Shown: positions 1 through 64,000 of the stretch, one piece after another
How positions within the stretch are numbered: position 1 is the stretch's first letter
Layout of the letters: every line of letters begins with the position of its first letter
Source of the DNA: an uncultured Vicingus sp.
Lineage (GTDB): Bacteria > Bacteroidota > Bacteroidia > Flavobacteriales_E > Vicingaceae
Direction: 5' to 3'
DNA: 64,000 bases
NCBI GenBank assembly: GCA_964360245.1
Contig: CAYHWX010000003.1
Span: 2,307-66,306 of the forward strand
Position numbers and translations under genes: made by a program
Notes under the pieces: generated by a model
What the model was told of the DNA's origin: nothing
Databases searched by the model: none
What the model saw: the letters and a program-made list of their open reading frames with translations, nothing else

Positions 1-834
1 TTCAGGGTCTTCAATCAATAATTCTACATCATCATTTTTTTTTTGAATGATAGGCTCAGTAATTACATTAGATAATTCAACAACTTCTTCTTTTTTTTTC
101 TCTTCTTCCTCCAAACCGTAGTCAAACTCATTGATTGGTGAAATAGTTGTATTTTTTTCATCATTTATTACTTCTATTTCTTCCTCACTTTTGGGTTCTT
201 CTTTAGTAGAAGAAAAAAGATTAAATGAGATATTAAAATTGATTACCAAAAACAACAATAATGAGAGTGCTAAAAATAGAAAAATACCAATGTTTCCAAT
301 AATACTACTTAACCACAAATTAGATTGGAAACCAAATGCTCCTCCTAAAATTGGCATAGCATGAAAAAAGTAACTTAAGAAAATGGAAATCCAAATAATA
401 GAAAATATGGAGTAAGCAAAAGATTTTCCTAAAGGCAAAAGTTTTACTTTAAATAAGATGCGAAATCCTAAAATAAAACTTAATAAAATAAATAAAAAAG
501 AAGCCACCCCAAAACCATTAAAAATAAATTGATGAGCGAAATATGCTCCTAATTTCCCAGCCCAATTTTCGGCTTGAACGCTAGGGTCATTCCAATGATT
601 ACTAATAATATTTTGATCTACTTGCCAGGTAAACAAATAGGATGAAAACGCAAGTATTAAAAAAGCTGAAAAAACTAAAATAAAAACCCCAATGGATTTG
701 TTTAATTTCTCATTAGCAATCAAATCAGAAAAAAAAGTGCTTACCTTTTTTAAAGGATTGCCACTGCTAGATTTCTTTTCAGTGGAGTTTTGTTTTGAAT
801 TATCACCTTCTGTTTTATATATATTTTTGGTCAT
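1..834 (-). CDS. ftsK: DNA translocase FtsK, N-terminal membrane and linker region (partial; the 3' part lies beyond the window start)
   Basis: Absent from the ORF track because it is open at the window edge. Hand translation of the minus strand from the ATG at 834-832 gives 278 uninterrupted codons (MTKNIYKTEGDN...FSDLIANEKLNKSIGVFILVFSAFLILAFSSYLFTWQVDQ...NWAGKLGAYFAHQFIFNGFGVASF...). Several hydrophobic helices are followed by a Glu/Lys-rich linker, as in Bacteroidetes FtsK N-termini. ORF 131..364(+) is its antisense shadow. Confidence 0.6.
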   Translation of the reverse strand, partial: MTKNIYKTEGDNSKQNSTEKKSSSGNPLKKVSTFFSDLIANEKLNKSIGVFILVFSAFLILAFSSYLFTWQVDQNIISNHWNDPSVQAENWAGKLGAYFAHQFIFNGFGVASFLFILLSFILGFRILFKVKLLPLGKSFAYSIFSIIWISIFLSYFFHAMPILGGAFGFQSNLWLSSIIGNIGIFLFLALSLLLFLVINFNISFNLFSSTKEEPKSEEEIEVINDEKNTTISPINEFDYGLEEEEKKKEEVVELSNVITEPIIQKKNDDVELLIEDPE

Positions 835-978
835 TAAGCACAATTAATAATGCTATCAAAGATATTAATAAGTAACGCCATTAAATAGAGAAAAATTGCT
901 ACTAAATAACAATGGATTGTGAATAACGATAATAAGGATGAACTTTAATTTTTTAAAGGTATGGAAGTATTAAAATAT

Positions 979-1674
979 TTAATTGAAGCTATCAAAAATT
1001 TCTTGCATTTCTTTGTCCATTGCTGCTTCAGGTATGGCTTTATATTTAGGATCAATTTCAAACTCACTATCATCAATATCCGTAAATTTTATTTTTTTAG
1101 CTTCAAATTTCATACAAACTCCATATTTCTCATACTGATATTCTAACATAACACCATCAATTTCACTAAATTCGTTACTCCAATTAGGGTCTTCAATATT
1201 AATTTTATCGGTATAATAAACTGTAAAAATTTTAGTAGTATCATTATCAATGGTAACTATTGCTTTTTTGCACAGATAATTAAGAATTATCTTTGTTTCA
1301 CCAGTTTCCTCAACATGGTATTTTGGTAAATTAGCTAAAGATTTTTTTATATGGTCTCCTTTAAGTGTTAAGATGTATTTCTTATTTATCAATTTTACCA
1401 TCTGTGAAAATTGATTTTCTTCTTGATCAACAACAATGTCAGTTTTAAACATTCCCATCCCAGCAGTCATGTTGGTCACGTATTTGTTATCTTTAAATTT
1501 TAAAACCATTTTTTTTGGCATAAAATCAAACATCAAATTACGTTTATCCATTTTTGGATAACTTACTTTATAATAAATAATACCTTGAGATTTACCTGAA
1601 AAGTCACCTCCACATCCGCCGATAACGGAAATCGAAACAATTAGAATTAAAATATAAATTACTTTTTTCAACAT
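979..1674 (-). CDS. hypothetical lipoprotein
   Basis: ORF 979..1695. The probable start is the internal Met (MLKKVIYILILIVSISVIGGCGG), which gives a signal peptide with a lipobox-like Cys. No family recognised. Confidence 0.55.
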   Translation of the reverse strand: MLKKVIYILILIVSISVIGGCGGDFSGKSQGIIYYKVSYPKMDKRNLMFDFMPKKMVLKFKDNKYVTNMTAGMGMFKTDIVVDQEENQFSQMVKLINKKYILTLKGDHIKKSLANLPKYHVEETGETKIILNYLCKKAIVTIDNDTTKIFTVYYTDKINIEDPNWSNEFSEIDGVMLEYQYEKYGVCMKFEAKKIKFTDIDDSEFEIDPKYKAIPEAAMDKEMQEIFDSFN

Positions 1675-1869
1675 CAAATAATACACATCATACAAATATA
1701 TAATTATTTTTAGAGTAAAGGGGCTTAGTTAGATTATTTACCATTTTATGCTTGTTTGGTTATTGTTCTAGCAATTTTCTATGGAAATGTAATTCATTTT
1801 CAATAACTTCGAAGCCTATTTTGAGTAAGTTGATGTGTAAAAATTAGAAAAAGAGCTTTAATTTTTTTT

Positions 1870-2832
1870 ATGAAAAAGATAGTAATAATAAAGAATAGGT
1901 CAGACATTGGAGCTGGAACCCGTGGGGCTGACATGGGTATTGATGCTATTGAAATAGCCGCAATCAATAGAGATAGTGATTTTTTTAATCGCTATGATTA
2001 CGAAGATGTTGAAACAGTTAATGAAGCTGTTTATGAGAAACAACAAACTCCTTATGCAAAAAGAATAGGCAAAGTATTGGAAGTATGTATTAAACTGAGT
2101 AATTCTGTTCAACATTCTTTACTCGATAATTCTTTTCCTATTGTATTGTCAGGTGACCATTCTTCAGCTTTAGGAACAATTAGCGGCATTAAAGCAGTTT
2201 TTCCGACTAAAAGATTAGGTGTAATTTGGATAGATGCTCATGCTGATCTTCATTCACCGTACACTACACCGTCTGGCAACATACACGGAATGCCATTAGC
2301 CGCAGCTTTGGCTAATGATAACTTAGAAAGAAAAGTGAACGATATTACTCCAGAAACTGACAAAAATTGGGAAGGAATGAAAAATATTGGAGCTATTTCC
2401 CCAAAAGTTTTACCTAACGATGTGGTGTATTTTGGAGTTCGATCTACTGAAGAACCTGAAGAATTTGCTATTGCAAAATTCGGCATCAAAAATTATACAG
2501 TAGATGAGATTCGGTATCGTGGAATGAATGTTTGTGTTCTGGAAGCATTAGAAAAGTTGAAAGATTGTGAGTTGATTTATATCTCTTTTGATGTAGATAG
2601 TTTGGATTGTGATTTAATCTCCAAAGGAACTGGAACTCCTGTCTCTAAAGGCTTTGATAAAGAGGAAGTAAAACAAATTATTAATAAAATTATAGCTGGT
2701 GGTAAAGTTACCTGCGTGGAGGTAGTAGAAGTTAATCCTTGTTTAGATAACAAAGGAAATGTAATGGCTGAAACTGCGTTTGATGTAATCAATGATTTTA
2801 CACAAAGTATAGAAAAATATTGTTTGAAGTAA
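1870..2832 (+). CDS. arginase/agmatinase/formimidoylglutamase family hydrolase
   Basis: Ureohydrolase Mn-binding motifs are present: SGDHS, IWIDAHADLH and SFDVDSLD. The precise substrate cannot be called by eye. Confidence 0.8.
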   Translation: MKKIVIIKNRSDIGAGTRGADMGIDAIEIAAINRDSDFFNRYDYEDVETVNEAVYEKQQTPYAKRIGKVLEVCIKLSNSVQHSLLDNSFPIVLSGDHSSALGTISGIKAVFPTKRLGVIWIDAHADLHSPYTTPSGNIHGMPLAAALANDNLERKVNDITPETDKNWEGMKNIGAISPKVLPNDVVYFGVRSTEEPEEFAIAKFGIKNYTVDEIRYRGMNVCVLEALEKLKDCELIYISFDVDSLDCDLISKGTGTPVSKGFDKEEVKQIINKIIAGGKVTCVEVVEVNPCLDNKGNVMAETAFDVINDFTQSIEKYCLK

Positions 2833-4721
2833 TGGAGAAATTATTGACTGAGAAAGTTGTTGAGGGAATAAAACTATTATACGATGTAGAGGTTGATGAT
2901 AAACTAGTACAGGTTCAAAAAACTAGGAAAGAATTTGCTGGAGATTTAACCATAGTTGTTTTTCCATTTTTAAAAATATCTAAAAAATCTCCAGAACTTA
3001 CCGCCGAAGATTTAGGAAATTATATCAAAGAAAACGTTGAAGAAGTTGTTGGTTATAACGTTGTTAAAGGGTTTCTAAATTTTTCTATTTCATCCAATTA
3101 TTGGTTGAGTGTTTTTAATACGATTTCAAAAACAACCAATTACGGTTTTGCTCCGCCCAATTCTGAAAGCACCATTATGGTTGAATATTCTTCTCCAAAC
3201 ACTAATAAACCTTTACATCTCGGACATTTACGAAACAATTTTTTAGGCTATGCTGTTGCCGAAATTTTGAAAGCACTTGGACATAAAGTGGTAAAAACAC
3301 AAGTGATAAACGACCGAGGAATACACATTTGTAAAAGTATGTTGGCTTGGAAAAAATTTGGAAATGGCGAAACACCAGAAAGTTCTGGTTTAAAAGGCGA
3401 TCATTTGGTTGGAAAATATTATGTGGAGTTTGATAAAGTTTTAAAATCGCAAGCAGCTTTTGAAATGGAGAAATTGAAAGGAGATTACATAGTAACTGAT
3501 AATGATTCTATTGCAAATGGCATACAAGCTCATAAAGAAGGAAGAATAAAGAAGGATGGGGTTATTCAAAAGATGGAAGACCACCCAGATATAAAACTTT
3601 ATTCTGAATTATCAACACCAATTATGTATGAGGCAAAGGAAATGCTTCAGAAATGGGAAGAAGGTGATGAGAAAGTAAGAACTCTATGGAAAAAGATGAA
3701 CAGTTGGGTTTATGACGGTTTTGCGATTTCCTATAAAACCATGGGTGTAGATTTTGATGAATTGTATTACGAATCCGACACCTATTTGTTAGGAAAAGAT
3801 GTGGTAACCGAAGGGTTGGCAAAAAAAATATTTTACCAAAAAGAAGACAACTCAGTTTGGTGCGATTTAAGTTCTGAAAAAATAGACGATAAATTATTGC
3901 TGCGTTCAGATGGAACTTCTGTTTATATGACTCAAGATGTTGGAACAGCTATTGAACGTTATAAAAAACACCCTGATTTAAGTGGAATGATTTATACGGT
4001 AGGGAATGAACAAAATCACCATTTTAAGGTTTTATTTGCTATCCTTAAAAAATTAGGATACCAATGGGCAGATGGTTGCTTTCACTTATCGTATGGCATG
4101 ATTGAATTGCCAGAAGGAAAAATGAAATCGAGAGAGGGAACAGTTGTTGATGCTGATGATTTAATGGAAATGATGGTGAACGATGCCAAAGAAATGACGC
4201 AAAATCGTGGACAAATAGAAGGGATGACTAATGAAGAAAAAGATGAGCTTTATGCTACTATCGGGTTGGGAAGCTTAAAGTATTTTTTATTGAAAGTTGA
4301 CCCAAAAAAAGGCATGGTTTTTAACCCAGCCGAATCCATTGATTTAAATGGAAATACGGGTCCTTTTATTCAATATGCTTTTGCTCGAATTCAATCATTA
4401 TTAAAAAAAGCTATTGAATTGGGTTTTTCAAAAAATTATCAAGCGGTTGAAATTAATGAGAAAGAGCATGAATTGATAAAATTAATGAACGATTATCCAG
4501 TAATTATAAAAGAAGCAGGAGAAAATTATAGTCCCGCATTAATTGCTAATTATGTTTTTGACTTGGTAAAAGAATTTAACAACTTCTACCAAACAGTTCC
4601 AATTTTAAAAGAAGAAGATTTAGAGAAATTGGCTTTTAGAATCTGTTTATCAGAAGCTATTGGTAAAATAATTAAATCTGCCATGTTATTATTAGGGGTT
4701 CAAGTGCCAAATAAAATGTAA
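2832..4721 (+). CDS. argS: arginine--tRNA ligase
   Basis: Class I HIGH-type motif SSPNTNKPLHLGHLRNN, with the length and C-terminal anticodon-binding region typical of ArgS. The track start 2820 is a TTG. The ATG at 2832 overlaps the upstream stop (TAATG). Confidence 0.9.
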   Translation: MEKLLTEKVVEGIKLLYDVEVDDKLVQVQKTRKEFAGDLTIVVFPFLKISKKSPELTAEDLGNYIKENVEEVVGYNVVKGFLNFSISSNYWLSVFNTISKTTNYGFAPPNSESTIMVEYSSPNTNKPLHLGHLRNNFLGYAVAEILKALGHKVVKTQVINDRGIHICKSMLAWKKFGNGETPESSGLKGDHLVGKYYVEFDKVLKSQAAFEMEKLKGDYIVTDNDSIANGIQAHKEGRIKKDGVIQKMEDHPDIKLYSELSTPIMYEAKEMLQKWEEGDEKVRTLWKKMNSWVYDGFAISYKTMGVDFDELYYESDTYLLGKDVVTEGLAKKIFYQKEDNSVWCDLSSEKIDDKLLLRSDGTSVYMTQDVGTAIERYKKHPDLSGMIYTVGNEQNHHFKVLFAILKKLGYQWADGCFHLSYGMIELPEGKMKSREGTVVDADDLMEMMVNDAKEMTQNRGQIEGMTNEEKDELYATIGLGSLKYFLLKVDPKKGMVFNPAESIDLNGNTGPFIQYAFARIQSLLKKAIELGFSKNYQAVEINEKEHELIKLMNDYPVIIKEAGENYSPALIANYVFDLVKEFNNFYQTVPILKEEDLEKLAFRICLSEAIGKIIKSAMLLLGVQVPNKM

Positions 4722-4722
4722 T

Positions 4723-5565
4723 ATGTTGATTGTAAAAAACATTGTTATTGATGGGAAACACGACAAACAAATATTATTAGATTTTGGATATCAACCTAAC
4801 GCAGTTCCAAAACCAGTAATCGTTTTTGCTCATGGATTTAAAGGATTTAAAGATTGGGGACACTTTAATAAAGTAATGGAATATTTTATTGAAAACGATT
4901 TTGCTTTTGTAAAGTTTAACTTTTCGCACAATGGAGGCACAATTGAACAACCGATAGATTTTCCAGATTTAGAAGCTTTTGGCAATAATAATTATACCAA
5001 GGAATTAGACGATTTAAGAACTATAATCGATTGGGTAGAAACTAATAACCTCATCGCAGACAAAGAATTAAACAAGCAGCAAATTTATTTAATAGGACAC
5101 AGTAGAGGTGGAGGCATCTCAATATTAGCTGCTAATGAAGATAATCGAATAAAAAAAGTTGTTACTTGGGCTGCAGTTGCCGATTTAGTAAATAGGTATA
5201 ATGAAGAGCAGATAAACCATTGGAAAAAAGAAGGTGTTATTTACGTCGAAAATGCAAGAACTCATCAGCAAATGCCTTTGTATTATCAATTAGTTGAAAA
5301 TACGTTGAACAACAAAGATAGATTTAATGTGGAATTAGCTTCCAATAACTTAAACATTCCTCATTTGATTATACATGGAACAAAAGATGAAGCAGTTTCT
5401 GTAAATGAAGCTAGCATAATAAATAAGTGGAGCAGCAATTCCGAACTTTTTATTGTTGAAGGTGCAGGACATTCATTTGGAGCATCACACCCTTATAACG
5501 AAACTACTTTTCCACCACATGCACAAATCGTTTTAGACCATACATTGGCATTTCTTAAAAAATAA
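4723..5565 (+). CDS. alpha/beta hydrolase
   Basis: Nucleophile elbow GHSRGG, with the HG oxyanion region (AHGFKG) near the N-terminus. Confidence 0.7.
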   Translation: MLIVKNIVIDGKHDKQILLDFGYQPNAVPKPVIVFAHGFKGFKDWGHFNKVMEYFIENDFAFVKFNFSHNGGTIEQPIDFPDLEAFGNNNYTKELDDLRTIIDWVETNNLIADKELNKQQIYLIGHSRGGGISILAANEDNRIKKVVTWAAVADLVNRYNEEQINHWKKEGVIYVENARTHQQMPLYYQLVENTLNNKDRFNVELASNNLNIPHLIIHGTKDEAVSVNEASIINKWSSNSELFIVEGAGHSFGASHPYNETTFPPHAQIVLDHTLAFLKK

Positions 5566-5760
5566 AAGTTCCAGAAATACATATTTTTTCTCCTTTTGTT
5601 GGTTAAATACTACCGTTTATATATTGCTTTCAGCAGCAGGCAACTTTTGCAGGTTTTCATTCGTTTTTATTGTAGAAGAAAGTTCTTAATAGTATCGGAA
5701 ATGAGTGATTATTTACTTTTTTTTATAAAGAAATAAATTATTAACTAAAATAAAAGAGCC

Positions 5761-5865
5761 ATGAAAACACAGCTTAATAAAACCGTAGAACACAATATTT
5801 ATACTTTTATTATTGTTGCATTAATGTCTTTTCTAGTCGTAATCGCTATCGTAACAGCATTATAA
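5761..5865 (+). CDS. possible 34-aa single-helix membrane peptide
   Basis: Hand-translated as MKTQLNKTVEHNIYTFIIVALMSFLVVIAIVTAL*. It is below the ORF-track size cut-off and has no homology support. Confidence 0.2.
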   Translation: MKTQLNKTVEHNIYTFIIVALMSFLVVIAIVTAL

Positions 5866-6085
5866 AATTATAAAAATAGCTTCTCTAAGATTCTTCATTA
5901 CTACCTCCAATTGTTAATGCCTTGTACGCATATCTTAGAGAAGCTTTCTTACTACCATTGTAGTTAAACGCTCAACCCATTACATTATTATCCAATGATA
6001 ACTGCTTTTAGCAGTACCAAAAGCGTTGAAATAAAAAAATATAGAATAAATGCGAGTTAGAATTTTGCAGGTTTAAATTTTTAGT

Positions 6086-6093
6086 TACTTTTG
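6086..6093 (+). promoter_or_regulatory. Bacteroidetes-type -7 promoter element (TACTTTTG) for the tRNA pair
   Basis: Matches TAnnTTTG. A TTTG lies at 6064-6067, 18 nt upstream (a -33-like element). The first tRNA starts 40 nt downstream. Confidence 0.3.
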
Positions 6094-6132
6094 CTCTCCC
6101 CTGTTTTAGGGATAGTTCTTTCAAAAAAATAA

Positions 6133-6205
6133 GCGAGAGTAGCTCAGCTGATAGAGCGCCACCTTGCCAAGGTGGAGGTCGCGGGTTTGAACCCCGTCTC
6201 CCGCT
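6133..6205 (+). tRNA. tRNA-Gly (anticodon GCC)
   Basis: Hand-folded 73-nt cloverleaf: GCGAGAG/TA/GCTC-AGCTGATA-GAGC/G/CCACC-TTGCCAA-GGTGG/AGGTC/GCGGG-TTTGAAC-CCCGT/CTCCCGC/T. CCA is not encoded. Confidence 0.85.
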
Positions 6206-6212
6206 CAGTGTT

Positions 6213-6297
6213 GCTCGGGTGGTGGAATTGGTAGACACGCAGGACTTAAAATCCTGTGATCATTGCGATCGTGCGGGTTCAATTCCCGCTCCGAGTA
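6213..6297 (+). tRNA. tRNA-Leu (anticodon UAA), long variable arm
   Basis: Hand-folded 85-nt cloverleaf. Acceptor GCTCGGG/TCCGAGT has two G-U pairs. Anticodon loop is CTTAAAA, the variable arm is 16 nt, and the T-arm is GCGGG-TTCAATT-CCCGC. Confidence 0.9.
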
Positions 6298-6387
6298 CAA
6301 AATCAGAGTGAGAATGAGAGCGAAAGCGAACATACTCCTCTGATTTTTCTTCATTCTCATTCTGTTTCTCACTCTAACATAAACTAC

Positions 6388-6732
6388 ATGTTTGATTTTC
6401 AAAAGCTCGAAGTTTACAAAAAAGCTAAGGCTTTTCACATTTTTTGCAAAAAATTAATAATTGAAAACAAATTTGACAATTATCTAAAAGACCAGTTAGG
6501 AAGAGCTTCGTTTAGTGTACCATTAAATATTGCAGAAGGCTCTGGTAAGTTTTCAAAAGCCGATCGTAAAAATTATTTTACAACAGCAAGAGCTTCGGTT
6601 TTCGAATGTGTAGCTGTTCTCGATATACTTACAGATGAAGAAAGAATTACAACGACAACATTTGAAGAATATCAACTTAAAGCAGATGAACTTTCGAGAA
6701 TTTTATATGTAATGATAAAGAACCTGTCTTAA
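6388..6732 (+). CDS. four-helix-bundle protein (23S rRNA intervening-sequence protein family)
   Basis: MFDFQKLEVYKKAKAFH...LGRASFSVPLNIAEGSGKFSKADRKNYFTTARASVFECVAVLDIL matches the signature of this family (NIAEG, F...ARGS..E). The track start 6256 reads through tRNA-Leu. The in-frame ATG at 6388 is the realistic start. Confidence 0.8.
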   Translation: MFDFQKLEVYKKAKAFHIFCKKLIIENKFDNYLKDQLGRASFSVPLNIAEGSGKFSKADRKNYFTTARASVFECVAVLDILTDEERITTTTFEEYQLKADELSRILYVMIKNLS

Positions 6733-6801
6733 TTTGGCTAAAAAATAGATTTTTTAAAATACTCATGAGAAGGCTTCCACCTCTCACTTGTAAAGTTAAA
6801 C

Positions 6802-6829
6802 CTCGAATATTTTAATACTCGGGTTTTTT
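6802..6829 (+). terminator. rho-independent terminator after the four-helix-bundle gene
   Basis: Imperfect stem CTCGAATA/TACTCGGG with one mismatch, followed by TTTTTT. Confidence 0.45.
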
Positions 6830-6869
6830 CGTTTTTATTATATTTGTCGCAGTTCTAAAAAACAATCTT

Positions 6870-7394
6870 ATGAAATATTTATTAGTTGTCATATCCTTAT
6901 TTATTGCTACAAACAGTAATGCACAAGCCGAAGATGCTAACTTTTTATTGAAAAATTTTGAAATAAGTTGGCAAAAGGTATATGATACAAAAATGACTAA
7001 AGAAGAAATCATTACCTATTTTAAGGCATCCGATAAATTTTGGTTGATAGAGGTGGTTGCCGATACCATCATCACTAAATTAAAACCACAGAAAATTGAC
7101 CCTGCAAAGACTGGTGTAGCTGGCGTGCCTGTAATTGTTAATAAAACAAGTTTTAAGGGTTTAGTAATTATAGAGTTAAAAGAAAAAAAATATAGAGTTA
7201 CCTTAAAAAACATTGTATTGGTAGGGGATGGGGAACTATTAAAAAAAGGAGAGGAACAAACCTTTGAACAAAATTATTTAAATAAAGAACTAATCGCCTA
7301 TCGTCCTTTTTTTCTGAAGGGACCTAAAGAAATATATAACTTACATTTTAACAATATTTTCGAAATAGAAGTTAAAGCCAAAGAGGAATGGTAA
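6870..7394 (+). CDS. hypothetical secreted protein
   Basis: Signal peptide MKYLLVVISLFIATNSNAQA. No family recognised. Confidence 0.6.
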   Translation: MKYLLVVISLFIATNSNAQAEDANFLLKNFEISWQKVYDTKMTKEEIITYFKASDKFWLIEVVADTIITKLKPQKIDPAKTGVAGVPVIVNKTSFKGLVIIELKEKKYRVTLKNIVLVGDGELLKKGEEQTFEQNYLNKELIAYRPFFLKGPKEIYNLHFNNIFEIEVKAKEEW

Positions 7395-7675
7395 TTTAAT
7401 TACAAAATTCTACCTCCAACAAATCAGATCAACTTAAAATTAGAATAGTTTCTTTTAATAGAGAAATTATTTTTTTTCTTAAAAACCTGAATACATGGTG
7501 AAAATCTAAATTTTTATTCTTTTTTGATTAGTTTTTATGTTTCAAAACACATTAAAATTCTTTTTTAAATAAAAAGTTACTTTTTGAAATAAATATTTGA
7601 AAATCATTTGGTTGTAACGAAATAATTTTTTATATTTAATCATTATTTTCGGTTTTCAATTTAAATTATTGTATA

Positions 7676-8227
7676 ATGAAAAATCCTACTTTTATTTTAA
7701 TTATAGCACTCCTATTATGGATGTGCGGTTCATCCTATTGGTATGTTTGTAGAATTAAAGGTTTTTGCCAGCCAACAGCAAATAGTTCTATTTCTAATAA
7801 AAATATTAAAAATGAAACTCTTGTCGTAAAAATAACAGAAGATGAAACCAATAATAAAACGGAAATTACAATAAATGAACCCAAATTAAAATTTGAAAAC
7901 AAAGTTGTTTATTTTGAATTTGGAAAAGATAATTTAAAAAGTGATGATGAACTCAAAAACTATTTTAATGAGCTTAAGCTATTTTTGAATCAAAATAAGA
8001 CTCATAAAATTGATTTAATTGGTCATACTGATGATGTTGGAGATGAAAAAGAAAATGAATTATTAGGGCTCAAAAGAGCAGAGTGCGTAAAAAAGATGTT
8101 GATTGAGGTAGGAATTGAAGATAATCAGATACAAACAATATCTAAAGGAGAGAACGATCCAACTAATTCTAATGTAACAAAAGAAGGAAGAGATTTGGAA
8201 CGAAGAGTAGAAATAATTATTAATTAA
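7676..8227 (+). CDS. OmpA-family (OmpA/MotB C-terminal domain) protein
   Basis: N-terminal TM helix. The C-terminal OmpA-like motif runs VYFEFGKDNL...LIGHTDDVGDEKENELLGLKRAECVKKML...RRVEIII. Confidence 0.8.
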   Translation: MKNPTFILIIALLLWMCGSSYWYVCRIKGFCQPTANSSISNKNIKNETLVVKITEDETNNKTEITINEPKLKFENKVVYFEFGKDNLKSDDELKNYFNELKLFLNQNKTHKIDLIGHTDDVGDEKENELLGLKRAECVKKMLIEVGIEDNQIQTISKGENDPTNSNVTKEGRDLERRVEIIIN

Positions 8228-8242
8228 TCAAAATATACAGCT

Positions 8243-8659
8243 ATGGGAAATGCAATTTTAGAAATAATAGTTATGCTGATTGTTTCAGCTGGTCTTGGTT
8301 TTGCCATTGCCTGGTTTATTCAAAAAAACAAATTAGATAAACTACAAGCATTATTTAATCAAAAAGTCAGCGATTATAACGATCTAAATCAACGCTATAA
8401 TCAGCTTAATCAACGCTATAATGATTTACAGGAAAAGAACATCTCTCTTGAAACTGATTTGTCGAGAAGAAGAAAAGAAATAACTGATTTACAAGCTAAA
8501 ATTGAATTGATGCAATCGGATTTAACAGAAAGAAAAACGGAACTTGCTAAATTAACTAGTAACCTTGAAAAATCAGCAGCTAAATTAAATGAGGCTAATA
8601 TTGAAAATGAAAATCTTTTAGCCACAATTTCAGAATTAAAAGCAGAAAAAAAAGATTAA
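8243..8659 (+). CDS. membrane-anchored coiled-coil protein, function unknown
   Basis: One N-terminal TM helix, then heptad-rich sequence (LNQRYNQLNQRYNDLQEKN...). Confidence 0.6.
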   Translation: MGNAILEIIVMLIVSAGLGFAIAWFIQKNKLDKLQALFNQKVSDYNDLNQRYNQLNQRYNDLQEKNISLETDLSRRRKEITDLQAKIELMQSDLTERKTELAKLTSNLEKSAAKLNEANIENENLLATISELKAEKKD

Positions 8660-8790
8660 AATATCTCTTTTAAATCGTTTGAATTTTTATTTCATCTAAA
8701 GTGATTTTTTATTGAAGATTTTTATCTCAATTATAGTTTAAACTTTAAGTATTAAGTTTGCAAACTTATATTGTAGGATAAAAATCATAT

Positions 8791-11178
8791 ATGTTAAGAG
8801 ATACTCAATGTTACCATTGTGGAGAAAATTGTGAGGACGAATTAATTAATTTTGATACCAAACAATTTTGCTGTACTGGTTGTAAAACAGTTTTTGAAAT
8901 TTTAAATCAAAACAATCTTTGTAACTACTATGAGTTAGAAAAAACTCCCGGAATTACTCCACCAAAAAATGTATCAAAAAAATTTGAATACTTAGAAAAT
9001 GAGCAACTAATTGATAAGCTTCTCGACTTTAAAGACGAACAGACTAGTATCATTACACTATATTTGCCTCAAATACACTGTAGTTCTTGCATTTGGTTGC
9101 TAGAAAATTTATACAAACTAAATATTGACATCAAATCTTCAAGAGTTAACTTTTTAAAAAAGGAAATTAAAGTTTCTTTTTATTCACAAAATTTATCATT
9201 AAGGCAGTTAGTTGAACTTTTAGCCAGCATTGGGTACGAGCCAAACATCAATTTAGACCTGTTGAAATCGGGGGAAAAAAAATCTATCGACCGCAGCTTA
9301 ATATACAAACTAGGTATTGCCGGATTTTGCTTTGGAAATATTATGCTCATCAGTTTGCCCGAATATTTTGGACTAGATAGCATCAAAGAATCTGCTTTTT
9401 CACATTTTTTTGGTTATGTAAACATTGTGCTTTCTTTGCCTGTTATTTTTTATAGTTCAAGTGGGTATTTGAAATCGGCTTATCAGGCTATTAAACACCG
9501 AACCATCAATATTGATATTCCTATTGCGTTAGGTATTTTGGCACTTTTTTTTAGAAGTGCTTATGAAATACTCTCCCACACTGGCTCTGGGTATTTAGAC
9601 TCGTTGGCTGCTTTAATCTTTTTTATGCTGATAGGAAGAATTTTTCAACAAAAAACTTATGATATTCTTTCATTTGAAAGAGACTACAAATCCTACTTTC
9701 CAATAGCAACAACTATTATTACAACTGATAAAATTGAAAAAAGTATTGCTGTTTCAGAATTAACTATTGGCGACACGATATTGATTAGAAATAATGAAAT
9801 CATTCCGGTTGATGCCTTATTAATTTTTGGAGAAGCTAATATCGACAATAGTTTTGTAACAGGAGAAGCAAATCCAGTACACAAAAAAATTGGAGATAAA
9901 ATATACGCAGGTGGTAAACAATTAGGACAAGCCATTCAATTGAAGGTAATTAAAAAGCTTTCACACTCCTATCTTACTCAATTATGGAACGATGAGACAT
10001 TTATAAAAGTTGATGAAGATAAATTTGATGGAATAATGAATAAAATGAGCAAATATTTTACCATTATTATTCTATTTATTGCTTTAATAAGTCTTGCTTA
10101 TTGGTGGAAAATTGATGTTAAAACTGCCATCAATTCTTTTACTGCAGTATTAATTATTGCTTGTCCATGTGCCCTTGCTTTGTCTGCTCCTTTTACTTTT
10201 GGAAATGTATTAAGAATTTTAGGGCGAAATAAGTTTTATTTAAAAAACGCATCGGTAATTGAACGGCTTGCTAAAATAAACACCATTATTTTTGACAAAA
10301 CAGGTACTATTACACAATCATCAAAAAATAATGTCACCTATCATGGTGAGGAATTAACAGCATATCAAAAAAGTCTAATTGCTTCTACTTTAAGGCAATC
10401 ATCGCATCCTTTAAGTAAAATGGTTTTTAACTTTATTAATTCCGAAAGAATACTTGAAGTTGAATCATTTAACGAAATGCTTGGACAAGGATTAATGGCA
10501 ACAATAAGCAATTCAAAAGTTAAATTAGGTTCTGAAAAATTTGTAAAAAATAACATTGATGATTTTTCTAAAGCTACTCGAGTACATTTAAAAATAAATG
10601 AATCTTATTTAGGGTATTTCCAAATAGAAAATAGCTACCGAGAAGGGTTAAGTTCAACCATTATAAAGCTAAAATCATTTTTTAAAATCAAACTTATTTC
10701 TGGAGATAATGACAGTGAACTTGAAAATTTGAAAAGTTTTTTTGGAGCAGAAAGCGAGTTTTTATTCAACAAAACTCCAGAAGAAAAATTGGCTTATATA
10801 AAATCACTTCAAAAACAAGGCAATGTCACATTAATGATTGGGGATGGGCTAAACGATGCAGGAGCTTTAAAACAAAGCGATGTAGGAATATCAATTTCGG
10901 AAGATGTGAATATCTTTTCACCAGCCTGTGATGCCATTTTAGACGCATCGGTGTTCGATAAGTTACCTCAATTTATTTCGTATTGTAAAGCCAGTATCCA
11001 CATCATTATTGCCAGTTTCGTTATTTCTTTTTCTTATAATATTGTTGGGCTTTATTTTGCCGTAACAGGTTTACTTTCACCAGTTTTTGCTGCCATACTA
11101 ATGCCGCTAAGTTCAATCACAGTTGTTTTATTTGTAACATTAACTTCAAATCTTTTAGCTCAACAAAAAAAATTATAA
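8791..11178 (+). CDS. ccoI: heavy-metal (Cu) translocating P-type ATPase, CcoI/FixI type
   Basis: Motifs CPC (IACPCAL), DKTGTIT and GDGLNDAGAL. N-terminal Cys-rich CYHCGENC...CCTGC. Sits directly upstream of ccoS/ccoN. Confidence 0.85.
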   Translation: MLRDTQCYHCGENCEDELINFDTKQFCCTGCKTVFEILNQNNLCNYYELEKTPGITPPKNVSKKFEYLENEQLIDKLLDFKDEQTSIITLYLPQIHCSSCIWLLENLYKLNIDIKSSRVNFLKKEIKVSFYSQNLSLRQLVELLASIGYEPNINLDLLKSGEKKSIDRSLIYKLGIAGFCFGNIMLISLPEYFGLDSIKESAFSHFFGYVNIVLSLPVIFYSSSGYLKSAYQAIKHRTINIDIPIALGILALFFRSAYEILSHTGSGYLDSLAALIFFMLIGRIFQQKTYDILSFERDYKSYFPIATTIITTDKIEKSIAVSELTIGDTILIRNNEIIPVDALLIFGEANIDNSFVTGEANPVHKKIGDKIYAGGKQLGQAIQLKVIKKLSHSYLTQLWNDETFIKVDEDKFDGIMNKMSKYFTIIILFIALISLAYWWKIDVKTAINSFTAVLIIACPCALALSAPFTFGNVLRILGRNKFYLKNASVIERLAKINTIIFDKTGTITQSSKNNVTYHGEELTAYQKSLIASTLRQSSHPLSKMVFNFINSERILEVESFNEMLGQGLMATISNSKVKLGSEKFVKNNIDDFSKATRVHLKINESYLGYFQIENSYREGLSSTIIKLKSFFKIKLISGDNDSELENLKSFFGAESEFLFNKTPEEKLAYIKSLQKQGNVTLMIGDGLNDAGALKQSDVGISISEDVNIFSPACDAILDASVFDKLPQFISYCKASIHIIIASFVISFSYNIVGLYFAVTGLLSPVFAAILMPLSSITVVLFVTLTSNLLAQQKKL

Positions 11179-11214
11179 TAACCCGTGGTACATCTGTTAA
11201 AAAACAAGATGAGA

Positions 11215-11230
11215 TATGATGAAAATCATA
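11215..11230. promoter_or_regulatory. FNR/Crp-type palindrome TATGATgaaaATCATA
   Basis: Perfect 6+6 inverted repeat with a 4-nt spacer, 47 nt upstream of the ccoS ATG. cbb3 operons are classic FNR targets. Confidence 0.5.
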
Positions 11231-11276
11231 GATAATATGTTGTATAACATATTTATTTGTCATAAAATTTATCTAG

Positions 11277-11453
11277 ATGAGTGTTCTATTTATTTTAATC
11301 ATTCTAAGTTTAACTATAGCTTCAGGATTTCTAATAGCTTTTATTTGGTCAGTTAAATCTGGACAATATGAGGATGGATATACTCCTTCAGTAAGAATGT
11401 TGTTTGATAATGAAAACTTAGAAAAAGATAAAGAAACAACATCAAAAAAATAA
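11277..11453 (+). CDS. ccoS: cbb3-type cytochrome oxidase assembly protein CcoS
   Basis: Hand-translated 58 aa: MSVLFILIILSLTIASGFLIAFIWSVKSGQYEDGYTPSVRMLFDNE.... This is one TM helix plus the CcoS W..KSGQ(Y/F)(E/D)D signature. Below the ORF-track size cut-off. Confidence 0.8.
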   Translation: MSVLFILIILSLTIASGFLIAFIWSVKSGQYEDGYTPSVRMLFDNENLEKDKETTSKK

Positions 11454-11477
11454 AAACGATTATTAAAAAAATAAAAA

Positions 11478-13616
11478 ATGTCAGAGCAAATTGAAAAATT
11501 CTATTATGATAATAAAATCGTAAAAATGTTTGCCTATGCTACCATGCTGTGGGGTGTAGTTGGTATGTTAGTTGGATTGCTAGTTGCATTCCAGATTTAC
11601 ATTCCTGCTTTAAATTTTAATCTTGAATTTACCACTTTTGGTAGAACTAGACCTTTACATACCAATGCGGTAATTTTTGCTTTTGTTGGTAATGGAATTT
11701 TTACTGGTGTTTATTACTCTCTTCAACGATTATTAAAAGCTAGAATGTGGAGTGATAAATTAAGTAAGATTAACTTTTGGGGCTGGCAATTAATTATCGT
11801 AGCTGCTGCCATTACTTTGTTGGCAGGTTTTACAACAGGTAAAGAATACGCAGAATTAGAATGGCCTATTGACATTGCAATTGCAGGTATTTGGGTTGTA
11901 TTTGGTTGGAACATGTTTGCAACTATTTTGAAAAGAAGAGAACGTCACTTATACGTTGCCATTTGGTTTTACATTGCCACGTTTGTTACTGTTGCTGTGT
12001 TGCACATTGTTAATTCTTTTGAATATCCGGTAAATTTATTAAAAAGTTATTCCTTTTATGCTGGTGTTCAAGATGCGTTGGTGCAATGGTGGTATGGTCA
12101 TAATGCAGTTGCATTTTTCTTAACTACACCGTATTTGGGGTTAATGTATTATTTTGTTCCAAAAGCTGTTAAAAGACCTGTTTATTCTTATAAATTATCT
12201 ATCATTCACTTTTGGGCATTAATTTTCTTGTACATCTGGGCTGGACCTCATCATCTTTTATATACTGCTTTACCTGGATGGGTTCAAACATTGGGAGTAG
12301 TGTTTTCTGTAATGTTAATTGCTCCATCATGGGGTGGTATGATTAATGGTTTGTTAACCATGCGTGGTGCGTGGGATAGAGTTAGAGATAGTGCAGTACT
12401 AAAATTCTTTGTTGTAGCTATTACTGCTTACGGTATGGCAACATTTGAAGGGCCAATGTTGGCACTAAAAAGTGTTAATGCCATCAGTCATTATACAGAT
12501 TGGACTGTTGCTCATGTTCATATAGGAGCTTTAGGATGGAATGGATTTTTAACTTTTGGGATGCTATATTGGTTAATACCTAGAATGTTTCAAACAAAAC
12601 TATTTTCTGAAAAATTAGCCAATGTTCATTTTTGGATGGGAACCTTGGGTATTTTATTTTATGCATTACCTCTTTATTGGGCAGGATTTACACAATATTT
12701 AATGTGGCAAGAATTTACATTAGATGGGTATTTAAAATATCCAAATTTTTTAGAAACAGTTAACCAACTTATCCCAATGTATGCAATGAGAAGCCTTGGT
12801 GGAACTTTATACTTAATTGGTGCTTTGATGATGGTTTATAATTTAATTAAAACCGTTAAAGCTGGTTCTTTTGTTGCAAATGAAGAAGCCGAAGCTTATC
12901 CGCTTGAAAAAGAATACAAAGGAGCTGTTAAAGAGTATTGGCACAGAGCAATTGAAAGAAAACCTATTCGTATGTTGATACTTGCATTAGTACTAGTTTT
13001 GATAGGTGGAGCTGTTGAAATGGTGCCAACATTTTTGGTAAAATCAAACATACCAACGATAGCGTCTGTAAAACCATATACTCCATTAGAATTGCAAGGA
13101 AGAGATATTTATATTAAAGAAGGATGTTACAACTGTCATTCTCAAATGATTCGACCTTTTAGACATGAAACCGAACGTTATGGTGAATATTCTAAATCGG
13201 GAGAATTTGTTTACGATCATCCATTTCAATGGGGTTCAAAAAGAACAGGACCAGATTTAGCTCGTGAAGGATCTAAAAAATTACGAAAATCACATTCTTG
13301 GCATTATAATCATTTGTTTGATCCACGAAGTATGTCTCCTGGTTCTATTATGCCTAATTACCCATGGCTAATGTTTAAAGAAATTGATGTAAATAGCACT
13401 ACCTCAAAAATGGCGGTGATGCAAAAATTAGGCGTACCTTATACGGATGAACAAATAAAATCAGGAAAAAATGATTTGAAAGTTCAAGCAGAAGGTATTG
13501 CCGCTGAATTAAAAATTCAAGGAATAAAAGAGGCGGATGCTAAAAAAGAAATTATTGCATTAATTGCTTATTTACAAAGATTAGGAACAGACATTGAGAA
13601 TGTTGCTGTAAAATAA
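11478..13616 (+). CDS. ccoNO: cbb3-type cytochrome c oxidase, fused subunits I and II (CcoN-CcoO)
   Basis: 712 aa. The N-terminal part is a multi-helix haem-copper oxidase domain with conserved His residues. The C-terminal part has the CcoO haem c site CYNCHS. This fusion is typical of Bacteroidetes. Confidence 0.9.
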   Translation: MSEQIEKFYYDNKIVKMFAYATMLWGVVGMLVGLLVAFQIYIPALNFNLEFTTFGRTRPLHTNAVIFAFVGNGIFTGVYYSLQRLLKARMWSDKLSKINFWGWQLIIVAAAITLLAGFTTGKEYAELEWPIDIAIAGIWVVFGWNMFATILKRRERHLYVAIWFYIATFVTVAVLHIVNSFEYPVNLLKSYSFYAGVQDALVQWWYGHNAVAFFLTTPYLGLMYYFVPKAVKRPVYSYKLSIIHFWALIFLYIWAGPHHLLYTALPGWVQTLGVVFSVMLIAPSWGGMINGLLTMRGAWDRVRDSAVLKFFVVAITAYGMATFEGPMLALKSVNAISHYTDWTVAHVHIGALGWNGFLTFGMLYWLIPRMFQTKLFSEKLANVHFWMGTLGILFYALPLYWAGFTQYLMWQEFTLDGYLKYPNFLETVNQLIPMYAMRSLGGTLYLIGALMMVYNLIKTVKAGSFVANEEAEAYPLEKEYKGAVKEYWHRAIERKPIRMLILALVLVLIGGAVEMVPTFLVKSNIPTIASVKPYTPLELQGRDIYIKEGCYNCHSQMIRPFRHETERYGEYSKSGEFVYDHPFQWGSKRTGPDLAREGSKKLRKSHSWHYNHLFDPRSMSPGSIMPNYPWLMFKEIDVNSTTSKMAVMQKLGVPYTDEQIKSGKNDLKVQAEGIAAELKIQGIKEADAKKEIIALIAYLQRLGTDIENVAVK

Positions 13617-13622
13617 TATTAA

Positions 13623-13796
13623 ATGCTCAAATTTATTAAACATACAATGGAGACAATAGATGGAATAGAAATTTTCCCTATTATCTCCTTCGTTATTTTT
13701 TTTAGCTTTTTTGTCGCTTTACTCTTTTGGGTTTATAAAATTGACAAAAGCTATATTAATCATATAGAAAAACTTCCTTTTGAAGAAGACAAATAA
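13623..13796 (+). CDS. ccoQ: CcoQ/FixQ-like small cbb3 subunit
   Basis: Hand-translated 57 aa with one TM helix (MLKFIKHTMETIDGIEIFPIISFVIFFSFFVALLFWVYKIDK...). Lies between ccoNO and ccoP. Confidence 0.6.
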   Translation: MLKFIKHTMETIDGIEIFPIISFVIFFSFFVALLFWVYKIDKSYINHIEKLPFEEDK

Positions 13797-13812
13797 TTAA
13801 AAAAATCAAGTC

Positions 13813-14406
13813 ATGACTGACAAAAACAAAGACATCGAAATAATAGATGAATTAGATACCAATATAATGGATCACGAATATGATGGAATCATGGAGTTAG
13901 ATAACAGCTTGCCGCCATGGTGGTTATATTTGTTTTATGGAACAATTATTTTTGCTTTTGTCTATTCTTTAAGATATTTTTCTTTTGGCGATTATAATCA
14001 AATAGACGAATATACCACAGAGGTAGAAAATGCTAATAAAGATGTTGCCATCTTCAAAGAAAATTTTGGTGGAAGTGAAATCAATGAAAATTCAGTAGTA
14101 TTATCTACAGTTGCTGAAGAGTTAGCAGAAGGAAAGGAGATTTTTAAAAAAAATTGCACTCCCTGTCACTTAGAAAATGGAGGAGGATCAGTTGGCCCTA
14201 ATTTTACTGATGAGTATTGGATACATGGAAATACTATTAAAGATTTGTTTAAAACAATCACATTTGGTGTCCCAGAAAAAGGAATGATACCGTGGGAATC
14301 TCAATTAAAACCACAACAAATACAAAATGTAGCTAGTTATATCCTTACCGAATTCAAAAATAAAAATGTTGAAGGGGGGAAAGAACCTCAGGGCAATAAA
14401 TATTAA
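13813..14406 (+). CDS. ccoP: cbb3-type cytochrome c oxidase subunit III (CcoP), single CXXCH
   Basis: FixP N-terminal motif HEYDGIMELDNSLPPWW, one TM helix and one haem c site (CTPCH). Confidence 0.8.
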   Translation: MTDKNKDIEIIDELDTNIMDHEYDGIMELDNSLPPWWLYLFYGTIIFAFVYSLRYFSFGDYNQIDEYTTEVENANKDVAIFKENFGGSEINENSVVLSTVAEELAEGKEIFKKNCTPCHLENGGGSVGPNFTDEYWIHGNTIKDLFKTITFGVPEKGMIPWESQLKPQQIQNVASYILTEFKNKNVEGGKEPQGNKY

Positions 14407-14419
14407 AAAATGCTCCATG

Positions 14420-14464
14420 TTAAATGCTTAATTTTGAATACTATATTCAACTTTAAGCATTTAA
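14420..14464 (+). other. 12-bp perfect hairpin between ccoP and ccoG
   Basis: TTAAATGCTTAA (14420-14431) pairs with TTAAGCATTTAA (14453-14464) across a 21-nt loop. It may be a partial terminator or a processing site. Confidence 0.35.
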
Positions 14465-14471
14465 AATTTTA

Positions 14472-15905
14472 ATGAAAATGAATTCAGAAGAATATCAAAA
14501 TCATGAAACTTTCAGAGATAAGATAACTACGGTTAATGAGGAGGGAAAAAGAAAGTGGTTGTATCCAAAAGAGCCAAAAGGAAAATTTACCAACTACAGA
14601 ACTTATCTAAGCTATTTCCTCCTTGCCATTTTATTTGCCATTCCTTGGATAAAAATTGATGATGAACCCTTTTTAATGTTCAATATTCTTACTCGAAAAT
14701 TTGTGTTGTTCGGACAAGTTTTTTGGCCTCAAGATTTTCATATTTTTGGATTAATCATGATTGCCATGGTTATTTTTATTACCCTTTTCACCACCGTTTA
14801 TGGACGAATTTTTTGTGGTTGGATTTGTCCACAAACCATATTTATGGAAGTAGTTTATCGTAAAATAGAATATTGGATAGATGGAAACTACAAAGAACAA
14901 CAACTGTTAAAGAAACAATCATGGAATTTTCAAAAAATAAGCAAACGTGGCTTTAAATACATTTTATTTTATATTATTGCTTTAGCCATATCTAACACTT
15001 TTTTAGCTTATGTAATTGGTGCAGATGAATTGCTTAAAATTCAACAATCTCCCATCAATGAACATTTAGGTGGTTTTATAAGCACCTTAATTTTTAGTTT
15101 AATCTTCTTTTTTGTATTTGCTTGGTTTAGAGAACAAGTTTGTTTAATTATTTGTCCTTATGGTAGGTTACAGGGTGTAATGTTAGATAGAAATTCATTA
15201 GTTGTTGCTTACGATTATAAAAGAGGAGAAGGAGAAAATGGGCGTTCAAAAATTGATAAAAGTGAAGACAGAAAAATTGCTGGAAAAGGAAATTGTATTG
15301 ATTGTTATCAATGTGTGGATGTTTGCCCTACAGGGATTGATATTCGAAATGGAACTCAATTGGAGTGCATTAATTGTACTGCTTGTATGGATGCATGTGA
15401 TTATGTGATGGAAAAAACGGGACAAGAAAAAGGATTAATAAGAATAGATTCTGAAAACGCAATTGCCAACCAAACTAAAACAAAATTTTCTATACGATCT
15501 AAAGCATATACTGTATTATTACTATTGTTAATTGTTTTTGTAATCTACTTGTTTACCTTAAGAGGTTCTTTAGAAGCCTCGATTTTAAGAACACCTGGAA
15601 TGTTATTTCAAGAACAAGAAGGAGGTTATATTACTAATCTTTACAACCTTAATGTCGTAAATAAATCTAATAAAGAATTAAAATTAATTTTTAAGTTAAT
15701 AGGCACTAAAGGAAATATACAAATGGTTGGAAATGATATACTTACTGTAAAAAAAGGAGAAAGTAGTCAACAAGCATTTTTTGTTAAAATACATCGTAAC
15801 GATTTAATAACTAAAAGCACACCTATAGTTATTGGAGTTTATAATGGAACAGAATTATTGGAACAAGATGATACCAATTTTTTAGGGCCAAGTACTAGTA
15901 ATTAA
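14472..15905 (+). CDS. ccoG: cytochrome c oxidase accessory protein CcoG (4Fe-4S ferredoxin-type membrane protein)
   Basis: Two ferredoxin Cys clusters (CIDCYQCVDVCP and CINCTACMDACD), several TM helices, and its position after ccoP. Confidence 0.85.
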   Translation: MKMNSEEYQNHETFRDKITTVNEEGKRKWLYPKEPKGKFTNYRTYLSYFLLAILFAIPWIKIDDEPFLMFNILTRKFVLFGQVFWPQDFHIFGLIMIAMVIFITLFTTVYGRIFCGWICPQTIFMEVVYRKIEYWIDGNYKEQQLLKKQSWNFQKISKRGFKYILFYIIALAISNTFLAYVIGADELLKIQQSPINEHLGGFISTLIFSLIFFFVFAWFREQVCLIICPYGRLQGVMLDRNSLVVAYDYKRGEGENGRSKIDKSEDRKIAGKGNCIDCYQCVDVCPTGIDIRNGTQLECINCTACMDACDYVMEKTGQEKGLIRIDSENAIANQTKTKFSIRSKAYTVLLLLLIVFVIYLFTLRGSLEASILRTPGMLFQEQEGGYITNLYNLNVVNKSNKELKLIFKLIGTKGNIQMVGNDILTVKKGESSQQAFFVKIHRNDLITKSTPIVIGVYNGTELLEQDDTNFLGPSTSN

Positions 15906-15924
15906 AAATTAAACAAACAATAAA

Positions 15925-16362
15925 ATGAAATTTAACTGGGGAACAGGTGCGTTTATTCTTTTTGGAACTTTTGTCATTTTTATGTTGGTTATGGTTTATC
16001 TATCCACCCAACAAAAAAGTGAACTAGTAACCGAAGATTATTATGAAAAGGAATTAGCTTTTAAAGAGATATTAAAAAAAGAAGCTAGAACAGAACAGCT
16101 ATCAGAAAAGTTAACTTGGCAGATAATCAATAATCAACTTAGAATTCAATTTCCAAAAGAAGTTGGAGAAATTATTATGGGTGAAATAATTTTTTTCAAA
16201 CCATCCAACCAAAATGATGATAAAAAATTTTCTTTCCAAACAACAACCAGCTTTCATTCAATTGATATAAGCAAATTTTCTGCTGGTATGTATCAACTAA
16301 AAATTGATTGGAGTGCAAATAATATTGAATATTACAACGAAGAAGTTATTGACTTACCTTAA
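15925..16362 (+). CDS. ccoH: FixH/CcoH family protein
   Basis: 145 aa with an N-terminal TM helix. Called mainly from its position after ccoG. Confidence 0.65.
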   Translation: MKFNWGTGAFILFGTFVIFMLVMVYLSTQQKSELVTEDYYEKELAFKEILKKEARTEQLSEKLTWQIINNQLRIQFPKEVGEIIMGEIIFFKPSNQNDDKKFSFQTTTSFHSIDISKFSAGMYQLKIDWSANNIEYYNEEVIDLP

Positions 16363-16365
16363 TTT

Positions 16366-17070
16366 ATGGAGTTATTCATAACAGCATTTGCCATTGGTTT
16401 ATTTGGAAGCTTTCATTGTATTGCAATGTGTGGGCCAATAGCCTTTGCTTTGCCAGTAAAAAATAATACTCCTTTTTTTCGATTAATTAGTGGATTTATT
16501 TATAATACAGGACGAATCGCTACGTATGTATTATTTGGTATTTTATTTGGGAGTCTTGGTCAAGGTGTTAGCATGGCAATAACTCAACAGGTAATTTCTA
16601 TTTTTATAGGAATAGTTTTTATTTTATCGGTAATAATTCCAAAAGCATTTATTAATAAAATAAAACCAACAAATAATTTGAGTTTTTTTTCAAAAATCAA
16701 AAATAATTTTGGAAAATTATTTCATACATCTTCTACTTTTAACTTATTTTTAATTGGGTTACTTAATGGTTTATTGCCTTGTGGTTTGGTTTATGCAGCT
16801 ATCGGTGGTGCTATTGCTACAGGTAATGTGTTTCAAGGAGCCTTGTTTATGTTGTTTTTCGGAATAAGCACTTTGCCAATGATGTTTTCAGCTGTTTTAC
16901 TTTCTAATTTTGTAACCATCAATTTTAGAAATAAAATAAAAAAAATAATACCTTTTTTCATACTTCTTTTAGGACTCCTTTTTATCCTCAGAGGATTAAA
17001 TTTAAACATTCCGTATTTGAGTCCAAAAATTAATGTTCAACGTCCATTTATTACAAATTGTGTAAAATAG
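16366..17070 (+). CDS. DsbD_2 / TauE-SafE-like integral membrane protein associated with the cco cluster
   Basis: Polytopic membrane protein with an N-terminal FHCIAMCGPI motif. Tightly linked to ccoH by a 3-nt spacer. Confidence 0.6.
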   Translation: MELFITAFAIGLFGSFHCIAMCGPIAFALPVKNNTPFFRLISGFIYNTGRIATYVLFGILFGSLGQGVSMAITQQVISIFIGIVFILSVIIPKAFINKIKPTNNLSFFSKIKNNFGKLFHTSSTFNLFLIGLLNGLLPCGLVYAAIGGAIATGNVFQGALFMLFFGISTLPMMFSAVLLSNFVTINFRNKIKKIIPFFILLLGLLFILRGLNLNIPYLSPKINVQRPFITNCVK

Positions 17071-17434
17071 TAATTGGTAAAAGTAGTTTCTATAACTGAC
17101 AATCTGAGTTCTAATATAAAATTTACACCGTAGGAGTTATTTTTTGGTGATATTTATTGGCTTGCAATAGAACATAATGTTTTCCTAAAGGATTTTTCTC
17201 GTAGGAATGTTTATTCAAAAAACAATAATCAATTAAAGCCTAAATATTCAAAAAAATAACAATAGTAGGGTAATAAAAAAAATGATTAATAACATATTAT
17301 TATAATGTTAATTTTTTTCAATCTAAGCATTATTTTGTTTTTTATAAATCAACGAATTAACATATACACAATTGATTAGTAAGGATTTAGGATGCTTCTA
17401 AAAACATGCAAAAAGATGATAACAAACTTATTAT

Positions 17435-17454
17435 AATATGATTATTATCATATT
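17435..17454. promoter_or_regulatory. FNR/Crp-type palindrome AATATGATtattATCATATT upstream of the nar operon
   Basis: 20-nt inverted repeat with core ATGAT-N4-ATCAT, extendable to 17432-17457. It ends 81 nt upstream of the cytochrome c ATG and lies about 20 nt upstream of a TACTTTTA -7-like element (17474-17481). Confidence 0.5.
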
Positions 17455-17534
17455 ATAGATTCTATTTACCGCATACTTTTATCATGTAATTAATATTCAA
17501 TTCGCTTTAAACGAAAAAATTTAAAAACAAAACA

Positions 17535-18401
17535 ATGAAATCAATTGCAAATAGAATAACATTAATTGTGAGCCTAGGTATTTTTACAGTATTTAGTGTT
17601 GATGCACAAGATGGTAAAGCACTTTTTACCGCAAAATGTGCTGCTTGCCATACTGTAACTACAACTAGATTGGTTGGGCCTGGATTAGCTGGAATTAATG
17701 AAAAAAGAACTCAAAAATGGTTATTAAGTTGGATAAAAGATTCACAGGCATTTATTAAAACAGGTGACAAAGATGCTAATGCAATTTTTGAAGAATACAG
17801 TAAAATTGCAATGATACCATTTACAGATATGTCAGATGCAGAAATTATTGCAATATTAGATTATGTTAAAGGAGATGCAGGTGCTATCTCTTCAACTGCA
17901 GTAATTCCAGCAGAACCAATTGTCCCAATTGAATATTCTGCAGAAGATGTTGAATTGGGAAAACAATTATTCACAGGTAACAAACATTTTGCAAATGGAG
18001 GTCCTTTGTGCATTACATGTCATAATGTAACAAATAATGATTTAATTCCTGGCGGTTTATTAGCCAAAGATTTAACCAATGTTTATGTAAGATTAGGTGA
18101 TGCAGGAATTTCAGGTATTTTAAATGCCCCTCCTTTTCCAGCAATGACGCTAGCTTATGGAAACAACCAATTAACAGTAGATGAAGTAAGACAGTTAACA
18201 GCTTTTTTTAAATATGCAGATCAAGTAAGTAAAACTCAAACTGTAAATAGTGGATTCACTTTACTAGCAGGTGGTGGAGTAGTAGGATTAATTCTTATAC
18301 TTATTATAATAAGTATCCTTTGGAGCAATAGAAAAAAAGAATCTACCAAAAAAAATATTTTTAGCAGACAATTAAAAGGTAATGATTCAATAGAATCTTA
18401 A
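17535..18401 (+). CDS. membrane-anchored dihaem cytochrome c (NarC-like position)
   Basis: Signal peptide, two CXXCH sites (CAACH, CITCH) and a C-terminal TM helix (LLAGGGVVGLILILIIISILW). Immediately precedes narG. Confidence 0.75.
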   Translation: MKSIANRITLIVSLGIFTVFSVDAQDGKALFTAKCAACHTVTTTRLVGPGLAGINEKRTQKWLLSWIKDSQAFIKTGDKDANAIFEEYSKIAMIPFTDMSDAEIIAILDYVKGDAGAISSTAVIPAEPIVPIEYSAEDVELGKQLFTGNKHFANGGPLCITCHNVTNNDLIPGGLLAKDLTNVYVRLGDAGISGILNAPPFPAMTLAYGNNQLTVDEVRQLTAFFKYADQVSKTQTVNSGFTLLAGGGVVGLILILIIISILWSNRKKESTKKNIFSRQLKGNDSIES

Positions 18402-18432
18402 TTAGTATAAAAGAACTTAAACATAAAAAATT

Positions 18433-21400
18433 ATGAGCTGGATTGAAGACATAATATCTCCTAATACAAGAAAATGGGAAGAATTTTATAGAAACAGATG
18501 GCAATACGATAAAGTTGTTAGAAGCACACATGGCGTAAACTGTACTGGTGGTTGCTCATGGGCTATACACGTAAAAGATGGGATTGTTGTTTGGGAGTTA
18601 CAACAAGTAGATTACCCACAATTTAATAAAGAAGTTCCTCCATACGAGCCCAGAGGTTGTCAAAGAGGTATTTCTTACTCTTGGTATTTATATAGCCCTA
18701 TCAGAGTTAAGTACCCTATTATTAGAGGAGCATTAATTGATTTGTATAGAGCAGAAAAAGAAAAGTGTGGAGGAGACCCTGTATTGGCTTGGACAAACTT
18801 ACAAGCAAATAAAGAGAGTAGAAAACGATATCAAAGAGCTAGAGGTAAAGGTGGTTTTAGAAGAGTGAAATGGGATGAAATGGAAGAGTTGATTACTGCT
18901 GCTAATATCTATGTAATCAAAAAATACGGTTCAGACAGAATCACTGGCTTTGCACCAATCCCTGCTAAAAGTATGTTAAGTTATGCTTCTGGAGCGAGAT
19001 ACTTGCAATTAATGGGAGGCATTAACTTAAGTTTTTACGATTGGTATTGCGATTTGCCAAATGCTTATCCTGAAATTTGGGGTGAACAAACAGATGTTTG
19101 CGAAAGTGCCGATTGGTTTCTATCCAAATTTATTGTATCGATGGGTGCCAACCTTGGAATGACCCGTACGCCAGATATTCATTTCTTTTCCGAAGCAAGA
19201 CATAATGGTACTAAAACTGTTGTAATGTCGCCAGACTTTAGTATGGTTGCAAAGCATGCAGACCAATGGATTCCAGTTCATGCTGGATCTGATGGAGCTT
19301 TTTGGATGGCTGTTACTCATGTCATTTTACAAGAATTTCATGTGAATAAAAAAACTCCTTATTTTATCAACTATGTAAAAAGATATACAGATTGTCCTTT
19401 TCTAGTTGAGTTACACGAAAAAGATGGTCATTATCTTCCAGGAAGAATGGTAAGAGCAAATCGAATTAGTAAATACAAAGATGTTAGTAATGGGGATTGG
19501 AAATTTTTAAATTATGATGTTGCTACAGGCGATTTAGTTATGCCAAAAGGAAGCATGGGACACAGATGGGATAAAAAATCAGGAAACTGGAACATGAAAT
19601 ATGAAGATGGAGAATCAGACAAAGAATATGACCCAGAATTAACTCTCTTAGATACCAAAGAAAAAGTATTACAAGTAGAATTTCAAGAATTTGGACTAGA
19701 TACAAGAGCATTAAGAGGAGTTCCAGTGAAATATATTGATACAATTGATGGGAGTAAAATACCAGTAGCAACTATTTACGACTTAACCATGTCTCAATAT
19801 GGCGTTGGAAGAGGTTTAGAAGGAGCTTTTCCTGCATCTTATGATGATAAGGACCACGCTTACACTCCGGCTTGGCAAGAAATATTTACAGGAATTAGCA
19901 GATCAGAAGTTATTCAGTTGGCAAGAGAATGGTCAATCACCGCAGAAACTACTGATGGTAAATGTATGGTGATTGTTGGAGCTGCTATTAATCATTGGTT
20001 TCATGGTAATTTAATGTACAGAGCTGCAATTATGGCTCAAATGCTCACTGGTTGTAATGGTAAAAATGGTGGCGGAATGAATCACTACGTTGGTCAAGAA
20101 AAATTAGCGCCAATGGATTCATGGGCAACCATTATGAGCTCAAAAGATTGGGGTACTGCTCCAAGATTACAACAAGGACCTATTTGGCACTACATTAATT
20201 CAAGCCAATGGAGATACGATGGTAATCAAAAATTTTACAACTCTTCTCCAGATAATGAGTTAGCAAATATGCATACTGCGGATTGGGCAGTTAAAGCTGT
20301 TCGTAATGGTTGGATGCCTTATTATCCTCAATATAACAAATCAAATTTTGACATTGTAAAAGATGCACAAGCTGCTGGTCATACAACTGATGATGCAATG
20401 AGAAATCATATTGTTGCTCAATTAAAATCAGGAGAACTAAAGCATTCGATTGTTGAACCAGATGAAGAAATCAATTTTCCAAGAAACTGGTTTATCTGGA
20501 AAGGTAATGCAATTGGAACTTCTGCAAAAGGTCATGAGTATTTCTTAGATCATTATTTAGGAACTCACTCCAATAAAATTGCAGATGAAGTCGCTGGTGA
20601 TATCGTACAAGATATTACCTATAAAGCAGAAGGAGCAAGAGGTAAAATGGATTTAGTAATTGACATTAACTTCCGAATGGATACATCAGCACTTTATTCA
20701 GACATAGTTCTTCCTACAGCTTCATGGTATGAAAAAGCTGATATCAATTCAACAGATATGCACTCTTTCATTCACCCATTATCCGAAGCAATTCCTCCAG
20801 TTTGGGAGTCTAAATCGGATTGGCAAATCTTCCAAAGTTTAGCTAAGAAAATGAGTGTCATGGCTAAAACATATTTGCCAGAAATAATGAAAGATGTAGT
20901 GAATATTCCTTTACAACACGATTCTGCTGATGAGGTAACTCAACCAAGATTATTAGATTGGAGCAAAGGAGAATGTGAGCCAATTCCAGGAGAAACAATG
21001 CATAAAATTGTTTTTAAAGATAGAGACTATACTAAAATCTATGACAAATTTATCTCTTTAGGGAAAGGAGTTGCTGAAAGTGGTTTAGGTGCTCATGGTA
21101 ATAATTACGATTGTGCTGATGTTTATGAAGAAATGTTAGAAAACAGACAGCATGTTTCTAAATGGAGTGATGGAACAGAATACCCTTCCTTAAAAGATGA
21201 TACAGAAGCAATCAATGCGGTATTAAAACTTTCTACATTAACTAATGGTAAGTTAACAGAAAGATGTTACAATATTATGGCTGAGAAAATTGGTGTTCCA
21301 GAAATAGCTAGTTTAGGTACTGAGTACAAACAAGTAGCTATGGAATACCGAGATTTACAAGCACAACCAAAACGATATAATTCATCACCACTTTGGTCAG

Positions 21401-22074
21401 GATTAATGCATGATGGTAGAACTTATGCGGCTTATACTTATAATGTTGATTTTTTAGTTCCATGGAGAACATTAACTGGCCGTCAACATTTTTACTTAGA
21501 TCATGATGCCTATATCGCTTTTGGAGAACACTTGTCAACTTATAAACCATCTCCAACACCTGAAGCTTATGGAGATTTAAGGAAAACAGTAAATGATGGA
21601 AAAGCTAAAATGCTAAACTGTTTAACACCTCATGGTAAATGGCATATTCACTCTACTTATGGTGATACATTAAGAATGTTAACTTTATCTAGAGGAGCTG
21701 AACCATGCTGGTTAAGTGAAAAAGATGCTGCAGATCTTGGAATAAAAGATAACGACCATGTTGAGGTTTATAATGATCACGGAACTTATGTAACCAGAGC
21801 TTGTGTAAGTGCTAGAATTCCATCAGGAGTGTGTATCGTTTATCATGCTGTTGAAAGAACATACAACATTGCAAAATCACAAGAAAGAAGAGGTAAAAAA
21901 GGTGAACCTAGAAGAGGTGGAATGAATAATTCATTTACACGGGTTCATTTAAAACCAAACTTAATGTGTGGTGGTTATGGACAGTTTACTTATCATTTTA
22001 ATTATTGGGGACCTGTTGGAGTAAATAGAGATACACATGTACTTGTACGAAGAATGGATAAAGTAGAATATTAA
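18433..22074 (+). CDS. narG: respiratory nitrate reductase alpha subunit
   Basis: 1213 aa. The N-terminus [21 protein letters not shown] is the NarG FS0 His/Cys motif. No twin-arginine signal, so the enzyme is cytoplasm-facing. Confidence 0.95.
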
Positions 22075-22107
22075 CAATTAACAATTGACAATTGAGTAAT
22101 GATTATG
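22073..22107 (+). repeat. tandem heptamers AACAATT AACAATT GACAATT GAGTAAT GATTATG in the narG-narH spacer
   Basis: Read directly. Three near-identical copies and two degenerate copies lie in strict 7-nt register, starting inside the narG stop codon. Confidence 0.8.
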
Positions 22108-22143
22108 GAAAAATAATCAATAAACGATAATAAATTATAAATT

Positions 22144-23637
22144 ATGGATATTAGAGCACAAATTTCAATGGTTTTTCATCTCGATAAATGTATTGGATGT
22201 CATACTTGTTCTGTTGCCTGTAAAAATGTATGGACAGACAGAAGAGGTGCAGAATATATGTGGTGGAACAATGTTGAAACAAAACCAGGAACAGGTTATC
22301 CAACTAAATGGGAAGATCAGGAAATATATAAAGGTGGGTGGGTTAAAGATGGCAATTCAGTTTCTTTAAAAGGAGCTGGAAAACTAAAAGGATTAAAAAA
22401 TATTTTTCATAACCCTAATATGCCTATACTAGAGGATTATTATCATCCATGGGCATACCGATATGGTGATTTATTCACAGCTCCAGAAGGAGATGATCAA
22501 CCTACAGCAAGAGCCGTTTCTTTAATTACGGGTGAGCCAATTGATATTAAATCTGGTCCGAATTGGGATGATGATTTAAGCGGTACTCTTGATTATGCAA
22601 GAAACGATGTGAATTTTAAAAGCCTTTCTTCAGCAGAGCAAGAAGCCATGTTTCAACTCGAAAAGATGACTTTTATGTATCTTCCAAGAATTTGCAATCA
22701 TTGTTTAAACCCAGCATGTGTTGGCTCTTGCCCATCAGGTGCTCTATACAAAAGAGGAGAAGATGGTGTTGTGTTAATAAATCAAGAAAGATGTAGAGCA
22801 TGGAGAATGTGTGTTACTGCTTGTCCTTATAAAAAATCATACTACAACTGGCATACTGGTAAATCAGAAAAATGTATTCTTTGTTATCCTAGATTAGAAT
22901 CAGGTCAAGCTCCAGCATGTATGCACTCTTGTGTTGGTCGTATTCGCTACCTTGGTGTAATGCTTTATGACGCTGATAAAATTGAGCAGGTTGCTTCCTG
23001 TGATGATAAAGATTTAATTAAAAACCATTTAGATATTTACGTAGATCCAAACAATCCAATAGTGATTGAAGCAGCTAGAAATAGTGGAGTACATGACTCT
23101 ACTATAAAAGCAGCACAAGATTCTCCTGTTTGGAAGTTTGTAAAAGAATGGGGAATTGCCTTACCATTACACCCCGAATTTAGAACATTACCTAACTTAT
23201 TCTACGTGCCACCAATGTTGCCTGGCATGGCACAAGTTGATGGAGATGGAACTTACAATACCGCTTCTAATGAATTATTTCCATCAATTGATAACAATAG
23301 ATTACCAATGAAGTATTTGGCATCTTTATTTTCTGCTGGAGATACTGATAAAGTTAGAGAAGTTTATGATAAATTAATGGCTGTAAAACAACATAGAAGA
23401 AATATTACAGTTGGCGATTTACCTAAAGATAAAGTGGCAGAGTTAATGAAAACTGCTAAAATGAGTGCTGATGCTGCGAATGCCATTTTTAGATTAACCT
23501 CATTAGCAACATTTGAAGAACGTTTTGTTATTCCACCAGCTCATAGAGAAGAATCAATAGAAATGATAGAAGCTACAGCAGACCATAAAGGAGAAGCTGG
23601 CTTCGGATTTAAAGAAAAACCTGCTAGAGGATTATAA
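22144..23637 (+). CDS. narH: respiratory nitrate reductase beta subunit
   Basis: 497 aa with Fe-S Cys groups CIGCHTCSVACK, CNHCLNPACVGSCP, CRAWRMCVTACP and CILCYPR...CMHSC. Confidence 0.95.
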   Translation: MDIRAQISMVFHLDKCIGCHTCSVACKNVWTDRRGAEYMWWNNVETKPGTGYPTKWEDQEIYKGGWVKDGNSVSLKGAGKLKGLKNIFHNPNMPILEDYYHPWAYRYGDLFTAPEGDDQPTARAVSLITGEPIDIKSGPNWDDDLSGTLDYARNDVNFKSLSSAEQEAMFQLEKMTFMYLPRICNHCLNPACVGSCPSGALYKRGEDGVVLINQERCRAWRMCVTACPYKKSYYNWHTGKSEKCILCYPRLESGQAPACMHSCVGRIRYLGVMLYDADKIEQVASCDDKDLIKNHLDIYVDPNNPIVIEAARNSGVHDSTIKAAQDSPVWKFVKEWGIALPLHPEFRTLPNLFYVPPMLPGMAQVDGDGTYNTASNELFPSIDNNRLPMKYLASLFSAGDTDKVREVYDKLMAVKQHRRNITVGDLPKDKVAELMKTAKMSADAANAIFRLTSLATFEERFVIPPAHREESIEMIEATADHKGEAGFGFKEKPARGL

Positions 23638-23638
23638 A

Positions 23639-24289
23639 ATGGATAAATCTCAATACGAAATATTATCAGAAGTATTCAAATATCCAACTTTTGGATATCA
23701 CAATAAGGTAAATGCTTGTATGCTGATGCTCCAAGAGAAATACCCTGATGCAGCTAAAAGTTTTTTACGTTTTTCTGATTACATCAACTCTAAAACTTTG
23801 TTTGAAGTTGAAGAAGTATTTGGATTTACATTTCATATTCAAGCAATTTGCTTCCTAGACATTGGATATGTATTGTTTGGGGAAGATTACAATAGAGGTG
23901 AATTTTTAGTGAATATGAAACGTGAGCAAGCTAAAATTAACCATGATTGTGGGGAAGAATTAGCAGATAATTTACCCCATGTATTGCACTTGCTCGCTAA
24001 ATCAGATGATATGGAATTAGTTCAGGAACTATCTGTTAGAGCTGTAGTTCCTGCCATTGAAAAAATGTTAGAAGAATTTCAACAATCAAGAATGGATTTA
24101 AAAAACAAAGTCATGAAAAAGAAGCAAAAAGTAATTATTATGGAAGATATTGTAGATGGCAATATCTACCAAAATGCAATACAAGCTCTTTTATTTGTGC
24201 TTAAAACTGATTTTGAAGGAGTAGAATACGGTGTGAAAGTAGCCGAACCTTCTTTAAGTAATTTTTTACCAAATTGTGGCACTTGTTAG
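23639..24289 (+). CDS. narJ: nitrate reductase Mo-cofactor assembly chaperone (NarJ/TorD family)
   Basis: Lies between narH and narI, starting 2 nt after the narH stop. Acidic helical protein with ELADNLPHVL, resembling the NarJ ELPDHLP segment. Confidence 0.7.
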   Translation: MDKSQYEILSEVFKYPTFGYHNKVNACMLMLQEKYPDAAKSFLRFSDYINSKTLFEVEEVFGFTFHIQAICFLDIGYVLFGEDYNRGEFLVNMKREQAKINHDCGEELADNLPHVLHLLAKSDDMELVQELSVRAVVPAIEKMLEEFQQSRMDLKNKVMKKKQKVIIMEDIVDGNIYQNAIQALLFVLKTDFEGVEYGVKVAEPSLSNFLPNCGTC

Positions 24290-24325
24290 TTAATTTATTT
24301 AAAAACAAATTTAAAAAATAGAAAT

Positions 24326-25282
24326 ATGATATTATTAGAATTTATTTCGCCTAATACATTAATTAATTTAGGAATTGTTGTAGGGTTTATTGTTGTCATT
24401 TTAATATTAATAGCTATGGCAAAAGCTAAAAAAATTAAAGAAGAAAATGGACCATTACCTGAAAAGAAAATCAACTATGCTGGAATATTTTTTGGTATGC
24501 TTGTAATAACAGGTATAATTGTATTCCTATTAAAAACTGGATTACAGAGTAATATAGTCTCACTTAACACCTTTGTATTTGCAATATTTCCTTATTTAGC
24601 ATTTGGTATTTTTATAATGGGAACAATATACAGATACAATAATAGAGGCTATCAAGTTTCCTCCTTATCCTCTCAATTTTTAGAAGGTAAACAGTTGTTT
24701 TGGGGTTCACAACCTTTTCACTGGGGGATGTTGGTGTTGTTTTTAGGACATTTAATTGCATTTCTTATCCCAAGTGCAATTATTGCTTGGAATGGCGATC
24801 CTTTAAGATTATTAATTCTAGAAATTTCATCTTTTGCATTTGGATTATCTGCCCTACTTGGACTAATACTTTTAGTAAAAAGAAGATTGTCTTCACAAAG
24901 ACTAACTATGGTTGCCAACAAAATGGACATGCTGGTGTACATTGTTTTATTTACTCAAATAATAAGTGGATTAGCTATTGCTCTTCTCGCCAGATGGGGA
25001 TCTACTTGGTTTGCCACTTCACTTACTCCATATTTAAGATCTGTTTTTGCTTTCAATCCAGATTTTAATGCAGTAAACGCAATGCCTTGGTTTATTCAAG
25101 TACATATTATTTCAGCATTTTTTATAATTGCTATTATTCCTTTTACTCGATTTATGCACTTTTTGGTTGCACCTATCGATTATATTTGGAGAGATTACCA
25201 ATTGGTAATTTGGAATTGGAATAAAAAGAAAATTAGAAAATCCACTACTTATTTCCCAGGTAAAGAAATTAAAAATCATTAG
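24326..25282 (+). CDS. narI: respiratory nitrate reductase gamma subunit with an N-terminal extension
   Basis: Residues from about 80 onward align by eye to NarI (FPYLAFGIFIMGTIYRY...SSQFLEGK...FHWGMLVLFLGHLIAF). About 80 extra N-terminal residues contain two hydrophobic helices. Confidence 0.85.
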   Translation: MILLEFISPNTLINLGIVVGFIVVILILIAMAKAKKIKEENGPLPEKKINYAGIFFGMLVITGIIVFLLKTGLQSNIVSLNTFVFAIFPYLAFGIFIMGTIYRYNNRGYQVSSLSSQFLEGKQLFWGSQPFHWGMLVLFLGHLIAFLIPSAIIAWNGDPLRLLILEISSFAFGLSALLGLILLVKRRLSSQRLTMVANKMDMLVYIVLFTQIISGLAIALLARWGSTWFATSLTPYLRSVFAFNPDFNAVNAMPWFIQVHIISAFFIIAIIPFTRFMHFLVAPIDYIWRDYQLVIWNWNKKKIRKSTTYFPGKEIKNH

Positions 25283-25311
25283 TAAAGTCAATTAATTTTT
25301 TTAGTAATTAA

Positions 25312-25339
25312 GGCCAATTCCTATCAATTGGTCTTTTTT
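25312..25339 (+). terminator. rho-independent terminator after narI
   Basis: Stem GGCCAATT/AATTGGTC with a 6-nt loop, followed by TTTTTT. Confidence 0.7.
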
Positions 25340-25388
25340 ATTATATGAGATACATCATTTAAACAATTGTTATAAAACAATTATAAAA

Positions 25389-25402
25389 TTGATATAACTC
25401 AT
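25389..25402. promoter_or_regulatory. FNR/Crp-type half-degenerate box TTGATataaCTCAT
   Basis: Lies 70 nt upstream of the porin ATG. One half-site deviates from the consensus. Confidence 0.3.
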
Positions 25403-25471
25403 AAAATGAATTATTCTTTCTTTTTACATTTATAGTATAATTAATTAAAAAATTAAACTAAACCAAAAAAG

Positions 25472-27013
25472 ATGAAAAATAAAATATTTATCACAGCATT
25501 TATGTTAATGTTAGGGTTGTATTCATACGGACAATTTACTTTAGAAGGTGAAATTCGACCAAGATTTGAATTTCGCCATGGGTACAAATCTTTAGCTGAT
25601 TCGGCACAAGATTTAGCTGCATTTGTTGAACAACGTACAAGACTTAATTTTGGGTATAAAACTGAAGGGTATATTTTTAGAGTAAGTTTACAAGATGTGC
25701 ATGTTTGGGGAAGTCAACCCCAACTAATTAGCACTCTAGCACAACAAAACACCGATGGCTCTTATTTAGGAATCCATGAAGCTTGGGGACAAGCATTAAT
25801 TACTGAAACTTGGTCATTAAAATTTGGTAGGCAAGAAATAATATTAGATGACCAAAGAATATTTGGAAATGTAGATTGGACTGCACAAGGGCGTAGTCAT
25901 GATGCTGCTATAATTAAATTTACTAAAGAAAAATTTAAAGCTGAAATTGGGGTAGCTTATAACCAAGATAAAGCTGCTTTTGCAAAAACAGAAGCTTCAA
26001 AAGGAAGTTATAAAGCGTTTCAATACTTATGGTTGCATAAAGATTTTAATGACAATTTTGGAGCAAGTGTTTTATTCTTGAATAATGGACAAGAGCAATT
26101 AGATATTGATAGCAACTCTTTTTATAACGGTGACCCCGCAACACAATATCAATATTATAAAGATAATTACAGTCAAACCATTGGTGCACGTTTAACTTTT
26201 AAGAAAAATAAATTGGCCATAAATGGAGCTTTCTATTCTCAAATAGGATTACAGGGTGACAGAAATAATGCTTTAAGAGACTACAATGGTGAATATGATA
26301 AAGAGATTGCAGCTATCAATTATGGGCTGGATATTTCTTATAAAATAACCGAAAAATTTACTACAACTATTGGGTATGAATTTTTAAGTGGAAATAGTGA
26401 AACAGACACAAGTGCATCCTATAAAAGAATTAACCATGCTTTTAATCCTTTTTATGGAACAAATCATAAATTTAATGGACACATGGATTATTTCTACGTA
26501 GGAAACCATATCGGTAGCGTTGGTCTTCAGGATATCTATCTAAGTTTAAATTATAAAGGAGAGAAGTTTTCAATTGGAGCAGATGTGCATTTGTTTTCTA
26601 CAACAGCTAATGTTTGGGACGAGTATAAGTACAATACTGATTTAACTTTAGCAGGAGATGTTCTTACATCAGAATTAACTGCCGCAACATCTCAAGCACA
26701 AATAGATGCTGCTAATGCAAAGTTTGATGCATTTACAGAAACAAAATATACTGATTATACAATGTCTGCTGGTTTAGGCACTGAGATAGATTTAAACTTA
26801 GGTTTTAATTTATCAAAAGGGGTGGCACTTAAAGCAGGCTATTCTATCATGTTAGCAACAGAAACATTGGCTGACCTTAAAAATGTTAAATACCTACCAA
26901 ATAATCTAAATGCAGGTGAAGGAAGAATAGATCAAACAAGTAGTTGGGGATGGTTAATGTTAGTAATCAAGCCTAATTTTACTGAAAAGAAAGAGCAACC
27001 AACTGTAAATTAG
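25472..27013 (+). CDS. outer-membrane beta-barrel porin (alginate-export-like)
   Basis: Signal peptide, alternating amphipathic beta-strand pattern, aromatic-rich and no Cys. The family call rests on overall resemblance only. Confidence 0.55.
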   Translation: MKNKIFITAFMLMLGLYSYGQFTLEGEIRPRFEFRHGYKSLADSAQDLAAFVEQRTRLNFGYKTEGYIFRVSLQDVHVWGSQPQLISTLAQQNTDGSYLGIHEAWGQALITETWSLKFGRQEIILDDQRIFGNVDWTAQGRSHDAAIIKFTKEKFKAEIGVAYNQDKAAFAKTEASKGSYKAFQYLWLHKDFNDNFGASVLFLNNGQEQLDIDSNSFYNGDPATQYQYYKDNYSQTIGARLTFKKNKLAINGAFYSQIGLQGDRNNALRDYNGEYDKEIAAINYGLDISYKITEKFTTTIGYEFLSGNSETDTSASYKRINHAFNPFYGTNHKFNGHMDYFYVGNHIGSVGLQDIYLSLNYKGEKFSIGADVHLFSTTANVWDEYKYNTDLTLAGDVLTSELTAATSQAQIDAANAKFDAFTETKYTDYTMSAGLGTEIDLNLGFNLSKGVALKAGYSIMLATETLADLKNVKYLPNNLNAGEGRIDQTSSWGWLMLVIKPNFTEKKEQPTVN

Positions 27014-27061
27014 TATAAAAAAATTGTTTTAGTTAACAATTATTTAGTTACGTATGAAAAA

Positions 27062-27085
27062 GACTATGATATTCATAGCCTTTTT
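27062..27085 (+). terminator. possible terminator after the porin gene
   Basis: Short stem CTATG/CATAG, extendable with one mismatch, followed by TTTTT. Confidence 0.4.
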
Positions 27086-27190
27086 CTTTTTCATCTAATA
27101 AAGCAAATAAGCATGTTTCAAATCATATGCCTAGTACAGATTTTCAAAAGATATACGTGAAATTACAATTTTAAAAGCTAATTTTAACTT

Positions 27191-27919
27191 ATGAAAATAA
27201 TTGACACAAAAACAGGTAATAGATTGAATTCCGATGGAAAAGCCATCGCATCGAAGTTAAAAGAAACAGACCCATTAAATAGAGATGCACATAAGAAAGA
27301 TGAATTAAGTGAGCATTCTCCTATGGATCCGCCAGATGCTTATGACAAAGAGGCATCTAACGTTGATGGAATAAAATATGATGATTTAACAATAGCATTA
27401 AAAATCTTGATTGACGAACATGATGAATTAGTTAAACATGCTGAAATATTTGAAAAAACTTTGGGAGAATTTAAAGATACTTCCTACCTGTTTACGCAAG
27501 AAATAAATGAAAGGTTTAATGCTTTTTTTAAATATTTCGATAATCACATTTTACCTCACAATAGAAAAGAAGAACGACATATATTCCCTATTCTCCACAA
27601 AAAACTAATAGAATCAGGAGAACACAGTCCAACTGAAAAAAAAGAAACAGCAGTTGATTTGATGGAAGACGACCATATTAAGTTTATTCAACTAGCATCA
27701 CTTACATTTAATTTGTTAGGTTTGGCTTCTCGACTTCCAGACCTTCATTCAAGAGCAGTAACTTTTGATTTAGCCTATCACAATGGGAAAGAATTAATTG
27801 AGCTATTAAGATTGCATATTTTTAGAGAAGATAATACCATTTTCCCACTTGCACAAAAATTATTATCAAAAGATGAATTGGTTATCTTAAATGAAGAAAT
27901 GGCAAATTTTAAAGGATGA
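27191..27919 (+). CDS. hemerythrin-like metal-binding domain protein
   Basis: His/Glu pattern typical of HHE cation-binding domains (HNRKEERHIFP..., MEDDHIKF..., LRLHIFREDN). Confidence 0.6.
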   Translation: MKIIDTKTGNRLNSDGKAIASKLKETDPLNRDAHKKDELSEHSPMDPPDAYDKEASNVDGIKYDDLTIALKILIDEHDELVKHAEIFEKTLGEFKDTSYLFTQEINERFNAFFKYFDNHILPHNRKEERHIFPILHKKLIESGEHSPTEKKETAVDLMEDDHIKFIQLASLTFNLLGLASRLPDLHSRAVTFDLAYHNGKELIELLRLHIFREDNTIFPLAQKLLSKDELVILNEEMANFKG

Positions 27920-27923
27920 TTAT

Positions 27924-27937
27924 ATGATTTAACTCAT
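27924..27937. promoter_or_regulatory. FNR/Crp-type box ATGATttaaCTCAT
   Basis: Ends 59 nt upstream of the TTG start of the Crp-family gene at 27996. Confidence 0.3.
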
Positions 27938-27995
27938 AGTTTGAAACAGCCCTTTTGTTTTAATTTTAGTACCATAATTTATAATTTAAAGAGAA

Positions 27996-28607
27996 TTGGT
28001 TAGTATAGAGAAAATAATATTGAATAATTACAAAACAAAAAATCATTTTTCGGTAAATGAACCTTTGTTTAAAGAAGGGGAAATGATTAATGGAGTTTAT
28101 TTTATTAAAAAAGGAAATGTAAAAATAACTCGTAATGCCAAAAATAATATGGCGATGTGGTTTGCAAATCCACACGAATTTGTAGGTTTGAGTTCCTATT
28201 TTAGTGAATCAGAAAATTACACATTTAGTAGTTTTGCTTTTGGAGGAAGCGTTGATGCTATTTTTATACCTTTAAATGATTTTAAAAAACTATTAGAAGA
28301 TTATCCCATATTTAAGAATAACATTATTCAAATTCTGTGCGATAGAATAAATTATACGATAGATAGAGTTAACAATATGAAATCTCAAAATATTAAAACA
28401 AGATTCTTAAATGCAATATTGTTATTAATAGATAAAGAAGGGGGGGATAAAACCAAAGTAAAAATTAATTACTCAATAAATGAACTATCTGAGTTAACAG
28501 GTACCTCCAAGCAATATATTAAAAAACTAATAACGGAATTTGAAAGTAAAAACTTGTTAGAAATTAAAGAAAATAGGTTGATTTTAAATTTAAATGAGTT
28601 TAAATAA
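27996..28607 (+). CDS. Crp/Fnr-family transcriptional regulator (no N-terminal Cys cluster)
   Basis: A cNMP-binding-like beta-roll (LFKEGEMINGVYFIKKGNVKI) plus a C-terminal HTH. The only start that keeps the domain intact is the TTG at 27996. Confidence 0.7.
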   Translation: MVSIEKIILNNYKTKNHFSVNEPLFKEGEMINGVYFIKKGNVKITRNAKNNMAMWFANPHEFVGLSSYFSESENYTFSSFAFGGSVDAIFIPLNDFKKLLEDYPIFKNNIIQILCDRINYTIDRVNNMKSQNIKTRFLNAILLLIDKEGGDKTKVKINYSINELSELTGTSKQYIKKLITEFESKNLLEIKENRLILNLNEFK

Positions 28608-28700
28608 TCAATTCTTAAAATCCTAAATTCTTGCCACTACTACAACTTTTTTGATGCGAACTATGATGATTTATAATTTACAAGAAACTTTATATAGTTA

Positions 28701-28730
28701 AAAAAAAGGGCTTATTTCAAGCCCTTTTTT
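28701..28730. terminator. bidirectional rho-independent terminator between convergent genes
   Basis: A-run, stem AAGGGCTT / AAGCCCTT with a 5-nt loop, then a T-run. It serves both the Crp-family gene (+) and narK (-). Confidence 0.8.
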
Positions 28731-28737
28731 GTGAATG

Positions 28738-30081
28738 TTAACTTGGTCTTTCGCAACCTTTTCTATTGTAATACCACCAGTTAATTATTGTAGCAAAAAC
28801 AAAGAAAGCCGCAATAGAATAAAAGAAACCATTTGCATTACCAGTATTAGTTAAAAACGCACTAACCGAAACAGCAAAAATGAATGGACCAAATGCTGCA
28901 ATAGCTGCACTAAAACCAATTACACCAGCAGCTTGACGATGATTGTGTCCGAAAATAATTGGATATTGACGAAATGTTGCAGCATTACCCATTCCTGTTA
29001 TAAAGAACAAAAACAACATTAAGTATAAGAAAGCAGGAAACTGATCAACCGAAGTTGGGGTTAATAATCCCATTTGAACCATTGCTACACAACCAATAAC
29101 TAAACCAATACCAGTAAGTGTAGTTAGAATAGCACCACCAACTTTATCGGCTATAAAACCAAATAATACTCGGCTACTTGCCCCAATTAATGGACCTAAA
29201 AATGCATATTTCAACGCATCAGGAGCATTAGCAAAATCACCATAAACAGTTTTAATCATTAATGGAAAAATTGCAGCTAACCCAGAAAAACCACCAAAAG
29301 TCATCACATAGGTAACGGTACAAAACCAAGTGTGTTTGTCTTTAAAAATATCCAGTTGTTCTTTAAAGGTAGCCTTTACAGGAATACTTTTGATTAAATA
29401 CCAAGAAGCGATTGCTAAGACGATTAACAACGGCACATACCAAAACGCAGCACTTTGAAGGTAAATTTCTGAAGTTCCTAAAACTTCTTTTGTTTTCGGG
29501 TCAGTTTTGGTAAAAATCTCCGATGCACCATAAGTAGCAACACCAAGCATAGCTGGAGTCATAAATTGAGCAACACTTACACCAAAATTACCAATACCTG
29601 CCTGAATACCTAAAGCAGTTCCTTGTAAACGTTTTGGGAAAAATAAACTTGTACTAGGCATGTATGAAGAGAAATCACCACCGCCAAAACCAGCAGTAAA
29701 AGCAATTACCATAAATACCCAAAATGGTGTTGTGGTGTTCATTACAGCTAAACCTAAAGCAACAGCTGGAATTAGTTTAATAATGGTTGAAATACTAATT
29801 ACATGACGAGAGCCATAAATAGGTAAAAGAAAAGTATGAATAATTCTTAATAAACCAGCAGCTAAACCAGGCATTGCAGCAAGCCAAAACAATTGGTCTT
29901 TATCAAATTTAAATCCTACACCAGGAAGTTTTGTTACAATTGCACTCATCATAAACCAAGTGGCAAATGATAATACCAGTGAAATAGTTGTAACTGTTAG
30001 CACTTTCCATGCTATTTTACTGCCTTCTGATTCCCAAAATTCTTTATTTTCTGGTTCCCATTTTGTTAGCCATGTTGCCAT
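28738..30081 (-). CDS. narK: nitrate/nitrite transporter NarK (MFS), NarK2/antiporter-like
   Basis: The N-terminus W.PE...FW...G..IA...L aligns by eye with E. coli NarK. The first TM region contains LPGVGFKFDKDQLFWLAAMPGLAAGLLRI. 12-TM MFS architecture. Confidence 0.85.
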   Translation of the reverse strand: MATWLTKWEPENKEFWESEGSKIAWKVLTVTTISLVLSFATWFMMSAIVTKLPGVGFKFDKDQLFWLAAMPGLAAGLLRIIHTFLLPIYGSRHVISISTIIKLIPAVALGLAVMNTTTPFWVFMVIAFTAGFGGGDFSSYMPSTSLFFPKRLQGTALGIQAGIGNFGVSVAQFMTPAMLGVATYGASEIFTKTDPKTKEVLGTSEIYLQSAAFWYVPLLIVLAIASWYLIKSIPVKATFKEQLDIFKDKHTWFCTVTYVMTFGGFSGLAAIFPLMIKTVYGDFANAPDALKYAFLGPLIGASSRVLFGFIADKVGGAILTTLTGIGLVIGCVAMVQMGLLTPTSVDQFPAFLYLMLFLFFITGMGNAATFRQYPIIFGHNHRQAAGVIGFSAAIAAFGPFIFAVSVSAFLTNTGNANGFFYSIAAFFVFATIINWWYYNRKGCERPS

Positions 30082-30115
30082 AATTTTAAGTTTAGTTAAG
30101 GTTAATTATTATTGA

Positions 30116-31363
30116 TTAGATTGTTTCTACTTCGATATTTTGTTTGGAATATTGTTCGGGAACTATTATTTTTCCTCCTTTACCTACCCATGTTTTAGTC
30201 CATTTTTTCTGAGCAACACGCAACACAATGAGTGCTATTATCGCTAGAGACATAAAGGCAATGAATCCCCATTGAAAAGTACCTGTCAATTGTTTTGATT
30301 GCCCCATAACATTTGGTATAAAACTTCCGCCCAAAGCACCAATTTCACCAATCATACTTCCTGCAACAGCTGTAGCTAAAGGCCATCTCAAAGGTACCAA
30401 TTGAAATAAAGAACCATTACCTGCACCAAATGCAGCAAAGCTTACCATGAATAAAATAGTGGTTGTAATAAGGTTCAATTGGAAAGAGGCAATAAACATA
30501 CAAATAATTATAATTACGAAAATTCCAGTGAGTGAATTAACACCTCCCCATTTATCGGAAATCCAACCACCAACAATTCGAACAGCACTTCCCATTATAG
30601 CTGCAAGCATAGTAAGTTGTCCTGCTTCGACTTTTGTTACTCCAAACTGGTCATGAAAATAGGTTGGAAGAAAACTTGCTAACCCAATAAAACCGCCAAA
30701 AGTAATGATGTAAATGAGGTTGAACGACCATCCGTCTTTTTCAAAAAGACATTTAATATGTTCCATAAAACTTTGTTTATGAACGTCAGGTGGCTCTTTT
30801 GCAAAAATTATCATCACTATAATGGGAATTAGCATAAAAATAGCTCCCATACCATACACTGCATGCCAACCAAATTGGGTGGCTAACGGAGGTGCAAATA
30901 ACATAGCTAGTACTGTTCCGCTATTACCTGCACCAGCAATACCCATAGCCAATCCTTTATACTTTGGTGGAAACCACCCACTACCTAGTGAAAGTGCCAC
31001 TCCAAAACTCGCTCCTGCGATACCAAGCAAGATGCCCATATTGATTACTTCAGAATAAGTATCTACCATAAAGTAGCCATAAAGTAAGGCAAAGAAAATC
31101 ATTCCCATTTCTACCAACGAGGCTCCTTTTCTTGTAATGTATTGTGCTAAAACACCAAGAGGAAAACGCATAATAGCTCCAGCAAGAATAGGAATGGAAA
31201 CCATAAATCCTTTTTCAGCAGCTGAGAGATGAAATTCTTCGCTAATAAATGGAGCCATCGCACCATTTAATACCCATATTGCAAAGCAAAAATCGAAATA
31301 TAAAAATGCTGAAAATAATGTGGGGGCGTGTCCCGATTTTAAAAATGTTTTAAAGTTTCCCAT
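30116..31363 (-). CDS. nitrate/nitrite MFS transporter, NarK1-like
   Basis: 12-TM MFS protein with NNP-family Gly-rich motifs (GIAGAGNSGT). Lies directly upstream of narK on the same strand. Confidence 0.75.
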   Translation of the reverse strand: MGNFKTFLKSGHAPTLFSAFLYFDFCFAIWVLNGAMAPFISEEFHLSAAEKGFMVSIPILAGAIMRFPLGVLAQYITRKGASLVEMGMIFFALLYGYFMVDTYSEVINMGILLGIAGASFGVALSLGSGWFPPKYKGLAMGIAGAGNSGTVLAMLFAPPLATQFGWHAVYGMGAIFMLIPIIVMIIFAKEPPDVHKQSFMEHIKCLFEKDGWSFNLIYIITFGGFIGLASFLPTYFHDQFGVTKVEAGQLTMLAAIMGSAVRIVGGWISDKWGGVNSLTGIFVIIIICMFIASFQLNLITTTILFMVSFAAFGAGNGSLFQLVPLRWPLATAVAGSMIGEIGALGGSFIPNVMGQSKQLTGTFQWGFIAFMSLAIIALIVLRVAQKKWTKTWVGKGGKIIVPEQYSKQNIEVETI

Positions 31364-31383
31364 AATCTATTGTATTAGTTTTT

Positions 31384-31397
31384 TTGATTTGAGTCAT
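31384..31397. promoter_or_regulatory. FNR/Crp-type box TTGATttgaGTCAT
   Basis: Lies 21 nt upstream of the NarK1-like start codon (31363, minus strand). Confidence 0.3.
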
Positions 31398-31500
31398 ATA
31401 ATATGTTATGCATTTAATTTACATTACAATAGTAGAATAATCTAATTATTTTTTATGTGATAAGAGTCAGCTTAAAAAATGTTATTTGACAAATAAAAGA

Positions 31501-31514
31501 ATGATATGAATCAT
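31501..31514. promoter_or_regulatory. FNR/Crp-type box ATGATatgaATCAT
   Basis: Perfect 5+5 inverted repeat with a 4-nt spacer, about 140 nt upstream of the narK1-narK operon start. Confidence 0.45.
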
Positions 31515-31567
31515 AAAAATAAAAACACACAAAGAATTGTATATCTGTAATGATTTAATAGAGAATG

Positions 31568-32299
31568 CTAATTTGTCACTCCAAAAGGAGAGACGATTTT
31601 TATAAAATAGTCATGATTGTTAATCGCGATTTCATTTTTTGAAAGAATAATTACATTCTCTTTTTTAAAATCAGAGAGTACTCTAGAAAGCTGTTCAGAG
31701 TTAATTCCAGCTAAGGCAGATAAATCTTGCCTATTTAATTCTATTAAGAAAGGGTAGTTATGGCTTTCGTTAAAGAGAGAATTATAATACAATAATGCAT
31801 CAGCCACTTTTTCTCTAACGTTCATTTGTGCTTGGTTTTTTATTTTTGCTTCAGAGCTTCTTAGTTCGTTAGAATAATAAATCATTAACTCATAAGTTAA
31901 TTTTGGATTATCCATAAATGCTTTGAAAATAGTTTCATTATCAATTAAACAGATGTTTGATTCTTCTATAGCGATTGCACTTATCGGATATTTTTCTCTA
32001 CCATAACCTCTATGTCCAATAATATCACCTTTTTTGGTCAACCTAATTACCTGTGGTTTTCCAGCTAATCCTTTAGAAATAATTTTAGCCTTACCAGATT
32101 GTATAAAAAATAATCCCAACACAGTATTTCCTTCGTAAGCAATATATTGGTTTTGTCGATAAAAAGAAGTTTCTTTTGCATTACTAATTATTGTCAAATA
32201 ATCTTCAGAACAATTTTTTTTAATAAAACAATCTAATGTTAAACATTGGTTACAACTATTTTCTTGGGCATTAGAGTTAATCATTTGTAAAAAATTCAT
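31568..32299 (-). CDS. FNR-type oxygen-responsive regulator (Crp/Fnr family with N-terminal Cys cluster)
   Basis: N-terminal CNQCLTLDCFIKKNC plus a central Cys (NICLID). The HTH recognition helix EQLSRVL carries the FNR E--SR motif. Confidence 0.75.
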   Translation of the reverse strand: MNFLQMINSNAQENSCNQCLTLDCFIKKNCSEDYLTIISNAKETSFYRQNQYIAYEGNTVLGLFFIQSGKAKIISKGLAGKPQVIRLTKKGDIIGHRGYGREKYPISAIAIEESNICLIDNETIFKAFMDNPKLTYELMIYYSNELRSSEAKIKNQAQMNVREKVADALLYYNSLFNESHNYPFLIELNRQDLSALAGINSEQLSRVLSDFKKENVIILSKNEIAINNHDYFIKIVSPFGVTN

Positions 32300-32482
32300 T
32301 AAATAAGGAATCGTTCTATAAATTATATATAAAGATAAAACATTTCTTATATTAATTAAAAATGATAACCTATTTATTTCTAATAATATAAGTTGGCAAG
32401 AAGTTTTTAAAAATAATCTAAAACCAAGTCATTTTCTTTTCTTTATTAGTAAATAGATTAATAACTTTGAAAAAAAAATAAG

Positions 32483-32947
32483 ATGAAACACTTAGAACCA
32501 AATACGTTAGAAAGTAGTGAATTAGTTGAGCAAATCTTTAATTTTTGGTTCACTGATAATGAACATATTCGCTCTCCGTTTCCTGAGTATATTCGACCAA
32601 TTTTAAAAGAAAAAGCTGTTAATAATTTCTTTCAATGGGTTTCAGGGCTTAACCCAAAAGCAAAAGATGAGATAAATGATGAAATAATTGCTGAAAAATT
32701 TGAAGAAGTAATTTTTGAAACAGCAATAAAACTGGTTTTAACTGTAGATGAAAAATTAACTATCGAATATCCTTTTTTGCCTAGATTAAATGATGTTATT
32801 TATGAAGATGTGAAAAATAAAATAGGAAAGAGTATAATTATTGATAGATTAAAAATGAAAGAGGGAGATTTTAATTTTATGAAAGTAAAGCTAGAAAAAA
32901 TTGAATCAAAAGAAATATGGGAAACAAAATTTGAATTACCAAAATAA
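32483..32947 (+). CDS. hypothetical protein
   Basis: 154-aa ORF with no recognisable motif. Confidence 0.45.
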   Translation: MKHLEPNTLESSELVEQIFNFWFTDNEHIRSPFPEYIRPILKEKAVNNFFQWVSGLNPKAKDEINDEIIAEKFEEVIFETAIKLVLTVDEKLTIEYPFLPRLNDVIYEDVKNKIGKSIIIDRLKMKEGDFNFMKVKLEKIESKEIWETKFELPK

Positions 32948-33017
32948 TGAGTGTTATTTAAAGTTTTAATATTGTATGATTAGTTGATTTTTAATGATTG
33001 CTAATGAGTTCTTCTTA

Positions 33018-33392
33018 CTAAACAGGCTTGTCATTTTTGTAAATAATTTTTTGAGAAACCTCCTTATTTTTATTCCACAAAGTATATTCACCATTTAGTT
33101 GGTCATTAACATATTCACACTCTATAATTTTATTGCCTTCAATATCCCATGTTGTCCATTTCCCCTCCCTCTTGCCGTTAATAAAATTACCTTCCATATT
33201 TTTTTCCCCATTATCGTAATACCAAGTCCAAATTCCATTGTTTTTATTTTCTTTTATATTGCCACTCCGCTTTTTTTGACCGTTGTTGTACTCAAACTTG
33301 TTATCTTCTCTAATTACAAAATGAAATATTCCCCAAGCAACAAAAATTAAAGCAGTAACTACTTTGTGTGAGCTATTATAACTATATGACAT
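33018..33392 (-). CDS. MORN-repeat-like (YwqK-type) membrane-anchored protein
   Basis: N-terminal TM helix, then repeated G.W..(Y/W)..NG motifs (NGIWTWYYDNGEK, REGKWTTWDIEGNK, LNGEYTLWNKN). Confidence 0.55.
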   Translation of the reverse strand: MSYSYNSSHKVVTALIFVAWGIFHFVIREDNKFEYNNGQKKRSGNIKENKNNGIWTWYYDNGEKNMEGNFINGKREGKWTTWDIEGNKIIECEYVNDQLNGEYTLWNKNKEVSQKIIYKNDKPV

Positions 33393-33493
33393 ATTGAAAA
33401 AAATGATGATGAATACTAAAGTAAAATCAAAATTACCATAAATAAAAAATAGTTATAAGATTATTAATGAAATAATAGTATCAGATAACTTAT

Positions 33494-33507
33494 TTGATAA
33501 ACATCAT
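33494..33507. promoter_or_regulatory. FNR/Crp-type box TTGATaaacATCAT
   Basis: Ends 60 nt upstream of the ATG of the Crp/Fnr gene at 33567. Confidence 0.45.
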
Positions 33508-33566
33508 AACATTGTATGTTTAAAAATTGTAACTTTGCTAATATTTTTTAAATAGCATTTTTTAAA

Positions 33567-34274
33567 ATGAAAAATTTACCTGTAAAAATTCCATCTTGTT
33601 CGGAATGCGATAGTAAAAATATTTTTGATTGTTTGCCTCAAAATGAAATGGAAAAATTGAGTGTAAATAAGGACAATAATTTTTTTAAAAAAGGACAGGT
33701 AATTTTTTACGAAGGCAATCACCCTCACGGGATGTACTGTATTTATACTGGAAAAGTTAAAATTTCTAAATTAGGAGACGAAGGAAAAGAACAGATTGTT
33801 CGTTTTGCAGGTGAAGGAGAATTGTTAGGGTATAGGTCTGCATTAAACAATGAATCTTATAAAGCTACAGCGACAGCAATGGAAGATTGTTACATTTGTC
33901 ATATACCCAAAGAAAAGTTTTCCGAAGTACTAAATAACAATAGTAATTTTTCATTAGAAATTATTAAATTATTATCTGATGATTTAAAAAAATCGGAACA
34001 AAATTTATTAAATATTTCTCAAAAACCTGTTCGTGAAAGAATTGCAGAAACACTTTTAGTGCTAAAGAGTAGATTTGGGTTTGAAAAAGATGGAAAAACA
34101 CTAAGTATTATTTTAACTAGAAGAGAAATTGGTGATATTGCAGGAACTACTACTGAAACAACCATTCGAACACTTTCTGAATTTGTGAAAGAAGGAAGTA
34201 TTAAGCTTTTAGGTAAAAAAATTCTTATCCTAAATTCCGATAAATTAACTCTTTCAGCCAATCTGCATGATTAG
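33567..34274 (+). CDS. Crp/Fnr-family regulator with FNR-like Cys residues
   Basis: N-terminal CSECDSKNIFDC plus MEDCYICH. Has a cNMP-like domain and an HTH (ETTIRTLSEF). It is the last gene before the catabolic block. Confidence 0.7.
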   Translation: MKNLPVKIPSCSECDSKNIFDCLPQNEMEKLSVNKDNNFFKKGQVIFYEGNHPHGMYCIYTGKVKISKLGDEGKEQIVRFAGEGELLGYRSALNNESYKATATAMEDCYICHIPKEKFSEVLNNNSNFSLEIIKLLSDDLKKSEQNLLNISQKPVRERIAETLLVLKSRFGFEKDGKTLSIILTRREIGDIAGTTTETTIRTLSEFVKEGSIKLLGKKILILNSDKLTLSANLHD

Positions 34275-34366
34275 TGTATTTTCTTATTAATTAGTGTAAT
34301 TTTTAACTTCTTTTTTTCTTTTTAAATAATAGTTTTTTTAACTAATATTTGTTATTTTTTTAAACT

Positions 34367-34381
34367 AACTGAAAATCAGTT
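34367..34381. promoter_or_regulatory. palindrome AACTGAaaaTCAGTT upstream of the catabolic block
   Basis: Perfect 6+6 inverted repeat with a 3-nt spacer in the 373-nt leader region. Confidence 0.3.
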
Positions 34382-34416
34382 CTATGGGGTAAATTATTGA
34401 CGTTAATACGAAAACT

Positions 34417-34436
34417 AATCATATATATATATGATT
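34417..34436. promoter_or_regulatory. perfect 20-nt palindrome AATCATATATATATATGATT
   Basis: Read directly. It contains ATCAT and ATGAT half-sites in everted orientation around a (TA)n core, about 210 nt upstream of the first gene. Confidence 0.3.
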
Positions 34437-34647
34437 TAAAGCATATAAAAAACTTGCACTTATCATGTTTTATTCTAACATTGAGGGTTACTTTTATTCA
34501 CAATTATGACACAGTTATAACTATACCAACCATTCCATTTCATTTTTTGCTTGACAGCAAGGTATAGTTTTTCGTTTTACATATTTTAAAATCAAGTAAA
34601 GGATGAAATCAAAGGGAAAATTGGTTTTTGAATTTAAATGATATAAA

Positions 34648-35832
34648 ATGAAGAATCTTAAAGAATTAATTAGTGAGTGTAAAAATTATGCATTCGATTT
34701 GAACTTTTCAAGAGCAAAAGAATGGAAAGAAGAAAAAAAAGGTAGAGTGTTAGTAGGTTATATGCCTATTTACTTTCCAAGAGAAGTTATACATGCTGCA
34801 GGTGCAATGCCAGTTGGAATTTTTGGTGGTGGAGATCGTAAGCAAATTATAAAAGGAGATGCTTATTATCAATCTTACATCTGCCATATACCACGAAGTA
34901 TTATGGAAATAGCTCTCGATAAACAATTAGACCACATTGACGGATTTATCTTTCCTTCTATTTGTGATGTAATCAGAAACCTTTCTGGGATTTTTAAACA
35001 GCAAAAAATTGGGAAGTTTGTAAAATACATGGATTTTCCTCAAAACTTTCTTCCAGAAATTGGAGGAGTGTTCTATCAACAAGAAATGGAGCACGTATTA
35101 AAATACATAAAAGAAATAAACGGTATAGAGGTAACAACTGAGGCATTAAACCATTCAATCGATTTGTACAACAAAAATCGCCAAATGATTGAATTCATTT
35201 ACGATATTCGTCAAAAATTTCCCTGGAGATTGTCTATCGAAGATGTTTATTGCATCGTAAGAGCTGGCACAGTTATTCCTGTTGAAGAACACAACGAAAT
35301 TCTTTCTCAAGTTTGTGAACATATTAAACAAGATATAGGAGTGCCACAAGATAAAATTAAAGTGGTAATATCTGGAGCATTTTGCGAACAACCTGCATTA
35401 GGATTAATCAGAGCTATTGAAGAAGCAGGATGTTATGTGGTTGATGATGATTATATGCTTGGCTCTAGAATGATTTTAGGTGATATAGATGCTACTACCA
35501 ACAAACCTTTAGCGGCAATTGCATGGTCATATATTAAACAAAGTCAGTATTCATCGTCCATCTATGATGTACATAATCCAAAAGAGAATAGATTGGCTAA
35601 AATTGTAAAGGACAGAGGTGCTGATGGAGTAATTTTTGCTGCAGCTAGCTTTTGCGACCCTAGTTTATTAGACGCCCCTATTTTTCATAATGCATTTGAT
35701 AAAATGGGAATACGTTACATCTCCTTCCAATATAGCGAAAACATTAATCAATACAAAGTAATAAAGGAACAAGTGGGGACTTTCTCTGATTCAATAAAAT
35801 TATGGGAAGATGAAACAGTAATAGTTATATAA
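34648..35832 (+). CDS. benzoyl-CoA reductase subunit C-like protein (BcrC/BadD; BCR/2-hydroxyacyl-CoA dehydratase family)
   Basis: 394 aa. GYMPIYFPREVIHAAGAMPVGIFGGGD...QSYICHIPRS...DGFIFPSICDVIRNLSG resembles the BcrC/BadD signature. It is the first gene of a C-B-A-D-ordered quartet. Confidence 0.65.
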   Translation: MKNLKELISECKNYAFDLNFSRAKEWKEEKKGRVLVGYMPIYFPREVIHAAGAMPVGIFGGGDRKQIIKGDAYYQSYICHIPRSIMEIALDKQLDHIDGFIFPSICDVIRNLSGIFKQQKIGKFVKYMDFPQNFLPEIGGVFYQQEMEHVLKYIKEINGIEVTTEALNHSIDLYNKNRQMIEFIYDIRQKFPWRLSIEDVYCIVRAGTVIPVEEHNEILSQVCEHIKQDIGVPQDKIKVVISGAFCEQPALGLIRAIEEAGCYVVDDDYMLGSRMILGDIDATTNKPLAAIAWSYIKQSQYSSSIYDVHNPKENRLAKIVKDRGADGVIFAAASFCDPSLLDAPIFHNAFDKMGIRYISFQYSENINQYKVIKEQVGTFSDSIKLWEDETVIVI

Positions 35833-35871
35833 AAAATATTTATTAAATAGTTTGTGGTGAATAAAGTAAGC

Positions 35872-35906
35872 TAACAAAAAACTCTAAACCTCGAACTCTA
35901 AACTTT
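35872..35906 (+). repeat. 7-nt-phased (A/G/T)AAC-NNN array (5 units) ending 6 nt before the start codon
   Basis: TAACAAA AAACTCT AAACCTC GAACTCT AAACTTT, with units starting at 35872, 35879, 35886, 35893 and 35900. Confidence 0.8.
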
Positions 35907-35911
35907 ATAAT

Positions 35912-37201
35912 ATGGCACAAGAAGCACAAAAAGAAAAGAGCATGGTTCTCCAAAAGGATATGATAAGTTCTCTTTTTAATGACCTTGCTAATGCAAAAGA
36001 ATTAGGTAAAAAAGTTTGTTATACTTTTATTCCTGGGAACCTTTCTGAATTAATTCGAACATTTGATATGCTTCCAGTTTACCCAGAAATTAATGCACTG
36101 CAAAGTGCTATGCGAAAAAAATCAGCAGCATATATTAAAGAAGCAGAAAGAAATGCACATTCTGAGGATGTATGTACTTATGTGAAATGCGATGTAGGAA
36201 TGTTAATGAAAGGAAACATCGGACCAACAGGTGAGAAAATTCCTGAGCCAGATATTCTTTTGTTAAGCTATACGGGATGTTTTACTTTTCTAAAATGGTT
36301 TGAAACCTTAAAAAGAGAATATCCAAATGCAAAAGTGATTATGGTTCATACACCCTATCAAGAGAATGCAGAGATGACTCCTCAAATGACCCAGTATATG
36401 GTTAAACAATTTAAAGAAGAAGTTATTCCTCAAATGGAAGCAGTGACTGGTATTAAATATGACGAGGAAAAATTAAAAAGACACCTAGGATTAGCTGCAG
36501 AAGCTGAAGATTTGATTGCTAAAATATTTGAAACTACAAAACATAGACCATCACCTATTGATGCCTATTTTGCAGGAGTATATTACATTGGTCCAATTAA
36601 TATCGGATTTAGAGGAACTCAACAAGCGGTAGATTACTACAAAGAGTTATTAAAAGAAATTCATATCAGAATAGAAAAAGGACTAGGTCCTATTACTCCA
36701 GAGGGAGAAATGAAAGAAGAAAAATATCGATTGGTTGTTGAAGGACCACCAAACTGGACACATTTCAGAGAATTTTGGAAAATTTTCTATGATATGGGAG
36801 CTGTAATTGTAGCTTCTTCTTATACAAAGGTTGGAGGAGTTTATGATTTAGGATGGAGACACGACCCAGAAAGACCTTTAGAAGCATTAGCTGAATATTG
36901 TATGAATTGTTACACCAATTTAAACATTCCTCAACGAATCAGTTTATTAAAAAAATGTATTGTTGATTATAAAGCTGACGGGTACATTACCAATTCAATT
37001 AAAAGTTGTAATTCTTTTTCAGCAGGGCAATTAGGAATGATGCGTGAAATTGAAGATAGCTTAGAAATACCTGTTGGCTTTATTGAATCTGATTTGGTTG
37101 ACCCACGTTATTTCTCTTATTCAAATATTAAAAATAGGTTAGAATCTTTTTTCCAAATGCTAGAACAGCGTAAAAAAATAGAAGCTAAAGAAACAGTTTA
37201 A
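35912..37201 (+). CDS. benzoyl-CoA reductase subunit B-like protein (BcrB/BadE family)
   Basis: 429 aa. VCYTFIPGNLSELIRTFDMLPVYPEINAL...EDVCTYVKCDVGM is typical of the BCR/HAD core subunit family. Confidence 0.65.
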   Translation: MAQEAQKEKSMVLQKDMISSLFNDLANAKELGKKVCYTFIPGNLSELIRTFDMLPVYPEINALQSAMRKKSAAYIKEAERNAHSEDVCTYVKCDVGMLMKGNIGPTGEKIPEPDILLLSYTGCFTFLKWFETLKREYPNAKVIMVHTPYQENAEMTPQMTQYMVKQFKEEVIPQMEAVTGIKYDEEKLKRHLGLAAEAEDLIAKIFETTKHRPSPIDAYFAGVYYIGPINIGFRGTQQAVDYYKELLKEIHIRIEKGLGPITPEGEMKEEKYRLVVEGPPNWTHFREFWKIFYDMGAVIVASSYTKVGGVYDLGWRHDPERPLEALAEYCMNCYTNLNIPQRISLLKKCIVDYKADGYITNSIKSCNSFSAGQLGMMREIEDSLEIPVGFIESDLVDPRYFSYSNIKNRLESFFQMLEQRKKIEAKETV

Positions 37202-37228
37202 TTATTTTAACGACACAAACATTTAACT

Positions 37229-38644
37229 ATGAAAAAATATTATTTAGGAATCGATTTAGGCTCAACTACTTCCAAAGCAGTTATCATTAACGAAAATGAT
37301 GAAATTATAGGAAGAGGAATAACTAACACCAGAGCTAATTATAAAGTTGCAGCTGATATAGCTCGTGAAGAAGCTATTTATGATGCTCGTTTTACTTTAT
37401 TAACCAATAAACTTCATGTTGAAATTGACTCTAAACCAGAGTTTAAAAAATACATGAAAGACCTAAGAAGTGTTTTTCAGTATGGACAATTTAAACGAAG
37501 AATGGATAGTTTAGAAAAAACCTTAAAGGAAACAGTTGATTCATACACTTATAGTAATAAAGATCAAGTTGCTAAGGAAATATTTAAGATTATAGAAGTT
37601 ATTCGTCCTCAAATTCGACATGAGTTTGTAAATGAAAACTTAGGATCTAAAAATCAATTTTTTAGAGATATTGTTAGCGAAAGATATAACAGCGAAGTTG
37701 AAAAAGCTGATAAAACACTTTTTGAACCTTTAATGTTAGCTTTTGATAAAAGTATTACTCCTGTAGAAAACGAAATGGTTCAATTTATCTTTAAAGAGTT
37801 AGTTGATGAATCAATGAAAATTCTAGAAGAGAAGTACAAAGGATTGGCTGATCAACCAAATGATGAAAACAAGGAAGATTGGTATTATGCTGAATTAAAC
37901 GCTGTAAAGGATAATTATAAAACTGTTGAAAGTACGCTAAGTAACCATATAGCATCTATTGCAAATGAAGATATTCATATAGCTAATATGGTTGGAACAG
38001 GGTATGGTCGTGCGTTGCTTCCATTTCCTGAAGACTGTATTAAATCTGAAATTCTTTGTCATGCTTTTGGAGCTCACGCTATTTTTCCAAATACTAGAAC
38101 TGTTTTAGATATTGGAGGGCAAGATACCAAAGCCATTCAAGTTGATAGTCACGGCTTAGTAACCAGTTTTCATATGAATGATAGATGTGCTGCAGGTTGT
38201 GGAAGATATTTAGGCTATATTGCCGATGAGTTTGGAATTTCATTAAATGAATTAGGTCCAGAAGCAATGAAATCAGATAAAGAAACAGTAATTTGTTCCA
38301 CTTGTACTGTATTTGCAGGTGCAGAGGTAAAAGAGTTGCTGCACAATGGAGAAGAAAGACCTAATATTTTAGCAGGATTGCATAAATCTATTGTTCAACG
38401 AGCGATGTCTTTAATTGCTCGCTCTGGAGGAGTAAAAAACGAGTTTACCTTCACAGGAGGTGTCGCTCGTAACCAAGCAGTATTAAAGTATGTAAAGCAA
38501 ATGGTTACCGAATCATACGGAGAAGTAACTATGAATATTCATACCGATTCAATATTTATGGGAGCATTGGGTGGAGCTATGTTCGCCTTAAGAAACATTG
38601 ATGTGGATTTGCCAACTAAACAAAAAGAAGAAAAAATAGCATAA
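37229..38644 (+). CDS. BcrA/BadF-like ATPase subunit (BadF/BadG/BcrA/BcrD family, long form)
   Basis: ASKHA N-terminus YYLGIDLGSTTSKAV, followed by a helical insertion of about 170 aa. The cluster-ligand motifs are MNDRCAAGCGRYL and CSTCTVFAGAEV. Confidence 0.7.
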   Translation: MKKYYLGIDLGSTTSKAVIINENDEIIGRGITNTRANYKVAADIAREEAIYDARFTLLTNKLHVEIDSKPEFKKYMKDLRSVFQYGQFKRRMDSLEKTLKETVDSYTYSNKDQVAKEIFKIIEVIRPQIRHEFVNENLGSKNQFFRDIVSERYNSEVEKADKTLFEPLMLAFDKSITPVENEMVQFIFKELVDESMKILEEKYKGLADQPNDENKEDWYYAELNAVKDNYKTVESTLSNHIASIANEDIHIANMVGTGYGRALLPFPEDCIKSEILCHAFGAHAIFPNTRTVLDIGGQDTKAIQVDSHGLVTSFHMNDRCAAGCGRYLGYIADEFGISLNELGPEAMKSDKETVICSTCTVFAGAEVKELLHNGEERPNILAGLHKSIVQRAMSLIARSGGVKNEFTFTGGVARNQAVLKYVKQMVTESYGEVTMNIHTDSIFMGALGGAMFALRNIDVDLPTKQKEEKIA

Positions 38645-38663
38645 TAATTTAATATTTAAAATA

Positions 38664-39518
38664 ATGAGTAGCACTATATATACAATGGGAATCGACGTAG
38701 GTGGAAGTTACGTTAAAGGCGTAATTATGACCTACGACAATGAAACAGGTAATCATAAAATCGTTGATAAACAAACCGAAAAAATTAGAAAAAGAGATCC
38801 AAAAGATGTGGTTGTTGATACGATTGATATGTTATTAGAGCGTAATCATTTAAATTACGATAAAGACATCGCTTATCTTGCTTCCACAGGAGAAGGTGAA
38901 ATGGTTACTAAAAAAACAGGACATTTTTATGGTATGACAACTCACTCACGTGGAGGAATATTTTTTGCACCTGGGGCAAAAACTGTTGTCGATTTGGGAG
39001 GGTTATATGTTAGAGCCATAAAAATTGACGAAAGAGGAAAAGTTATCGATTATAAAATGACTGGTCAATGTGCCTCAGGCTCTGGTCAATTTATTGAAAA
39101 TATATCTAGGTATTTGGGCTTAGCTATTGAAGAAGTTGGTCCAATTTCTTTAAAAGCAGATCACCCAGAAGTACCTTCAGGAATTTGTGCAGTTTTAGCA
39201 GAAACAGATGTAATTAATTTGGTATCGAAAGGACTCTCAACTGCTAATATAGTGAAAGGAATTAATTTATCTATTGCAGGTAGAGCCGTAAAATTATTGG
39301 GAGCTCTTAAAGCAGAATCTCCAATTGCTTTGGTAGGAGGAATGGGAATGAATGTGGGTATGATACAAGCAATTAGAGAGCTATCTCAAGAAAAAGGAAT
39401 TGCAGATTTAGAATTTGTTGCTCATCCTGATGCTATTTATTCTGGTGCTGTTGGTGCTGCTCTTTGGGGAGGTTTTAGATATTATAAATTGAAAGAAAAA
39501 GGTGCTGTGATTGTATAA
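38664..39518 (+). CDS. BcrD/BadG-like ATPase subunit (BadF/BadG/BcrA/BcrD family, short form)
   Basis: 284 aa with MGIDVGGSYVKGV, MTGQCASGSGQFIENI and SGICAVLAETDVI. Confidence 0.7.
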   Translation: MSSTIYTMGIDVGGSYVKGVIMTYDNETGNHKIVDKQTEKIRKRDPKDVVVDTIDMLLERNHLNYDKDIAYLASTGEGEMVTKKTGHFYGMTTHSRGGIFFAPGAKTVVDLGGLYVRAIKIDERGKVIDYKMTGQCASGSGQFIENISRYLGLAIEEVGPISLKADHPEVPSGICAVLAETDVINLVSKGLSTANIVKGINLSIAGRAVKLLGALKAESPIALVGGMGMNVGMIQAIRELSQEKGIADLEFVAHPDAIYSGAVGAALWGGFRYYKLKEKGAVIV

Positions 39519-39542
39519 ATAATAATTCAAATATCTTTATTG

Positions 39543-41678
39543 ATGGAAACAGAAATGAAAAATGAAACAAAAAAAGTAACTGGGGTAACTCATGAATTAG
39601 ATTCTCTTTTCAAACCTAAATCAATTGCCATCATTGGTGCATCATCTAAAGAACTTTCTATAGGAAATGTTATTATCAAAAACTTAGTTCATTTTGGTTA
39701 TACTGGTCCAATCTATCCTATCAATCCGAAAGAACCAGAAATTAGAGGGATTAAAGCCTACCCAACTATATTCGATGTGCCTTATGAGATTGAGGCCGCA
39801 CACATAATCATTCCAAGCAAATTTGTTCCTCAAATAATTGAGGATTGTGGGAAAAAAGGAATAAAATCTGTTATCATCAATTCTGCTGGGTTTAGTGAAA
39901 TGGGCGAAGAAGGAATGGCTTTACAAAAAGCATTTTTAGCAAAAGCAAAAGAATATGGTGTACGTATTTTCGGACCAAATTGTCAGGGAATTATCAATTG
40001 CGACCCTGAATACAATGCCTATTGCGATTTTACTTTTACGTTTCCAAAACCGGGTTCAATTTCAATTGTTGCATTAAGCGGAGGTGTTGGAGCGTTTATT
40101 ATGCAAAGCCTTTTTGATTTAGAAATAGGCATGCGTATGTATGCTTCTAACGGAAATGCCTGCGATGTTTCTATTCCTGATGTGGTAGAATATTACGGTG
40201 AAGACGAAGGAACTAAAGCCATTATTTTATATACAGAAGGATTTTCCAACCCGGCAGCATTTATGGAGGTTGCTAAAAAAGTAGCCAAGAAAAAACCAAT
40301 TCTTGCCATGAAAGCGGGTCGTACCGAAGAAGGTGCAAAAGCTGCGGCTTCACACACAGGCTCATTAGCAGGAGTTGATATCGCAACTGAATTAATTTTT
40401 GAAAAAATAGGCATTCTTACTTTCAATAATGAAGAAGAAATGTGTCAAACTTCCATGGCGTTTGCAACTCAACCTATCCCGAAAGGAAACCGGGTGGGAA
40501 TTATTACCAATACGGGCGGACCCGCAGTTATTGCAACCGACGAATTGGTAAGTGCAGGAATGGTTTTACCTCCGTTATCGGAAAAAGCAAAAAAAGTTTT
40601 AACTGAAACCATGTTGCCAGAAGCGAGCATTAACAATCCTATTGATGTGGTGGCTACTGGTGGTGGACAACATTTTAGAAGTGCGTTAGATGTATTGATG
40701 AACGAAGATACGATTGATTCTATCTACATCAATTTTGTTACTGCACCTTTTACCGATACCGATGAAGTAGCTCGACAAATTGTGGAAGTGAGCAACATGA
40801 AAAAGAAACCGATTGTTTGTAATTTTATGACCAACCAAAGCATGGAGCGTTATCAAATTACCACCAAAATAATGAAAGATGGTGGTGTTCCATGTTATGC
40901 GTTCCCTACTACCGCAGCAAAAGCTTTGGGAGCATTGTACAAATACCATCAAGTGAGTACCCGAAATATTGGTGAAGCAAAAGTTTTTGCAGATGTAAAA
41001 AAAGATAATGCTCTCGCCATCATCAACGAAGCAAAAAAAGAGGGAAAATCTTTCCTTTCTTCTTCTCAGGTTTATAAGTTATTAGCTCAATACGGAATTC
41101 CGGTTGCCGATTGGAGGATAGCCGATTCTATTGATGATGCTGTTAAAGCTGCCGCTGAAATTGGTTTCCCGGTTGTTGTTAAAGCCGATGCCGAATCGTT
41201 GGTTCACAAAAGTGATATGGGCGGAGTTGCCATCAACTTAAAAAATGAAGCAGAAGTTAGAACAGTGGTTGAAAACATGAAAGCCAAATTTAATGCTCCC
41301 GATTTGAAATTCTTTATCCAAAAATTCTTACCCGGAGGCAGAGAATTAATAGCTGGTGTAAGTGCTAAAAAAGATTTAGGGCACTTAATCATGTTTGGTA
41401 TTGGTGGTATTTACGTTGAAGTACTGAAAGATGTAGTTTTTAAAATTGCACCAGTTACTGAAGTTGAAGCCAACGAAATGCTTACCAAAATTAAAGCAGC
41501 AAAATTATTAGATGGCGTTCGTGGAGAAAAAGGAATTGATAAAAAAAGTGTTATTGAAATTATTCAACGGTTATCGCAATTAGTTGTCGATTTACCAATG
41601 ATTCAAGAAATGGATTTAAACCCCATCATGGCTTTTGAAGATAAAGCTTTTGTGGTGGATGCTAGAATTAAAATTTGA
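39543..41678 (+). CDS. NDP(ADP)-forming acyl-CoA synthetase, fused alpha-beta (acetate--CoA ligase family)
   Basis: N-terminal CoA-binding domain (KSIAIIGASSK), phospho-His loop AASHTGSLAG and a C-terminal ATP-grasp domain. The track start 39540 is a TTG; the ATG is at 39543. Confidence 0.8.
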   Translation: METEMKNETKKVTGVTHELDSLFKPKSIAIIGASSKELSIGNVIIKNLVHFGYTGPIYPINPKEPEIRGIKAYPTIFDVPYEIEAAHIIIPSKFVPQIIEDCGKKGIKSVIINSAGFSEMGEEGMALQKAFLAKAKEYGVRIFGPNCQGIINCDPEYNAYCDFTFTFPKPGSISIVALSGGVGAFIMQSLFDLEIGMRMYASNGNACDVSIPDVVEYYGEDEGTKAIILYTEGFSNPAAFMEVAKKVAKKKPILAMKAGRTEEGAKAAASHTGSLAGVDIATELIFEKIGILTFNNEEEMCQTSMAFATQPIPKGNRVGIITNTGGPAVIATDELVSAGMVLPPLSEKAKKVLTETMLPEASINNPIDVVATGGGQHFRSALDVLMNEDTIDSIYINFVTAPFTDTDEVARQIVEVSNMKKKPIVCNFMTNQSMERYQITTKIMKDGGVPCYAFPTTAAKALGALYKYHQVSTRNIGEAKVFADVKKDNALAIINEAKKEGKSFLSSSQVYKLLAQYGIPVADWRIADSIDDAVKAAAEIGFPVVVKADAESLVHKSDMGGVAINLKNEAEVRTVVENMKAKFNAPDLKFFIQKFLPGGRELIAGVSAKKDLGHLIMFGIGGIYVEVLKDVVFKIAPVTEVEANEMLTKIKAAKLLDGVRGEKGIDKKSVIEIIQRLSQLVVDLPMIQEMDLNPIMAFEDKAFVVDARIKI

Positions 41679-41704
41679 AAATTAATCAATTTGTTAGTTC
41701 GAGT

Positions 41705-41725
41705 GCCACACCTTTATTGTGTGGC
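41705..41725 (+). other. hairpin GCCACAC-cctttatt... GTGTGGC in the spacer after the acyl-CoA synthetase gene
   Basis: 7-bp G/C-containing stem with a 7-nt loop, flanked by a 5-bp outer stem (AGTTC/GAACT). No U-tract follows. Confidence 0.35.
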
Positions 41726-41751
41726 GTATCGAGAACTTAAAAATAAAAACT

Positions 41752-42987
41752 ATGGAACAAGAAAAAAAACCTTACAAAATTGAATCAGCAAAATTGATGA
41801 AGAAAATAATGGGAGATTATTTTCTAGGTTTTAAAGATACCAAGAAAAAAATTGCTTGGTGTACCAGTGTTGGTCCTGCTGAATTATTACGATCTTTTGG
41901 ATTTGAAGTGCATTTTCCAGAAAATCATGGAGCATTGTTAGGTGCAACACGAACTGCTAACGATTTTATTCCTGAGGCCACTAAATTGGGGTATTCGAAT
42001 GATATTTGCTCTTATTTAACAGCAGATTTGGGCTCCTACATGTTAAAGCAAACACCATTACAAGAACATTATGGATTAGAAGGTCCTCCAAAACCAGATT
42101 TGATTGTCTATAATACCAATCAATGCAGAGAGGTACAAGATTGGTTTACTTATTTTGCTAGAGAATTTAACTGTCCAATTTATGGAATAAGACCTCCACG
42201 ACATGTTGATGAAGTGACTCAAAGTGATATTGAAGATGTTGCCACTCAATTTAAAGGAATGATTCCAATGTGTGAAAAAGCAAGTGGAAATAAATTTGAT
42301 ATGGAGAAATTTAGAGAAACGATTAGATTAAGTAAAGAAGCTACTGATTTATGGAAAGAGGTATTATGGACTGCAACATCTTCACCTTCGCCCATCAGCT
42401 TTTTTGATGCTACTATTCACATGGGCCCAATTGTAGTTTTAAGAGGCACTCAAGTTGCCAAAGATTATTACACAACACTTTTAAATGAATTAAAAGGAAA
42501 CATTGATAAAGGTATCGGATTTATTGAAGACGAAAAATGTAGAATTTATTGGGATGGAATGCCAATTTGGGGTAAACTTAGACCGCTCTCCGAATTGTTT
42601 CTTCAAAATGGGGCAGCTGTGGTTGCTTCAACATACTGTAACAGTTGGGTTTTTGATGCATTTGATCCAAAACATCCTTTCGAATCTTCAGCCAAAGCAT
42701 ATACAGAGATTTTTATCAATAGAAGTGAAGAAGCCAAAGAAAAATTATTAATTGCATTAGTTAAAGATTTTCGAATAGATGGAATAATTTTCCATGATGC
42801 CAAAACTTGCTTCAATAACTCTAATTCTAACTTCGGAATGCCTCAACGAATTACTGCTAAATTGGGTATTCCAACTTTAATTATTGAAGGCGATTTGTGT
42901 GATTTACGTTTTTATTCAGAAGGTCAGAGCATTACTAAAATTGAAACTTTTATAGAGCAGATTGTAGATGCTAAAGTAACTTGTTAA
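41752..42987 (+). CDS. single-copy BCR/2-hydroxyacyl-CoA dehydratase family subunit (possibly double-cubane-cluster-protein-like)
   Basis: 411 aa from the ATG at 41752 (the track start 41719 is a GTG inside a hairpin). KIAWCTSVGPAELLRSFGFEVHFPENHGA plus multiple conserved-looking Cys residues. No second core subunit is adjacent. Confidence 0.6.
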   Translation: MEQEKKPYKIESAKLMKKIMGDYFLGFKDTKKKIAWCTSVGPAELLRSFGFEVHFPENHGALLGATRTANDFIPEATKLGYSNDICSYLTADLGSYMLKQTPLQEHYGLEGPPKPDLIVYNTNQCREVQDWFTYFAREFNCPIYGIRPPRHVDEVTQSDIEDVATQFKGMIPMCEKASGNKFDMEKFRETIRLSKEATDLWKEVLWTATSSPSPISFFDATIHMGPIVVLRGTQVAKDYYTTLLNELKGNIDKGIGFIEDEKCRIYWDGMPIWGKLRPLSELFLQNGAAVVASTYCNSWVFDAFDPKHPFESSAKAYTEIFINRSEEAKEKLLIALVKDFRIDGIIFHDAKTCFNNSNSNFGMPQRITAKLGIPTLIIEGDLCDLRFYSEGQSITKIETFIEQIVDAKVTC

Positions 42988-42991
42988 GTTA

Positions 42992-43456
42992 ATGAAAAAA
43001 AGTAACAACATACCAAATTTTAATCCATCAATTGACGGAGGAAAACTTTCTGCTCAAGAAATTACTACTTTACTAAAAACAACTTGTAATTATGTTGATT
43101 ATGTTGAATTTACACAAAATAATAAAGAGCAATTGGTAGCGTTAATTTTCCCTAATAAGCAACTATTAAAAAACCCTGATTATCAAAAAACCCCTGAAGA
43201 AGGATGTTTTTGTCCACGAAATTTGGATGAGGTTGGCAGATGTTTAACAGGTTGTTTAAAAAAGGCAAATGCTGATTTAACCAACAAAAAAACGCCTATT
43301 TCTTTAGCTATTATTGTTGGTGAAAAATATACTGCTGAAAATGGAAAATTAACCGATTTAGGAGTCGAAAAAATTAAAAACATCATTGACCAACATAAAA
43401 ACCATTCCGCTGTTGATGATGTGTATATTATTGATTTGGAAACAACAATGGGCTAA
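42992..43456 (+). CDS. hypothetical Cys-rich protein
   Basis: 154 aa with a CxC-x9-C-x3-C motif (EEGCFCPRNLDEVGRCLTGC). Tightly packed between the two neighbouring genes. Confidence 0.45.
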   Translation: MKKSNNIPNFNPSIDGGKLSAQEITTLLKTTCNYVDYVEFTQNNKEQLVALIFPNKQLLKNPDYQKTPEEGCFCPRNLDEVGRCLTGCLKKANADLTNKKTPISLAIIVGEKYTAENGKLTDLGVEKIKNIIDQHKNHSAVDDVYIIDLETTMG

Positions 43457-43479
43457 ACCCCCATGTCAAAACGAATAAA

Positions 43480-45348
43480 ATGAGTAAAAAAAATAAAATA
43501 CGTGTTGGCGTTATCGGTCTTGGACCTGTTGGGATGATATTGGCTGTAAAATTACAGGAAGCAGGTTGTGAGGTGGCTTTGTGCGAAGTAAACGAAGTAA
43601 AAGCCAATAAAATTAAAACCGAAGGATTGATACTTGAAAATGTAATCCAGCAAAAAGCAAAATTCGACAAAGTACACACTTCTATTGCAGAACTTGAAGG
43701 TTGGGATGCTGATTATTTGTTTTTTGCATTAAAGTCAAACCAAACTGCTATTGCTGTTACACAATCTCAAATCTTGAATACCGAAAAATTAACTGTAATT
43801 TCTGCACAAAATGGAATAGACGTTGAACAATTATTGGTAGCTGGCTTTGGAGAAAATAAAACCATGCGTTTTGTAGTTAATTTTGCTGGAAATTCTTCCT
43901 CACCAAATACTACAAAAGTTACTTTTTTTACACCACCAAACTATATCGGTTCTATTAATGATACGTGTGCAAATAAAGCAAAAGAAATTGCCGATTTATT
44001 AACTTCAGTTTCTTTAGATACAAAAGCTACCGACTCTTTTGAATTGCTAAAAAGAATTTGGGAAAAAACAATCTTAAACGCAGCACTTAGTCCGTTATGT
44101 GGTGTAAGTCGTTTAACTATGGCTGAAGCCATGAGCGACCACGACACTGTTGAATTAATTGAACAAATAATAAAAGAAGGAATTGATGTAGCTGAAGCAG
44201 AAAAAATTCGTTTTCCCGATGATTTTGTTCGTCAATGTATGCGTTATCTCAAAAAAGGTGGCGACCACTTTCCTTCACTTGCCGTAGATTTAATAAATAA
44301 TCGTCCTACAGAAATTGATTACTTTAATGGTAAAATTGTAGAATACGGTCGTAAACATTACGTACGAACTTCATTAAATTTGGCATTTACCAACATGGTG
44401 AAAGCCATGACCAACAAAAATATTGTTTCCAGAATTCCTGGTGCTACAGGCGATGTTAATAAAAAAATTCTCGGCAAAGGATTAATAAACAAAGAATACG
44501 ATCCAACTTCACATAAAAATGAACAATGCTTTTTAGGTATCGATTTGGGTTCTGCTTATGCTAAATTTAGCATTGTTGACGAAAAAGGAACAATTATTTT
44601 TAGATACTTTTTGCCATCGCTGGGTAACGATAAACAAGCGTTTAAGAATGTAATGCAAACCATTGCTACCAACTTTAATATCAAATACAGTTGTGCTACA
44701 GGTTATGGTCGAAAACATTTCACAGAAACTGATATTGTTAAAACTGAAATAAACTGTGCTGCAGTAGGCGTTTCATATTTTCATAAAGGCGAAAAAAATA
44801 TTATTGACATCGGAGGTGAAGACATTAAAGTGATTCATTGTGATAAAGATAATAATGTGGCAAACTTTTACATGAACGACAAGTGTGCAGCAGGAACTGG
44901 CTCATTTTTAGCCGAAATTGCAGAAAGAGTAAATATCAATATTGCAGACATGAGTAGCTTAGCATCACTCTCAAAATACGACAAAGAATTGAATAGTTTT
45001 TGTACTGTTTTTGCCAAAACAGAAATTATGAATTGGATTTTTGATGGCATGTCGTTAGAGGATATTTCTAGAGGTATTTATATTTCTATTGCCAACAAAG
45101 TAGCTAAAATGCGTTTAGATGCTGGTGTTCCAACTTTTATGATTGGCGGCGTTGTGGAGCATCATCCTTATCTAAAAGACCTTTTAAACGAAAAATTTAA
45201 TAAAAACATTCAAATTATTGAACATCCGCAATATACTGTATCTTTTGGTGCAGCAATTGTTGCTATGCAAAATTTTAATAAGGGGAAAGGGGCAGACGAA
45301 AGGGACGAGGGAAAGGTAAATCTCGAAACTCTAATTCCCAAACTCTAA
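43480..45348 (+). CDS. fusion protein: ketopantoate-reductase (ApbA/PanE) family oxidoreductase + BadF/BadG/BcrA/BcrD-type activase ATPase
   Basis: The N-terminal 310 aa carry VGVIGLGPVG, IWEKTILNA and SLAVDLINNRPTEIDYFNG (PanE signature). After a linker of about 45 aa, the C-terminal 270 aa carry LGIDLGSAYAKF, MNDKCAAGTGSFLAEI and NSFCTVFAKTEIM (HgdC-like activator). Confidence 0.7.
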   Translation: MSKKNKIRVGVIGLGPVGMILAVKLQEAGCEVALCEVNEVKANKIKTEGLILENVIQQKAKFDKVHTSIAELEGWDADYLFFALKSNQTAIAVTQSQILNTEKLTVISAQNGIDVEQLLVAGFGENKTMRFVVNFAGNSSSPNTTKVTFFTPPNYIGSINDTCANKAKEIADLLTSVSLDTKATDSFELLKRIWEKTILNAALSPLCGVSRLTMAEAMSDHDTVELIEQIIKEGIDVAEAEKIRFPDDFVRQCMRYLKKGGDHFPSLAVDLINNRPTEIDYFNGKIVEYGRKHYVRTSLNLAFTNMVKAMTNKNIVSRIPGATGDVNKKILGKGLINKEYDPTSHKNEQCFLGIDLGSAYAKFSIVDEKGTIIFRYFLPSLGNDKQAFKNVMQTIATNFNIKYSCATGYGRKHFTETDIVKTEINCAAVGVSYFHKGEKNIIDIGGEDIKVIHCDKDNNVANFYMNDKCAAGTGSFLAEIAERVNINIADMSSLASLSKYDKELNSFCTVFAKTEIMNWIFDGMSLEDISRGIYISIANKVAKMRLDAGVPTFMIGGVVEHHPYLKDLLNEKFNKNIQIIEHPQYTVSFGAAIVAMQNFNKGKGADERDEGKVNLETLIPKL

Positions 45349-45374
45349 ACACGAAACATTGAACTTTAAACTTA
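45326..45374 (+). repeat. 7-nt-phased AAAC-NNN array (7 units) spanning the stop codon of the fusion gene
   Basis: AAACTCT AATTCCC AAACTCT AAACACG AAACATT GAACTTT AAACTTA, preceded by a purine-rich stretch (45281-45320). Confidence 0.8.
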
Positions 45375-45380
45375 ATTAAT

Positions 45381-47399
45381 ATGGCTTATCAATTCAAAAA
45401 TTTAAACATCAACAAACTAACTGTTATTGGTGCCGGTCAAATTGGACCAGACATTTGTTTACACTTTGCAAAAGTGTTTGTAAAAAACAATGTTGAATTT
45501 GTAATTATCGATATTTCTCCAGAAGCATTGGCGAATGCTAAGGCAAAAATTGAAAAGAAAATTAGTAAAGGCGTTGAAACAGGAGCTTTTAAAGCCGATG
45601 TGGCTGAAATGATGAACAAAAGTATTACGTATTCATCGGATTACAATTTAATAAAAGGATCTGGAATTGTGTTAGAAGCAGCAACCGAAGATGGCAGAAT
45701 TAAAGACCTTATTTTTAAACAAGTTGAAGCGTTGACAGACGATTCTTGTTTGTTTTTGTCTAATTCTTCACACATGACACCTGAAGTTATTTTTAGAAAC
45801 ATTGCTAACAAAAAAAGATGTTTAGTTACACATTATTTTTTCCCTGCAGATAGAAATCCTATTGTAGAAGTAGTTCCTGGAAAAGATACCAACCCTCAAA
45901 TTACAGCAGACTTAATGGTTTTTTATGAAGTAATTGGTAAAGTGCCTATTGAAGTAAAGAGTTCTTATGGTTATGCAATTGATCCTATTTTTGAAGGATT
46001 GTGTGAATTGGCAGTTCTTTGTTTAGAGAAAGGTTATGGCACCATTAAGGAAATTGATAAAATGGCTCAAAAAAATCTGCGACAAGGTGTTGGACCATTT
46101 ACTGCTTTAAATTTAACTGGTGGTAATCCAATTACTGATCATGGATTAACTGAATTACATGAAACACATATACCATGGTTTAGATCTCCCAAAACTTTAA
46201 AAGAAGCTGTAGCAAATGGAACATTATGGGAAACAGCAAAAAGAGGTGAAGAAGTAGTTGTTGACCCAGCCAAAGCCGAAGTGTTAAGAAAACAGCTTTT
46301 GGGAGGATATTTTGCGTTGACTTGCCATATCCTAGATTTGGGAATAACAAACGTTAATGATTTAGATATGGCAGCAGAAATTGCTTTGGCAATGGCTGCA
46401 CCATTTACATTAATGAATAAAATTGGAATTGACGAAGCTCATGCAATAGTTAAAGAATGGTGCCAAGAACACACAGAATTTCCTTTTCCAAAATCATTAG
46501 ATAAAGCTAGATCTGATGGTGGATGGACAGTTTCAAGAATAGTAGCGAAGAATAAGGAAGGCATTGCTGTATTAACTATTAGAAGACCACAAGTGTTAAA
46601 CGCTTTAAATATTGCTGTATTAAAGGAATTAAAAGTTGAAATAGAAAAAGCAGAAAAAGACACCAACATTAAAGGTATAGTTATAACAGGATTTGGAACA
46701 AAAGCATTTGTTTCTGGAGCCGATATAAACATGTTGGCTGCTTTAAAAACTCCAGAAGAAGGATATAATAATTCTCATACTTTTCAGCAGTTAATAAATA
46801 CTATAGAAGATTGTAAAAAACCAACTGTTTGTGCCTTAAATGGATTTGCTTTTGGCGGTGGAAACGAATTGGCAATTACTTGCACTGCCAGGGTTGCTAA
46901 AAAAGGATTGCCAGTTGTAGCTTGTCAGCCCGAAGCTAACTTAGGGTTTATTCCGGGTTCTGGAGGTACACAGCGTTTACCACGATTAGTTGGGGTTGAT
47001 ATTGCTGCAGAAATACTTCGAACAGCTCGCCCAGTATCTGGAAAAGAGGCTCTAGAAATAGGTTTAATTGATCTAGAAATTGAAGGAGACTTAATTGAAG
47101 GTGCCGTTGAATACACTAAAAAATTAATAAAAGGTGAAATTCAACCTCGCAAATTCGTAACTACTGGAACCAAAGAGAGTTTATCACCAAAAGAAATTAA
47201 TATCGGTCATTTGAGTAAAAAAATTGACCACATCATGAATAAAGCGATTTACGACGGAATTAAACTTCCATTAAACGAGGCGTTGGAGTTGGAATCAAAA
47301 CTTTTTGGCGAATGTATTTTAACCGATGACATGAAAATTGGCTTGAATAATTTTTTAACCAACGGACCAAGAGCTAAAGCAGAATTTAAACATAAATAG
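45381..47399 (+). CDS. bifunctional 3-hydroxyacyl-CoA dehydrogenase (N-terminal) / enoyl-CoA hydratase (C-terminal)
   Basis: N-terminal Rossmann LTVIGAGQIGPDI. C-terminal crotonase motifs FVSGADI and NGFAFGGGNELA. The domain order is reversed relative to FadB. Confidence 0.8.
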   Translation: MAYQFKNLNINKLTVIGAGQIGPDICLHFAKVFVKNNVEFVIIDISPEALANAKAKIEKKISKGVETGAFKADVAEMMNKSITYSSDYNLIKGSGIVLEAATEDGRIKDLIFKQVEALTDDSCLFLSNSSHMTPEVIFRNIANKKRCLVTHYFFPADRNPIVEVVPGKDTNPQITADLMVFYEVIGKVPIEVKSSYGYAIDPIFEGLCELAVLCLEKGYGTIKEIDKMAQKNLRQGVGPFTALNLTGGNPITDHGLTELHETHIPWFRSPKTLKEAVANGTLWETAKRGEEVVVDPAKAEVLRKQLLGGYFALTCHILDLGITNVNDLDMAAEIALAMAAPFTLMNKIGIDEAHAIVKEWCQEHTEFPFPKSLDKARSDGGWTVSRIVAKNKEGIAVLTIRRPQVLNALNIAVLKELKVEIEKAEKDTNIKGIVITGFGTKAFVSGADINMLAALKTPEEGYNNSHTFQQLINTIEDCKKPTVCALNGFAFGGGNELAITCTARVAKKGLPVVACQPEANLGFIPGSGGTQRLPRLVGVDIAAEILRTARPVSGKEALEIGLIDLEIEGDLIEGAVEYTKKLIKGEIQPRKFVTTGTKESLSPKEINIGHLSKKIDHIMNKAIYDGIKLPLNEALELESKLFGECILTDDMKIGLNNFLTNGPRAKAEFKHK

Positions 47400-47401
47400 T
47401 T

Positions 47402-47494
47402 GGAAGATGGGAGTCGGAAGACCGAAGATGGGAGTTGGAGGGGTGAGTGAAAGGGGCAATGGCAAAAAAACTTTGCGTCTTTGCGTCTTTGCGA
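47402..47494 (+). repeat. composite low-complexity spacer: 21-nt-period purine repeat plus three tandem CTTTGCG(T/A) octamers
   Basis: GAAGATGGGAGT occurs at 47403-47414 and again at 47424-47435. CTTTGCGT CTTTGCGT CTTTGCGA lies at 47471-47494, followed by AAACTCTAAAC at 47511-47521. Confidence 0.8.
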
Positions 47495-47528
47495 GAAAAT
47501 AATTAGCTAGAAACTCTAAACTAAACAG

Positions 47529-49685
47529 ATGAAATACAAAATTGGCATAGATGTAGGAGGAACCTTTACCGACTTTTTTTTAGTCGCTGATAATGGGGAT
47601 TCGTTAATTCATAAAACGCTTTCTACCCCTCAAGATTCTTCAGAAGGATTTATTACCGGGTTAAAGGAAATGGCAGAGAAGCTAAATTTGCCGGTTGCTG
47701 AGTTTATTGACAACATCGATACCATTGTTCATGGAACTACTGTGGCCACCAATGCATTATTGACGTTAGGCGGAGCAAAAACTGCTTTAATTACCACTAA
47801 AGGGTTTAGAGATGCGTTAGAAATGCGAAGAGGTATTCGCGAAGAACGATATGATAATCATTACAAAAACGTAACACCTTTAGTTCCCAGATATTTACGA
47901 TACACAATAAATGAAAGAGTTGATGCGATTGGAACTATTTTACACTCAATTGATTTTACTGAATTAGATGCTATCGTTTCAAAAATAAAAGAGGAAGACG
48001 TAAAAGCAGTTGCCATCTGTTTTATGAATTCTTATTTGAACAGTGAAAATGAAAAAATAGCCACTGAATATCTTAGAAAAGCATTACCAAACACTTATAT
48101 TTCTGCATCTTATGAAGTTTTGCCATCTGTTCGTTTTTACGAAAGGGTTAGTACTACCGTAGTAAATGCATACATTGGTGTAGTAGTAGATTCCTATTTA
48201 AAATCATTATTAGCAAAACTCAAAAAACTCAATTTCAACGGTAAATTGATGATTATGCAATCGAACGGAGGCGTTGTAACTCCCGAAATTGCAGGTAAAA
48301 TTGCTGCCGTAGCCGTTCTTTCCGGTCCTGCTGCTGCACCTATTGCTGGTGCATATTATGCCAATTTATTGGGATATGATAATTGCATTACCATGGATAT
48401 GGGAGGCACCAGTTTTGATGCTTCTTTGGTGGTAAACAAACAGTGTGTTACCAGTACCTATGCCGATATTGATAGATACCGAGTGGCATTACCCACATTA
48501 GATATTATTACCATTGGTGCAGGTGGAGGAAGTATTGGATGGGTGGACAATGGAGGATTATTGCAAATGGGACCCAAAAGTGCAGGTTCTTTACCCGGAC
48601 CAATTTCATACCATAGAGGTGGTGAAAAACCTACTTGTACTGATGCTGATTTAATACTTGGATATCTAGACCCCAATTTTTTTGCCGGAGGTAAGTATAA
48701 ACTGAACAAAGAAAAAACAATAGAAGTAACAGAAAAAAGCCTAGGAAAAAATCTTGGTTTAAATGCTGTAGAAGTTGCTGCAGGAATGTACCGTGTCATC
48801 AACATGAACATGGCTCAAGGTGTTCGTCAGGTTTCGGTAGAAAGAGGTTACGACCCAAGAGAATTTTTAATGATTTGTGCAGGAGGAGCAGGTTCAATTC
48901 ATGCAGGTGAAATTTGTCGTGAGTTAGAAATACCAATGTTTGTTGTTCCAAGTGTAGCACCAATTTTTTGTGCAGCGGGCATGTTGTTAGGCGATTTAAA
49001 ACACGATTATGTTCGGTCGTACATGACAAAATTCTCTGGTTTAGATAAAGTTGCTTTCTTGAAATTGTACGATGAAATGAAAGCTGAATCTGTCAAAACA
49101 TTGATTGCTGAAGGAATTACAGAAGATAAAATCCAATTTATACCATCATTAGATTTAAGGTACATTGGTCAATACCACGAAGTTCCTTTAGAAGTTTCGA
49201 TGGACGATGTTTATGGTTTTAATCTGGAAGCCATAAAAAATGCGTTCCATAAAGAACACAGTCGTCAATTTGGTTATGATTTAAAAGTAGAAGGCACAGA
49301 ATTAGAAGTCATTAACATTCGATTTAGGGCAGTTGGCATAACTGAAAAACCACATTCATTATCTGGGAACATCACAAAAGGAGCTAATACATTACAAGAA
49401 GCTTTGAAAGGAAGAAGAATGGCTTATGTACCCGAAAAAAATGAAATGCAGGAAGTTCCTGTTTACGATGGTGACATCTTAAACAGCAATTTTAAAATAA
49501 ATGGGCCAGCCATTATCGAACAAGTAAATACCACTGTTTTTTTAGGCGAAAACTATAACTGCGAAACAGGAATTGGAGGTGCATTTATTGTTTATAACAA
49601 AATTTTAATGCCTGATGGGTTTAAAAAGTTTAAAGTTTCGAGTTCAGAGTTAAAGAAACTCGAAACTTTAAACACGAAACTCTAA
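47529..49685 (+). CDS. hydantoinase/oxoprolinase family protein, A-type (HyuA-like)
   Basis: N-terminus KIGIDVGGTFTDFF and the internal motif MDMGGTSFD. 718 aa. Confidence 0.85.
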   Translation: MKYKIGIDVGGTFTDFFLVADNGDSLIHKTLSTPQDSSEGFITGLKEMAEKLNLPVAEFIDNIDTIVHGTTVATNALLTLGGAKTALITTKGFRDALEMRRGIREERYDNHYKNVTPLVPRYLRYTINERVDAIGTILHSIDFTELDAIVSKIKEEDVKAVAICFMNSYLNSENEKIATEYLRKALPNTYISASYEVLPSVRFYERVSTTVVNAYIGVVVDSYLKSLLAKLKKLNFNGKLMIMQSNGGVVTPEIAGKIAAVAVLSGPAAAPIAGAYYANLLGYDNCITMDMGGTSFDASLVVNKQCVTSTYADIDRYRVALPTLDIITIGAGGGSIGWVDNGGLLQMGPKSAGSLPGPISYHRGGEKPTCTDADLILGYLDPNFFAGGKYKLNKEKTIEVTEKSLGKNLGLNAVEVAAGMYRVINMNMAQGVRQVSVERGYDPREFLMICAGGAGSIHAGEICRELEIPMFVVPSVAPIFCAAGMLLGDLKHDYVRSYMTKFSGLDKVAFLKLYDEMKAESVKTLIAEGITEDKIQFIPSLDLRYIGQYHEVPLEVSMDDVYGFNLEAIKNAFHKEHSRQFGYDLKVEGTELEVINIRFRAVGITEKPHSLSGNITKGANTLQEALKGRRMAYVPEKNEMQEVPVYDGDILNSNFKINGPAIIEQVNTTVFLGENYNCETGIGGAFIVYNKILMPDGFKKFKVSSSELKKLETLNTKL
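49628..49673 (+). repeat. perfect 17-bp inverted repeat (hairpin) at the 3' end of the HyuA-like gene
   Basis: GTTTAAAGTTTCGAGTT (49628-49644) is the exact reverse complement of AACTCGAAACTTTAAAC (49657-49673). The loop is 12 nt. Confidence 0.9.
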
Positions 49686-49696
49686 ACTAAAAACTG
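49656..49696 (+). repeat. 7-nt-phased AAAC-NNN array (6 units) running into the next start codon
   Basis: AAACTCG AAACTTT AAACACG AAACTCT AAACTAA AAACTG, then the ATG at 49697. Confidence 0.85.
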
Positions 49697-51373
49697 ATGA
49701 TAAAAATTGATAAAATATTATTGAGCATCTTTCAACGAGCGTTTAAATCGATAACCGATGAAATGAGTATTTCATTAACAAAAACGACACGCTCACCAAT
49801 TTTGTGCGAAGCAAAAGATTTCGTTACAGGATTATATGATGCTGAAGGAAATATGTTGGAACAAACCGAGAACCTTCCAATTTTGAGTTTTTCATTAGGA
49901 CCCGTTTGTAAAGTTATTTTAGACCAATACGGCGAAAATATTTTCGAAGGAGATGTTATTATTCACAACGATGTATTCTCTATGGGCAATCAAAATAACG
50001 ATGTGGCTATTTTCAAACCCATTTTTTGTGAAGGAACATTAATCGGTTGGTCGGCTGCAAAAGGTCACCAAGCAGATATTGGTGGGGCTGTTCAGGGAGG
50101 ATACAATCCAAATGCCACAGAAGTTTGGCAAGAAGCTTTAAGAATTCCAGCTGTTAAATTATATGAAAAAGGAAAATTTAGGGAAGATGTTTGGAACTTG
50201 ATTTTCGCCAACATAAGGCTAACCATGGTTCAGGAAGATATTAAAGCACAAATTGGAGCTTGTAGTTTAGGCGAAAGAAGGCTAAATGCATTAGTTAGTA
50301 AATACGGAATAGCTTGTTACAAAGCTCACAAAAAAGAACTTTTTAACAGCACCGAAACCATGATGCGAGCAGAAATTGCTTCAGTACCCAACGGAAAATA
50401 CGAAGGCAGTAGCATGGTTTATTACGACGGAAAACATCCGGGTTCAACCTTTGAAATAAAAGCCATCATCACTGTTAAAGATGAAGAAATTATTTTTGAT
50501 TTTTCTGAAAGTTCTCCTCAAACCAATGGCTTTGTAAATGGAACTTATACATCTTCTTGCTCAGCAATTACCTTAACATTTTTGCAAATGGTTAATCCCA
50601 ACATTCCTCATAATCAAGGTATGATTCGACCACTAACGTATATCGTGCCCGAAGGAACTATTTTAAATGCTTCCTATCCTAAAGCAACAACTTTTGGAAA
50701 TCACTTATGTCCACAAGTTGCCGATTCAATTTTTAAAGCATTGGGTCCTGCCATGCCAGGGAGAGTTACTGCCGGTTGGAATCATTTATTATGTTCGTTG
50801 TTTACTGGCGACCATCCTAGAACCAAAGAGAAATATGTTGACATCTGTTTTATGGGATTAAAAGGAGGTTCCGGAGCTTTATCAGGAGATGATGGTTACG
50901 ACCATATTGGTATGATTGACGCTTCCGGCGGGTTATTAGACCAAGATTATGAAATGTATGAACAACAAACTCCACATTTAATTTTAAAACACGAATACCT
51001 CACCAATTCAGGAGGTGTAGGAAAATGGAGAGGAGGATTAGGGATTGAAACCGTTATAAAAATGGGTGGAGATAATACAAAAATGGTAGTGTTTGGCGAT
51101 GGCGATGTAGAACCAAATTATGGTCTTTTTGGAGGAAAAGGAAGTGTTTTAAACAGCATCACATTAACTTATCCTGATGGAAAAAATCACATTCCAAAAA
51201 GTAAAGATATCGTTGAAGGAATTCCTGACGGTACAATATATAAACAGGTTGCAGGTGGTGGTGGTGGATACGGAAACCCTAAGGAAAGAGATAGAGCAGC
51301 TGTGAAATGGGATTTAAGAAATGAAGTGATTACAAAAGAACAAGCGATTAATGAATATGGATTATTGAAATAG
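49697..51373 (+). CDS. hydantoinase B/oxoprolinase family protein (HyuB-like)
   Basis: FQRAFKSITDEMSISLTKTTRSPILCEAKDF is typical of HyuB N-termini. 558 aa, paired with the A-type gene. Confidence 0.85.
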   Translation: MIKIDKILLSIFQRAFKSITDEMSISLTKTTRSPILCEAKDFVTGLYDAEGNMLEQTENLPILSFSLGPVCKVILDQYGENIFEGDVIIHNDVFSMGNQNNDVAIFKPIFCEGTLIGWSAAKGHQADIGGAVQGGYNPNATEVWQEALRIPAVKLYEKGKFREDVWNLIFANIRLTMVQEDIKAQIGACSLGERRLNALVSKYGIACYKAHKKELFNSTETMMRAEIASVPNGKYEGSSMVYYDGKHPGSTFEIKAIITVKDEEIIFDFSESSPQTNGFVNGTYTSSCSAITLTFLQMVNPNIPHNQGMIRPLTYIVPEGTILNASYPKATTFGNHLCPQVADSIFKALGPAMPGRVTAGWNHLLCSLFTGDHPRTKEKYVDICFMGLKGGSGALSGDDGYDHIGMIDASGGLLDQDYEMYEQQTPHLILKHEYLTNSGGVGKWRGGLGIETVIKMGGDNTKMVVFGDGDVEPNYGLFGGKGSVLNSITLTYPDGKNHIPKSKDIVEGIPDGTIYKQVAGGGGGYGNPKERDRAAVKWDLRNEVITKEQAINEYGLLK

Positions 51374-51413
51374 AACACAGGTGCAGATGATTATAATTAA
51401 ATATGAAAATTTT

Positions 51414-52976
51414 ATGAGAAGACTAATAATAAATCTTTTTTGCCTCATCTCAATTACTTCAATGGCACAAACTACCTTTCAAAAAACTTATTTAAGCGTA
51501 GATTATGATTATTCTTATGCCAGAGAAATTATTCAGACATCTGATGGGGGATATGCAACAATTGGTGAGACAACATATCCTGTTACTTATGATAGTGATG
51601 TGCTACTTCACAAATTTGACTTAAACGGAAATTTAATGTGGACTAAAACTTATGGAGGTACGCTTGACGAATATGGAGAAAGTGTTCAGCAAACTTCTGA
51701 TGGAGGATATATTATTTCAGGGTTTAAAGGAGGGATTCTGTCAGGTGATGATTTTTTCATTATCAAAACAAATAGTATTGGGGATACAATATGGACTAAA
51801 ATAATTGGTGGCGCTTCATCAAGCGGTGAATGGTCATACTCGATAATTGAGACCTCAACTGGTGATTTTGTTGCTTGTGGTTATACATACAGTTATGGGC
51901 AAGGAAGTTCTGATATATATGTGATAAAATTAAATTCATTAGGAACAATACAATGGTCAAAAACCTACGGAGATATTGATTCAGATAATGGAAATCAAAT
52001 TAGAGAAACCTCAGATGGTGGTTATATTATTACAGGCGATTCTGAAAACTCTACAAATTATAAAGATGATGCATTTCTGTTAAAGATTGATGTAAATGGA
52101 ACTTTACTTTGGAATAAAACTTACGGTACATTTGCTGAAGATGATAGAGTTAGTGCATTATATCAGTTACCTGCACCTGACAATGGTTTTGTGATTGTTG
52201 GAGAAACAACTAGTTCAGGGGCAACTAATGATTTTTATGTGGTGAGAACAAATGCTGCAGGTGTTGAACAATGGTCTTATGCTTATGATGGAGGAGGAAC
52301 AGACTATGCAGATGCTGTATGTTCTAATGGGAGTGGTGGGTTTATTATTTCTGGGTCAACATATAGTTTTGGTGGTGATGATGCTCTTCTTGTAAATATT
52401 GATGCTAATGGAAATGTAGTATGGAGTAAAATATATGGAATTCCGGGAGCAGCTTATGCTAGAAGTGTTATTCAAACTGCTGATGGCGGATTTGCATTTT
52501 CTGGTGAAGTAAGTGATAATGTTTTCATTGTTAAAATGGATGCTTCCGGAAATAGTGGTTGCAATCAAAACAATGTAACAGTTACTAAATCAGCAATTTC
52601 AAATGTTTCTAATTCTACTTTTGTTGCTGGAAATGGTGGTGTTGAATATAATGGAACTATAGATCTCCATACTCGTTCAGTTAGTCAAACAATTATTTGT
52701 GTAAATGTATCTGTAAACGAAATCGCTAAAGATGCAAATATCAATATTTATCCAAATCCTTTTTCTGTTTCTACAACTGTTAAATTTTTAAATTTTACTG
52801 GGGATATTTATCGATTAGATCTTTTCGATTTTACTGGAAAACTTGTTCATTCAATTACAGATGTAAAAGATAATCGAGTAATACTAAGTAGAGAGAACAT
52901 AAATAGTGGAATATATTTAATACAATTGAAAGATAATAATGGATTGGTTTATTCGAAAAAAGTGATTATTGAATAA
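51414..52976 (+). CDS. secreted repeat protein with T9SS C-terminal sorting domain
   Basis: Signal peptide MRRLIINLFCLISITSMAQ (ATG at 51414). About seven repeats of roughly 50 aa are built around (T/S)(S/A)DGG(Y/F). The C-terminal NIYPNPF...IYLIQL...KKVIIE is the type A sorting-domain pattern. Confidence 0.75.
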   Translation: MRRLIINLFCLISITSMAQTTFQKTYLSVDYDYSYAREIIQTSDGGYATIGETTYPVTYDSDVLLHKFDLNGNLMWTKTYGGTLDEYGESVQQTSDGGYIISGFKGGILSGDDFFIIKTNSIGDTIWTKIIGGASSSGEWSYSIIETSTGDFVACGYTYSYGQGSSDIYVIKLNSLGTIQWSKTYGDIDSDNGNQIRETSDGGYIITGDSENSTNYKDDAFLLKIDVNGTLLWNKTYGTFAEDDRVSALYQLPAPDNGFVIVGETTSSGATNDFYVVRTNAAGVEQWSYAYDGGGTDYADAVCSNGSGGFIISGSTYSFGGDDALLVNIDANGNVVWSKIYGIPGAAYARSVIQTADGGFAFSGEVSDNVFIVKMDASGNSGCNQNNVTVTKSAISNVSNSTFVAGNGGVEYNGTIDLHTRSVSQTIICVNVSVNEIAKDANINIYPNPFSVSTTVKFLNFTGDIYRLDLFDFTGKLVHSITDVKDNRVILSRENINSGIYLIQLKDNNGLVYSKKVIIE

Positions 52977-53005
52977 ACTTCTAAACGCATAAACTCTATA
53001 CTAAA

Positions 53006-53410
53006 ATGAATACACACGAAACAATATTACCCGAAGGTTGGTCAACTCCTAAAGGATATGCGAATGGAATATTAGCTGCAAAAGGAAGAACGTTGTTTTT
53101 AGCCGGACAAGTTGGATGGTCTCCCGAAGAGAAATTTGCAAGTGAGAAATTGGTTCCTCAATTTGAACAAGCGTTAAAAAATATTGTTGCTATTGTTGAA
53201 AAAGCAGGAGGAAAACCTACAGACATCTGCAAAATGACCTGTTTCTGTAAAGATAGAACTCAATATTTAGCAACTAGAAGTGAGCTTGGTACAATATGGA
53301 AAAATATTATGGGAAAACATTATCCATGCATGAGTATGATTTTCGTAGTGGATTTACTAGACCATCCGGCATTAATAGAAATCGAAGCAACAGCAGTTAT
53401 TGCTGATTAG
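53006..53410 (+). CDS. RidA/YjgF/UK114 family protein
   Basis: 134 aa with YANGILAAKGRTLFLAGQVG and C-terminal LIEIEATAV. Confidence 0.75.
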   Translation: MNTHETILPEGWSTPKGYANGILAAKGRTLFLAGQVGWSPEEKFASEKLVPQFEQALKNIVAIVEKAGGKPTDICKMTCFCKDRTQYLATRSELGTIWKNIMGKHYPCMSMIFVVDLLDHPALIEIEATAVIAD

Positions 53411-53457
53411 TTAAGAGTTTAAAGTTATGGCAATAGTTAAAAAATTTGAATTAGACA

Positions 53458-53492
53458 AAACTCGAAACAGTAAACTCAAAACTCTAAACTAG
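53458..53492 (+). repeat. 7-nt-phased AAAC-NNN array (5 units) upstream of the acyl-CoA dehydrogenase gene
   Basis: AAACTCG AAACAGT AAACTCA AAACTCT AAACTAG. An inverted GTTT-phased fragment (GAGTTTAAAGTT) lies at 53415-53426. Confidence 0.8.
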
Positions 53493-53496
53493 TAAA

Positions 53497-54624
53497 ATGG
53501 ATTTTGAATTAAACGACATACAAAAATCAGTACAACAAACCTTCAAGGACTTTGTTGATAGAAGAGTTATGCCTCAAGCAGCAGCTATTGATGAAAATGC
53601 TGAATTTCCACTCAAACTTTTTAAAGAAGTGGGTGATTTAGGCTTTTTCGGAATGCGTTATCCAGAAAATGCTGGTGGCACAAATATGGATATTCTTTCC
53701 TACTGTTTAGCAGTGATAGAACTTTCTCGGGGATCTATGTCGCTTGCAGCAGCATGTACCATGCAATCGTTAATGGCAACTTATTTTTTATTTCGATTTG
53801 GTGATGATGAGGTTAAAAAACATTTTGAAGCTGCTTTAAAAGGAGAAGAAATTGGTGCAATTTGTATGACCGAGCCAAATGCTGGTAGTGATTTATTTGC
53901 CATTCAAACAAAAGCATTGGTTAAAGATGACCACTTTTTGTTGACTGGACAAAAAACTTGGGTTACATCTGCACCGGTTGCCAACTTTTTTACCGTTTTG
54001 GCAAAAACAGATAACCATGATAAATTGTCCATCTTTTTTGTTCCTTCAAATTTTAAAGGAGTTACAGTAGGTAAAAAAATCAACAAATTAGGTGCTTGTG
54101 GTTCGGTTACCAGTGAAGTTGCTTTTGATAATGTTAGCTTACCAAAAAATTATTTATTAGGAGAAATTGGTGGCGGTACCAATTGTTTAATGGAAATATT
54201 AGCAGAAATTAGAATAATGACAGCAGCACTTTCGATTGGAGTTGCAACAGCAGCTTTCGAAGATGCACTAAAATATGCCAAAGAACGTGTTCAGTTTGGA
54301 AAACCAATTGGAAAATTTCAAGCGATACAAATGAAGTTTGCTGACATGGAAGTTCAATTACAAACGGCAAAACATTATGTGTTTTATGCAGCTTATTTAA
54401 GCGATAAAAACTTGCCAAGACACAAAGAATCAATGATCGCAAAATTGTATGCATCGGAATGTGCCAACTCCATTTGCGACCAAGCCTCAAGAGTTTTAGC
54501 ATCTTATGGCTACGCAACTGAATATTCGTTGCAAAGATACTTGCGTGACGCTCGATTTACTTTGATTGGCGGAGGAACATCCGAAATTTTAAAAAATAAC
54601 ATTGCTAAAGAATTAGGGCTATGA
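53497..54624 (+). CDS. acyl-CoA dehydrogenase
   Basis: CMTEPNAGSD, the overall ACAD length (375 aa) and the C-terminal IGGGTSEILKNNIAKELGL. Confidence 0.85.
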   Translation: MDFELNDIQKSVQQTFKDFVDRRVMPQAAAIDENAEFPLKLFKEVGDLGFFGMRYPENAGGTNMDILSYCLAVIELSRGSMSLAAACTMQSLMATYFLFRFGDDEVKKHFEAALKGEEIGAICMTEPNAGSDLFAIQTKALVKDDHFLLTGQKTWVTSAPVANFFTVLAKTDNHDKLSIFFVPSNFKGVTVGKKINKLGACGSVTSEVAFDNVSLPKNYLLGEIGGGTNCLMEILAEIRIMTAALSIGVATAAFEDALKYAKERVQFGKPIGKFQAIQMKFADMEVQLQTAKHYVFYAAYLSDKNLPRHKESMIAKLYASECANSICDQASRVLASYGYATEYSLQRYLRDARFTLIGGGTSEILKNNIAKELGL

Positions 54625-55745
54625 AAATTGAACAAAAAGAGAATCAACTTATTATGAATGGTTCTGAATTGATAATAGAATCATTAGCTAGGTCTGGTGC
54701 AGACGTTTTTATCGGTTACCCTATTACACCTGCAAACCTTCTATATTCTTATTCAAAAGAACGCTTCCCTTCTTTTTTTGCAGCACCTGATGAAATTTCT
54801 ACACTTCAATGGATGTGTGGTTTTTCAACTACTGGGAAATTTCCTGTAACTGCTACATCATTTCCAGGTTTTGCCTTAATGATTGAATCGATAAACATGG
54901 CATATATGATGGAATTGCCCATGTTAATCGTTCTCGTTCAGAGACTTGGACCAGCAACTGGCAGTGCGACATGTGGTGCACAAGGTGATTTAGCTATGCT
55001 TACTGGTGCAATATCTGGTGGATTTTCTCTGCCAGTTATTAGTGTAAGTAACATGAAAGATTGTTGGGATTTATCAAACAAAGCAATGAAAATGGCTATT
55101 GATTTGAGAACTCCAGTTGTTTTACTTACTTCCAAAGAAGAAATAATGACGCTATCAAGTTTTGCTATTTCACAACTTCAAGAACTAACAATTATTGAAC
55201 GAAAACAGTATTCTTCTACTGAAATATTTGTGCCATATAAAATTAATAAATCACTTGTTCCTGAATTTTTACCTGTGGGCGATACAAAACATCAAGTTCG
55301 ATTTACTGCATCAACACATGATCAAAAAGGAATTATTCAAAACACTTCAAAAGAAGCAATTGAAAATACTAAACGATTAGAACTCAAACATCTTCTCAAC
55401 CTCGAAAATCATTTATATTACGAATACGATGCTCAAACTGGTGCAGATACACTTTTAATTTCATATGGAATCACAGCTTCATCTGGTAGAGAAGCAGTTA
55501 GAAATTTAAGAGAAAAAGGTGAAAAAATTTCACATTTAATACCAAAAACCTTGTTGCCAGTTCCTCCTATCTATTTTGATATTATGGATAAATATAAAAA
55601 CATAGTGATTGCCGAAGAAAACCTTTCTGGTCAATATAAAAAGATTTTGTTTGGAGAATTTGGGAATAAAAAAGTTTGTGGTGTTAATGGAATTGCAGAA
55701 ATGATTACTCCATCAAAAATAATGGAAGAAATTTTAGCTAAATAA
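54621..55745 (+). CDS. 2-oxoacid:ferredoxin oxidoreductase alpha subunit (KorA/OorA-like, without gamma domain)
   Basis: NGSELIIESLARSGADVFIGYPITPAN...FPGFALM...GPATGSAT. The start overlaps the ACAD stop (ATGA). Confidence 0.75.
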   Translation: MKIEQKENQLIMNGSELIIESLARSGADVFIGYPITPANLLYSYSKERFPSFFAAPDEISTLQWMCGFSTTGKFPVTATSFPGFALMIESINMAYMMELPMLIVLVQRLGPATGSATCGAQGDLAMLTGAISGGFSLPVISVSNMKDCWDLSNKAMKMAIDLRTPVVLLTSKEEIMTLSSFAISQLQELTIIERKQYSSTEIFVPYKINKSLVPEFLPVGDTKHQVRFTASTHDQKGIIQNTSKEAIENTKRLELKHLLNLENHLYYEYDAQTGADTLLISYGITASSGREAVRNLREKGEKISHLIPKTLLPVPPIYFDIMDKYKNIVIAEENLSGQYKKILFGEFGNKKVCGVNGIAEMITPSKIMEEILAK

Positions 55746-55765
55746 TTTGATTTATTACTGTGGAA

Positions 55766-57094
55766 ATGGAAAAAGAAAAGAAAAGTTTTTTAACAGACGA
55801 AAGCTTACCCTTCTGTAAAGGATGTGGTCACAATCATATTGCAGCTAATACTGAAAAGGCATTACAACTTTTAGGATATGACCCATTAAATGTTGTTTTG
55901 GTTACTGACATTGGTTGTCATGGAATTATTGATAAATCTTTTGTAACTCACACTGTTCACGGACTTCATGGGCGTTCGGTAGCACTTGCATCAGGTGTTT
56001 CTGCAGCTTTAAATAGCCCCGATAAAAAAGTAATTGTATTTATTGGTGATGGTGGAGCAACAATAGGTATGCAACATTTGATTGATGCTGCTCATAATGG
56101 ATTTAACATGACTGTTGTCGTACATAATAATTTTCTTTATGGAATGACTGGTGGACAACCAAGCGAATTTACTCCGTTTGGATTTAAAACTCCAACAATG
56201 CCTGAAGGTGGTGAAAAACAAGGTTATGATATTTGTAAATTAATTGAAGCCGTAGATGGTGCTTCCTACATATCTCGCATCGAAGGTGTTTCTGATTTTT
56301 CTAAACAATTGGCTGAAGCATTTTCAAAAAAAGGTTTTTCACTAGTAGAAGTAATGGAAATATGTCCGAGTTATGGCGTAAAATCCAATCCGGGTATGAG
56401 ACTTTCTAAAGTAGTAGAACAAGCTGGCCTTACAATAAATAAGTTTGTTGATAGAGATGTTGATTTTTATAAGACAAAAATTAAAAAAGAACTCAAACCT
56501 CTTTTCAACGAAAACGATGCAATCAAAACTTTATTTCCAGTTAAATTAGAAAAACCAATCCGTTTAATGTTATGTGGTTCTGCTGGCGAAGGTGTTCAAT
56601 CGGCTGCAGAATTGTTGTTAAAAGCTGGAATGACTTCAGGTTTGAATGGCACAAAAAAAGGAAGTTACCCCGTAACTGTTGGTGTTGGTTTTTCAGCTGC
56701 AGAAATTATTCTTTCTTCTGACGAAATTCTTTATACTGGTTCGCCAAGTCCTGATGTGATTTGCATAACATCTTCTGATGGTTTAGAATATGCACGAAAA
56801 ACTCTTGTAAACATGATCGACGGAATAGTTTATATAGATAGCTCTTTAAAATTGCCTGAAACAAATGCTAAAGTAATTTCATTCCCTTTTCGAGAAAGAG
56901 GAGGAGCTAAAAGTGCTTCTATTTACTGTATTTTCTACTTATTGATGAAGTCAGAAATGTTTTCTATGGACGCACTACTTAAGGTGTTTAATGAAAATAA
57001 AATTTCAAAAAAGATTGATCAAGAGAAAATGTTTCAACTATTAAACGAAACTTCGACAGATAATTTGAATGATAACAAAAAGGTAATACTATAA
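55766..57094 (+). CDS. 2-oxoacid:ferredoxin oxidoreductase beta subunit fused to a gamma-like C-terminal domain
   Basis: N-terminal CKGCGH and the TPP motif GDGGATIGMQHL...NN..YGMTGGQ. Residues from about 255 to 444 resemble the gamma (PorG-type) domain (LMLCGSAGEGVQSAAELL). Confidence 0.7.
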   Translation: MEKEKKSFLTDESLPFCKGCGHNHIAANTEKALQLLGYDPLNVVLVTDIGCHGIIDKSFVTHTVHGLHGRSVALASGVSAALNSPDKKVIVFIGDGGATIGMQHLIDAAHNGFNMTVVVHNNFLYGMTGGQPSEFTPFGFKTPTMPEGGEKQGYDICKLIEAVDGASYISRIEGVSDFSKQLAEAFSKKGFSLVEVMEICPSYGVKSNPGMRLSKVVEQAGLTINKFVDRDVDFYKTKIKKELKPLFNENDAIKTLFPVKLEKPIRLMLCGSAGEGVQSAAELLLKAGMTSGLNGTKKGSYPVTVGVGFSAAEIILSSDEILYTGSPSPDVICITSSDGLEYARKTLVNMIDGIVYIDSSLKLPETNAKVISFPFRERGGAKSASIYCIFYLLMKSEMFSMDALLKVFNENKISKKIDQEKMFQLLNETSTDNLNDNKKVIL

Positions 57095-57097
57095 AAA

Positions 57098-58498
57098 ATG
57101 AGTCAGTTAAAATCATACGGAATTGCTTTGCCTCATTTTAGGATTGAGGACGCCATTCTTCACCCAAAAGGAAAGAAAAGTATTACTAAATCAGTTTGTT
57201 TCGCTGATGAAGATTTGATTACACTTGCTTTTCAGGCAGCAGCAAACTTGAAACTTGAAACATTAAACTCTAAACCGGATGGTGTCCTATTTGCAACATC
57301 AACTTCAGTTTTTACCAACCGCTATCATGCTTCTTTTTTAGCAGATTTATTAAATCTTCCGCAGGGAATTTTAGCTCTTGATTTTACCAACTCAACTCGT
57401 AGTGGAACTGATGCCTTTTTATTGGCAAATACCTTGATTGATTCTGGAAAATACAAAAACATATTAGTTGTAGCTGCTGATGTTCATTTTCCTGCTATCG
57501 GAAAAGAACTTTCGACTACTTTCGGTCATGCTGCTTGTGCAATATTATTAAGCAATGAAAAAGGGATTGCAGAAATTACAGAAGCAAAATCTTACAGTTC
57601 TTCACTGGCTGAAGAGTTTTCTTACAAAGGAAATAATATTCAATACGACCCACGATTTAGTCGTGATGCAGGGTTTAAAACCAATTTGACTTCTTCACTA
57701 AAAGATTTTATTACCAATCCAAAACAGTATGATGCAGTCATTCTAAATTCACTTTATGCTCGAATGGCAGGAGGAATATTTGCAAAAGCAGGTTTTGAAG
57801 AAACACAATTTGCAAAAGATACACTCTCGTCTAAAATTGGAAATACAGGTGCTGCTCATGCATTGTTGTTACTCATTAATGAATTGGAATCAACTCCCTT
57901 CCCGAAGGGAAGGATCGGGGATGGGCTTATTTTGTTAGCTGATTACACCAATGGAACAAACTTTTTTGAAATTAAAACTCATGAAACTAATCATGAAAAA
58001 ACATTACAGAATCAATTAAAAAACAACGAATTAATTCAAACCTATCAGGATTATTTATTGTTACGTAAAGCTGGAAATTTCAAATCAGCAAAATACAAAA
58101 CCAAAGAAATGTTCTCATCAGAAATGATGCAAGAGCGTGAAAAAGACACTTTACAATATTTGAAAGGATTAAAATGTGATGAATGCGGAACAATATATTA
58201 TTTAAAATCGACTCGTTGTAAAAAATGTAAAGCCGATAAATTCTCAGAAGTTCAATTATCATCGACAGGAACTGTATATACCTTAACAAGCGAACATTAT
58301 TTTCCGAGTTCATTTCCTCCAATTCACATGTTGGTAATTGATTTGGATGGCGGTGGAAGGGTTACTGTTCAGCAAACGGACACGATGTATCCAGAAAACA
58401 ATAAAATTGAAATCGGCTCAAAAGTGAAACTAGTATTACGAAAAATGATTGAAAACGACGAAAAACCAAATTATTTCTGGAAAGCAATACCATTATGA
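57098..58498 (+). CDS. HMG-CoA-synthase-like thiolase-fold domain fused to a DUF35 (Zn-ribbon + OB-fold) domain
   Basis: The N-terminal roughly 330 aa align by eye to archaeal-type HMGCS (SYGIALPHFRI, ADEDLITLAFQAA, IGNTGAAHALLLL). The C-terminus has CDECGTIYYLKSTRCKKC plus an OB-like segment. Confidence 0.6.
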   Translation: MSQLKSYGIALPHFRIEDAILHPKGKKSITKSVCFADEDLITLAFQAAANLKLETLNSKPDGVLFATSTSVFTNRYHASFLADLLNLPQGILALDFTNSTRSGTDAFLLANTLIDSGKYKNILVVAADVHFPAIGKELSTTFGHAACAILLSNEKGIAEITEAKSYSSSLAEEFSYKGNNIQYDPRFSRDAGFKTNLTSSLKDFITNPKQYDAVILNSLYARMAGGIFAKAGFEETQFAKDTLSSKIGNTGAAHALLLLINELESTPFPKGRIGDGLILLADYTNGTNFFEIKTHETNHEKTLQNQLKNNELIQTYQDYLLLRKAGNFKSAKYKTKEMFSSEMMQEREKDTLQYLKGLKCDECGTIYYLKSTRCKKCKADKFSEVQLSSTGTVYTLTSEHYFPSSFPPIHMLVIDLDGGGRVTVQQTDTMYPENNKIEIGSKVKLVLRKMIENDEKPNYFWKAIPL

Positions 58499-59682
58499 AA
58501 AGACAAAACGACATAGCAATAATAGGCATAGGTGTTACCAAGTTTGGTGAACTTTTTCATCAAAGTTACGATGATTTAGTTCGTGATGCAGCAAAACAAG
58601 CGGTAACTGATGCTAAAATTTCAATGGATGAAATTGGTGCGGCTTGGCTTTCAACTGCATTTCCAGAGATTGGCGTTTTTAAAGGCAGAAGTGGAATGGA
58701 TTTGTCTGAGCCACTTTCTTTGTACAATATTCCTGTAACACGAGTTTCCAATTTTTGTGCGTCAGGGGCTGATGCAATTCGAAACGCAGTTAATGCTCTA
58801 CGTGCTGGCGAATGTGATGTGGCAATGGCTTTAGGAGTTGAAAAACTTCGTGATCGTCAACCACAAGATAGTATCGTTAAAATGATGGTTGAATACGGAC
58901 ATCCATTTTTGCAAAAAGGGTTTACTGCAGCAGGCACATTTGCTGTTTATGCTAACCGAATGATGAAAGAATATGGTTTAACACGGGAAGATATTTCAAA
59001 TGTTTCTGTAAAAAATCACTTGCATGGTGCTATGAATGAAAAAGCATTTTATCGTAAACCTTGCTCTTTAGAAGAAGTCATGAAATCGCCAATGGTTGCC
59101 GACCCACTTACTGTTTTGGATAGTTGTCCGACAACTGATGGTGCTGCTTGTGTAATAATGGTTCGTGCAGAAGATGTGGATAAAACAAAACATCATCCAA
59201 TTTATATTGACGGAATAGGCTTGTCAGTTTCTACAGGTTGGGATTTACCTTTTTTCGACCCCAACCACGATTTTCTTTCTTTTGAAGCAACACGTAATGC
59301 AGCAAAAATGGCTTATCAACAGGCTGGAATTACCAAACCAATTGATGAAATTGATTTGGTAGAAGTGCATGACTGTTTTTCAATAGTCGAATTGTTGACT
59401 TATGAAGATTTGGGTTTATGTAAATCAGGCGAATCGAAAGACATGATACGAGGAAAAGCAACTCATTTAGGAGAACAAATTCCTGTAAACGTGAGTGGAG
59501 GGTTGCTTTCTTGTGGGCATCCAGTTGGTTCAACGGGAATAAGAATGGTGGTTGAAATTGCCAATCACCTTCGTGGAACAGCTGGTGAACGCCAAGTAAA
59601 AGGTGCAAAAAGAGGTCTGTCTCACAATATTGGTGGTCCAGGAGCAATTGCTTCTGTGATTGTCTTAAATAATGAAAATTAA
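58495..59682 (+). CDS. thiolase (SCP-x/archaeal acetoacetyl-CoA thiolase-like)
   Basis: VSNFCASGADAIRNA (active-site Cys) and C-terminal HDCF, SGGLLSCGHPVGSTG. The start overlaps the upstream stop (ATGA). Confidence 0.85.
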   Translation: MKRQNDIAIIGIGVTKFGELFHQSYDDLVRDAAKQAVTDAKISMDEIGAAWLSTAFPEIGVFKGRSGMDLSEPLSLYNIPVTRVSNFCASGADAIRNAVNALRAGECDVAMALGVEKLRDRQPQDSIVKMMVEYGHPFLQKGFTAAGTFAVYANRMMKEYGLTREDISNVSVKNHLHGAMNEKAFYRKPCSLEEVMKSPMVADPLTVLDSCPTTDGAACVIMVRAEDVDKTKHHPIYIDGIGLSVSTGWDLPFFDPNHDFLSFEATRNAAKMAYQQAGITKPIDEIDLVEVHDCFSIVELLTYEDLGLCKSGESKDMIRGKATHLGEQIPVNVSGGLLSCGHPVGSTGIRMVVEIANHLRGTAGERQVKGAKRGLSHNIGGPGAIASVIVLNNEN

Positions 59683-59693
59683 AAAAATATAAT

Positions 59694-60677
59694 ATGACAA
59701 ATAAAAAAACAATCAAATTAGCAATTTTAGTATTGCTTTCATTCGTTTCGTCTTTTGGCTTTTCTCAAGTTGAACCTGAAAATGGTAGTGTTTCAATAAC
59801 ACCTACTGTAAATTCCGATAATGGGAATACAGAAACTAGACACATATTTAAGCGAAAAGGAAATTTATATTTCTATTGGGGCTACCCAAAAGCTTATTTT
59901 AGCAAAAGTGATATTCATTTAACTGGAGACATATATGATTTTACAATTACCGACATAACAGCGACAAGTGATCAAGTAAAGCATGATTTTACTACTTACA
60001 TTAATCCTGGCACATTCAGTATCCCAATGTTTAACTGGAGAGTCGGATATTTTATTAATGACAAAACGTTTTTAACATTTGGGCATGATCATATGAAATA
60101 TGGCATGGATAAACAAGCAACATATCTTACTGGAGAAATTACTAGTGGAGAATTCATGGGTACTTATGATAATACTATGGTCGTTGTTGGGGAGGAATCT
60201 GAGGAGTCAGTTCTTCATACCGACGATTTGGACTCTTTACCTGGTGAATTTGTTGAAGAATTTGAACATTGTGATGGATTAAATGATTTTGGATTTGAAA
60301 TAGGACGTTTGGAGCAATTTTGGATTTCAAAAAATGGTAAAAATGCTCTCTCAGCTCAAGGTACATTTGGTTTGGGTATGATGATTCCGGATTCGGAAGT
60401 AGAAGTACTCGAACGAGAACCAAAACATAACAATGACGAAGGAAGAAAATCGTTTCATTTAGCAGGATACAGTATTTCTGCAAGTGTTGGGTTACAAGTT
60501 GATTTTTTTAAACACTTTTTTATTTTGGGAAAACTAAAAGCAGGATACATCAATATGCCTGACATCAATACATCTCTTGAAGGAGGGAAAGCAAGTCAAC
60601 ATTTTAATTTTCTAGAGCCTATTCTTGCTGTTGGGTATTCAGGCTGTATTAGCAGAAAGAAAAAAGAAAATAAATAA
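59694..60677 (+). CDS. hypothetical exported protein, possibly outer membrane
   Basis: Signal peptide MTNKKTIKLAILVLLSFVSSFGFSQ. No family recognised. Confidence 0.5.
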   Translation: MTNKKTIKLAILVLLSFVSSFGFSQVEPENGSVSITPTVNSDNGNTETRHIFKRKGNLYFYWGYPKAYFSKSDIHLTGDIYDFTITDITATSDQVKHDFTTYINPGTFSIPMFNWRVGYFINDKTFLTFGHDHMKYGMDKQATYLTGEITSGEFMGTYDNTMVVVGEESEESVLHTDDLDSLPGEFVEEFEHCDGLNDFGFEIGRLEQFWISKNGKNALSAQGTFGLGMMIPDSEVEVLEREPKHNNDEGRKSFHLAGYSISASVGLQVDFFKHFFILGKLKAGYINMPDINTSLEGGKASQHFNFLEPILAVGYSGCISRKKKENK

Positions 60678-60704
60678 ATAAACATAAAATCTTAGTTAAA
60701 AAAT

Positions 60705-61082
60705 ATGAAAGTATTATTAAGTAAACCTGGATTAGACGGACACGATGTAGGAGTTAAAGTTCTTGCACATGGCTTAATTGAAGCCGATTTTGAAGTAGTT
60801 TATACTGGATTGAGAAAAACCATTGATGAAATCGTGCAAATGGCAATAGAAAATAAAGTAGATGTCATTGGACTGTCTATTCTTTCAGGAACACATTTAT
60901 TTCTTGCTCAGAAAATGAAAGAAGTAATGGATGCAAATAAACTAGATATTCCTTGGTTTGTTGGAGGAAATGTCCCACCTCTAGACGTTGCAAAATTGGA
61001 AAAAATTGGTGCTTCAAAAGCTTTCGCAACAAGCACAAAAGTGGTTGATGTAGTTAATTATTTTAAAGAAATGAAAAAGTGA
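60705..61082 (+). CDS. B12-binding small subunit of an acyl-CoA mutase
   Basis: 125 aa with the DxHxxG motif (GLDGHDVGVKVL) and the Rossmann-like cobalamin-binding fold pattern. Confidence 0.8.
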   Translation: MKVLLSKPGLDGHDVGVKVLAHGLIEADFEVVYTGLRKTIDEIVQMAIENKVDVIGLSILSGTHLFLAQKMKEVMDANKLDIPWFVGGNVPPLDVAKLEKIGASKAFATSTKVVDVVNYFKEMKK

Positions 61083-61087
61083 AGGTG

Positions 61088-61135
61088 AAATCAGTAACTC
61101 TAAACTAGTAACTCCAAACACGAAACTCTAAAAAA
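61088..61135 (+). repeat. 7-nt-phased (A/T)AAC-NNN array (7 units) ending at the mutase large-subunit start codon
   Basis: AAATCAG TAACTCT AAACTAG TAACTCC AAACACG AAACTCT AAAAAA. It shares the 17-mer AAACACGAAACTCTAAA with 49670-49686. Confidence 0.85.
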
Positions 61136-62761
61136 ATGAATACAAAAAATAAAATAAAACATACCGCCGAAGATTTAGGGGTAAAGAAAGTTTACCTTGA
61201 ATCGGGCATTGAAGTAAATCCTATTTATACTGCTGAAGATGTAGAAAACTCGAACAGCAAACACGAAATGCCAGGCGAATACCCTTTTACAAGAGGAATT
61301 CATAACACCATGTATCGTAAAAGACCTTTTACTATTCGTCAGTATGCTGGATTTGCATCTCCGGAAGAAACTAATGAACGTTTTCAATTTTTAATTGCCA
61401 ACGGACAATCAGGGTTAAATGTTGCTTTCGATTTACCAACACAATGTGGATTGGATTCTGATGACCCAAGAGCGATGGGTGAGGTTGGTCGTGTTGGAAT
61501 GACCGTTGACACGCTCGATGATTTTGAAATTGCTTTTAAGAATATTGATTTAGATAAGATTACAGTTTCATTAACTATCAACGGTTCTGCAATTATTGCT
61601 ATTGCTATGTATATTGCGATGGCAGAAAAAGCTGGTTATGACATTAGTAAATTAAGAGGAACGGCTCAAAATGATATTTTAAAAGAGTTTATTGGTCGTG
61701 GAACTTGGATTTTTCCAGTTGACAAATCAGTAAAATTGGTTGTTGATACCATAGAATATTGTGCTCAACATGTTCCAAAATATAGTCCGGTAAGTGTTTG
61801 TGGATATCACATTAGAGAAAGTGGAGCTAACCCCATTCAAGAAATGGCGTATGCATTTTGTATCGCAAAAGCATATACCGATGGAGCATTAAGTAGAGGA
61901 ATTGATATTGATGATTTTGCATCTCGACTATCATTTAACTTCGATATTTATGGAAATTTATTTGAGCAAATTGCCAAGTTTAGAGGCGGAAGAAGATTGT
62001 GGGCAAAAATAATTCGCGAAGAATATTTAGCCAAAAATGATGATTCGTGTTGGTTAAGAATGATTGCCGGAGGTGGCGGTGGTGGTTTAACCAAAGAACA
62101 ACCAGAAAACAACATTGTAAGAAGTGCTTATTATGCCTTAATAAGTGCGTTGTCTGGAACTCAAACGATGGCATTGTGTAGTTATGATGAAGCCTACACC
62201 ATTCCCACAGAACACTCTGCAGAAATCTCCTTAAGAACCATGCAAATTATGATTCACGAAATGGGAATTTGCGATACCGTTGACCCACTTGGCGGTTCTT
62301 ATTATGTGGAAGCATTAACCGACAAATTTGAAGAAGAAATTAAAAAAGAAATGAAAATGGTGGATAAATGGGGCGGAATTGTGAATGCTGTTGCAACTGG
62401 AAAAATTCAAGAATCTGTTTCTAAACAAGCTTACACACGAGAAATGGGAATGCAAACCGGGAAAGTGGATAAAGTAGGTGTAAATATTTTTACCAGAGAA
62501 GAAGAAAGTAAACCCGTTGAATTCCATCCTTATAATCAGGAAGCTGCCGACAAGCAAGTAGAAAAATTAAAACGAATTAAAGCATCAAGAAACAATGAAT
62601 TGGTAAAACAAAAATTAGATACCATCAGAAAAGATGCAAAAGAAGATAAAAACCTTATGCCTTCAATTATTGAAGCAGTAAAAGAATATGCAACAGTTGG
62701 TGAGATTGTTCAAGTAATGAAAGATGTTTATGGTGAATTTAAAGAGCCTATCTTTTTTTAA
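61136..62761 (+). CDS. acyl-CoA mutase large (catalytic TIM-barrel) subunit, methylmalonyl-CoA mutase family
   Basis: PFTRGIHNTMYRKRPFTIRQYAGF...GQSGLNVAFDLPTQCGLDSD...AQNDILKEFIGRGTWIFP. Substrate specificity is not callable by eye. Confidence 0.85.
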   Translation: MNTKNKIKHTAEDLGVKKVYLESGIEVNPIYTAEDVENSNSKHEMPGEYPFTRGIHNTMYRKRPFTIRQYAGFASPEETNERFQFLIANGQSGLNVAFDLPTQCGLDSDDPRAMGEVGRVGMTVDTLDDFEIAFKNIDLDKITVSLTINGSAIIAIAMYIAMAEKAGYDISKLRGTAQNDILKEFIGRGTWIFPVDKSVKLVVDTIEYCAQHVPKYSPVSVCGYHIRESGANPIQEMAYAFCIAKAYTDGALSRGIDIDDFASRLSFNFDIYGNLFEQIAKFRGGRRLWAKIIREEYLAKNDDSCWLRMIAGGGGGGLTKEQPENNIVRSAYYALISALSGTQTMALCSYDEAYTIPTEHSAEISLRTMQIMIHEMGICDTVDPLGGSYYVEALTDKFEEEIKKEMKMVDKWGGIVNAVATGKIQESVSKQAYTREMGMQTGKVDKVGVNIFTREEESKPVEFHPYNQEAADKQVEKLKRIKASRNNELVKQKLDTIRKDAKEDKNLMPSIIEAVKEYATVGEIVQVMKDVYGEFKEPIFF

Positions 62762-62765
62762 GAAC

Positions 62766-63959
62766 ATGAAAAAACAAAAAATCATATTATCCCTCGAACA
62801 AGCACTTGCATTACCTTATGCAACACAACGTTTTGTACAATTAGGTTGGCGTGTAATTCGTATTGAATCCCCTGCAGAAGATGGCGAAAACGCTGGAGAC
62901 CCAAACCGATACATTGGTGCCGATTTAGGTTTTAGCGATTTACATTCATATTATATTGCACCAAATACTGGTAAAGAAGCCATCACCATTAATCTGAAAA
63001 AAAAGGAAGGACAAGAGTTACTTAAAAAATTAATTAAGGAATTGGATGTTGATGTATTTATGTGCAACACCTTGCCCAAACGCTACAAACAACTAGGCAT
63101 CGATTATGAAACATTAAAAGAAGCAAACCCTGATATTATTTGGTGCAGTATTTCTGCAATGGGTCCGGAATATCCGGAAAGAGCAGGTTATGACCCCGCT
63201 TTACAAGCCATGATGGGTTTTACTTACCTTACCGGAGAACCTAACGGCTTACCTGTTCCTTGCGGCATCCCAATCATTGATTTAAAGGCTGGTGATGAAG
63301 CTTTTACTCAAGTGGTTCTTGCAATGTTGGAGAGTAATACCAACAAGGAAATTCACATTTCAATGGCACAATGTGCGGCAAGTTGGTTGATAACCGCTTT
63401 ACCACAATTAGCATTTGTAAAAAACGAAAGTGAATTATTTACTCGCAGTGGAAATGAGCACCGAAGTTTTATCCCTTGCAACGCATATCCCACAAAAGAT
63501 GGTTATCTCTATTTAGCCATAGGTAACGATTTGCAATGGCACAAATTTGTTTCTCACAAAGGGTTTGAAAAACTTTTTTCGGAAAATCGTAAAACAAACG
63601 AGGGAAGGATGAAGGAAAAAGAAAACATTTATAAAGAAATAGGAGAATTAAGTAAAAACTATAGCACCAAAGAATTTTTCGAGTTATGCATTTCCTTAAA
63701 TCTATCAGCAGCTCCCGTAAATACTGTTAAAGAAGTCGCTTTATTGCCATTTGTTGATGTTTGTATGATGAAAACAACAATTCCGAACGGTAAAGAAGTG
63801 AAACTTTCTCCTCCATCATACAATACAGCATTTCTTGAAAAAAATAATTTTTCGTTGAATTGTCCACCACGATTAGGAGAACAAAACAATAAAGTATATC
63901 AACAAATTGGAATTACCGAAAAGGAAATAGAAAAAATGGTAGCCGAAAAAATAATTTAA
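62766..63959 (+). CDS. family III CoA-transferase (CaiB/BaiF/Frc type)
   Basis: ALPYATQRFVQLGWRVIRIESPAEDGENAGDPNR. The ATG at 62766 avoids the overlap created by the track start 62724. Confidence 0.8.
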   Translation: MKKQKIILSLEQALALPYATQRFVQLGWRVIRIESPAEDGENAGDPNRYIGADLGFSDLHSYYIAPNTGKEAITINLKKKEGQELLKKLIKELDVDVFMCNTLPKRYKQLGIDYETLKEANPDIIWCSISAMGPEYPERAGYDPALQAMMGFTYLTGEPNGLPVPCGIPIIDLKAGDEAFTQVVLAMLESNTNKEIHISMAQCAASWLITALPQLAFVKNESELFTRSGNEHRSFIPCNAYPTKDGYLYLAIGNDLQWHKFVSHKGFEKLFSENRKTNEGRMKEKENIYKEIGELSKNYSTKEFFELCISLNLSAAPVNTVKEVALLPFVDVCMMKTTIPNGKEVKLSPPSYNTAFLEKNNFSLNCPPRLGEQNNKVYQQIGITEKEIEKMVAEKII

Positions 63960-64000
63960 TGATAAAAAAAACAATCGACATATTAACTTCTTATTCAGCA
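63959..64000 (+). CDS. start of a further gene in the same operon direction (14 codons, truncated by the window end)
   Basis: The ATG overlaps the preceding stop (TAATG). Translation is MIKKTIDILTSYSA.... Function unknown. Confidence 0.3.
   Translation, partial: MIKKTIDILTSYSA

Follow-up and report, generated by a model that had tools for sequence, protein, structure and literature searches.

Genes of the locus

The window, a stretch of 64,000 nt from an uncultured Vicingus sp., contains the features listed in Table 1. BcrC, BcrB, BcrA and BcrD make up a complete Thauera-type class I benzoyl-CoA reductase. The BcrA-like subunit reached 431 bits on TIGR02259, under the cut-off of 578, in two matched stretches. 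The Crp/Fnr-type regulator directly upstream of the operon, assigned by its sequence and its likeness to two other Crp-like ORFs of the window, is probably an anaerobic regulator, and a homologue is found in some related loci. Also encoded in the operon are Had (458 bits) and Oah (574 bits), both bona fide, together with a thiolase, a 3-hydroxyacyl-CoA dehydrogenase/enoyl-CoA hydratase (HCDH/ECH) and a KGOR-like oxidoreductase. The HCDH::ECH fusion follows PanE::activase in several loci and a thiolase takes this place in others. The window showed neither an aminotransferase nor any other gene for the formation of arylpyruvates.

Table 1. Positions in the window of the genes and protein domains discussed in the text
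Feature	Positions	Strand	Size or residues	Basis
Crp/Fnr-type regulator	33567-34274	+		
BcrC, gamma subunit of benzoyl-CoA reductase	34648-35832	+		TIGR02263 426.2 bits (cut-off 421); PF06050
BcrB, catalytic beta subunit of benzoyl-CoA reductase	35912-37201	+		TIGR02260 635.9 bits (cut-off 487)
BcrA-like ATPase subunit, internal insertion	37229-38644	+	471 aa	PF01869 E 3e-69
BcrD-like ATPase subunit	38664-39518	+		TIGR02261 299.8 bits (cut-off 313); PF01869
ADP-forming (NDP-forming) acyl-CoA synthetase	39540-41678	+	712 aa	CoA_binding_2, Succ_CoA_lig, ATP-grasp_5
HGD-D protein, single alpha-type (catalytic-subunit-type) HAD/BCR-family [4Fe-4S] protein	41752-42987	+	411 aa	PF06050 HGD-D E 6e-65
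Stand-alone AMP-binding (AMP-ligase) C-terminal domain	42992-43456	+	154 aa	invariant CxCx9Cx3C motif
PanE::activase fusion ORF	43480-45348	+	622 aa	
PanE/ApbA (ketopantoate-reductase-family) NAD(P)H oxidoreductase domain	43480-44415	+	residues 1-312	TIGR00745
Inter-domain linker	44416-44529	+	residues 313-350	
HgdC/HadI-type ATP-dependent activase ('archerase') domain and variable tail	44530-45348	+	residues 351-598 (domain)	TIGR00241
3-hydroxyacyl-CoA dehydrogenase::enoyl-CoA hydratase (HCDH::ECH) fusion, directly downstream of PanE::activase	45381-47399	+		3HCDH_N, 3HCDH, ECH_1

Lineage-specific joining of PanE and activase

A preliminary description of the window had named three ORFs of 411, 154 and 622 aa; these are present where it placed them, and the six motifs that it quoted all occur in the translation. 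The 622-aa ORF carries the Pfam domains ApbA (residues 9-158), ApbA_C (189-310) and BcrAD_BadFG (352-595), and its proposed division into PanE and activase was borne out by scores above the curated cut-offs of both TIGR00745 apbA_panE (168.6 bits; cut-off 141) and TIGR00241 CoA_E_activ (173.1 bits; cut-off 125). The fusion is genuine and not a sequencing artefact. The junction is gap-free in an alignment of 78 full-length orthologues from species-level genomes, and an independent ENA groundwater assembly encodes a protein identical over all 622 aa, again with the same 154-aa ORF in front of it. Relatives are encoded in ~149 species-level genomes, and both domains together with a length of ~615 aa recur in >120 protein clusters (70-90% identity). 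No function has been assigned to the arrangement in the source protein names or the literature searched, which agrees with the earlier statement that it was not recognised as described. The module of the fusion, a single-subunit Fe-S enzyme and a CoA ligase is itself undescribed and occurs in operons for the anaerobic degradation of aromatic rings in many uncultured Bacteroidota.

The linker is without gaps in the 78 sequences, and its top residues have an average frequency of 0.65. At the position of the linker, the unfused PanE and activase genes of the loci L088-L090 overlap by 4 nt. The 622-aa protein is the lineage-specific product of a fusion between neighbouring genes with coupled translation, and the fusion alone, which had been read as a sign of a coupled mechanism, is no evidence of a new one.

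In the PanE domain, G13-x-G15-x-x-G18, N111, K196, N200, S266, D270 and E278 are invariant among the 78 sequences. We take the last six to be N98, K176, N180, S244, D248 and E256 of E. coli ketopantoate reductase (KPR), of which S266, N111, K196 and E278 presumably represent the KPR-type residues binding the substrate carboxylate and ketone. The best PDB matches were 8wl1 and 3wfi, the latter presumably D-mandelate dehydrogenase, and the E. coli enzyme scored far lower. The PanE family is known for the reduction of 2-oxo acids. In the activase domain, C469, C508 and the ASKHA-motif residues D355, G357, G445, G446 and D448 are invariant; from what is known of HgdC, we take C469 and C508 to be ligands of the bridging cluster.

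Related loci keep the order BcrCBAD, CoA ligase, HGD-D, PanE::activase almost without exception. The fusion is immediately preceded by HGD-D in 71 of 74 loci, and BcrB, BcrA and BcrD lie upstream of it in 48 of 51; BcrC is likewise kept upstream of the module. The conserved module comprises a CoA ligase, the C-terminal ligase domain with its Cys4 motif, one alpha-type HGD-D protein, a PanE-family reductase and an HgdC-type activase, and it directly follows bcrCBAD in operons for benzoyl-CoA degradation in MAGs of Bacteroidota, Ignavibacteriota and Chlorobiota. The family III CoA-transferase at ~62.7 kb, previously noted as an enzyme needed in 2-hydroxyacyl-CoA dehydratase pathways, is not a conserved neighbour, the conserved CoA-activating enzyme being the ligase directly upstream. 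HGD-D, PanE and activase are unfused abutting genes with overlapping stops and starts in L087-L090, while P0264/L084 encodes a PanE::HGD-D fusion and a separate activase. In L086, a 45%-identical PanE::activase is followed by Had, Oah, Dch and thiolase. Since the same parts recur unfused and, independently, in two fused states, HGD-D, PanE and activase form one functional unit; on this ground, the functional coupling suggested earlier stands.

PanE also occurs in other settings. In P0268, a PanE::ECH fusion with the domain order of the HCDH::ECH of the window adjoins ETF alpha, and L023 and L083 retain PanE::activase and thiolase pairs without HGD-D or bcr. These cases suggest that PanE may act on CoA esters of beta-oxidation and not on free 2-oxo acids.

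PanE might accordingly be a beta-oxidation 3-hydroxyacyl-CoA dehydrogenase paired with the following thiolase, with 3-hydroxy-3-arylpropionyl-CoA or 3-hydroxypimelyl-CoA as candidate substrates; PanE and activase would then have been joined by chance as neighbouring genes, without mechanistic coupling, and HGD-D and activase would be an independent two-component enzyme. Besides P0268, L023 and L083, this reading is favoured by the lack of any other 3-hydroxyacyl-CoA dehydrogenase in the visible 15 kb of the L088/L089 operon and by the gene overlap, because loss of a stop codon easily fuses overlapping genes. We consider it rather unlikely, since PanE has been fused separately to both components of the radical enzyme, in another lineage directly to HGD-D (P0264), which would hardly be expected of an unrelated protein. 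The invariance of the presumed KPR-type carboxylate and ketone residues and the presence of HCDH::ECH in many loci also argue against it.

The HGD-D protein and its neighbours

The HGD-D protein is a catalytic alpha-type member of its family, nearest to HadB. HadB (3o3m_A) was its best PDB sequence match (E 9e-49; E 1e-58 in a profile search), followed by MbdO and BzdO, and the AF2 model (pLDDT 82) gave TM values of 0.87-0.90 with HadB, 0.82-0.86 with MbdO/BzdO, 0.75 with DCCP and 0.68 with beta/gamma subunits. The cluster cysteines are kept: C86, C125 and C353 align with Cys95, Cys128 and Cys380 of BzdO, the three cluster ligands of that protein (PMC11971306), and the PEN(H) glutamate is also retained (cf. 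PMC11971306). C37 and C296 are likewise invariant. C37 is common to MbdO and the BcrB of the window but is absent from HadB, and the position of BzdO His131 is occupied by Val, as in HadB-like sequences.

The preliminary description had likened this protein to the double-cubane cluster proteins, that is, to a DCCP-like homodimeric [8Fe-9S] reductase with a dedicated ATPase. A single subunit beside its own activase would suit such an enzyme, seven cysteines are kept in ≥95% of the 72 nearest members of the family, and C296 and C353 align with C309 and C374 of DCCP. However, NF040772 gave a match of 58 bits (cut-off 350) that was confined to the C-terminal half, the spacing CX19CX18-19CX29CX166-170CX32-34CX32C was not found in the HGD-D protein, C174 and C383 are missing from P0264 and L086, which are more remote orthologues, and the fold is nearer to HadB, MbdO and BzdO. 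The analogy is therefore extremely improbable.

No beta-type partner gene for the HGD-D protein is present in cis in the window. Exactly three members of the family, BcrC, BcrB and the HGD-D protein, are encoded in the window and in 42 of the 44 loci >20 kb. The view of HGD-D as a lone subunit thus holds in that no extra beta-type gene accompanies it, but only locally, since the complete BcrCBAD is encoded on the same strand 2-7 kb upstream. HGD-D could in principle be an alternative catalytic subunit working with BcrC, with a PanE::activase homodimer replacing BcrAD, to give a second aryl-CoA reductase of other substrate range. The constant company of alpha-type and gamma-type genes in one operon and the 163 bits of HGD-D on the BcrB model would agree with this. 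Such a pairing is nevertheless very improbable, because HGD-D occurs without BcrC within 10 kb in L084 and L017, PanE::HGD-D of L084 shares its operon only with its own activase, and HGD-D is nearer to HadB than to BcrB.

The 154-aa ORF had been labelled Cys-rich. The ORF is real, but it has five Cys and is a stand-alone C-terminal domain of an AMP ligase. A Pfam search of it returned no match. A 585-aa AMP ligase of locus L001 shares 37% identity with it over residues 429-574 of the ligase (E 4e-35), and its fold weakly matches the C-terminal domains of adenylate-forming enzymes. Stand-alone homologues of ~150 aa occur in Bacteroidota MAGs, some matching PF23562. C72, C74, C84 and C88 are invariant in all 79 stand-alone and ligase-borne copies, and C32 is conserved in 78 of them. 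Those stand-alone forms that the alignment shows lack the lysine of the A10 motif 'LTPSMK', and the adenylation function of the domain has probably been lost.

A 575-599-aa AMP-forming ligase, only distantly related to any characterised enzyme, occupies the ligase position in 37 of the 50 typed loci. In the window and other 'type A' loci, the CoA-activating enzyme of the module is the ADP-forming synthetase, whose best NCBIfam match was 4-hydroxybutyrate-CoA ligase (546 bits, under its cut-off). Where this synthetase replaces the ligase, the ligase C-terminal domain persists as a separate gene, suggesting that CoA activation is physically tied to the HGD-D enzyme.

Possible functions of the module

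We tentatively favour an ATP-activated ketyl-radical 2-hydroxyacyl-CoA dehydratase system that feeds an aryl-C3 acid into benzoyl-CoA, the substrate being assigned by gene context. The PanE domain would reduce a 2-oxo acid with NAD(P)H to the (R)-2-hydroxy acid, or would act later in the same pathway as a hydroxyacyl-CoA dehydrogenase, and the adjacent ligase would form the CoA ester. The activase domain, dimerised around a bridging [4Fe-4S] cluster and supplied by ferredoxin or flavodoxin, would, upon ATP hydrolysis, inject an electron into HGD-D at its three-Cys [4Fe-4S] cluster. With (R)-2-hydroxyacyl-CoA bound via its thioester carbonyl, HGD-D would carry out the dehydration by the ketyl-radical route of HadBC/FldBC, and the electron would be recycled. 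Beta-oxidation of the presumed enoyl-CoA by the HCDH::ECH fusion, together with thiolase, would yield benzoyl-CoA, the substrate of BcrCBAD. Judged by context, the likeliest substrates are phenylpyruvate/phenyllactate and the corresponding 4-hydroxy compounds, from which cinnamoyl-CoA and 4-coumaroyl-CoA would arise. The Had, Oah, thiolase, HCDH/ECH and KGOR-like oxidoreductase of the operon and the Mo enzymes adjoining the module in L084, L086 and L088 speak for this reading as pathway context. Against it stand the lack of an arylpyruvate-forming gene in the window, the remote relation of the ligase to characterised enzymes and the cases of P0268, L023 and L083. Moreover, if the sole ligase of the operon serves the 2-hydroxy acid, the cluster is left without a benzoate-CoA ligase, and thiolase and HCDH/ECH, which would argue for side-chain shortening, are required by the lower benzoyl-CoA pathway in any case.

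The HGD-D protein scored 214 bits for HadB and 163 bits on the BcrB model; the distance to BcrB/MbdO is thus not much larger, which leaves room for a reductase. HGD-D would then be an ATP-driven BCR-like reductase of a substituted benzoyl-CoA or an alicyclic intermediate, for example in the dehydroxylation or deamination of 2-amino-, 2-hydroxy- or 3-hydroxybenzoyl-CoA, and PanE would reduce the resulting keto tautomer or ready the alcohol for vinylogous ketyl elimination. We know of no gene assigned to the reductive deamination of 2-aminobenzoyl-CoA, which speaks for this reading, as does the position of the module in the window between bcr and an iaa-like gene set whose expected product is that compound. 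It also draws on the constant embedding of the module in bcr operons, the Mo enzymes adjoining it in L084, L086 and L088 (best match, 4-hydroxybenzoyl-CoA reductase alpha), the structural closeness of the reductase alpha-type subunits MbdO and BzdO, the shared C37, and the DCCP/DCCP-R system, in which a homodimeric activase drives stoichiometric reduction (PMC7317905). It is unlikely, however, since HadB came out first in the sequence, profile and fold comparisons. The Val at the His131 position points the same way, but weakly, since MbdO and BcrB also lack this His. Moreover, the 2-oxo-acid reduction typical of the PanE family better suits a dehydratase pathway, and BcrCBAD itself is reported to accept several substituted benzoyl-CoAs.

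The hydroxyglutarate route might also run in reverse: HGD-D would hydrate glutaconyl-CoA of the lower pathway to (R)-2-hydroxyglutaryl-CoA, and after de-esterification PanE would form 2-oxoglutarate, whose oxidation by the 2-oxoacid:ferredoxin oxidoreductase of the operon would supply BcrCBAD with the two reduced ferredoxins required for each ring. The inferred stoichiometry agrees, as each ring would give one glutaryl-CoA and from it one 2-oxoglutarate and two reduced ferredoxins, and a KGOR-like or OFOR-type oxidoreductase is present in the same operons. The cluster has no dedicated ferredoxin gene, as judged from most loci, where no ORF of at least 45 codons has even one CxxCxxCxxxC motif, and the CoA-transferase of the window best matched, below threshold, succinate-glutarate CoA-transferase. 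This route is nonetheless quite improbable: it leaves the tie of the ligase and its C-terminal domain to HGD-D unexplained, the acyl-CoA dehydrogenase of the window has the IaaF-type GGG motif and not that of glutaryl-CoA dehydrogenase, and central metabolism supplies 2-oxoglutarate anyway. To our knowledge, no PanE-family enzyme uses 2-hydroxyglutarate.

All characterised 2-hydroxyacyl-CoA dehydratases known to us are alpha/beta heterodimers, and the absent beta gene speaks against the favoured forward dehydratase reading. Its place is probably taken by homodimerisation of HGD-D; the Cys4 ligase domain could possibly serve as an adaptor instead, with FldA of the FldABC complex as a parallel. 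As a precedent, the conversion of phenylpyruvate via phenyllactyl-CoA and cinnamoyl-CoA into benzoyl-CoA has been suggested as a pathway of an anaerobic respirer, in which the dehydratase is given as 'unassigned dehydratase' (PMC13416013). The alpha subunit HadB is closest to HGD-D by sequence and fold, and the activase domain, whose best PDB matches were HadI (4eht; E 3e-38), MbdQ and HgdC (1hux), is nearest to HadI and HgdC.

Operon and surroundings of the fusion gene

The three open reading frames between 41752 and 45348 have the coordinates, sizes and domains that the preliminary description assigned to them, and every motif quoted there for the 622-aa protein was found in its translation. 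This protein joins a ketopantoate-reductase (PanE) domain to an HgdC/HadI-type activase (PanE::activase). The first of the three encodes a BCR/HAD-family protein, here HGD-D, which had been taken as a lone subunit. It is not lone but the third family member in one operon, because BcrC and BcrB, overlooked earlier, are encoded upstream on the same strand. The bcr genes and the synthetase upstream of HGD-D lie on one strand with short intergenic gaps. A promoter and terminator scan of 33.5-53.4 kb gave counts at or below the shuffle expectation, with a tool whose models contain no Bacteroidota promoters.

Features of the window in and around the operon that contains the fusion gene
Feature	Coordinates	Strand	Properties
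Respiratory gene region	11478-32299		
BcrC	34648-35832	+	TIGR02263 426 bits, above cut-off
BcrB	35912-37201	+	TIGR02260 636 bits, above cut-off
BcrA-like gene	37229-38644	+	score just below cut-off
BcrD-like gene	38664-39518	+	score just below cut-off
ADP-forming acyl-CoA synthetase	39540-41678	+	712 aa
HGD-D ORF	41752-42987	+	411 aa, PF06050
Small ORF	42992-43456	+	154 aa, no Pfam match
PanE::activase ORF	43480-45348	+	622 aa; ApbA + ApbA_C residues 9-310, BcrAD_BadFG residues 352-595
Indoleacetate-like gene set	45381-63959		
Secreted repeat protein	51381-52976		531 aa
Acyl-CoA dehydrogenase	53497-54624		motif LIGGGTSEI
HMG-CoA-synthase-like fusion	57098-59682		

A search of 5.8 billion proteins gave more than 120 clusters of the fusion at 70-90% identity, all of about 615 aa with both domains, and their source names were only '2-dehydropantoate 2-reductase' or 'activating ATPase'. 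The fusion family is widespread, being present in roughly 150 species-level genomes (149 relatives with one genome per GTDB species). The best 80 of these 149 were almost all from metagenome-assembled genomes (MAGs) of Flavobacteriales (Vicingaceae, Crocinitomicaceae), Saprospiraceae, Chitinophagaceae, Ignavibacteria and Chlorobiota. The junction was gap-free in an alignment of 78 full-length sequences, in which the mean top-residue frequency was 0.73-0.88 within the domains and fell to 0.65 across the linker. An independent groundwater assembly contained the identical 622-aa protein preceded by the same 154-aa ORF. A frameshift or stop between the two domains is ruled out by the gap-free orthologues and the second assembly, and the continuous ORF proposed earlier stands as one unbroken protein. 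When the full-length architecture was clustered at 50%, it formed a compact family with few more representatives (P0241, 56% identity; P0242, 45%; P0244, 39%). Literature searches for this architecture, or for bcr clusters in Bacteroidota or Ignavibacteria, returned nothing relevant; the arrangement is, as had been suspected, without description in searchable papers or source annotations.

The ORFs of 80 loci were labelled by similarity to the proteins of the window. HGD-D immediately preceded the fusion in 71 of the 74 loci with room for it, and BcrB, BcrA and BcrD were upstream in 48 of the 51 loci whose upstream sequence reached 8.5 kb or more. In the 13 typable loci of type A, which include the window, an ADP-forming synthetase is followed by HGD-D, an ORF of ~150 aa and the fusion; in the 37 typable loci of type B, an AMP-forming ligase of 575-599 aa is followed by HGD-D and the fusion without the small ORF. 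The parts list of this module (CoA ligase, HGD-D, PanE and activase, after the bcr genes), its conservation and its linkage are matters of direct observation. Downstream of the module in the type B locus L001 are genes for a thiolase, Had (TIGR03201, 458 bits), Oah (TIGR03200, 574 bits), a Dch-like hydratase, an HCDH/ECH fusion and a two-subunit KGOR-like oxidoreductase, the Had and Oah scores being above the cut-offs. The L001 operon reads as one for the Thauera-type benzoyl-CoA pathway into which a further module has been placed behind bcrD. Had, Oah and Dch of this pathway were not found within the 64-kb window; among related loci, L001 and L086 have Had and Oah with scores above cut-off. 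The fusion was also seen apart from its usual neighbours: L023 (10001-13115) and L083 (1199-4310) have no adjacent HGD-D or bcr gene and only a thiolase after the fusion, and in L082 (1164-2993, 39% identity) it is solitary, with NifU and cysteine desulfurase genes nearby and again no adjacent HGD-D or bcr.

The bcr clusters of Thauera, Azoarcus and Rhodopseudomonas contain a dedicated ferredoxin gene, unlike most of these loci. Within ~10 kb around the module (34648-51373 in the window), in most loci no ORF of 45 codons or longer contained so much as a single CxxCxxCxxxC motif; small ORFs with two such motifs were present only in L071 and L081 (85 and 98 codons). The idea that the module supplies electrons in place of the missing ferredoxin was set aside, since PanE has no one-electron cofactor and KGOR-like enzymes are already present in the operons. 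Next to these enzymes, the module might run a hydroxyglutarate route in reverse and give 2-oxoglutarate for ferredoxin reduction, which we regard as improbable.

The gene set that follows the module in the window is closely like the anaerobic indoleacetate (iaa) set of Aromatoleum. It includes an HCDH::ECH fusion, hydantoinase A/B-like genes (best matches caprolactamase alpha and beta), a RidA-like gene, an acyl-CoA dehydrogenase, a 2-oxoacid:ferredoxin oxidoreductase, an HMGS-like::DUF35 protein with an SCP-type thiolase, the small and large subunits of a B12 mutase, and a family III CoA-transferase. The set follows the module also in L004, L015, L038, L043 and L051, and partly in L010, L067, L074 and L087. 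The active-site motif of the acyl-CoA dehydrogenase has GGG where most family members have YEG, and GGG has been reported as the hallmark of IaaF, a benzylmalonyl-CoA dehydrogenase of the decarboxylating kind (PMC8360864). The CoA-transferase, at 62766 (62.7 kb), had been counted as a component of the pathway; it was rejected as a part of the system because it is not conserved alongside the module, and it belongs to the downstream iaa-like set. Amid the catabolic genes lies one for a secreted repeat protein with a C-terminal sorting-like tail of type IX secretion (Por). The HMG-CoA-synthase-like domain is fused to a Cys-rich C-terminal region like a DUF35-type zinc ribbon/OB fold, a region that was assigned by eye, the model match covering the N-terminal part only. 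Its gene overlaps the start of the SCP-x-type thiolase gene by 4 nt, an arrangement that recalls the archaeal thiolase/HMGCS/DUF35 complex and BbsAB. The respiratory region of the window encodes a cbb3-type oxidase (fused CcoNO, CcoP, CcoG) and a NarG-like molybdopterin oxidoreductase accompanied by NarJ- and NarI-like proteins, along with several Crp/Fnr-like regulators and, on the minus strand, two MFS (NarK-like) transporters. The host seems to be a Flavobacteriales-like organism that lives microaerobically and respires nitrate, probably a facultatively anaerobic, nitrate-respiring Vicingaceae-like bacterium of groundwater.

Class, cysteines and partners of HGD-D

HGD-D matched PF06050 with 220.5 bits (cut-off 28.4). 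The closest sequence was HadB, the alpha subunit of 2-hydroxyisocaproyl-CoA dehydratase (phmmer E 9e-49, family profile E 1e-58), followed by MbdO (1e-46) and BzdO (1e-28), whereas HadC and BzdN were marginal and the double-cubane cluster protein (DCCP) matched the C-terminal half only (E 4e-5). The AF2 model of HGD-D (pLDDT 82, pTM 0.86) showed TM values of 0.87-0.90 to HadB, 0.82-0.86 to MbdO and BzdO, 0.75 to DCCP, and 0.68 to the beta/gamma-type subunits HadC, BzdN and MbdN. The HadB equivalog model NF052455 was the best match, yet with 214 bits against a cut-off of 750 HGD-D is not an equivalog; it reached 163 bits with BcrB TIGR02260 (cut-off 487) and 96 bits with BzdO TIGR03191 (cut-off 449).

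C86, C125 and C353 of HGD-D align with Cys95, Cys128 and Cys380 of BzdO, and E57 with Glu65, and all four residues are invariant in 72 sequences. The three cysteines of BzdO are the ligands of the substrate-facing [4Fe-4S] cluster, which is coordinated in the same way in HadB (PMC11971306). The alignment suggested earlier thus finds the three ligand positions present in HGD-D. HGD-D could also be reductive, dehydroxylating or deaminating substituted benzoyl-CoAs; HadB is nearer than BzdO in sequence and model, and we consider a reductive role unlikely.

Among the 72 closest HGD-D relatives, seven Cys positions show at least 95% conservation, with spacings of X48, X38, X48, X121, X56 and X29. 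The 7-Cys motif of DCCP is CX19CX18-19CX29CX166-170CX32-34CX32C (PMC7317905). The DCCP-like reading raised in the preliminary description did not survive: a DCCP-type double cubane was rejected because the spacing is unlike this motif, the NF040772 score was 58 against a cut-off of 350 bits, covering the C-terminal half only, and the fold is farther than that of HadB. C296 aligns with C309 of DCCP, and we rate the DCCP reading as exceedingly improbable. C37 and C296 are conserved throughout, C37 being Cys also in MbdO and in BcrB of the window. A second cubane built from C37, C296, C383 and C174 and replacing a beta subunit is a weak proposal; at most C37 and C296 could be general, because P0264 and L086, which are more distant orthologues, have lost C174 and C383.

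HMMs of BcrC, BcrB and HGD-D were run on each locus, against all ORFs of 100 aa or longer from its six-frame translation. No additional HGD-D-family ORF beyond BcrC and BcrB was detected near the module (~10 kb) or in the 64-kb window, and a hidden beta subunit was therefore rejected. Exactly three members were present in the window and in 42 of the 44 loci longer than 20 kb; L084 had one only. The 2-hydroxyacyl-CoA dehydratases are recognised by alpha and beta subunits encoded side by side, and HGD-D has no such neighbour. The HMM search and the alpha-type class together indicate a catalytic-type subunit without a beta partner encoded in cis. To our knowledge, such a subunit is undescribed for 2-hydroxyacyl-CoA dehydratases. 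HGD-D might instead swap subunits with BcrC, which is encoded in the same operon; we hold this to be quite improbable, and L084 keeps a single family member.

PanE, activase and ligase parts in fused and separate forms

The 622-aa protein scored 168.6 bits against TIGR00745 (apbA_panE, cut-off 141.35) and 173.1 bits against TIGR00241 (activase, cut-off 125.4). In 78 sequences the PanE domain has invariant GxGxxG glycines (G13, G15, G18) as well as N111, K196, N200, S266, D270 and E278, which presumably correspond to N98, K176, N180, S244, D248 and E256 of E. coli KPR. With the catalytic residues of KPR matched, the PanE domain looks catalytically competent. Its best PDB matches were 8wl1 (69 bits) and 3wfi (62 bits), the latter of which we take to be D-mandelate dehydrogenase; E. 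coli PanE gave 25 bits, and the PanE equivalog models (NF0050xx-type) were all below their cut-offs. The context of the domain is an aromatic catabolic operon, not pantothenate synthesis. In the activase domain, C469 and C508, assumed here to coordinate the inter-subunit [4Fe-4S] cluster, and the ASKHA motifs D355, G357 and G445-D448 are invariant in the same number of sequences, and the domain matched HadI, MbdQ and HgdC best among PDB entries.

Other arrangements of the same parts were drawn from the 50%-cluster library and neighbourhood look-ups. In L088-L090 the genes are unfused, in the order BcrB, BcrA, BcrD, AMP ligase, HGD-D (400 aa), PanE (321 aa) and activase (265 aa), followed by thiolase, Had, Oah, Dch and then a Mo enzyme, with overlapping start and stop codons. 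L087 is also unfused (ADP-synthetase, HGD-D, PanE, activase, hydantoinase A/B). In L084, the 728-aa protein P0264 is a PanE::HGD-D fusion, followed by a separate 244-aa activase and a three-subunit enzyme of the xanthine-dehydrogenase family. Its HGD-D domain keeps C37, C86, C125, C296 and C353 and the motifs KIAWCTSVGPAELL, FPENH and VVASTYCNSW, and by these residues it is clearly orthologous to HGD-D of the window. P0242 (L086), the 45%-identical PanE::activase, is followed by Had, Oah, a Dch-like protein, SDR, thiolase and a 4-HBCR-like Mo enzyme. The recurring split and fused states indicate that PanE, a single HGD-D and the activase constitute one functional unit, and the 622-aa protein is a fusion, specific to its lineage, of two neighbouring genes that are coupled in translation.

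A further fusion, P0268 (L085, 1341-3200), joins PanE to ECH and adjoins an ETF alpha gene; its PanE domain is 32% identical to that of the window (BLASTP), and it hints that the PanE clade may act on CoA esters. This PanE::ECH fusion and the pairs of fusion and thiolase in L023 and L083 favour the view that PanE is merely a beta-oxidation dehydrogenase paired with thiolase. The activase in the same polypeptide and the HGD-D fused to PanE in P0264 speak against it, and we find this view rather unlikely.

Mo enzymes of the xanthine-dehydrogenase family adjoin the module in three architectures (L084 10001-16757, L086 6998-9738, L088 12379-15378). In the two loci scored, the best NCBIfam match was the 4-hydroxybenzoyl-CoA reductase (4-HBCR) alpha subunit, with 733 bits in L084 and 805 bits in L086, below the cut-off of 995, and the Mo enzymes could be 4-HBCR or indoleacetate-type hydroxylases.

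The 154-aa protein encoded before the fusion is 37% identical (E 4e-35) to residues 429-574, the C-terminal domain, of the type B AMP ligase. Stand-alone homologues are present in many Bacteroidota contigs, and some match PF23562 (AMP-binding_C_3). C72, C74, C84 and C88 (CxCx9Cx3C; Cys4 domain) are invariant in all 79 free and ligase-borne copies and C32 is kept in 78 of the 79, whereas the A10 'LTPSMK' lysine is kept in the ligase-borne copies shown and lost from the stand-alone copies shown. The AF2 model of the 154-aa protein (pLDDT 72) had weak matches to C-terminal domains of adenylate-forming enzymes, and a structure search with it gave no match covering the Cys4 site. The motif is located in an insertion of the AMP-ligase C-terminal domain (L001 ligase 7040-8797, C-terminal 150 aa). 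It is a possible Zn or Fe-S site, without counterpart in solved adenylate-forming enzymes. In type A, the AMP ligase has been replaced by the ADP-forming synthetase and the Cys4 domain has been retained in the module as a separate gene, which argues for a role beyond adenylation, e.g. metal binding or docking. The closest solved relatives of the ligase are all distant (E ~1e-28; oxalate-, malonyl-, feruloyl-CoA and o-succinylbenzoate ligases), and benzoate-CoA ligase is among its weakest matches.

Proposed working of the module and known systems

A pathway was built from the consensus function of each family. A dimer of the activase domain would hydrolyse ATP and pass a low-potential electron to the three-Cys cluster of HGD-D, which would carry out ketyl-radical chemistry on a CoA ester. 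PanE would reduce a 2-oxo acid to the (R)-2-hydroxy acid, the ligase would form its CoA ester, HGD-D would dehydrate the ester to the enoyl-CoA, and ECH/HCDH and thiolase would beta-oxidise the product. Aryl-C3 acids are the most economical substrates, since bcr genes stand on one side of the module and beta-oxidation genes on the other, and since it recurs beside 4-HBCR-like enzymes. Phenylpyruvate or phenyllactate and their 4-hydroxy forms are candidates, which would give cinnamoyl- or coumaroyl-CoA and then (4-hydroxy)benzoyl-CoA. Our tentative preference is for an ATP-activated 2-hydroxyacyl-CoA dehydratase that feeds aryl-C3 acids to benzoyl-CoA, although we put it at somewhat short of an even chance. 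A sulfate reducer has recently been hypothesised to use the same route, with an 'unassigned dehydratase' (PMC13416013). The fuller version, a self-sufficient single-subunit ketyl-radical dehydratase without beta, with its own PanE and ligase and serving a previously unrecognised aryllactate route to benzoyl-CoA, is possible but doubtful. In such an enzyme, homodimerisation or the invariant Cys4 domain would supply the electron relay or docking. The route would run from phenylpyruvate/phenyllactate via cinnamoyl-CoA to benzoyl-CoA in anaerobically respiring Bacteroidota and Ignavibacteriota, and would bypass the phenylacetyl-CoA alpha-oxidation of denitrifying Proteobacteria.

Class I BCR operons of Bacteroidota and Ignavibacteriota are widespread in groundwater, lake and wastewater MAGs and are usually read as plain benzoate degradation, but nearly all carry this extra ATP-dependent radical-enzyme module, unexplained by annotation. 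If it is a dehydratase, it would let C6-C3 acids from plants or aromatic amino acids enter the anaerobic benzoyl-CoA pathway by a new route, and no earlier member of the 2-hydroxyacyl-CoA dehydratase branch would be alpha-only, which makes it a test of the need for the beta-subunit relay cluster. As a reductase, it might be among the dehydroxylating or deaminating aryl-CoA reductases that have long been missing. The fusion states (PanE::activase, PanE::HGD-D, ligase::Cys4 versus free Cys4) give clear hypotheses on the interacting proteins.

The proposed working is like that of HadI/HadBC or FldI/FldABC, with HGD-D outside the bounds of both dehydratase definitions (equivalog score and heterodimer) and of those for BcrB/BzdO and DCCP. 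The part types are those of LdhA/HadA/HadI/HadBC of C. difficile (3o3m, 4eht): an NAD(P)H-dependent 2-oxo-acid reductase, a CoA-activating enzyme, an ATP-dependent activator and an HGD-D [4Fe-4S] dehydratase, with HGD-D nearest to HadB, sharing its three Cys ligands, and the activase nearest to HadI. The Had system, however, has the beta subunit HadC, which the module lacks. Its reductase is of the D-2-hydroxyacid-dehydrogenase family, whereas that of the module is of the PanE/KPR family and fused to the activator; CoA activation is by a family III CoA-transferase instead of an ATP-dependent ligase (ADP- or AMP-forming), and the context is Stickland fermentation instead of a respiratory benzoyl-CoA operon. 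The chemistry proposed here, aryllactyl-CoA to cinnamoyl-CoA, would resemble that of Clostridium sporogenes FldABC and FldI. The CoA-activating FldA is physically part of the dehydratase complex (PMC13416013), and FldA in FldABC may be an analogue of the C-terminal domain of the module's ligase. FldBC is heterodimeric and its product is reduced to phenylpropionate, whereas the proposed product of the module would be beta-oxidised to benzoyl-CoA.

Class I BCRs (BcrCBAD, BzdNOPQ, MbdONQP; 8s02, 9g87, 9gai) have both components of the same superfamily as the module, with a catalytic three-Cys [4Fe-4S] cluster plus Glu and an ATPase bridging cluster as predicted for the module, but they contain two core subunits and a BcrAD-type heterodimer, whereas the module has one core subunit and a homodimer-type activase. 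The operon of the module itself encodes a genuine BcrCBAD. DCCP/DCCP-R and E. coli YjiM/YjiL resemble the module in having a single core subunit and a dedicated homodimeric ATPase reductase; DCCP is a cluster IV sequence with the 7-Cys motif, whereas HGD-D is of the catalytic-subunit type (cluster III) without it. A further difference from DCCP lies in the N-terminal helix and intermediate domain, which make up the CoA-ester channel of BzdO and HadB and are predicted as helices in the model of HGD-D. The KPR-family D-2-hydroxyacid dehydrogenases (3wfi, Lactococcus PanE) have the fold and the invariant catalytic Lys/Glu/Asn/Ser in common with the PanE domain. The PanE clade differs from them in being fused to an activase (window), to HGD-D (P0264) or to an enoyl-CoA hydratase (P0268), and the substrate of the PanE domain may be a CoA ester.

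Follow-up and report, generated by a model that had tools for sequence, protein, structure and literature searches.

The window, the whole 64,000-nucleotide stretch of DNA analysed here, carries on its forward strand a 466 aa open reading frame (57098–58498, +) encoding a fused pseudo-HMG-CoA-synthase/DUF35 protein. This is composed of an HMGS/KAS III-fold domain (aa 1–290; 57098–57967, +), a linker of about 60 residues (aa 291–352; 57968–58153, +) and a DUF35 zinc ribbon and OB fold (aa 353–466; 58154–58495, +). The N-terminal ~300 aa match the archaeal HMG-CoA synthase model NCBIfam PRK04262 (E=2.3e-28, although with a score far under the cut-off of the model) and also Pfam ACP_syn_III. In the C-terminal part, PF01796 (DUF35) scores 33.1 bits, above its cut-off, and PF12172 22.2 bits, slightly below its cut-off of 23.2. 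The zinc-ribbon cysteines C360, C363, C374 and C377 (58175–58228, +), placed by alignment and by the partial PF12172 match, are invariant in all 129 aligned fusion sequences. Sequence matches in the PDB are to PhlA-type proteins, MucA, and the archaeal HMGCS and DUF35 chains. Those of the N domain are best to PhlA-type chains (9skh_A, 2.2e-24; 5m3k_A, 1.5e-22), while the DUF35 part aligns to 6esq_E and matches BbsA at 4.7e-6. An AlphaFold model of the fusion (pLDDT 94.9, pTM 0.94) finds its best Foldseek matches in the archaeal-complex HMGCS chains 6et9_I/6esq_I (TM 0.79–0.80 over the target) and next in PhlA and MucA, the top of the list being 6et9_I, 9skh, 5mg5_A and 9vbo. The domain searches, PDB alignments and model thus bear out the initial annotation, which had recognized an HMGCS-like domain with a C-terminal DUF35 domain in this 466-aa protein. 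More than 260 cluster representatives have the same single-polypeptide architecture over their full length.

The positions of the HMGS catalytic residues were located by a family-profile alignment of the fusion to 6esq_I, the archaeal HMGS of M. thermolithotrophicus. Glu, Cys and His are all replaced: the site of the catalytic Glu (Glu82) is occupied by Ser68 (codon 57299–57301, +), that of the catalytic Cys (Cys114) by Thr100 (57395–57397, +) and that of the catalytic His by Asn217 (57746–57748, +). The threonine and asparagine previously read by eye at the Cys and His sites are therefore the residues found there. At the Glu site the predicted loss stands but the proposed threonine does not, a discrepancy of a single residue in register since Ser68 is flanked by Thr67 and Thr69. 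Because the fourth tetrad residue, Asn249, is retained, the loss amounts to three of the four tetrad residues, with both the nucleophile and the general base among them. Across the fusion family, the ex-Glu site holds S, T, N or A. The ex-Cys position is variable in the close family (T/A/Y/S/L/P/V/N/D), Leu predominates there in the wider fused family, and a His is still present at the ex-His site in a few members (P0083, P0088 and P0108). Other residues of the domain are strongly conserved. Arg101, directly following the ex-Cys site, is kept in more than 90% of the family, and R75-Y76-H77, D95, D105, H144, K177, R186, R189 and D282-Y283-N285 are family-invariant polar residues.

Immediately downstream lies a gene for a 395 aa SCP2-type thiolase (58495–59682, +; Pfam Thiolase_N and Thiolase_C_1), which scores 406.9 bits with NCBIfam PRK06157 (cut-off 403). 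The two genes share a 4-nt ATGA overlap (fusion stop TGA at 58496–58498, thiolase ATG at 58495–58497; junction sequence ...CCATTATGAAAAGA). Alignments to PDB entries show that the thiolase retains Cys88, H292-D293-C294-F295 and G341-H342-P343, so that both the overlap and the intact cysteine previously described at this junction are confirmed. It aligns with 6esq_A, the archaeal thiolase, at 1e-57 and with BbsB at 1.4e-49, compared to 7e-27 for PhlC, and is thus far nearer to archaeal ACAT and BbsB than it is to PhlC. Wherever a related locus extends far enough downstream, the thiolase gene is found directly 3′ of the fusion gene, and it is the better conserved of the two in every locus compared (for example 79–84% against 47–55% in the more distant half of the loci). 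Three other thiolases are encoded in the genome, and this fusion carries its only DUF35 domain (the genome is 97.75% complete).

The N domain is under purifying selection despite its lost catalytic residues, with dN/dS values of about 0.10–0.25 compared to 0.05–0.09 for DUF35. The initial annotation had suggested that the fusion may be a non-catalytic scaffold for the adjoining thiolase. This is supported by the loss of three of four HMGS residues, the lack of conservation at the ex-Cys site and the catalytic completeness of the thiolase, and it also agrees with the behaviour of an assayed complex from P. fluorescens (PMC12960953). We consider it very probable that the fusion is a catalytically dead HMGS-fold/DUF35 protein whose role towards the thiolase of the overlapping gene is structural and not catalytic. 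By analogy with the archaeal thiolase/HMGCS/DUF35 complex, PhlACB, MucABC and, above all, the P. fluorescens ACAT/HMGS-DUF35 complex, the closest analogue, we infer that the two proteins assemble into a complex. All the chemistry would then reside in the thiolase (Cys88, the Cys and His of HDCF, and His342), and the reaction would be a CoA-dependent thiolytic cleavage of a 3-oxoacyl-CoA. Since so many polar residues of the N domain are invariant in the family, a role beyond that of scaffold is possible, and the domain may for example contribute to CoA or substrate binding.

The scaffold–thiolase idea is itself already known, the same architecture having been published and assayed in 2026 (PMC12960953). 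The contribution of the window is the operon context of the pair. Upstream, on the same strand, are genes for a fused 3-hydroxyacyl-CoA dehydrogenase/enoyl-CoA hydratase (HCDH/ECH; 45381–47399, +; Pfam 3HCDH_N and ECH_1), which is syntenic, and for a hydantoinase/oxoprolinase A and B pair (HydAB; 47529–51373, +; Pfam) and a RidA-family protein (53006–53410, +; PF01042), each syntenic in about 40 loci. HydAB is closest to the lactam-opening ATP-dependent caprolactamase CapA/CapB, with 658 bits for CapA and 392 for CapB, both below the NCBIfam cut-off. An acyl-CoA dehydrogenase (ACAD; 53497–54624, +) follows, whose C-terminal sequence (...FTLIGGGTSEIL; motif segment ...LIGGGTSEI) shows GGG at the position of the active-site motif YEG, as do all 42 ACAD orthologues from related loci. 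The GGG motif is specific to the IaaF subclass, the decarboxylating benzylmalonyl-CoA dehydrogenases (PMC8360864). The interval between the ACAD and fusion genes is filled by a two-gene 2-oxoacid:ferredoxin oxidoreductase (OFOR; 54621–57094, +; Pfam, NCBIfam). This is an optional cassette, present at the same position in only about 9 of 47 loci (73–83% identity).

Downstream of the thiolase are a split B12-dependent acyl-CoA mutase (60705–62761, +; small subunit 60705–61082, large subunit 61136–62761; Pfam, NCBIfam) and, directly after it, a family III CoA-transferase (62724–63959, +; PF02515, E=1.2e-59) which is syntenic in most loci; the mutase is syntenic as well. When aligned to 1req_A, 2xij_A and 4r3u_A, the mutase motifs RQYAGF and IGRGTW supply the Tyr and Arg of MCM-type enzymes, where HcmA has Ile and Gln; the predicted substrate therefore carries a free carboxylate. 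About 20 kb upstream of the fusion, a benzoyl-CoA-reductase-type enzyme is encoded.

The gene order of the operon is kept in about 45 Bacteroidota MAG loci, and a close homologue of the benzoyl-CoA-reductase subunit BcrB occurs in 32 of 38 operon-bearing genomes across the phylum. Within the family to which the window belongs, BcrB is found in 9 of the 11 genomes with the fusion and in 13 of the 76 others. The order fusion-then-thiolase is also seen on Azoarcus and Rhodococcus megaplasmids, inside clusters of the beta-oxidation type; the Azoarcus thiolase is 40% identical to that of the window and the fusion 23%.

In the published iaa pathway of anaerobic indoleacetate degradation, the CoA-transferase IaaL, the mutase IaaGH and the ACAD IaaF are followed by beta-oxidation, with 2-aminobenzoyl-CoA as the endpoint. 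The operon resembles the iaa genes of Aromatoleum aromaticum/A. evansii in having an ACAD with the GGG hallmark of IaaF, in combining a B12 mutase for a carboxylated acyl-CoA (IaaGH-like) with a family III CoA-transferase (IaaL-like), and in its beta-oxidation steps and link to a benzoyl-CoA reductase. It differs in its host, since the Bacteroidota are not among the iaa hosts named in the publication consulted, and in having an ADP-forming type of acyl-CoA synthetase, encoded upstream, together with the optional OFOR at the step of IaaB, which is described as a CoA ligase. HydAB would provide the lactam-opening step, a hydantoinase-like step which we take to be part of the iaa pathway. The family III CoA-transferase, the carboxylate-binding B12 mutase, the decarboxylating IaaF-type ACAD and HCDH/ECH would supply the remaining steps. 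No enzyme for the conversion of indole to oxindole was identified in the conserved operon core. Because the operon genes match the iaa pathway, the likeliest thiolase substrate is 3-oxo-3-(2-aminophenyl)propionyl-CoA (2-aminobenzoylacetyl-CoA), an assignment to which we give somewhat better than even chances. The operon context thus allows the guess that the "unusual 3-oxoacyl-CoA" proposed in the initial annotation is an aroylacetyl-CoA. The thiolase would cleave 2-aminobenzoylacetyl-CoA to 2-aminobenzoyl-CoA and acetyl-CoA, and the 2-aminobenzoyl-CoA would pass to the benzoyl-CoA-reductase-type enzyme encoded upstream. The explanation as a whole, a dead HMGS/DUF35 partner and its thiolase in an iaa-type indoleacetate operon, we regard as likely. 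The pair probably makes the last carbon–carbon cut of an operon for oxygen-free auxin/tryptophan breakdown in an uncultured groundwater Bacteroidota bacterium.

Other activities can be envisaged for the fusion and the complex. Homologues are called "hydroxymethylglutaryl-CoA synthase" in JGI and some NCBI records, and the retention of Asn249, and of the His in a few relatives, might indicate a true HMG-CoA synthase, or a different condensing enzyme, working with non-canonical catalytic residues. This is extremely improbable and already near refutation: the nucleophile site is Thr here and freely variable in the family, neither a mutated archaeal enzyme nor the P. fluorescens homologue makes HMG-CoA, and the NCBIfam HMGCS scores (99.2, 57.2 and 42.2 bits) fall far under the respective cut-offs of 244, 353 and 360. 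In addition, neither HMG-CoA reductase (PF00368) nor HMG_CoA_synt_C has a match in the 97.75%-complete genome. Nor is the fusion a mevalonate-pathway enzyme of the archaeal HMGS type, with Glu, Cys and His replaced, scores below the cut-offs and no HMG-CoA reductase. A Friedel-Crafts C-acyltransferase like PhlACB or MucABC, CoA-independent or acetyl-CoA-dependent and acting on a phenolic or enolic small molecule, would have the identical three-part composition and would fit the PhlA-type PDB matches of the N domain. The HDCF motif lost in PhlC and MucB is however kept here, in a thiolase whose alignments place it much nearer archaeal ACAT and BbsB, and there are no PKS or NRPS genes nearby, the neighbours all being CoA-ester catabolic enzymes; we consider such an activity highly unlikely.

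Two further alternatives retain an active thiolase but change its substrate. The genome has a BCR-type reductase and yet no match above cut-off to Dch, Had, Oah or BadI (97.75% completeness). Alpha-branched 3-oxoacyl-CoAs are substrates for thiolases of the SCP2 and DUF35-associated types, BbsAB among them. The complex might act on a cyclic member of this class, of the 2-oxocyclohexane-1-carbonyl-CoA type, and open its ring by thiolysis in place of the missing Oah/BadI hydrolases. Thiolytic ring opening is without precedent, a hydrolase could be provided by any of four generic crotonases in the genome, and more of the operon is explained by an iaa-type pathway, so that we judge this very unlikely. 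A somewhat less improbable, though still doubtful, proposal combines the same dead scaffold and active thiolase with the lower benzoyl-CoA pathway, in which the thiolase would convert 3-oxopimelyl-CoA to glutaryl-CoA and acetyl-CoA and/or cleave acetoacetyl-CoA, and the ACAD would be a glutaryl-CoA dehydrogenase. It draws on the benzoyl-CoA-reductase-type cluster ~20 kb upstream and the co-occurrence of BcrB with the operon, on the presence of HCDH/ECH, ACAD and thiolase, the steps required below 3-hydroxypimelyl-CoA, on the second-best NCBIfam match of the ACAD (glutaryl-CoA dehydrogenase, 275 bits, below cut-off) and on the cleavage of acetoacetyl-CoA by the sole assayed relative. The ACAD nevertheless carries the IaaF-specific GGG and not YEG, whose catalytic Glu is required in a glutaryl-CoA dehydrogenase, while the conserved HydAB, carboxylate-binding B12 mutase and CoA-transferase are left unexplained. 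Moreover, the operon is missing from 13 of the 22 BcrB-bearing genomes of the family and hence does not belong to the core of benzoyl-CoA degradation.

When assayed, the P. fluorescens ACAT/HMGS-DUF35 complex split acetoacetyl-CoA by thiolysis and formed no HMG-CoA (Liao et al., Nat Commun 2026;17:2196, PMC12960953). Its HMGS-DUF35 protein is fused and tetrad-less and its ACAT has HDxF; the locus is one of ~1,000 "minimal" bacterial loci, and complexes of this kind were proposed to be an "evolutionary intermediate not yet recruited" (PMC12960953). The pair in the window likewise joins an HMGS fold devoid of its catalytic residues to DUF35 in a single polypeptide and adjoins an SCP2/ACAT-type thiolase with catalytic Cys, HDxF and GHx, with no PKS/NRPS neighbours. 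The Bacteroidota clade is, however, a divergent subfamily, only ~23–30% identical to the proteobacterial and actinobacterial fusions. While the latter mostly have Leu at the ex-Cys site, the Bacteroidota proteins have Thr or a variable residue and keep the tetrad Asn. Here, the fusion also lies in a tightly conserved iaa-like, BCR-linked catabolic operon, which argues for a dedicated catabolic role and against the "not yet recruited" view (PMC12960953).

Older examples of dead HMGS-fold scaffolds are PhlA, a non-catalytic subunit (PMC6392133), and MucA. In PhlACB (P. protegens) and MucABC (Streptococcus), as proposed here, DUF35 bridges a non-catalytic HMGS-fold subunit to a thiolase-fold catalytic subunit. 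These are three separate proteins transferring acetyl to small-molecule acceptors, and absence of HDxF from the thiolase-fold subunit is the criterion for the PhlACB/MucABC type (PMC12960953), in contrast to the fused protein, intact HDCF and CoA-ester catabolic setting of the window. The archaeal complex has the same three modules, and its thiolase the same Cys, HDCF and GH motifs. In the window, the HMGS domain lacks Glu, Cys and His and is fused to DUF35, and the genome has no mevalonate pathway; the direction expected is thiolysis rather than the coupled condensation of the archaeal complex. BbsAB, the benzoylsuccinyl-CoA thiolase of anaerobic toluene degradation (PDB 7PXP), pairs a DUF35 zinc ribbon with an SCP2-type HDxF thiolase. 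Its substrate is one of the aroyl-type 3-oxoacyl-CoAs of anaerobic aromatic degradation, as that of the enzyme proposed here would be; BbsAB has no HMGS-fold component, and the bbs operon context and substrate differ. We tentatively suggest, with less confidence than for the structural role, that dead-HMGS/DUF35 thiolase complexes may be working catabolic thiolases with a specialisation for bulky aroyl-type 3-oxoacyl-CoAs, here a 2-aminobenzoylacetyl-CoA thiolase in a Bacteroidota form of anaerobic auxin/tryptophan degradation, and not "not yet recruited" left-overs. The dead-pocket residues R75-Y76-H77, D95, R101, H144, K177, R186 and R189 might then form part of a shared CoA/aryl chamber required for thiolase activity.

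Public records name homologues of the fusion "HMG-CoA synthase" or "OB-fold protein", and the present assignment therefore corrects a recurring annotation error. The assignment also offers a concrete and testable physiological role and substrate for one of the ~1,000 orphan bacterial HMGS-ACAT-DUF35 loci. The operon context is the more useful result, and it indicates a natural system for asking what a dead HMGS domain adds to thiolase function. An iaa-like operon that is conserved, and tied to a class I benzoyl-CoA reductase, in uncultured nitrate-respiring Bacteroidota of groundwater and lakes suggests that members of this phylum help to turn over auxin, tryptophan and aromatic compounds under anoxic conditions.

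The gene for the fusion protein, in which a pseudo-HMG-CoA-synthase (HMGS) domain is joined to DUF35 (57098-58498, + strand, 466 aa), is separated by 3 bases from the stop codon of the oxidoreductase gene before it and is followed directly by that of an SCP2-type thiolase (58495-59682, + strand, 395 aa). The junction reads CCA TTA TGA AAA, and the stop/start overlap reported in the initial annotation is indeed present as an ATGA, the fusion stop TGA (58496-58498) sharing bases with the thiolase ATG (58495-58497). Identical or near-identical metatranscriptome contigs from aquifer and sediment map to both genes, and the junction itself is covered by one contig (58361-58550) that derives from a relative. 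These are assembled contigs with a depth of 2-5 and possible DNA carry-over, and give a weak hint of expression.

Pfam recognises ACP_syn_III at aa 95-163 of the fusion, a ChsH2-type zinc ribbon at aa 353-382, which with 22.2 bits stays below its cut-off of 23.2, and, above cut-off at 33.1 bits, the DUF35 OB fold at aa 384-447. The top NCBIfam models, those of HMG-CoA synthases from archaea and bacteria, score 99, 57 and 42 bits where cut-offs lie at 244-360, and the C-terminus is matched by the BbsA model. A profile built from an alignment of 21 family members found, in the PDB, PhlA-type subunits as the best matches (9skh_A, 2.2e-24; 5m3k_A, 1.5e-22), followed by MucA (9vbo_A) and the HMGCS chain of the archaeal thiolase/HMGCS/DUF35 complex of M. 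thermolithotrophicus (6esq_I, 6.8e-13). The profile also matched the DUF35 chains belonging to these complexes. The AlphaFold model, computed from 129 sequences, has very high confidence (pLDDT 94.9, pTM 0.94) and its top Foldseek ranks are occupied by 6et9_I/6esq_I, 9skh, 5mg5_A/5m3k_A and 9vbo.

In the profile alignment to 6esq_I, the Glu of GSES, the Cys of FACKAGT and the His of VFHQP correspond to Ser68, Thr100 and Asn217 of the fusion, and the Asn of LGNT to Asn249. The proposed loss of the catalytic Glu, Cys and His thus stands for all three segments; only the residue given for the Glu needs correction, since it is Ser68 and not a flanking Thr which occupies this position. Among the 21 aligned members of the close family the former Cys is T, A, Y, S, L, P, V, N or D, a variability incompatible with a nucleophile. 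Across 138 aligned members of the wider family the same position is mostly Leu, and the Glu, Cys and His positions are degenerate in almost all. In one subclade (family members P0083, P0088 and P0108) a His is retained at the tetrad His position (ILHSPY) while Glu and Cys are lost, which suggests that an active HMG-CoA synthase decayed here step by step.

The thiolase retains Cys88, the intact active-site Cys claimed from the sequence, together with H292-D-C294-F295 and G-H342-P. The thiolase of the archaeal complex (6esq_A, 1e-57), SCP2-thiolases and BbsB (1.4e-49) all resemble it more closely than PhlC does (7e-27). The genome encodes three other, canonical thiolases. Partnerships of this kind have been described. 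For PhlA, work from 2018 established that Cys and Glu are absent and that the subunit is non-catalytic (PMC6392133). More recently, Liao et al. 2026 retrieved 1,030 bacterial loci in which HMGS, ACAT and DUF35 domains co-localise, 1,001 of them without secondary-metabolite genes nearby, and characterised a P. fluorescens complex composed of a fused HMGS-DUF35 protein without the E-C-H-N tetrad and an ACAT with Cys, HDxF and GHx motifs (PMC12960953). This complex synthesised neither HMG-CoA nor acetoacetyl-CoA but cleaved acetoacetyl-CoA thiolytically, and mutation of the HDxF His abolished cleavage (PMC12960953). All of its sequence-level features are found in the fusion and thiolase described here. 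The likeness to an assayed complex supports the initial suggestion that the fusion may act as a scaffold for the thiolase, and means that the architecture itself is not new.

Close relatives of the fusion (47-90% identity) come only from uncultured Bacteroidota MAGs, whose source habitats are groundwater, boreal and meromictic lakes, permafrost and hydrothermal sediment. The fusion occurs in 11 of 87 genomes of the window's own family (Vicingaceae-like) and in none of 400 evenly sampled Bacteroidota genomes, and is therefore an accessory trait. An exhaustive profile search gave 262 cluster representatives at E < 1e-30; the best 150, of which 138 make up the wider-family alignment, are nearly all full-length fusions of ~470 aa. 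Wider-family members are carried by catabolic megaplasmids of Rhodococcus, Sphingobium, Novosphingobium, Azoarcus, Variovorax and haloarchaea. In the two examined, plasmid pAZKH of Azoarcus sp. KH32C (L075, 8968-11639) and pDK3 of Rhodococcus sp. DK180 (L076, 9001-11644), the fusion is directly followed by an SCP2-type thiolase, an "acetyl-CoA acetyltransferase", within beta-oxidation-type clusters. The plasmid modules have enoyl-CoA hydratases, MaoC dehydratases, ETF, SDRs and CoA-transferases as neighbours, and their fusions are annotated merely as "OB-fold domain-containing protein" or "KAS III C-terminal domain protein". In comparisons with eight orthologues the degenerate HMGS domain has dN/dS values of 0.10-0.25 and DUF35 of 0.05-0.09, and in tblastn against related loci the thiolase is better conserved than the fusion in every locus compared. 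This pattern of conservation fits a constrained, non-catalytic partner.

Compared by tblastn with the window's proteins, 47 related loci reveal a conserved gene order: HCDH/ECH, HydA, HydB, RidA, ACAD, optional 2-oxoacid:ferredoxin oxidoreductase (OFOR) alpha and beta-gamma, fusion, thiolase, an optional outer-membrane-like ORF, mutase small and large subunits, and a family III CoA-transferase. The two-gene OFOR (54621-57094) is an optional cassette, found between ACAD and fusion in about nine loci and elsewhere absent or represented by a distant copy in another place; it could make indoleacetyl-CoA from indolepyruvate. Between thiolase and mutase lies a 327-aa ORF (59694-60677) with a signal peptide and without a Pfam match; it recurs, with 58-84% identity, in only eight related loci and may form a channel through which the substrate crosses the outer membrane. 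HydB and RidA are separated by a gene (51381-52976) whose 531-aa product is a secreted repeat protein with a C-terminal tail of the type IX secretion kind. At this position the gene is missing from all 47 related loci and, being confined there to the window's genome, seems to have been inserted into the operon recently.

Several readings of this operon were considered. Despite the resemblance of the fusion to HMG-CoA synthases, a genuine HMGCS in a mevalonate route was rejected because the catalytic residues are gone and the genome (97.75% complete), whose only DUF35 is that of the fusion, gave no match for HMG-CoA reductase or HMG_CoA_synt_C. The best PDB match of the mutase large subunit (61136-62761) is the 2-hydroxyisobutyryl-CoA mutase HcmA (4r3u_A, 1e-143), which would suggest an acetone route. 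Its active site, however, carries Tyr (RQYAGF) and Arg (IGRGTW) as in methylmalonyl-CoA mutase, in place of the HcmA residues Ile and Gln. The substrate should therefore carry a free carboxylate; this route was rejected, and naming the enzyme by overall similarity would mislead. HydAB (47529-51373, + strand) is nearest to the ATP-dependent, lactam-opening caprolactamase CapAB, and suggested beta-oxidation of caprolactam or valerolactam from lactam to dicarboxylate. This was superseded, once the ACAD motif had been recognised, by a pathway of the type encoded by iaa, the operon for anaerobic indoleacetate degradation of Aromatoleum. The reference iaa pathway reportedly includes a hydantoinase step.

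The iaa pathway starts from indoleacetyl-CoA and proceeds through the family III phenylsuccinyl-CoA transferase IaaL, carbon-skeleton rearrangement by the B12 mutase IaaGH, the decarboxylating benzylmalonyl-CoA dehydrogenase IaaF and finally beta-oxidation (Schuhle et al. 2021, PMC8360864), with 2-aminobenzoyl-CoA as end product. In the IaaF subclass, always encoded within iaa operons, the YEG active-site motif is replaced by GGG in all members (PMC8360864). The window ACAD (53497-54624; C-terminal end ...RFTLIGGGTSEIL) has the same replacement (LIGGGTSEIL), as do 42/42 of its orthologues in related loci; when plasmids were searched for a named IaaF orthologue, only generic ACADs (<=40% identity) came up. 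The mutase may be an IaaGH-like phenylsuccinyl/benzylmalonyl-CoA mutase.

A class I benzoyl-CoA-reductase-type cluster lies upstream (34648-39518). Close homologues (69-96% identity) of its subunit BcrB occur in 32 of 38 operon-bearing genomes across the phylum and, in the window's family, in 9/11 fusion-bearing genomes versus 13/76 others, a strong association given without a statistic, related genomes not being independent samples. The two fusion-bearing genomes without BcrB are 79% and 89% complete. A classical benzoyl-CoA lower pathway was rejected: Dch, Had, Oah and BadI gave no score above curated cut-offs in the window's genome. If the reductase substrate were 2-aminobenzoyl-CoA, one might speculate that enamine hydrolysis, possibly aided by the conserved RidA, leads directly to a 6-oxo intermediate. 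Further upstream (11478-25282 and 28738-34274) are encoded a fused CcoNO cbb3 oxidase, FixG, the respiratory nitrate reductase NarGH(J)I, two NarK-like MFS transporters and three regulators of the Crp/Fnr type, which together point to nitrate respiration and a microaerobic lifestyle. This set fits a nitrate-respiring facultative anaerobe, which is also the lifestyle of iaa-carrying Aromatoleum strains.

In the iaa-type pathway we propose, indoleacetyl-CoA would arise from Trp-derived indolepyruvate via the optional OFOR, or from indoleacetate via an upstream ADP-forming synthetase. Oxidation to oxindole, for which no enzyme was identified within the conserved operon core, and lactam opening by HydAB would yield a (2-aminophenyl)succinyl thioester, which CoA-transferase and mutase would turn into (2-aminobenzyl)malonyl-CoA. 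The GGG-motif ACAD would then give 2-aminocinnamoyl-CoA and HCDH/ECH its 3-oxo thioester. This would be cleaved by the thiolase, in complex with the degenerate HMGS-DUF35 protein, to acetyl-CoA and 2-aminobenzoyl-CoA, the latter for the BCR-type reductase. The value of the fusion and its thiolase lies in this pathway context and not in their architecture.
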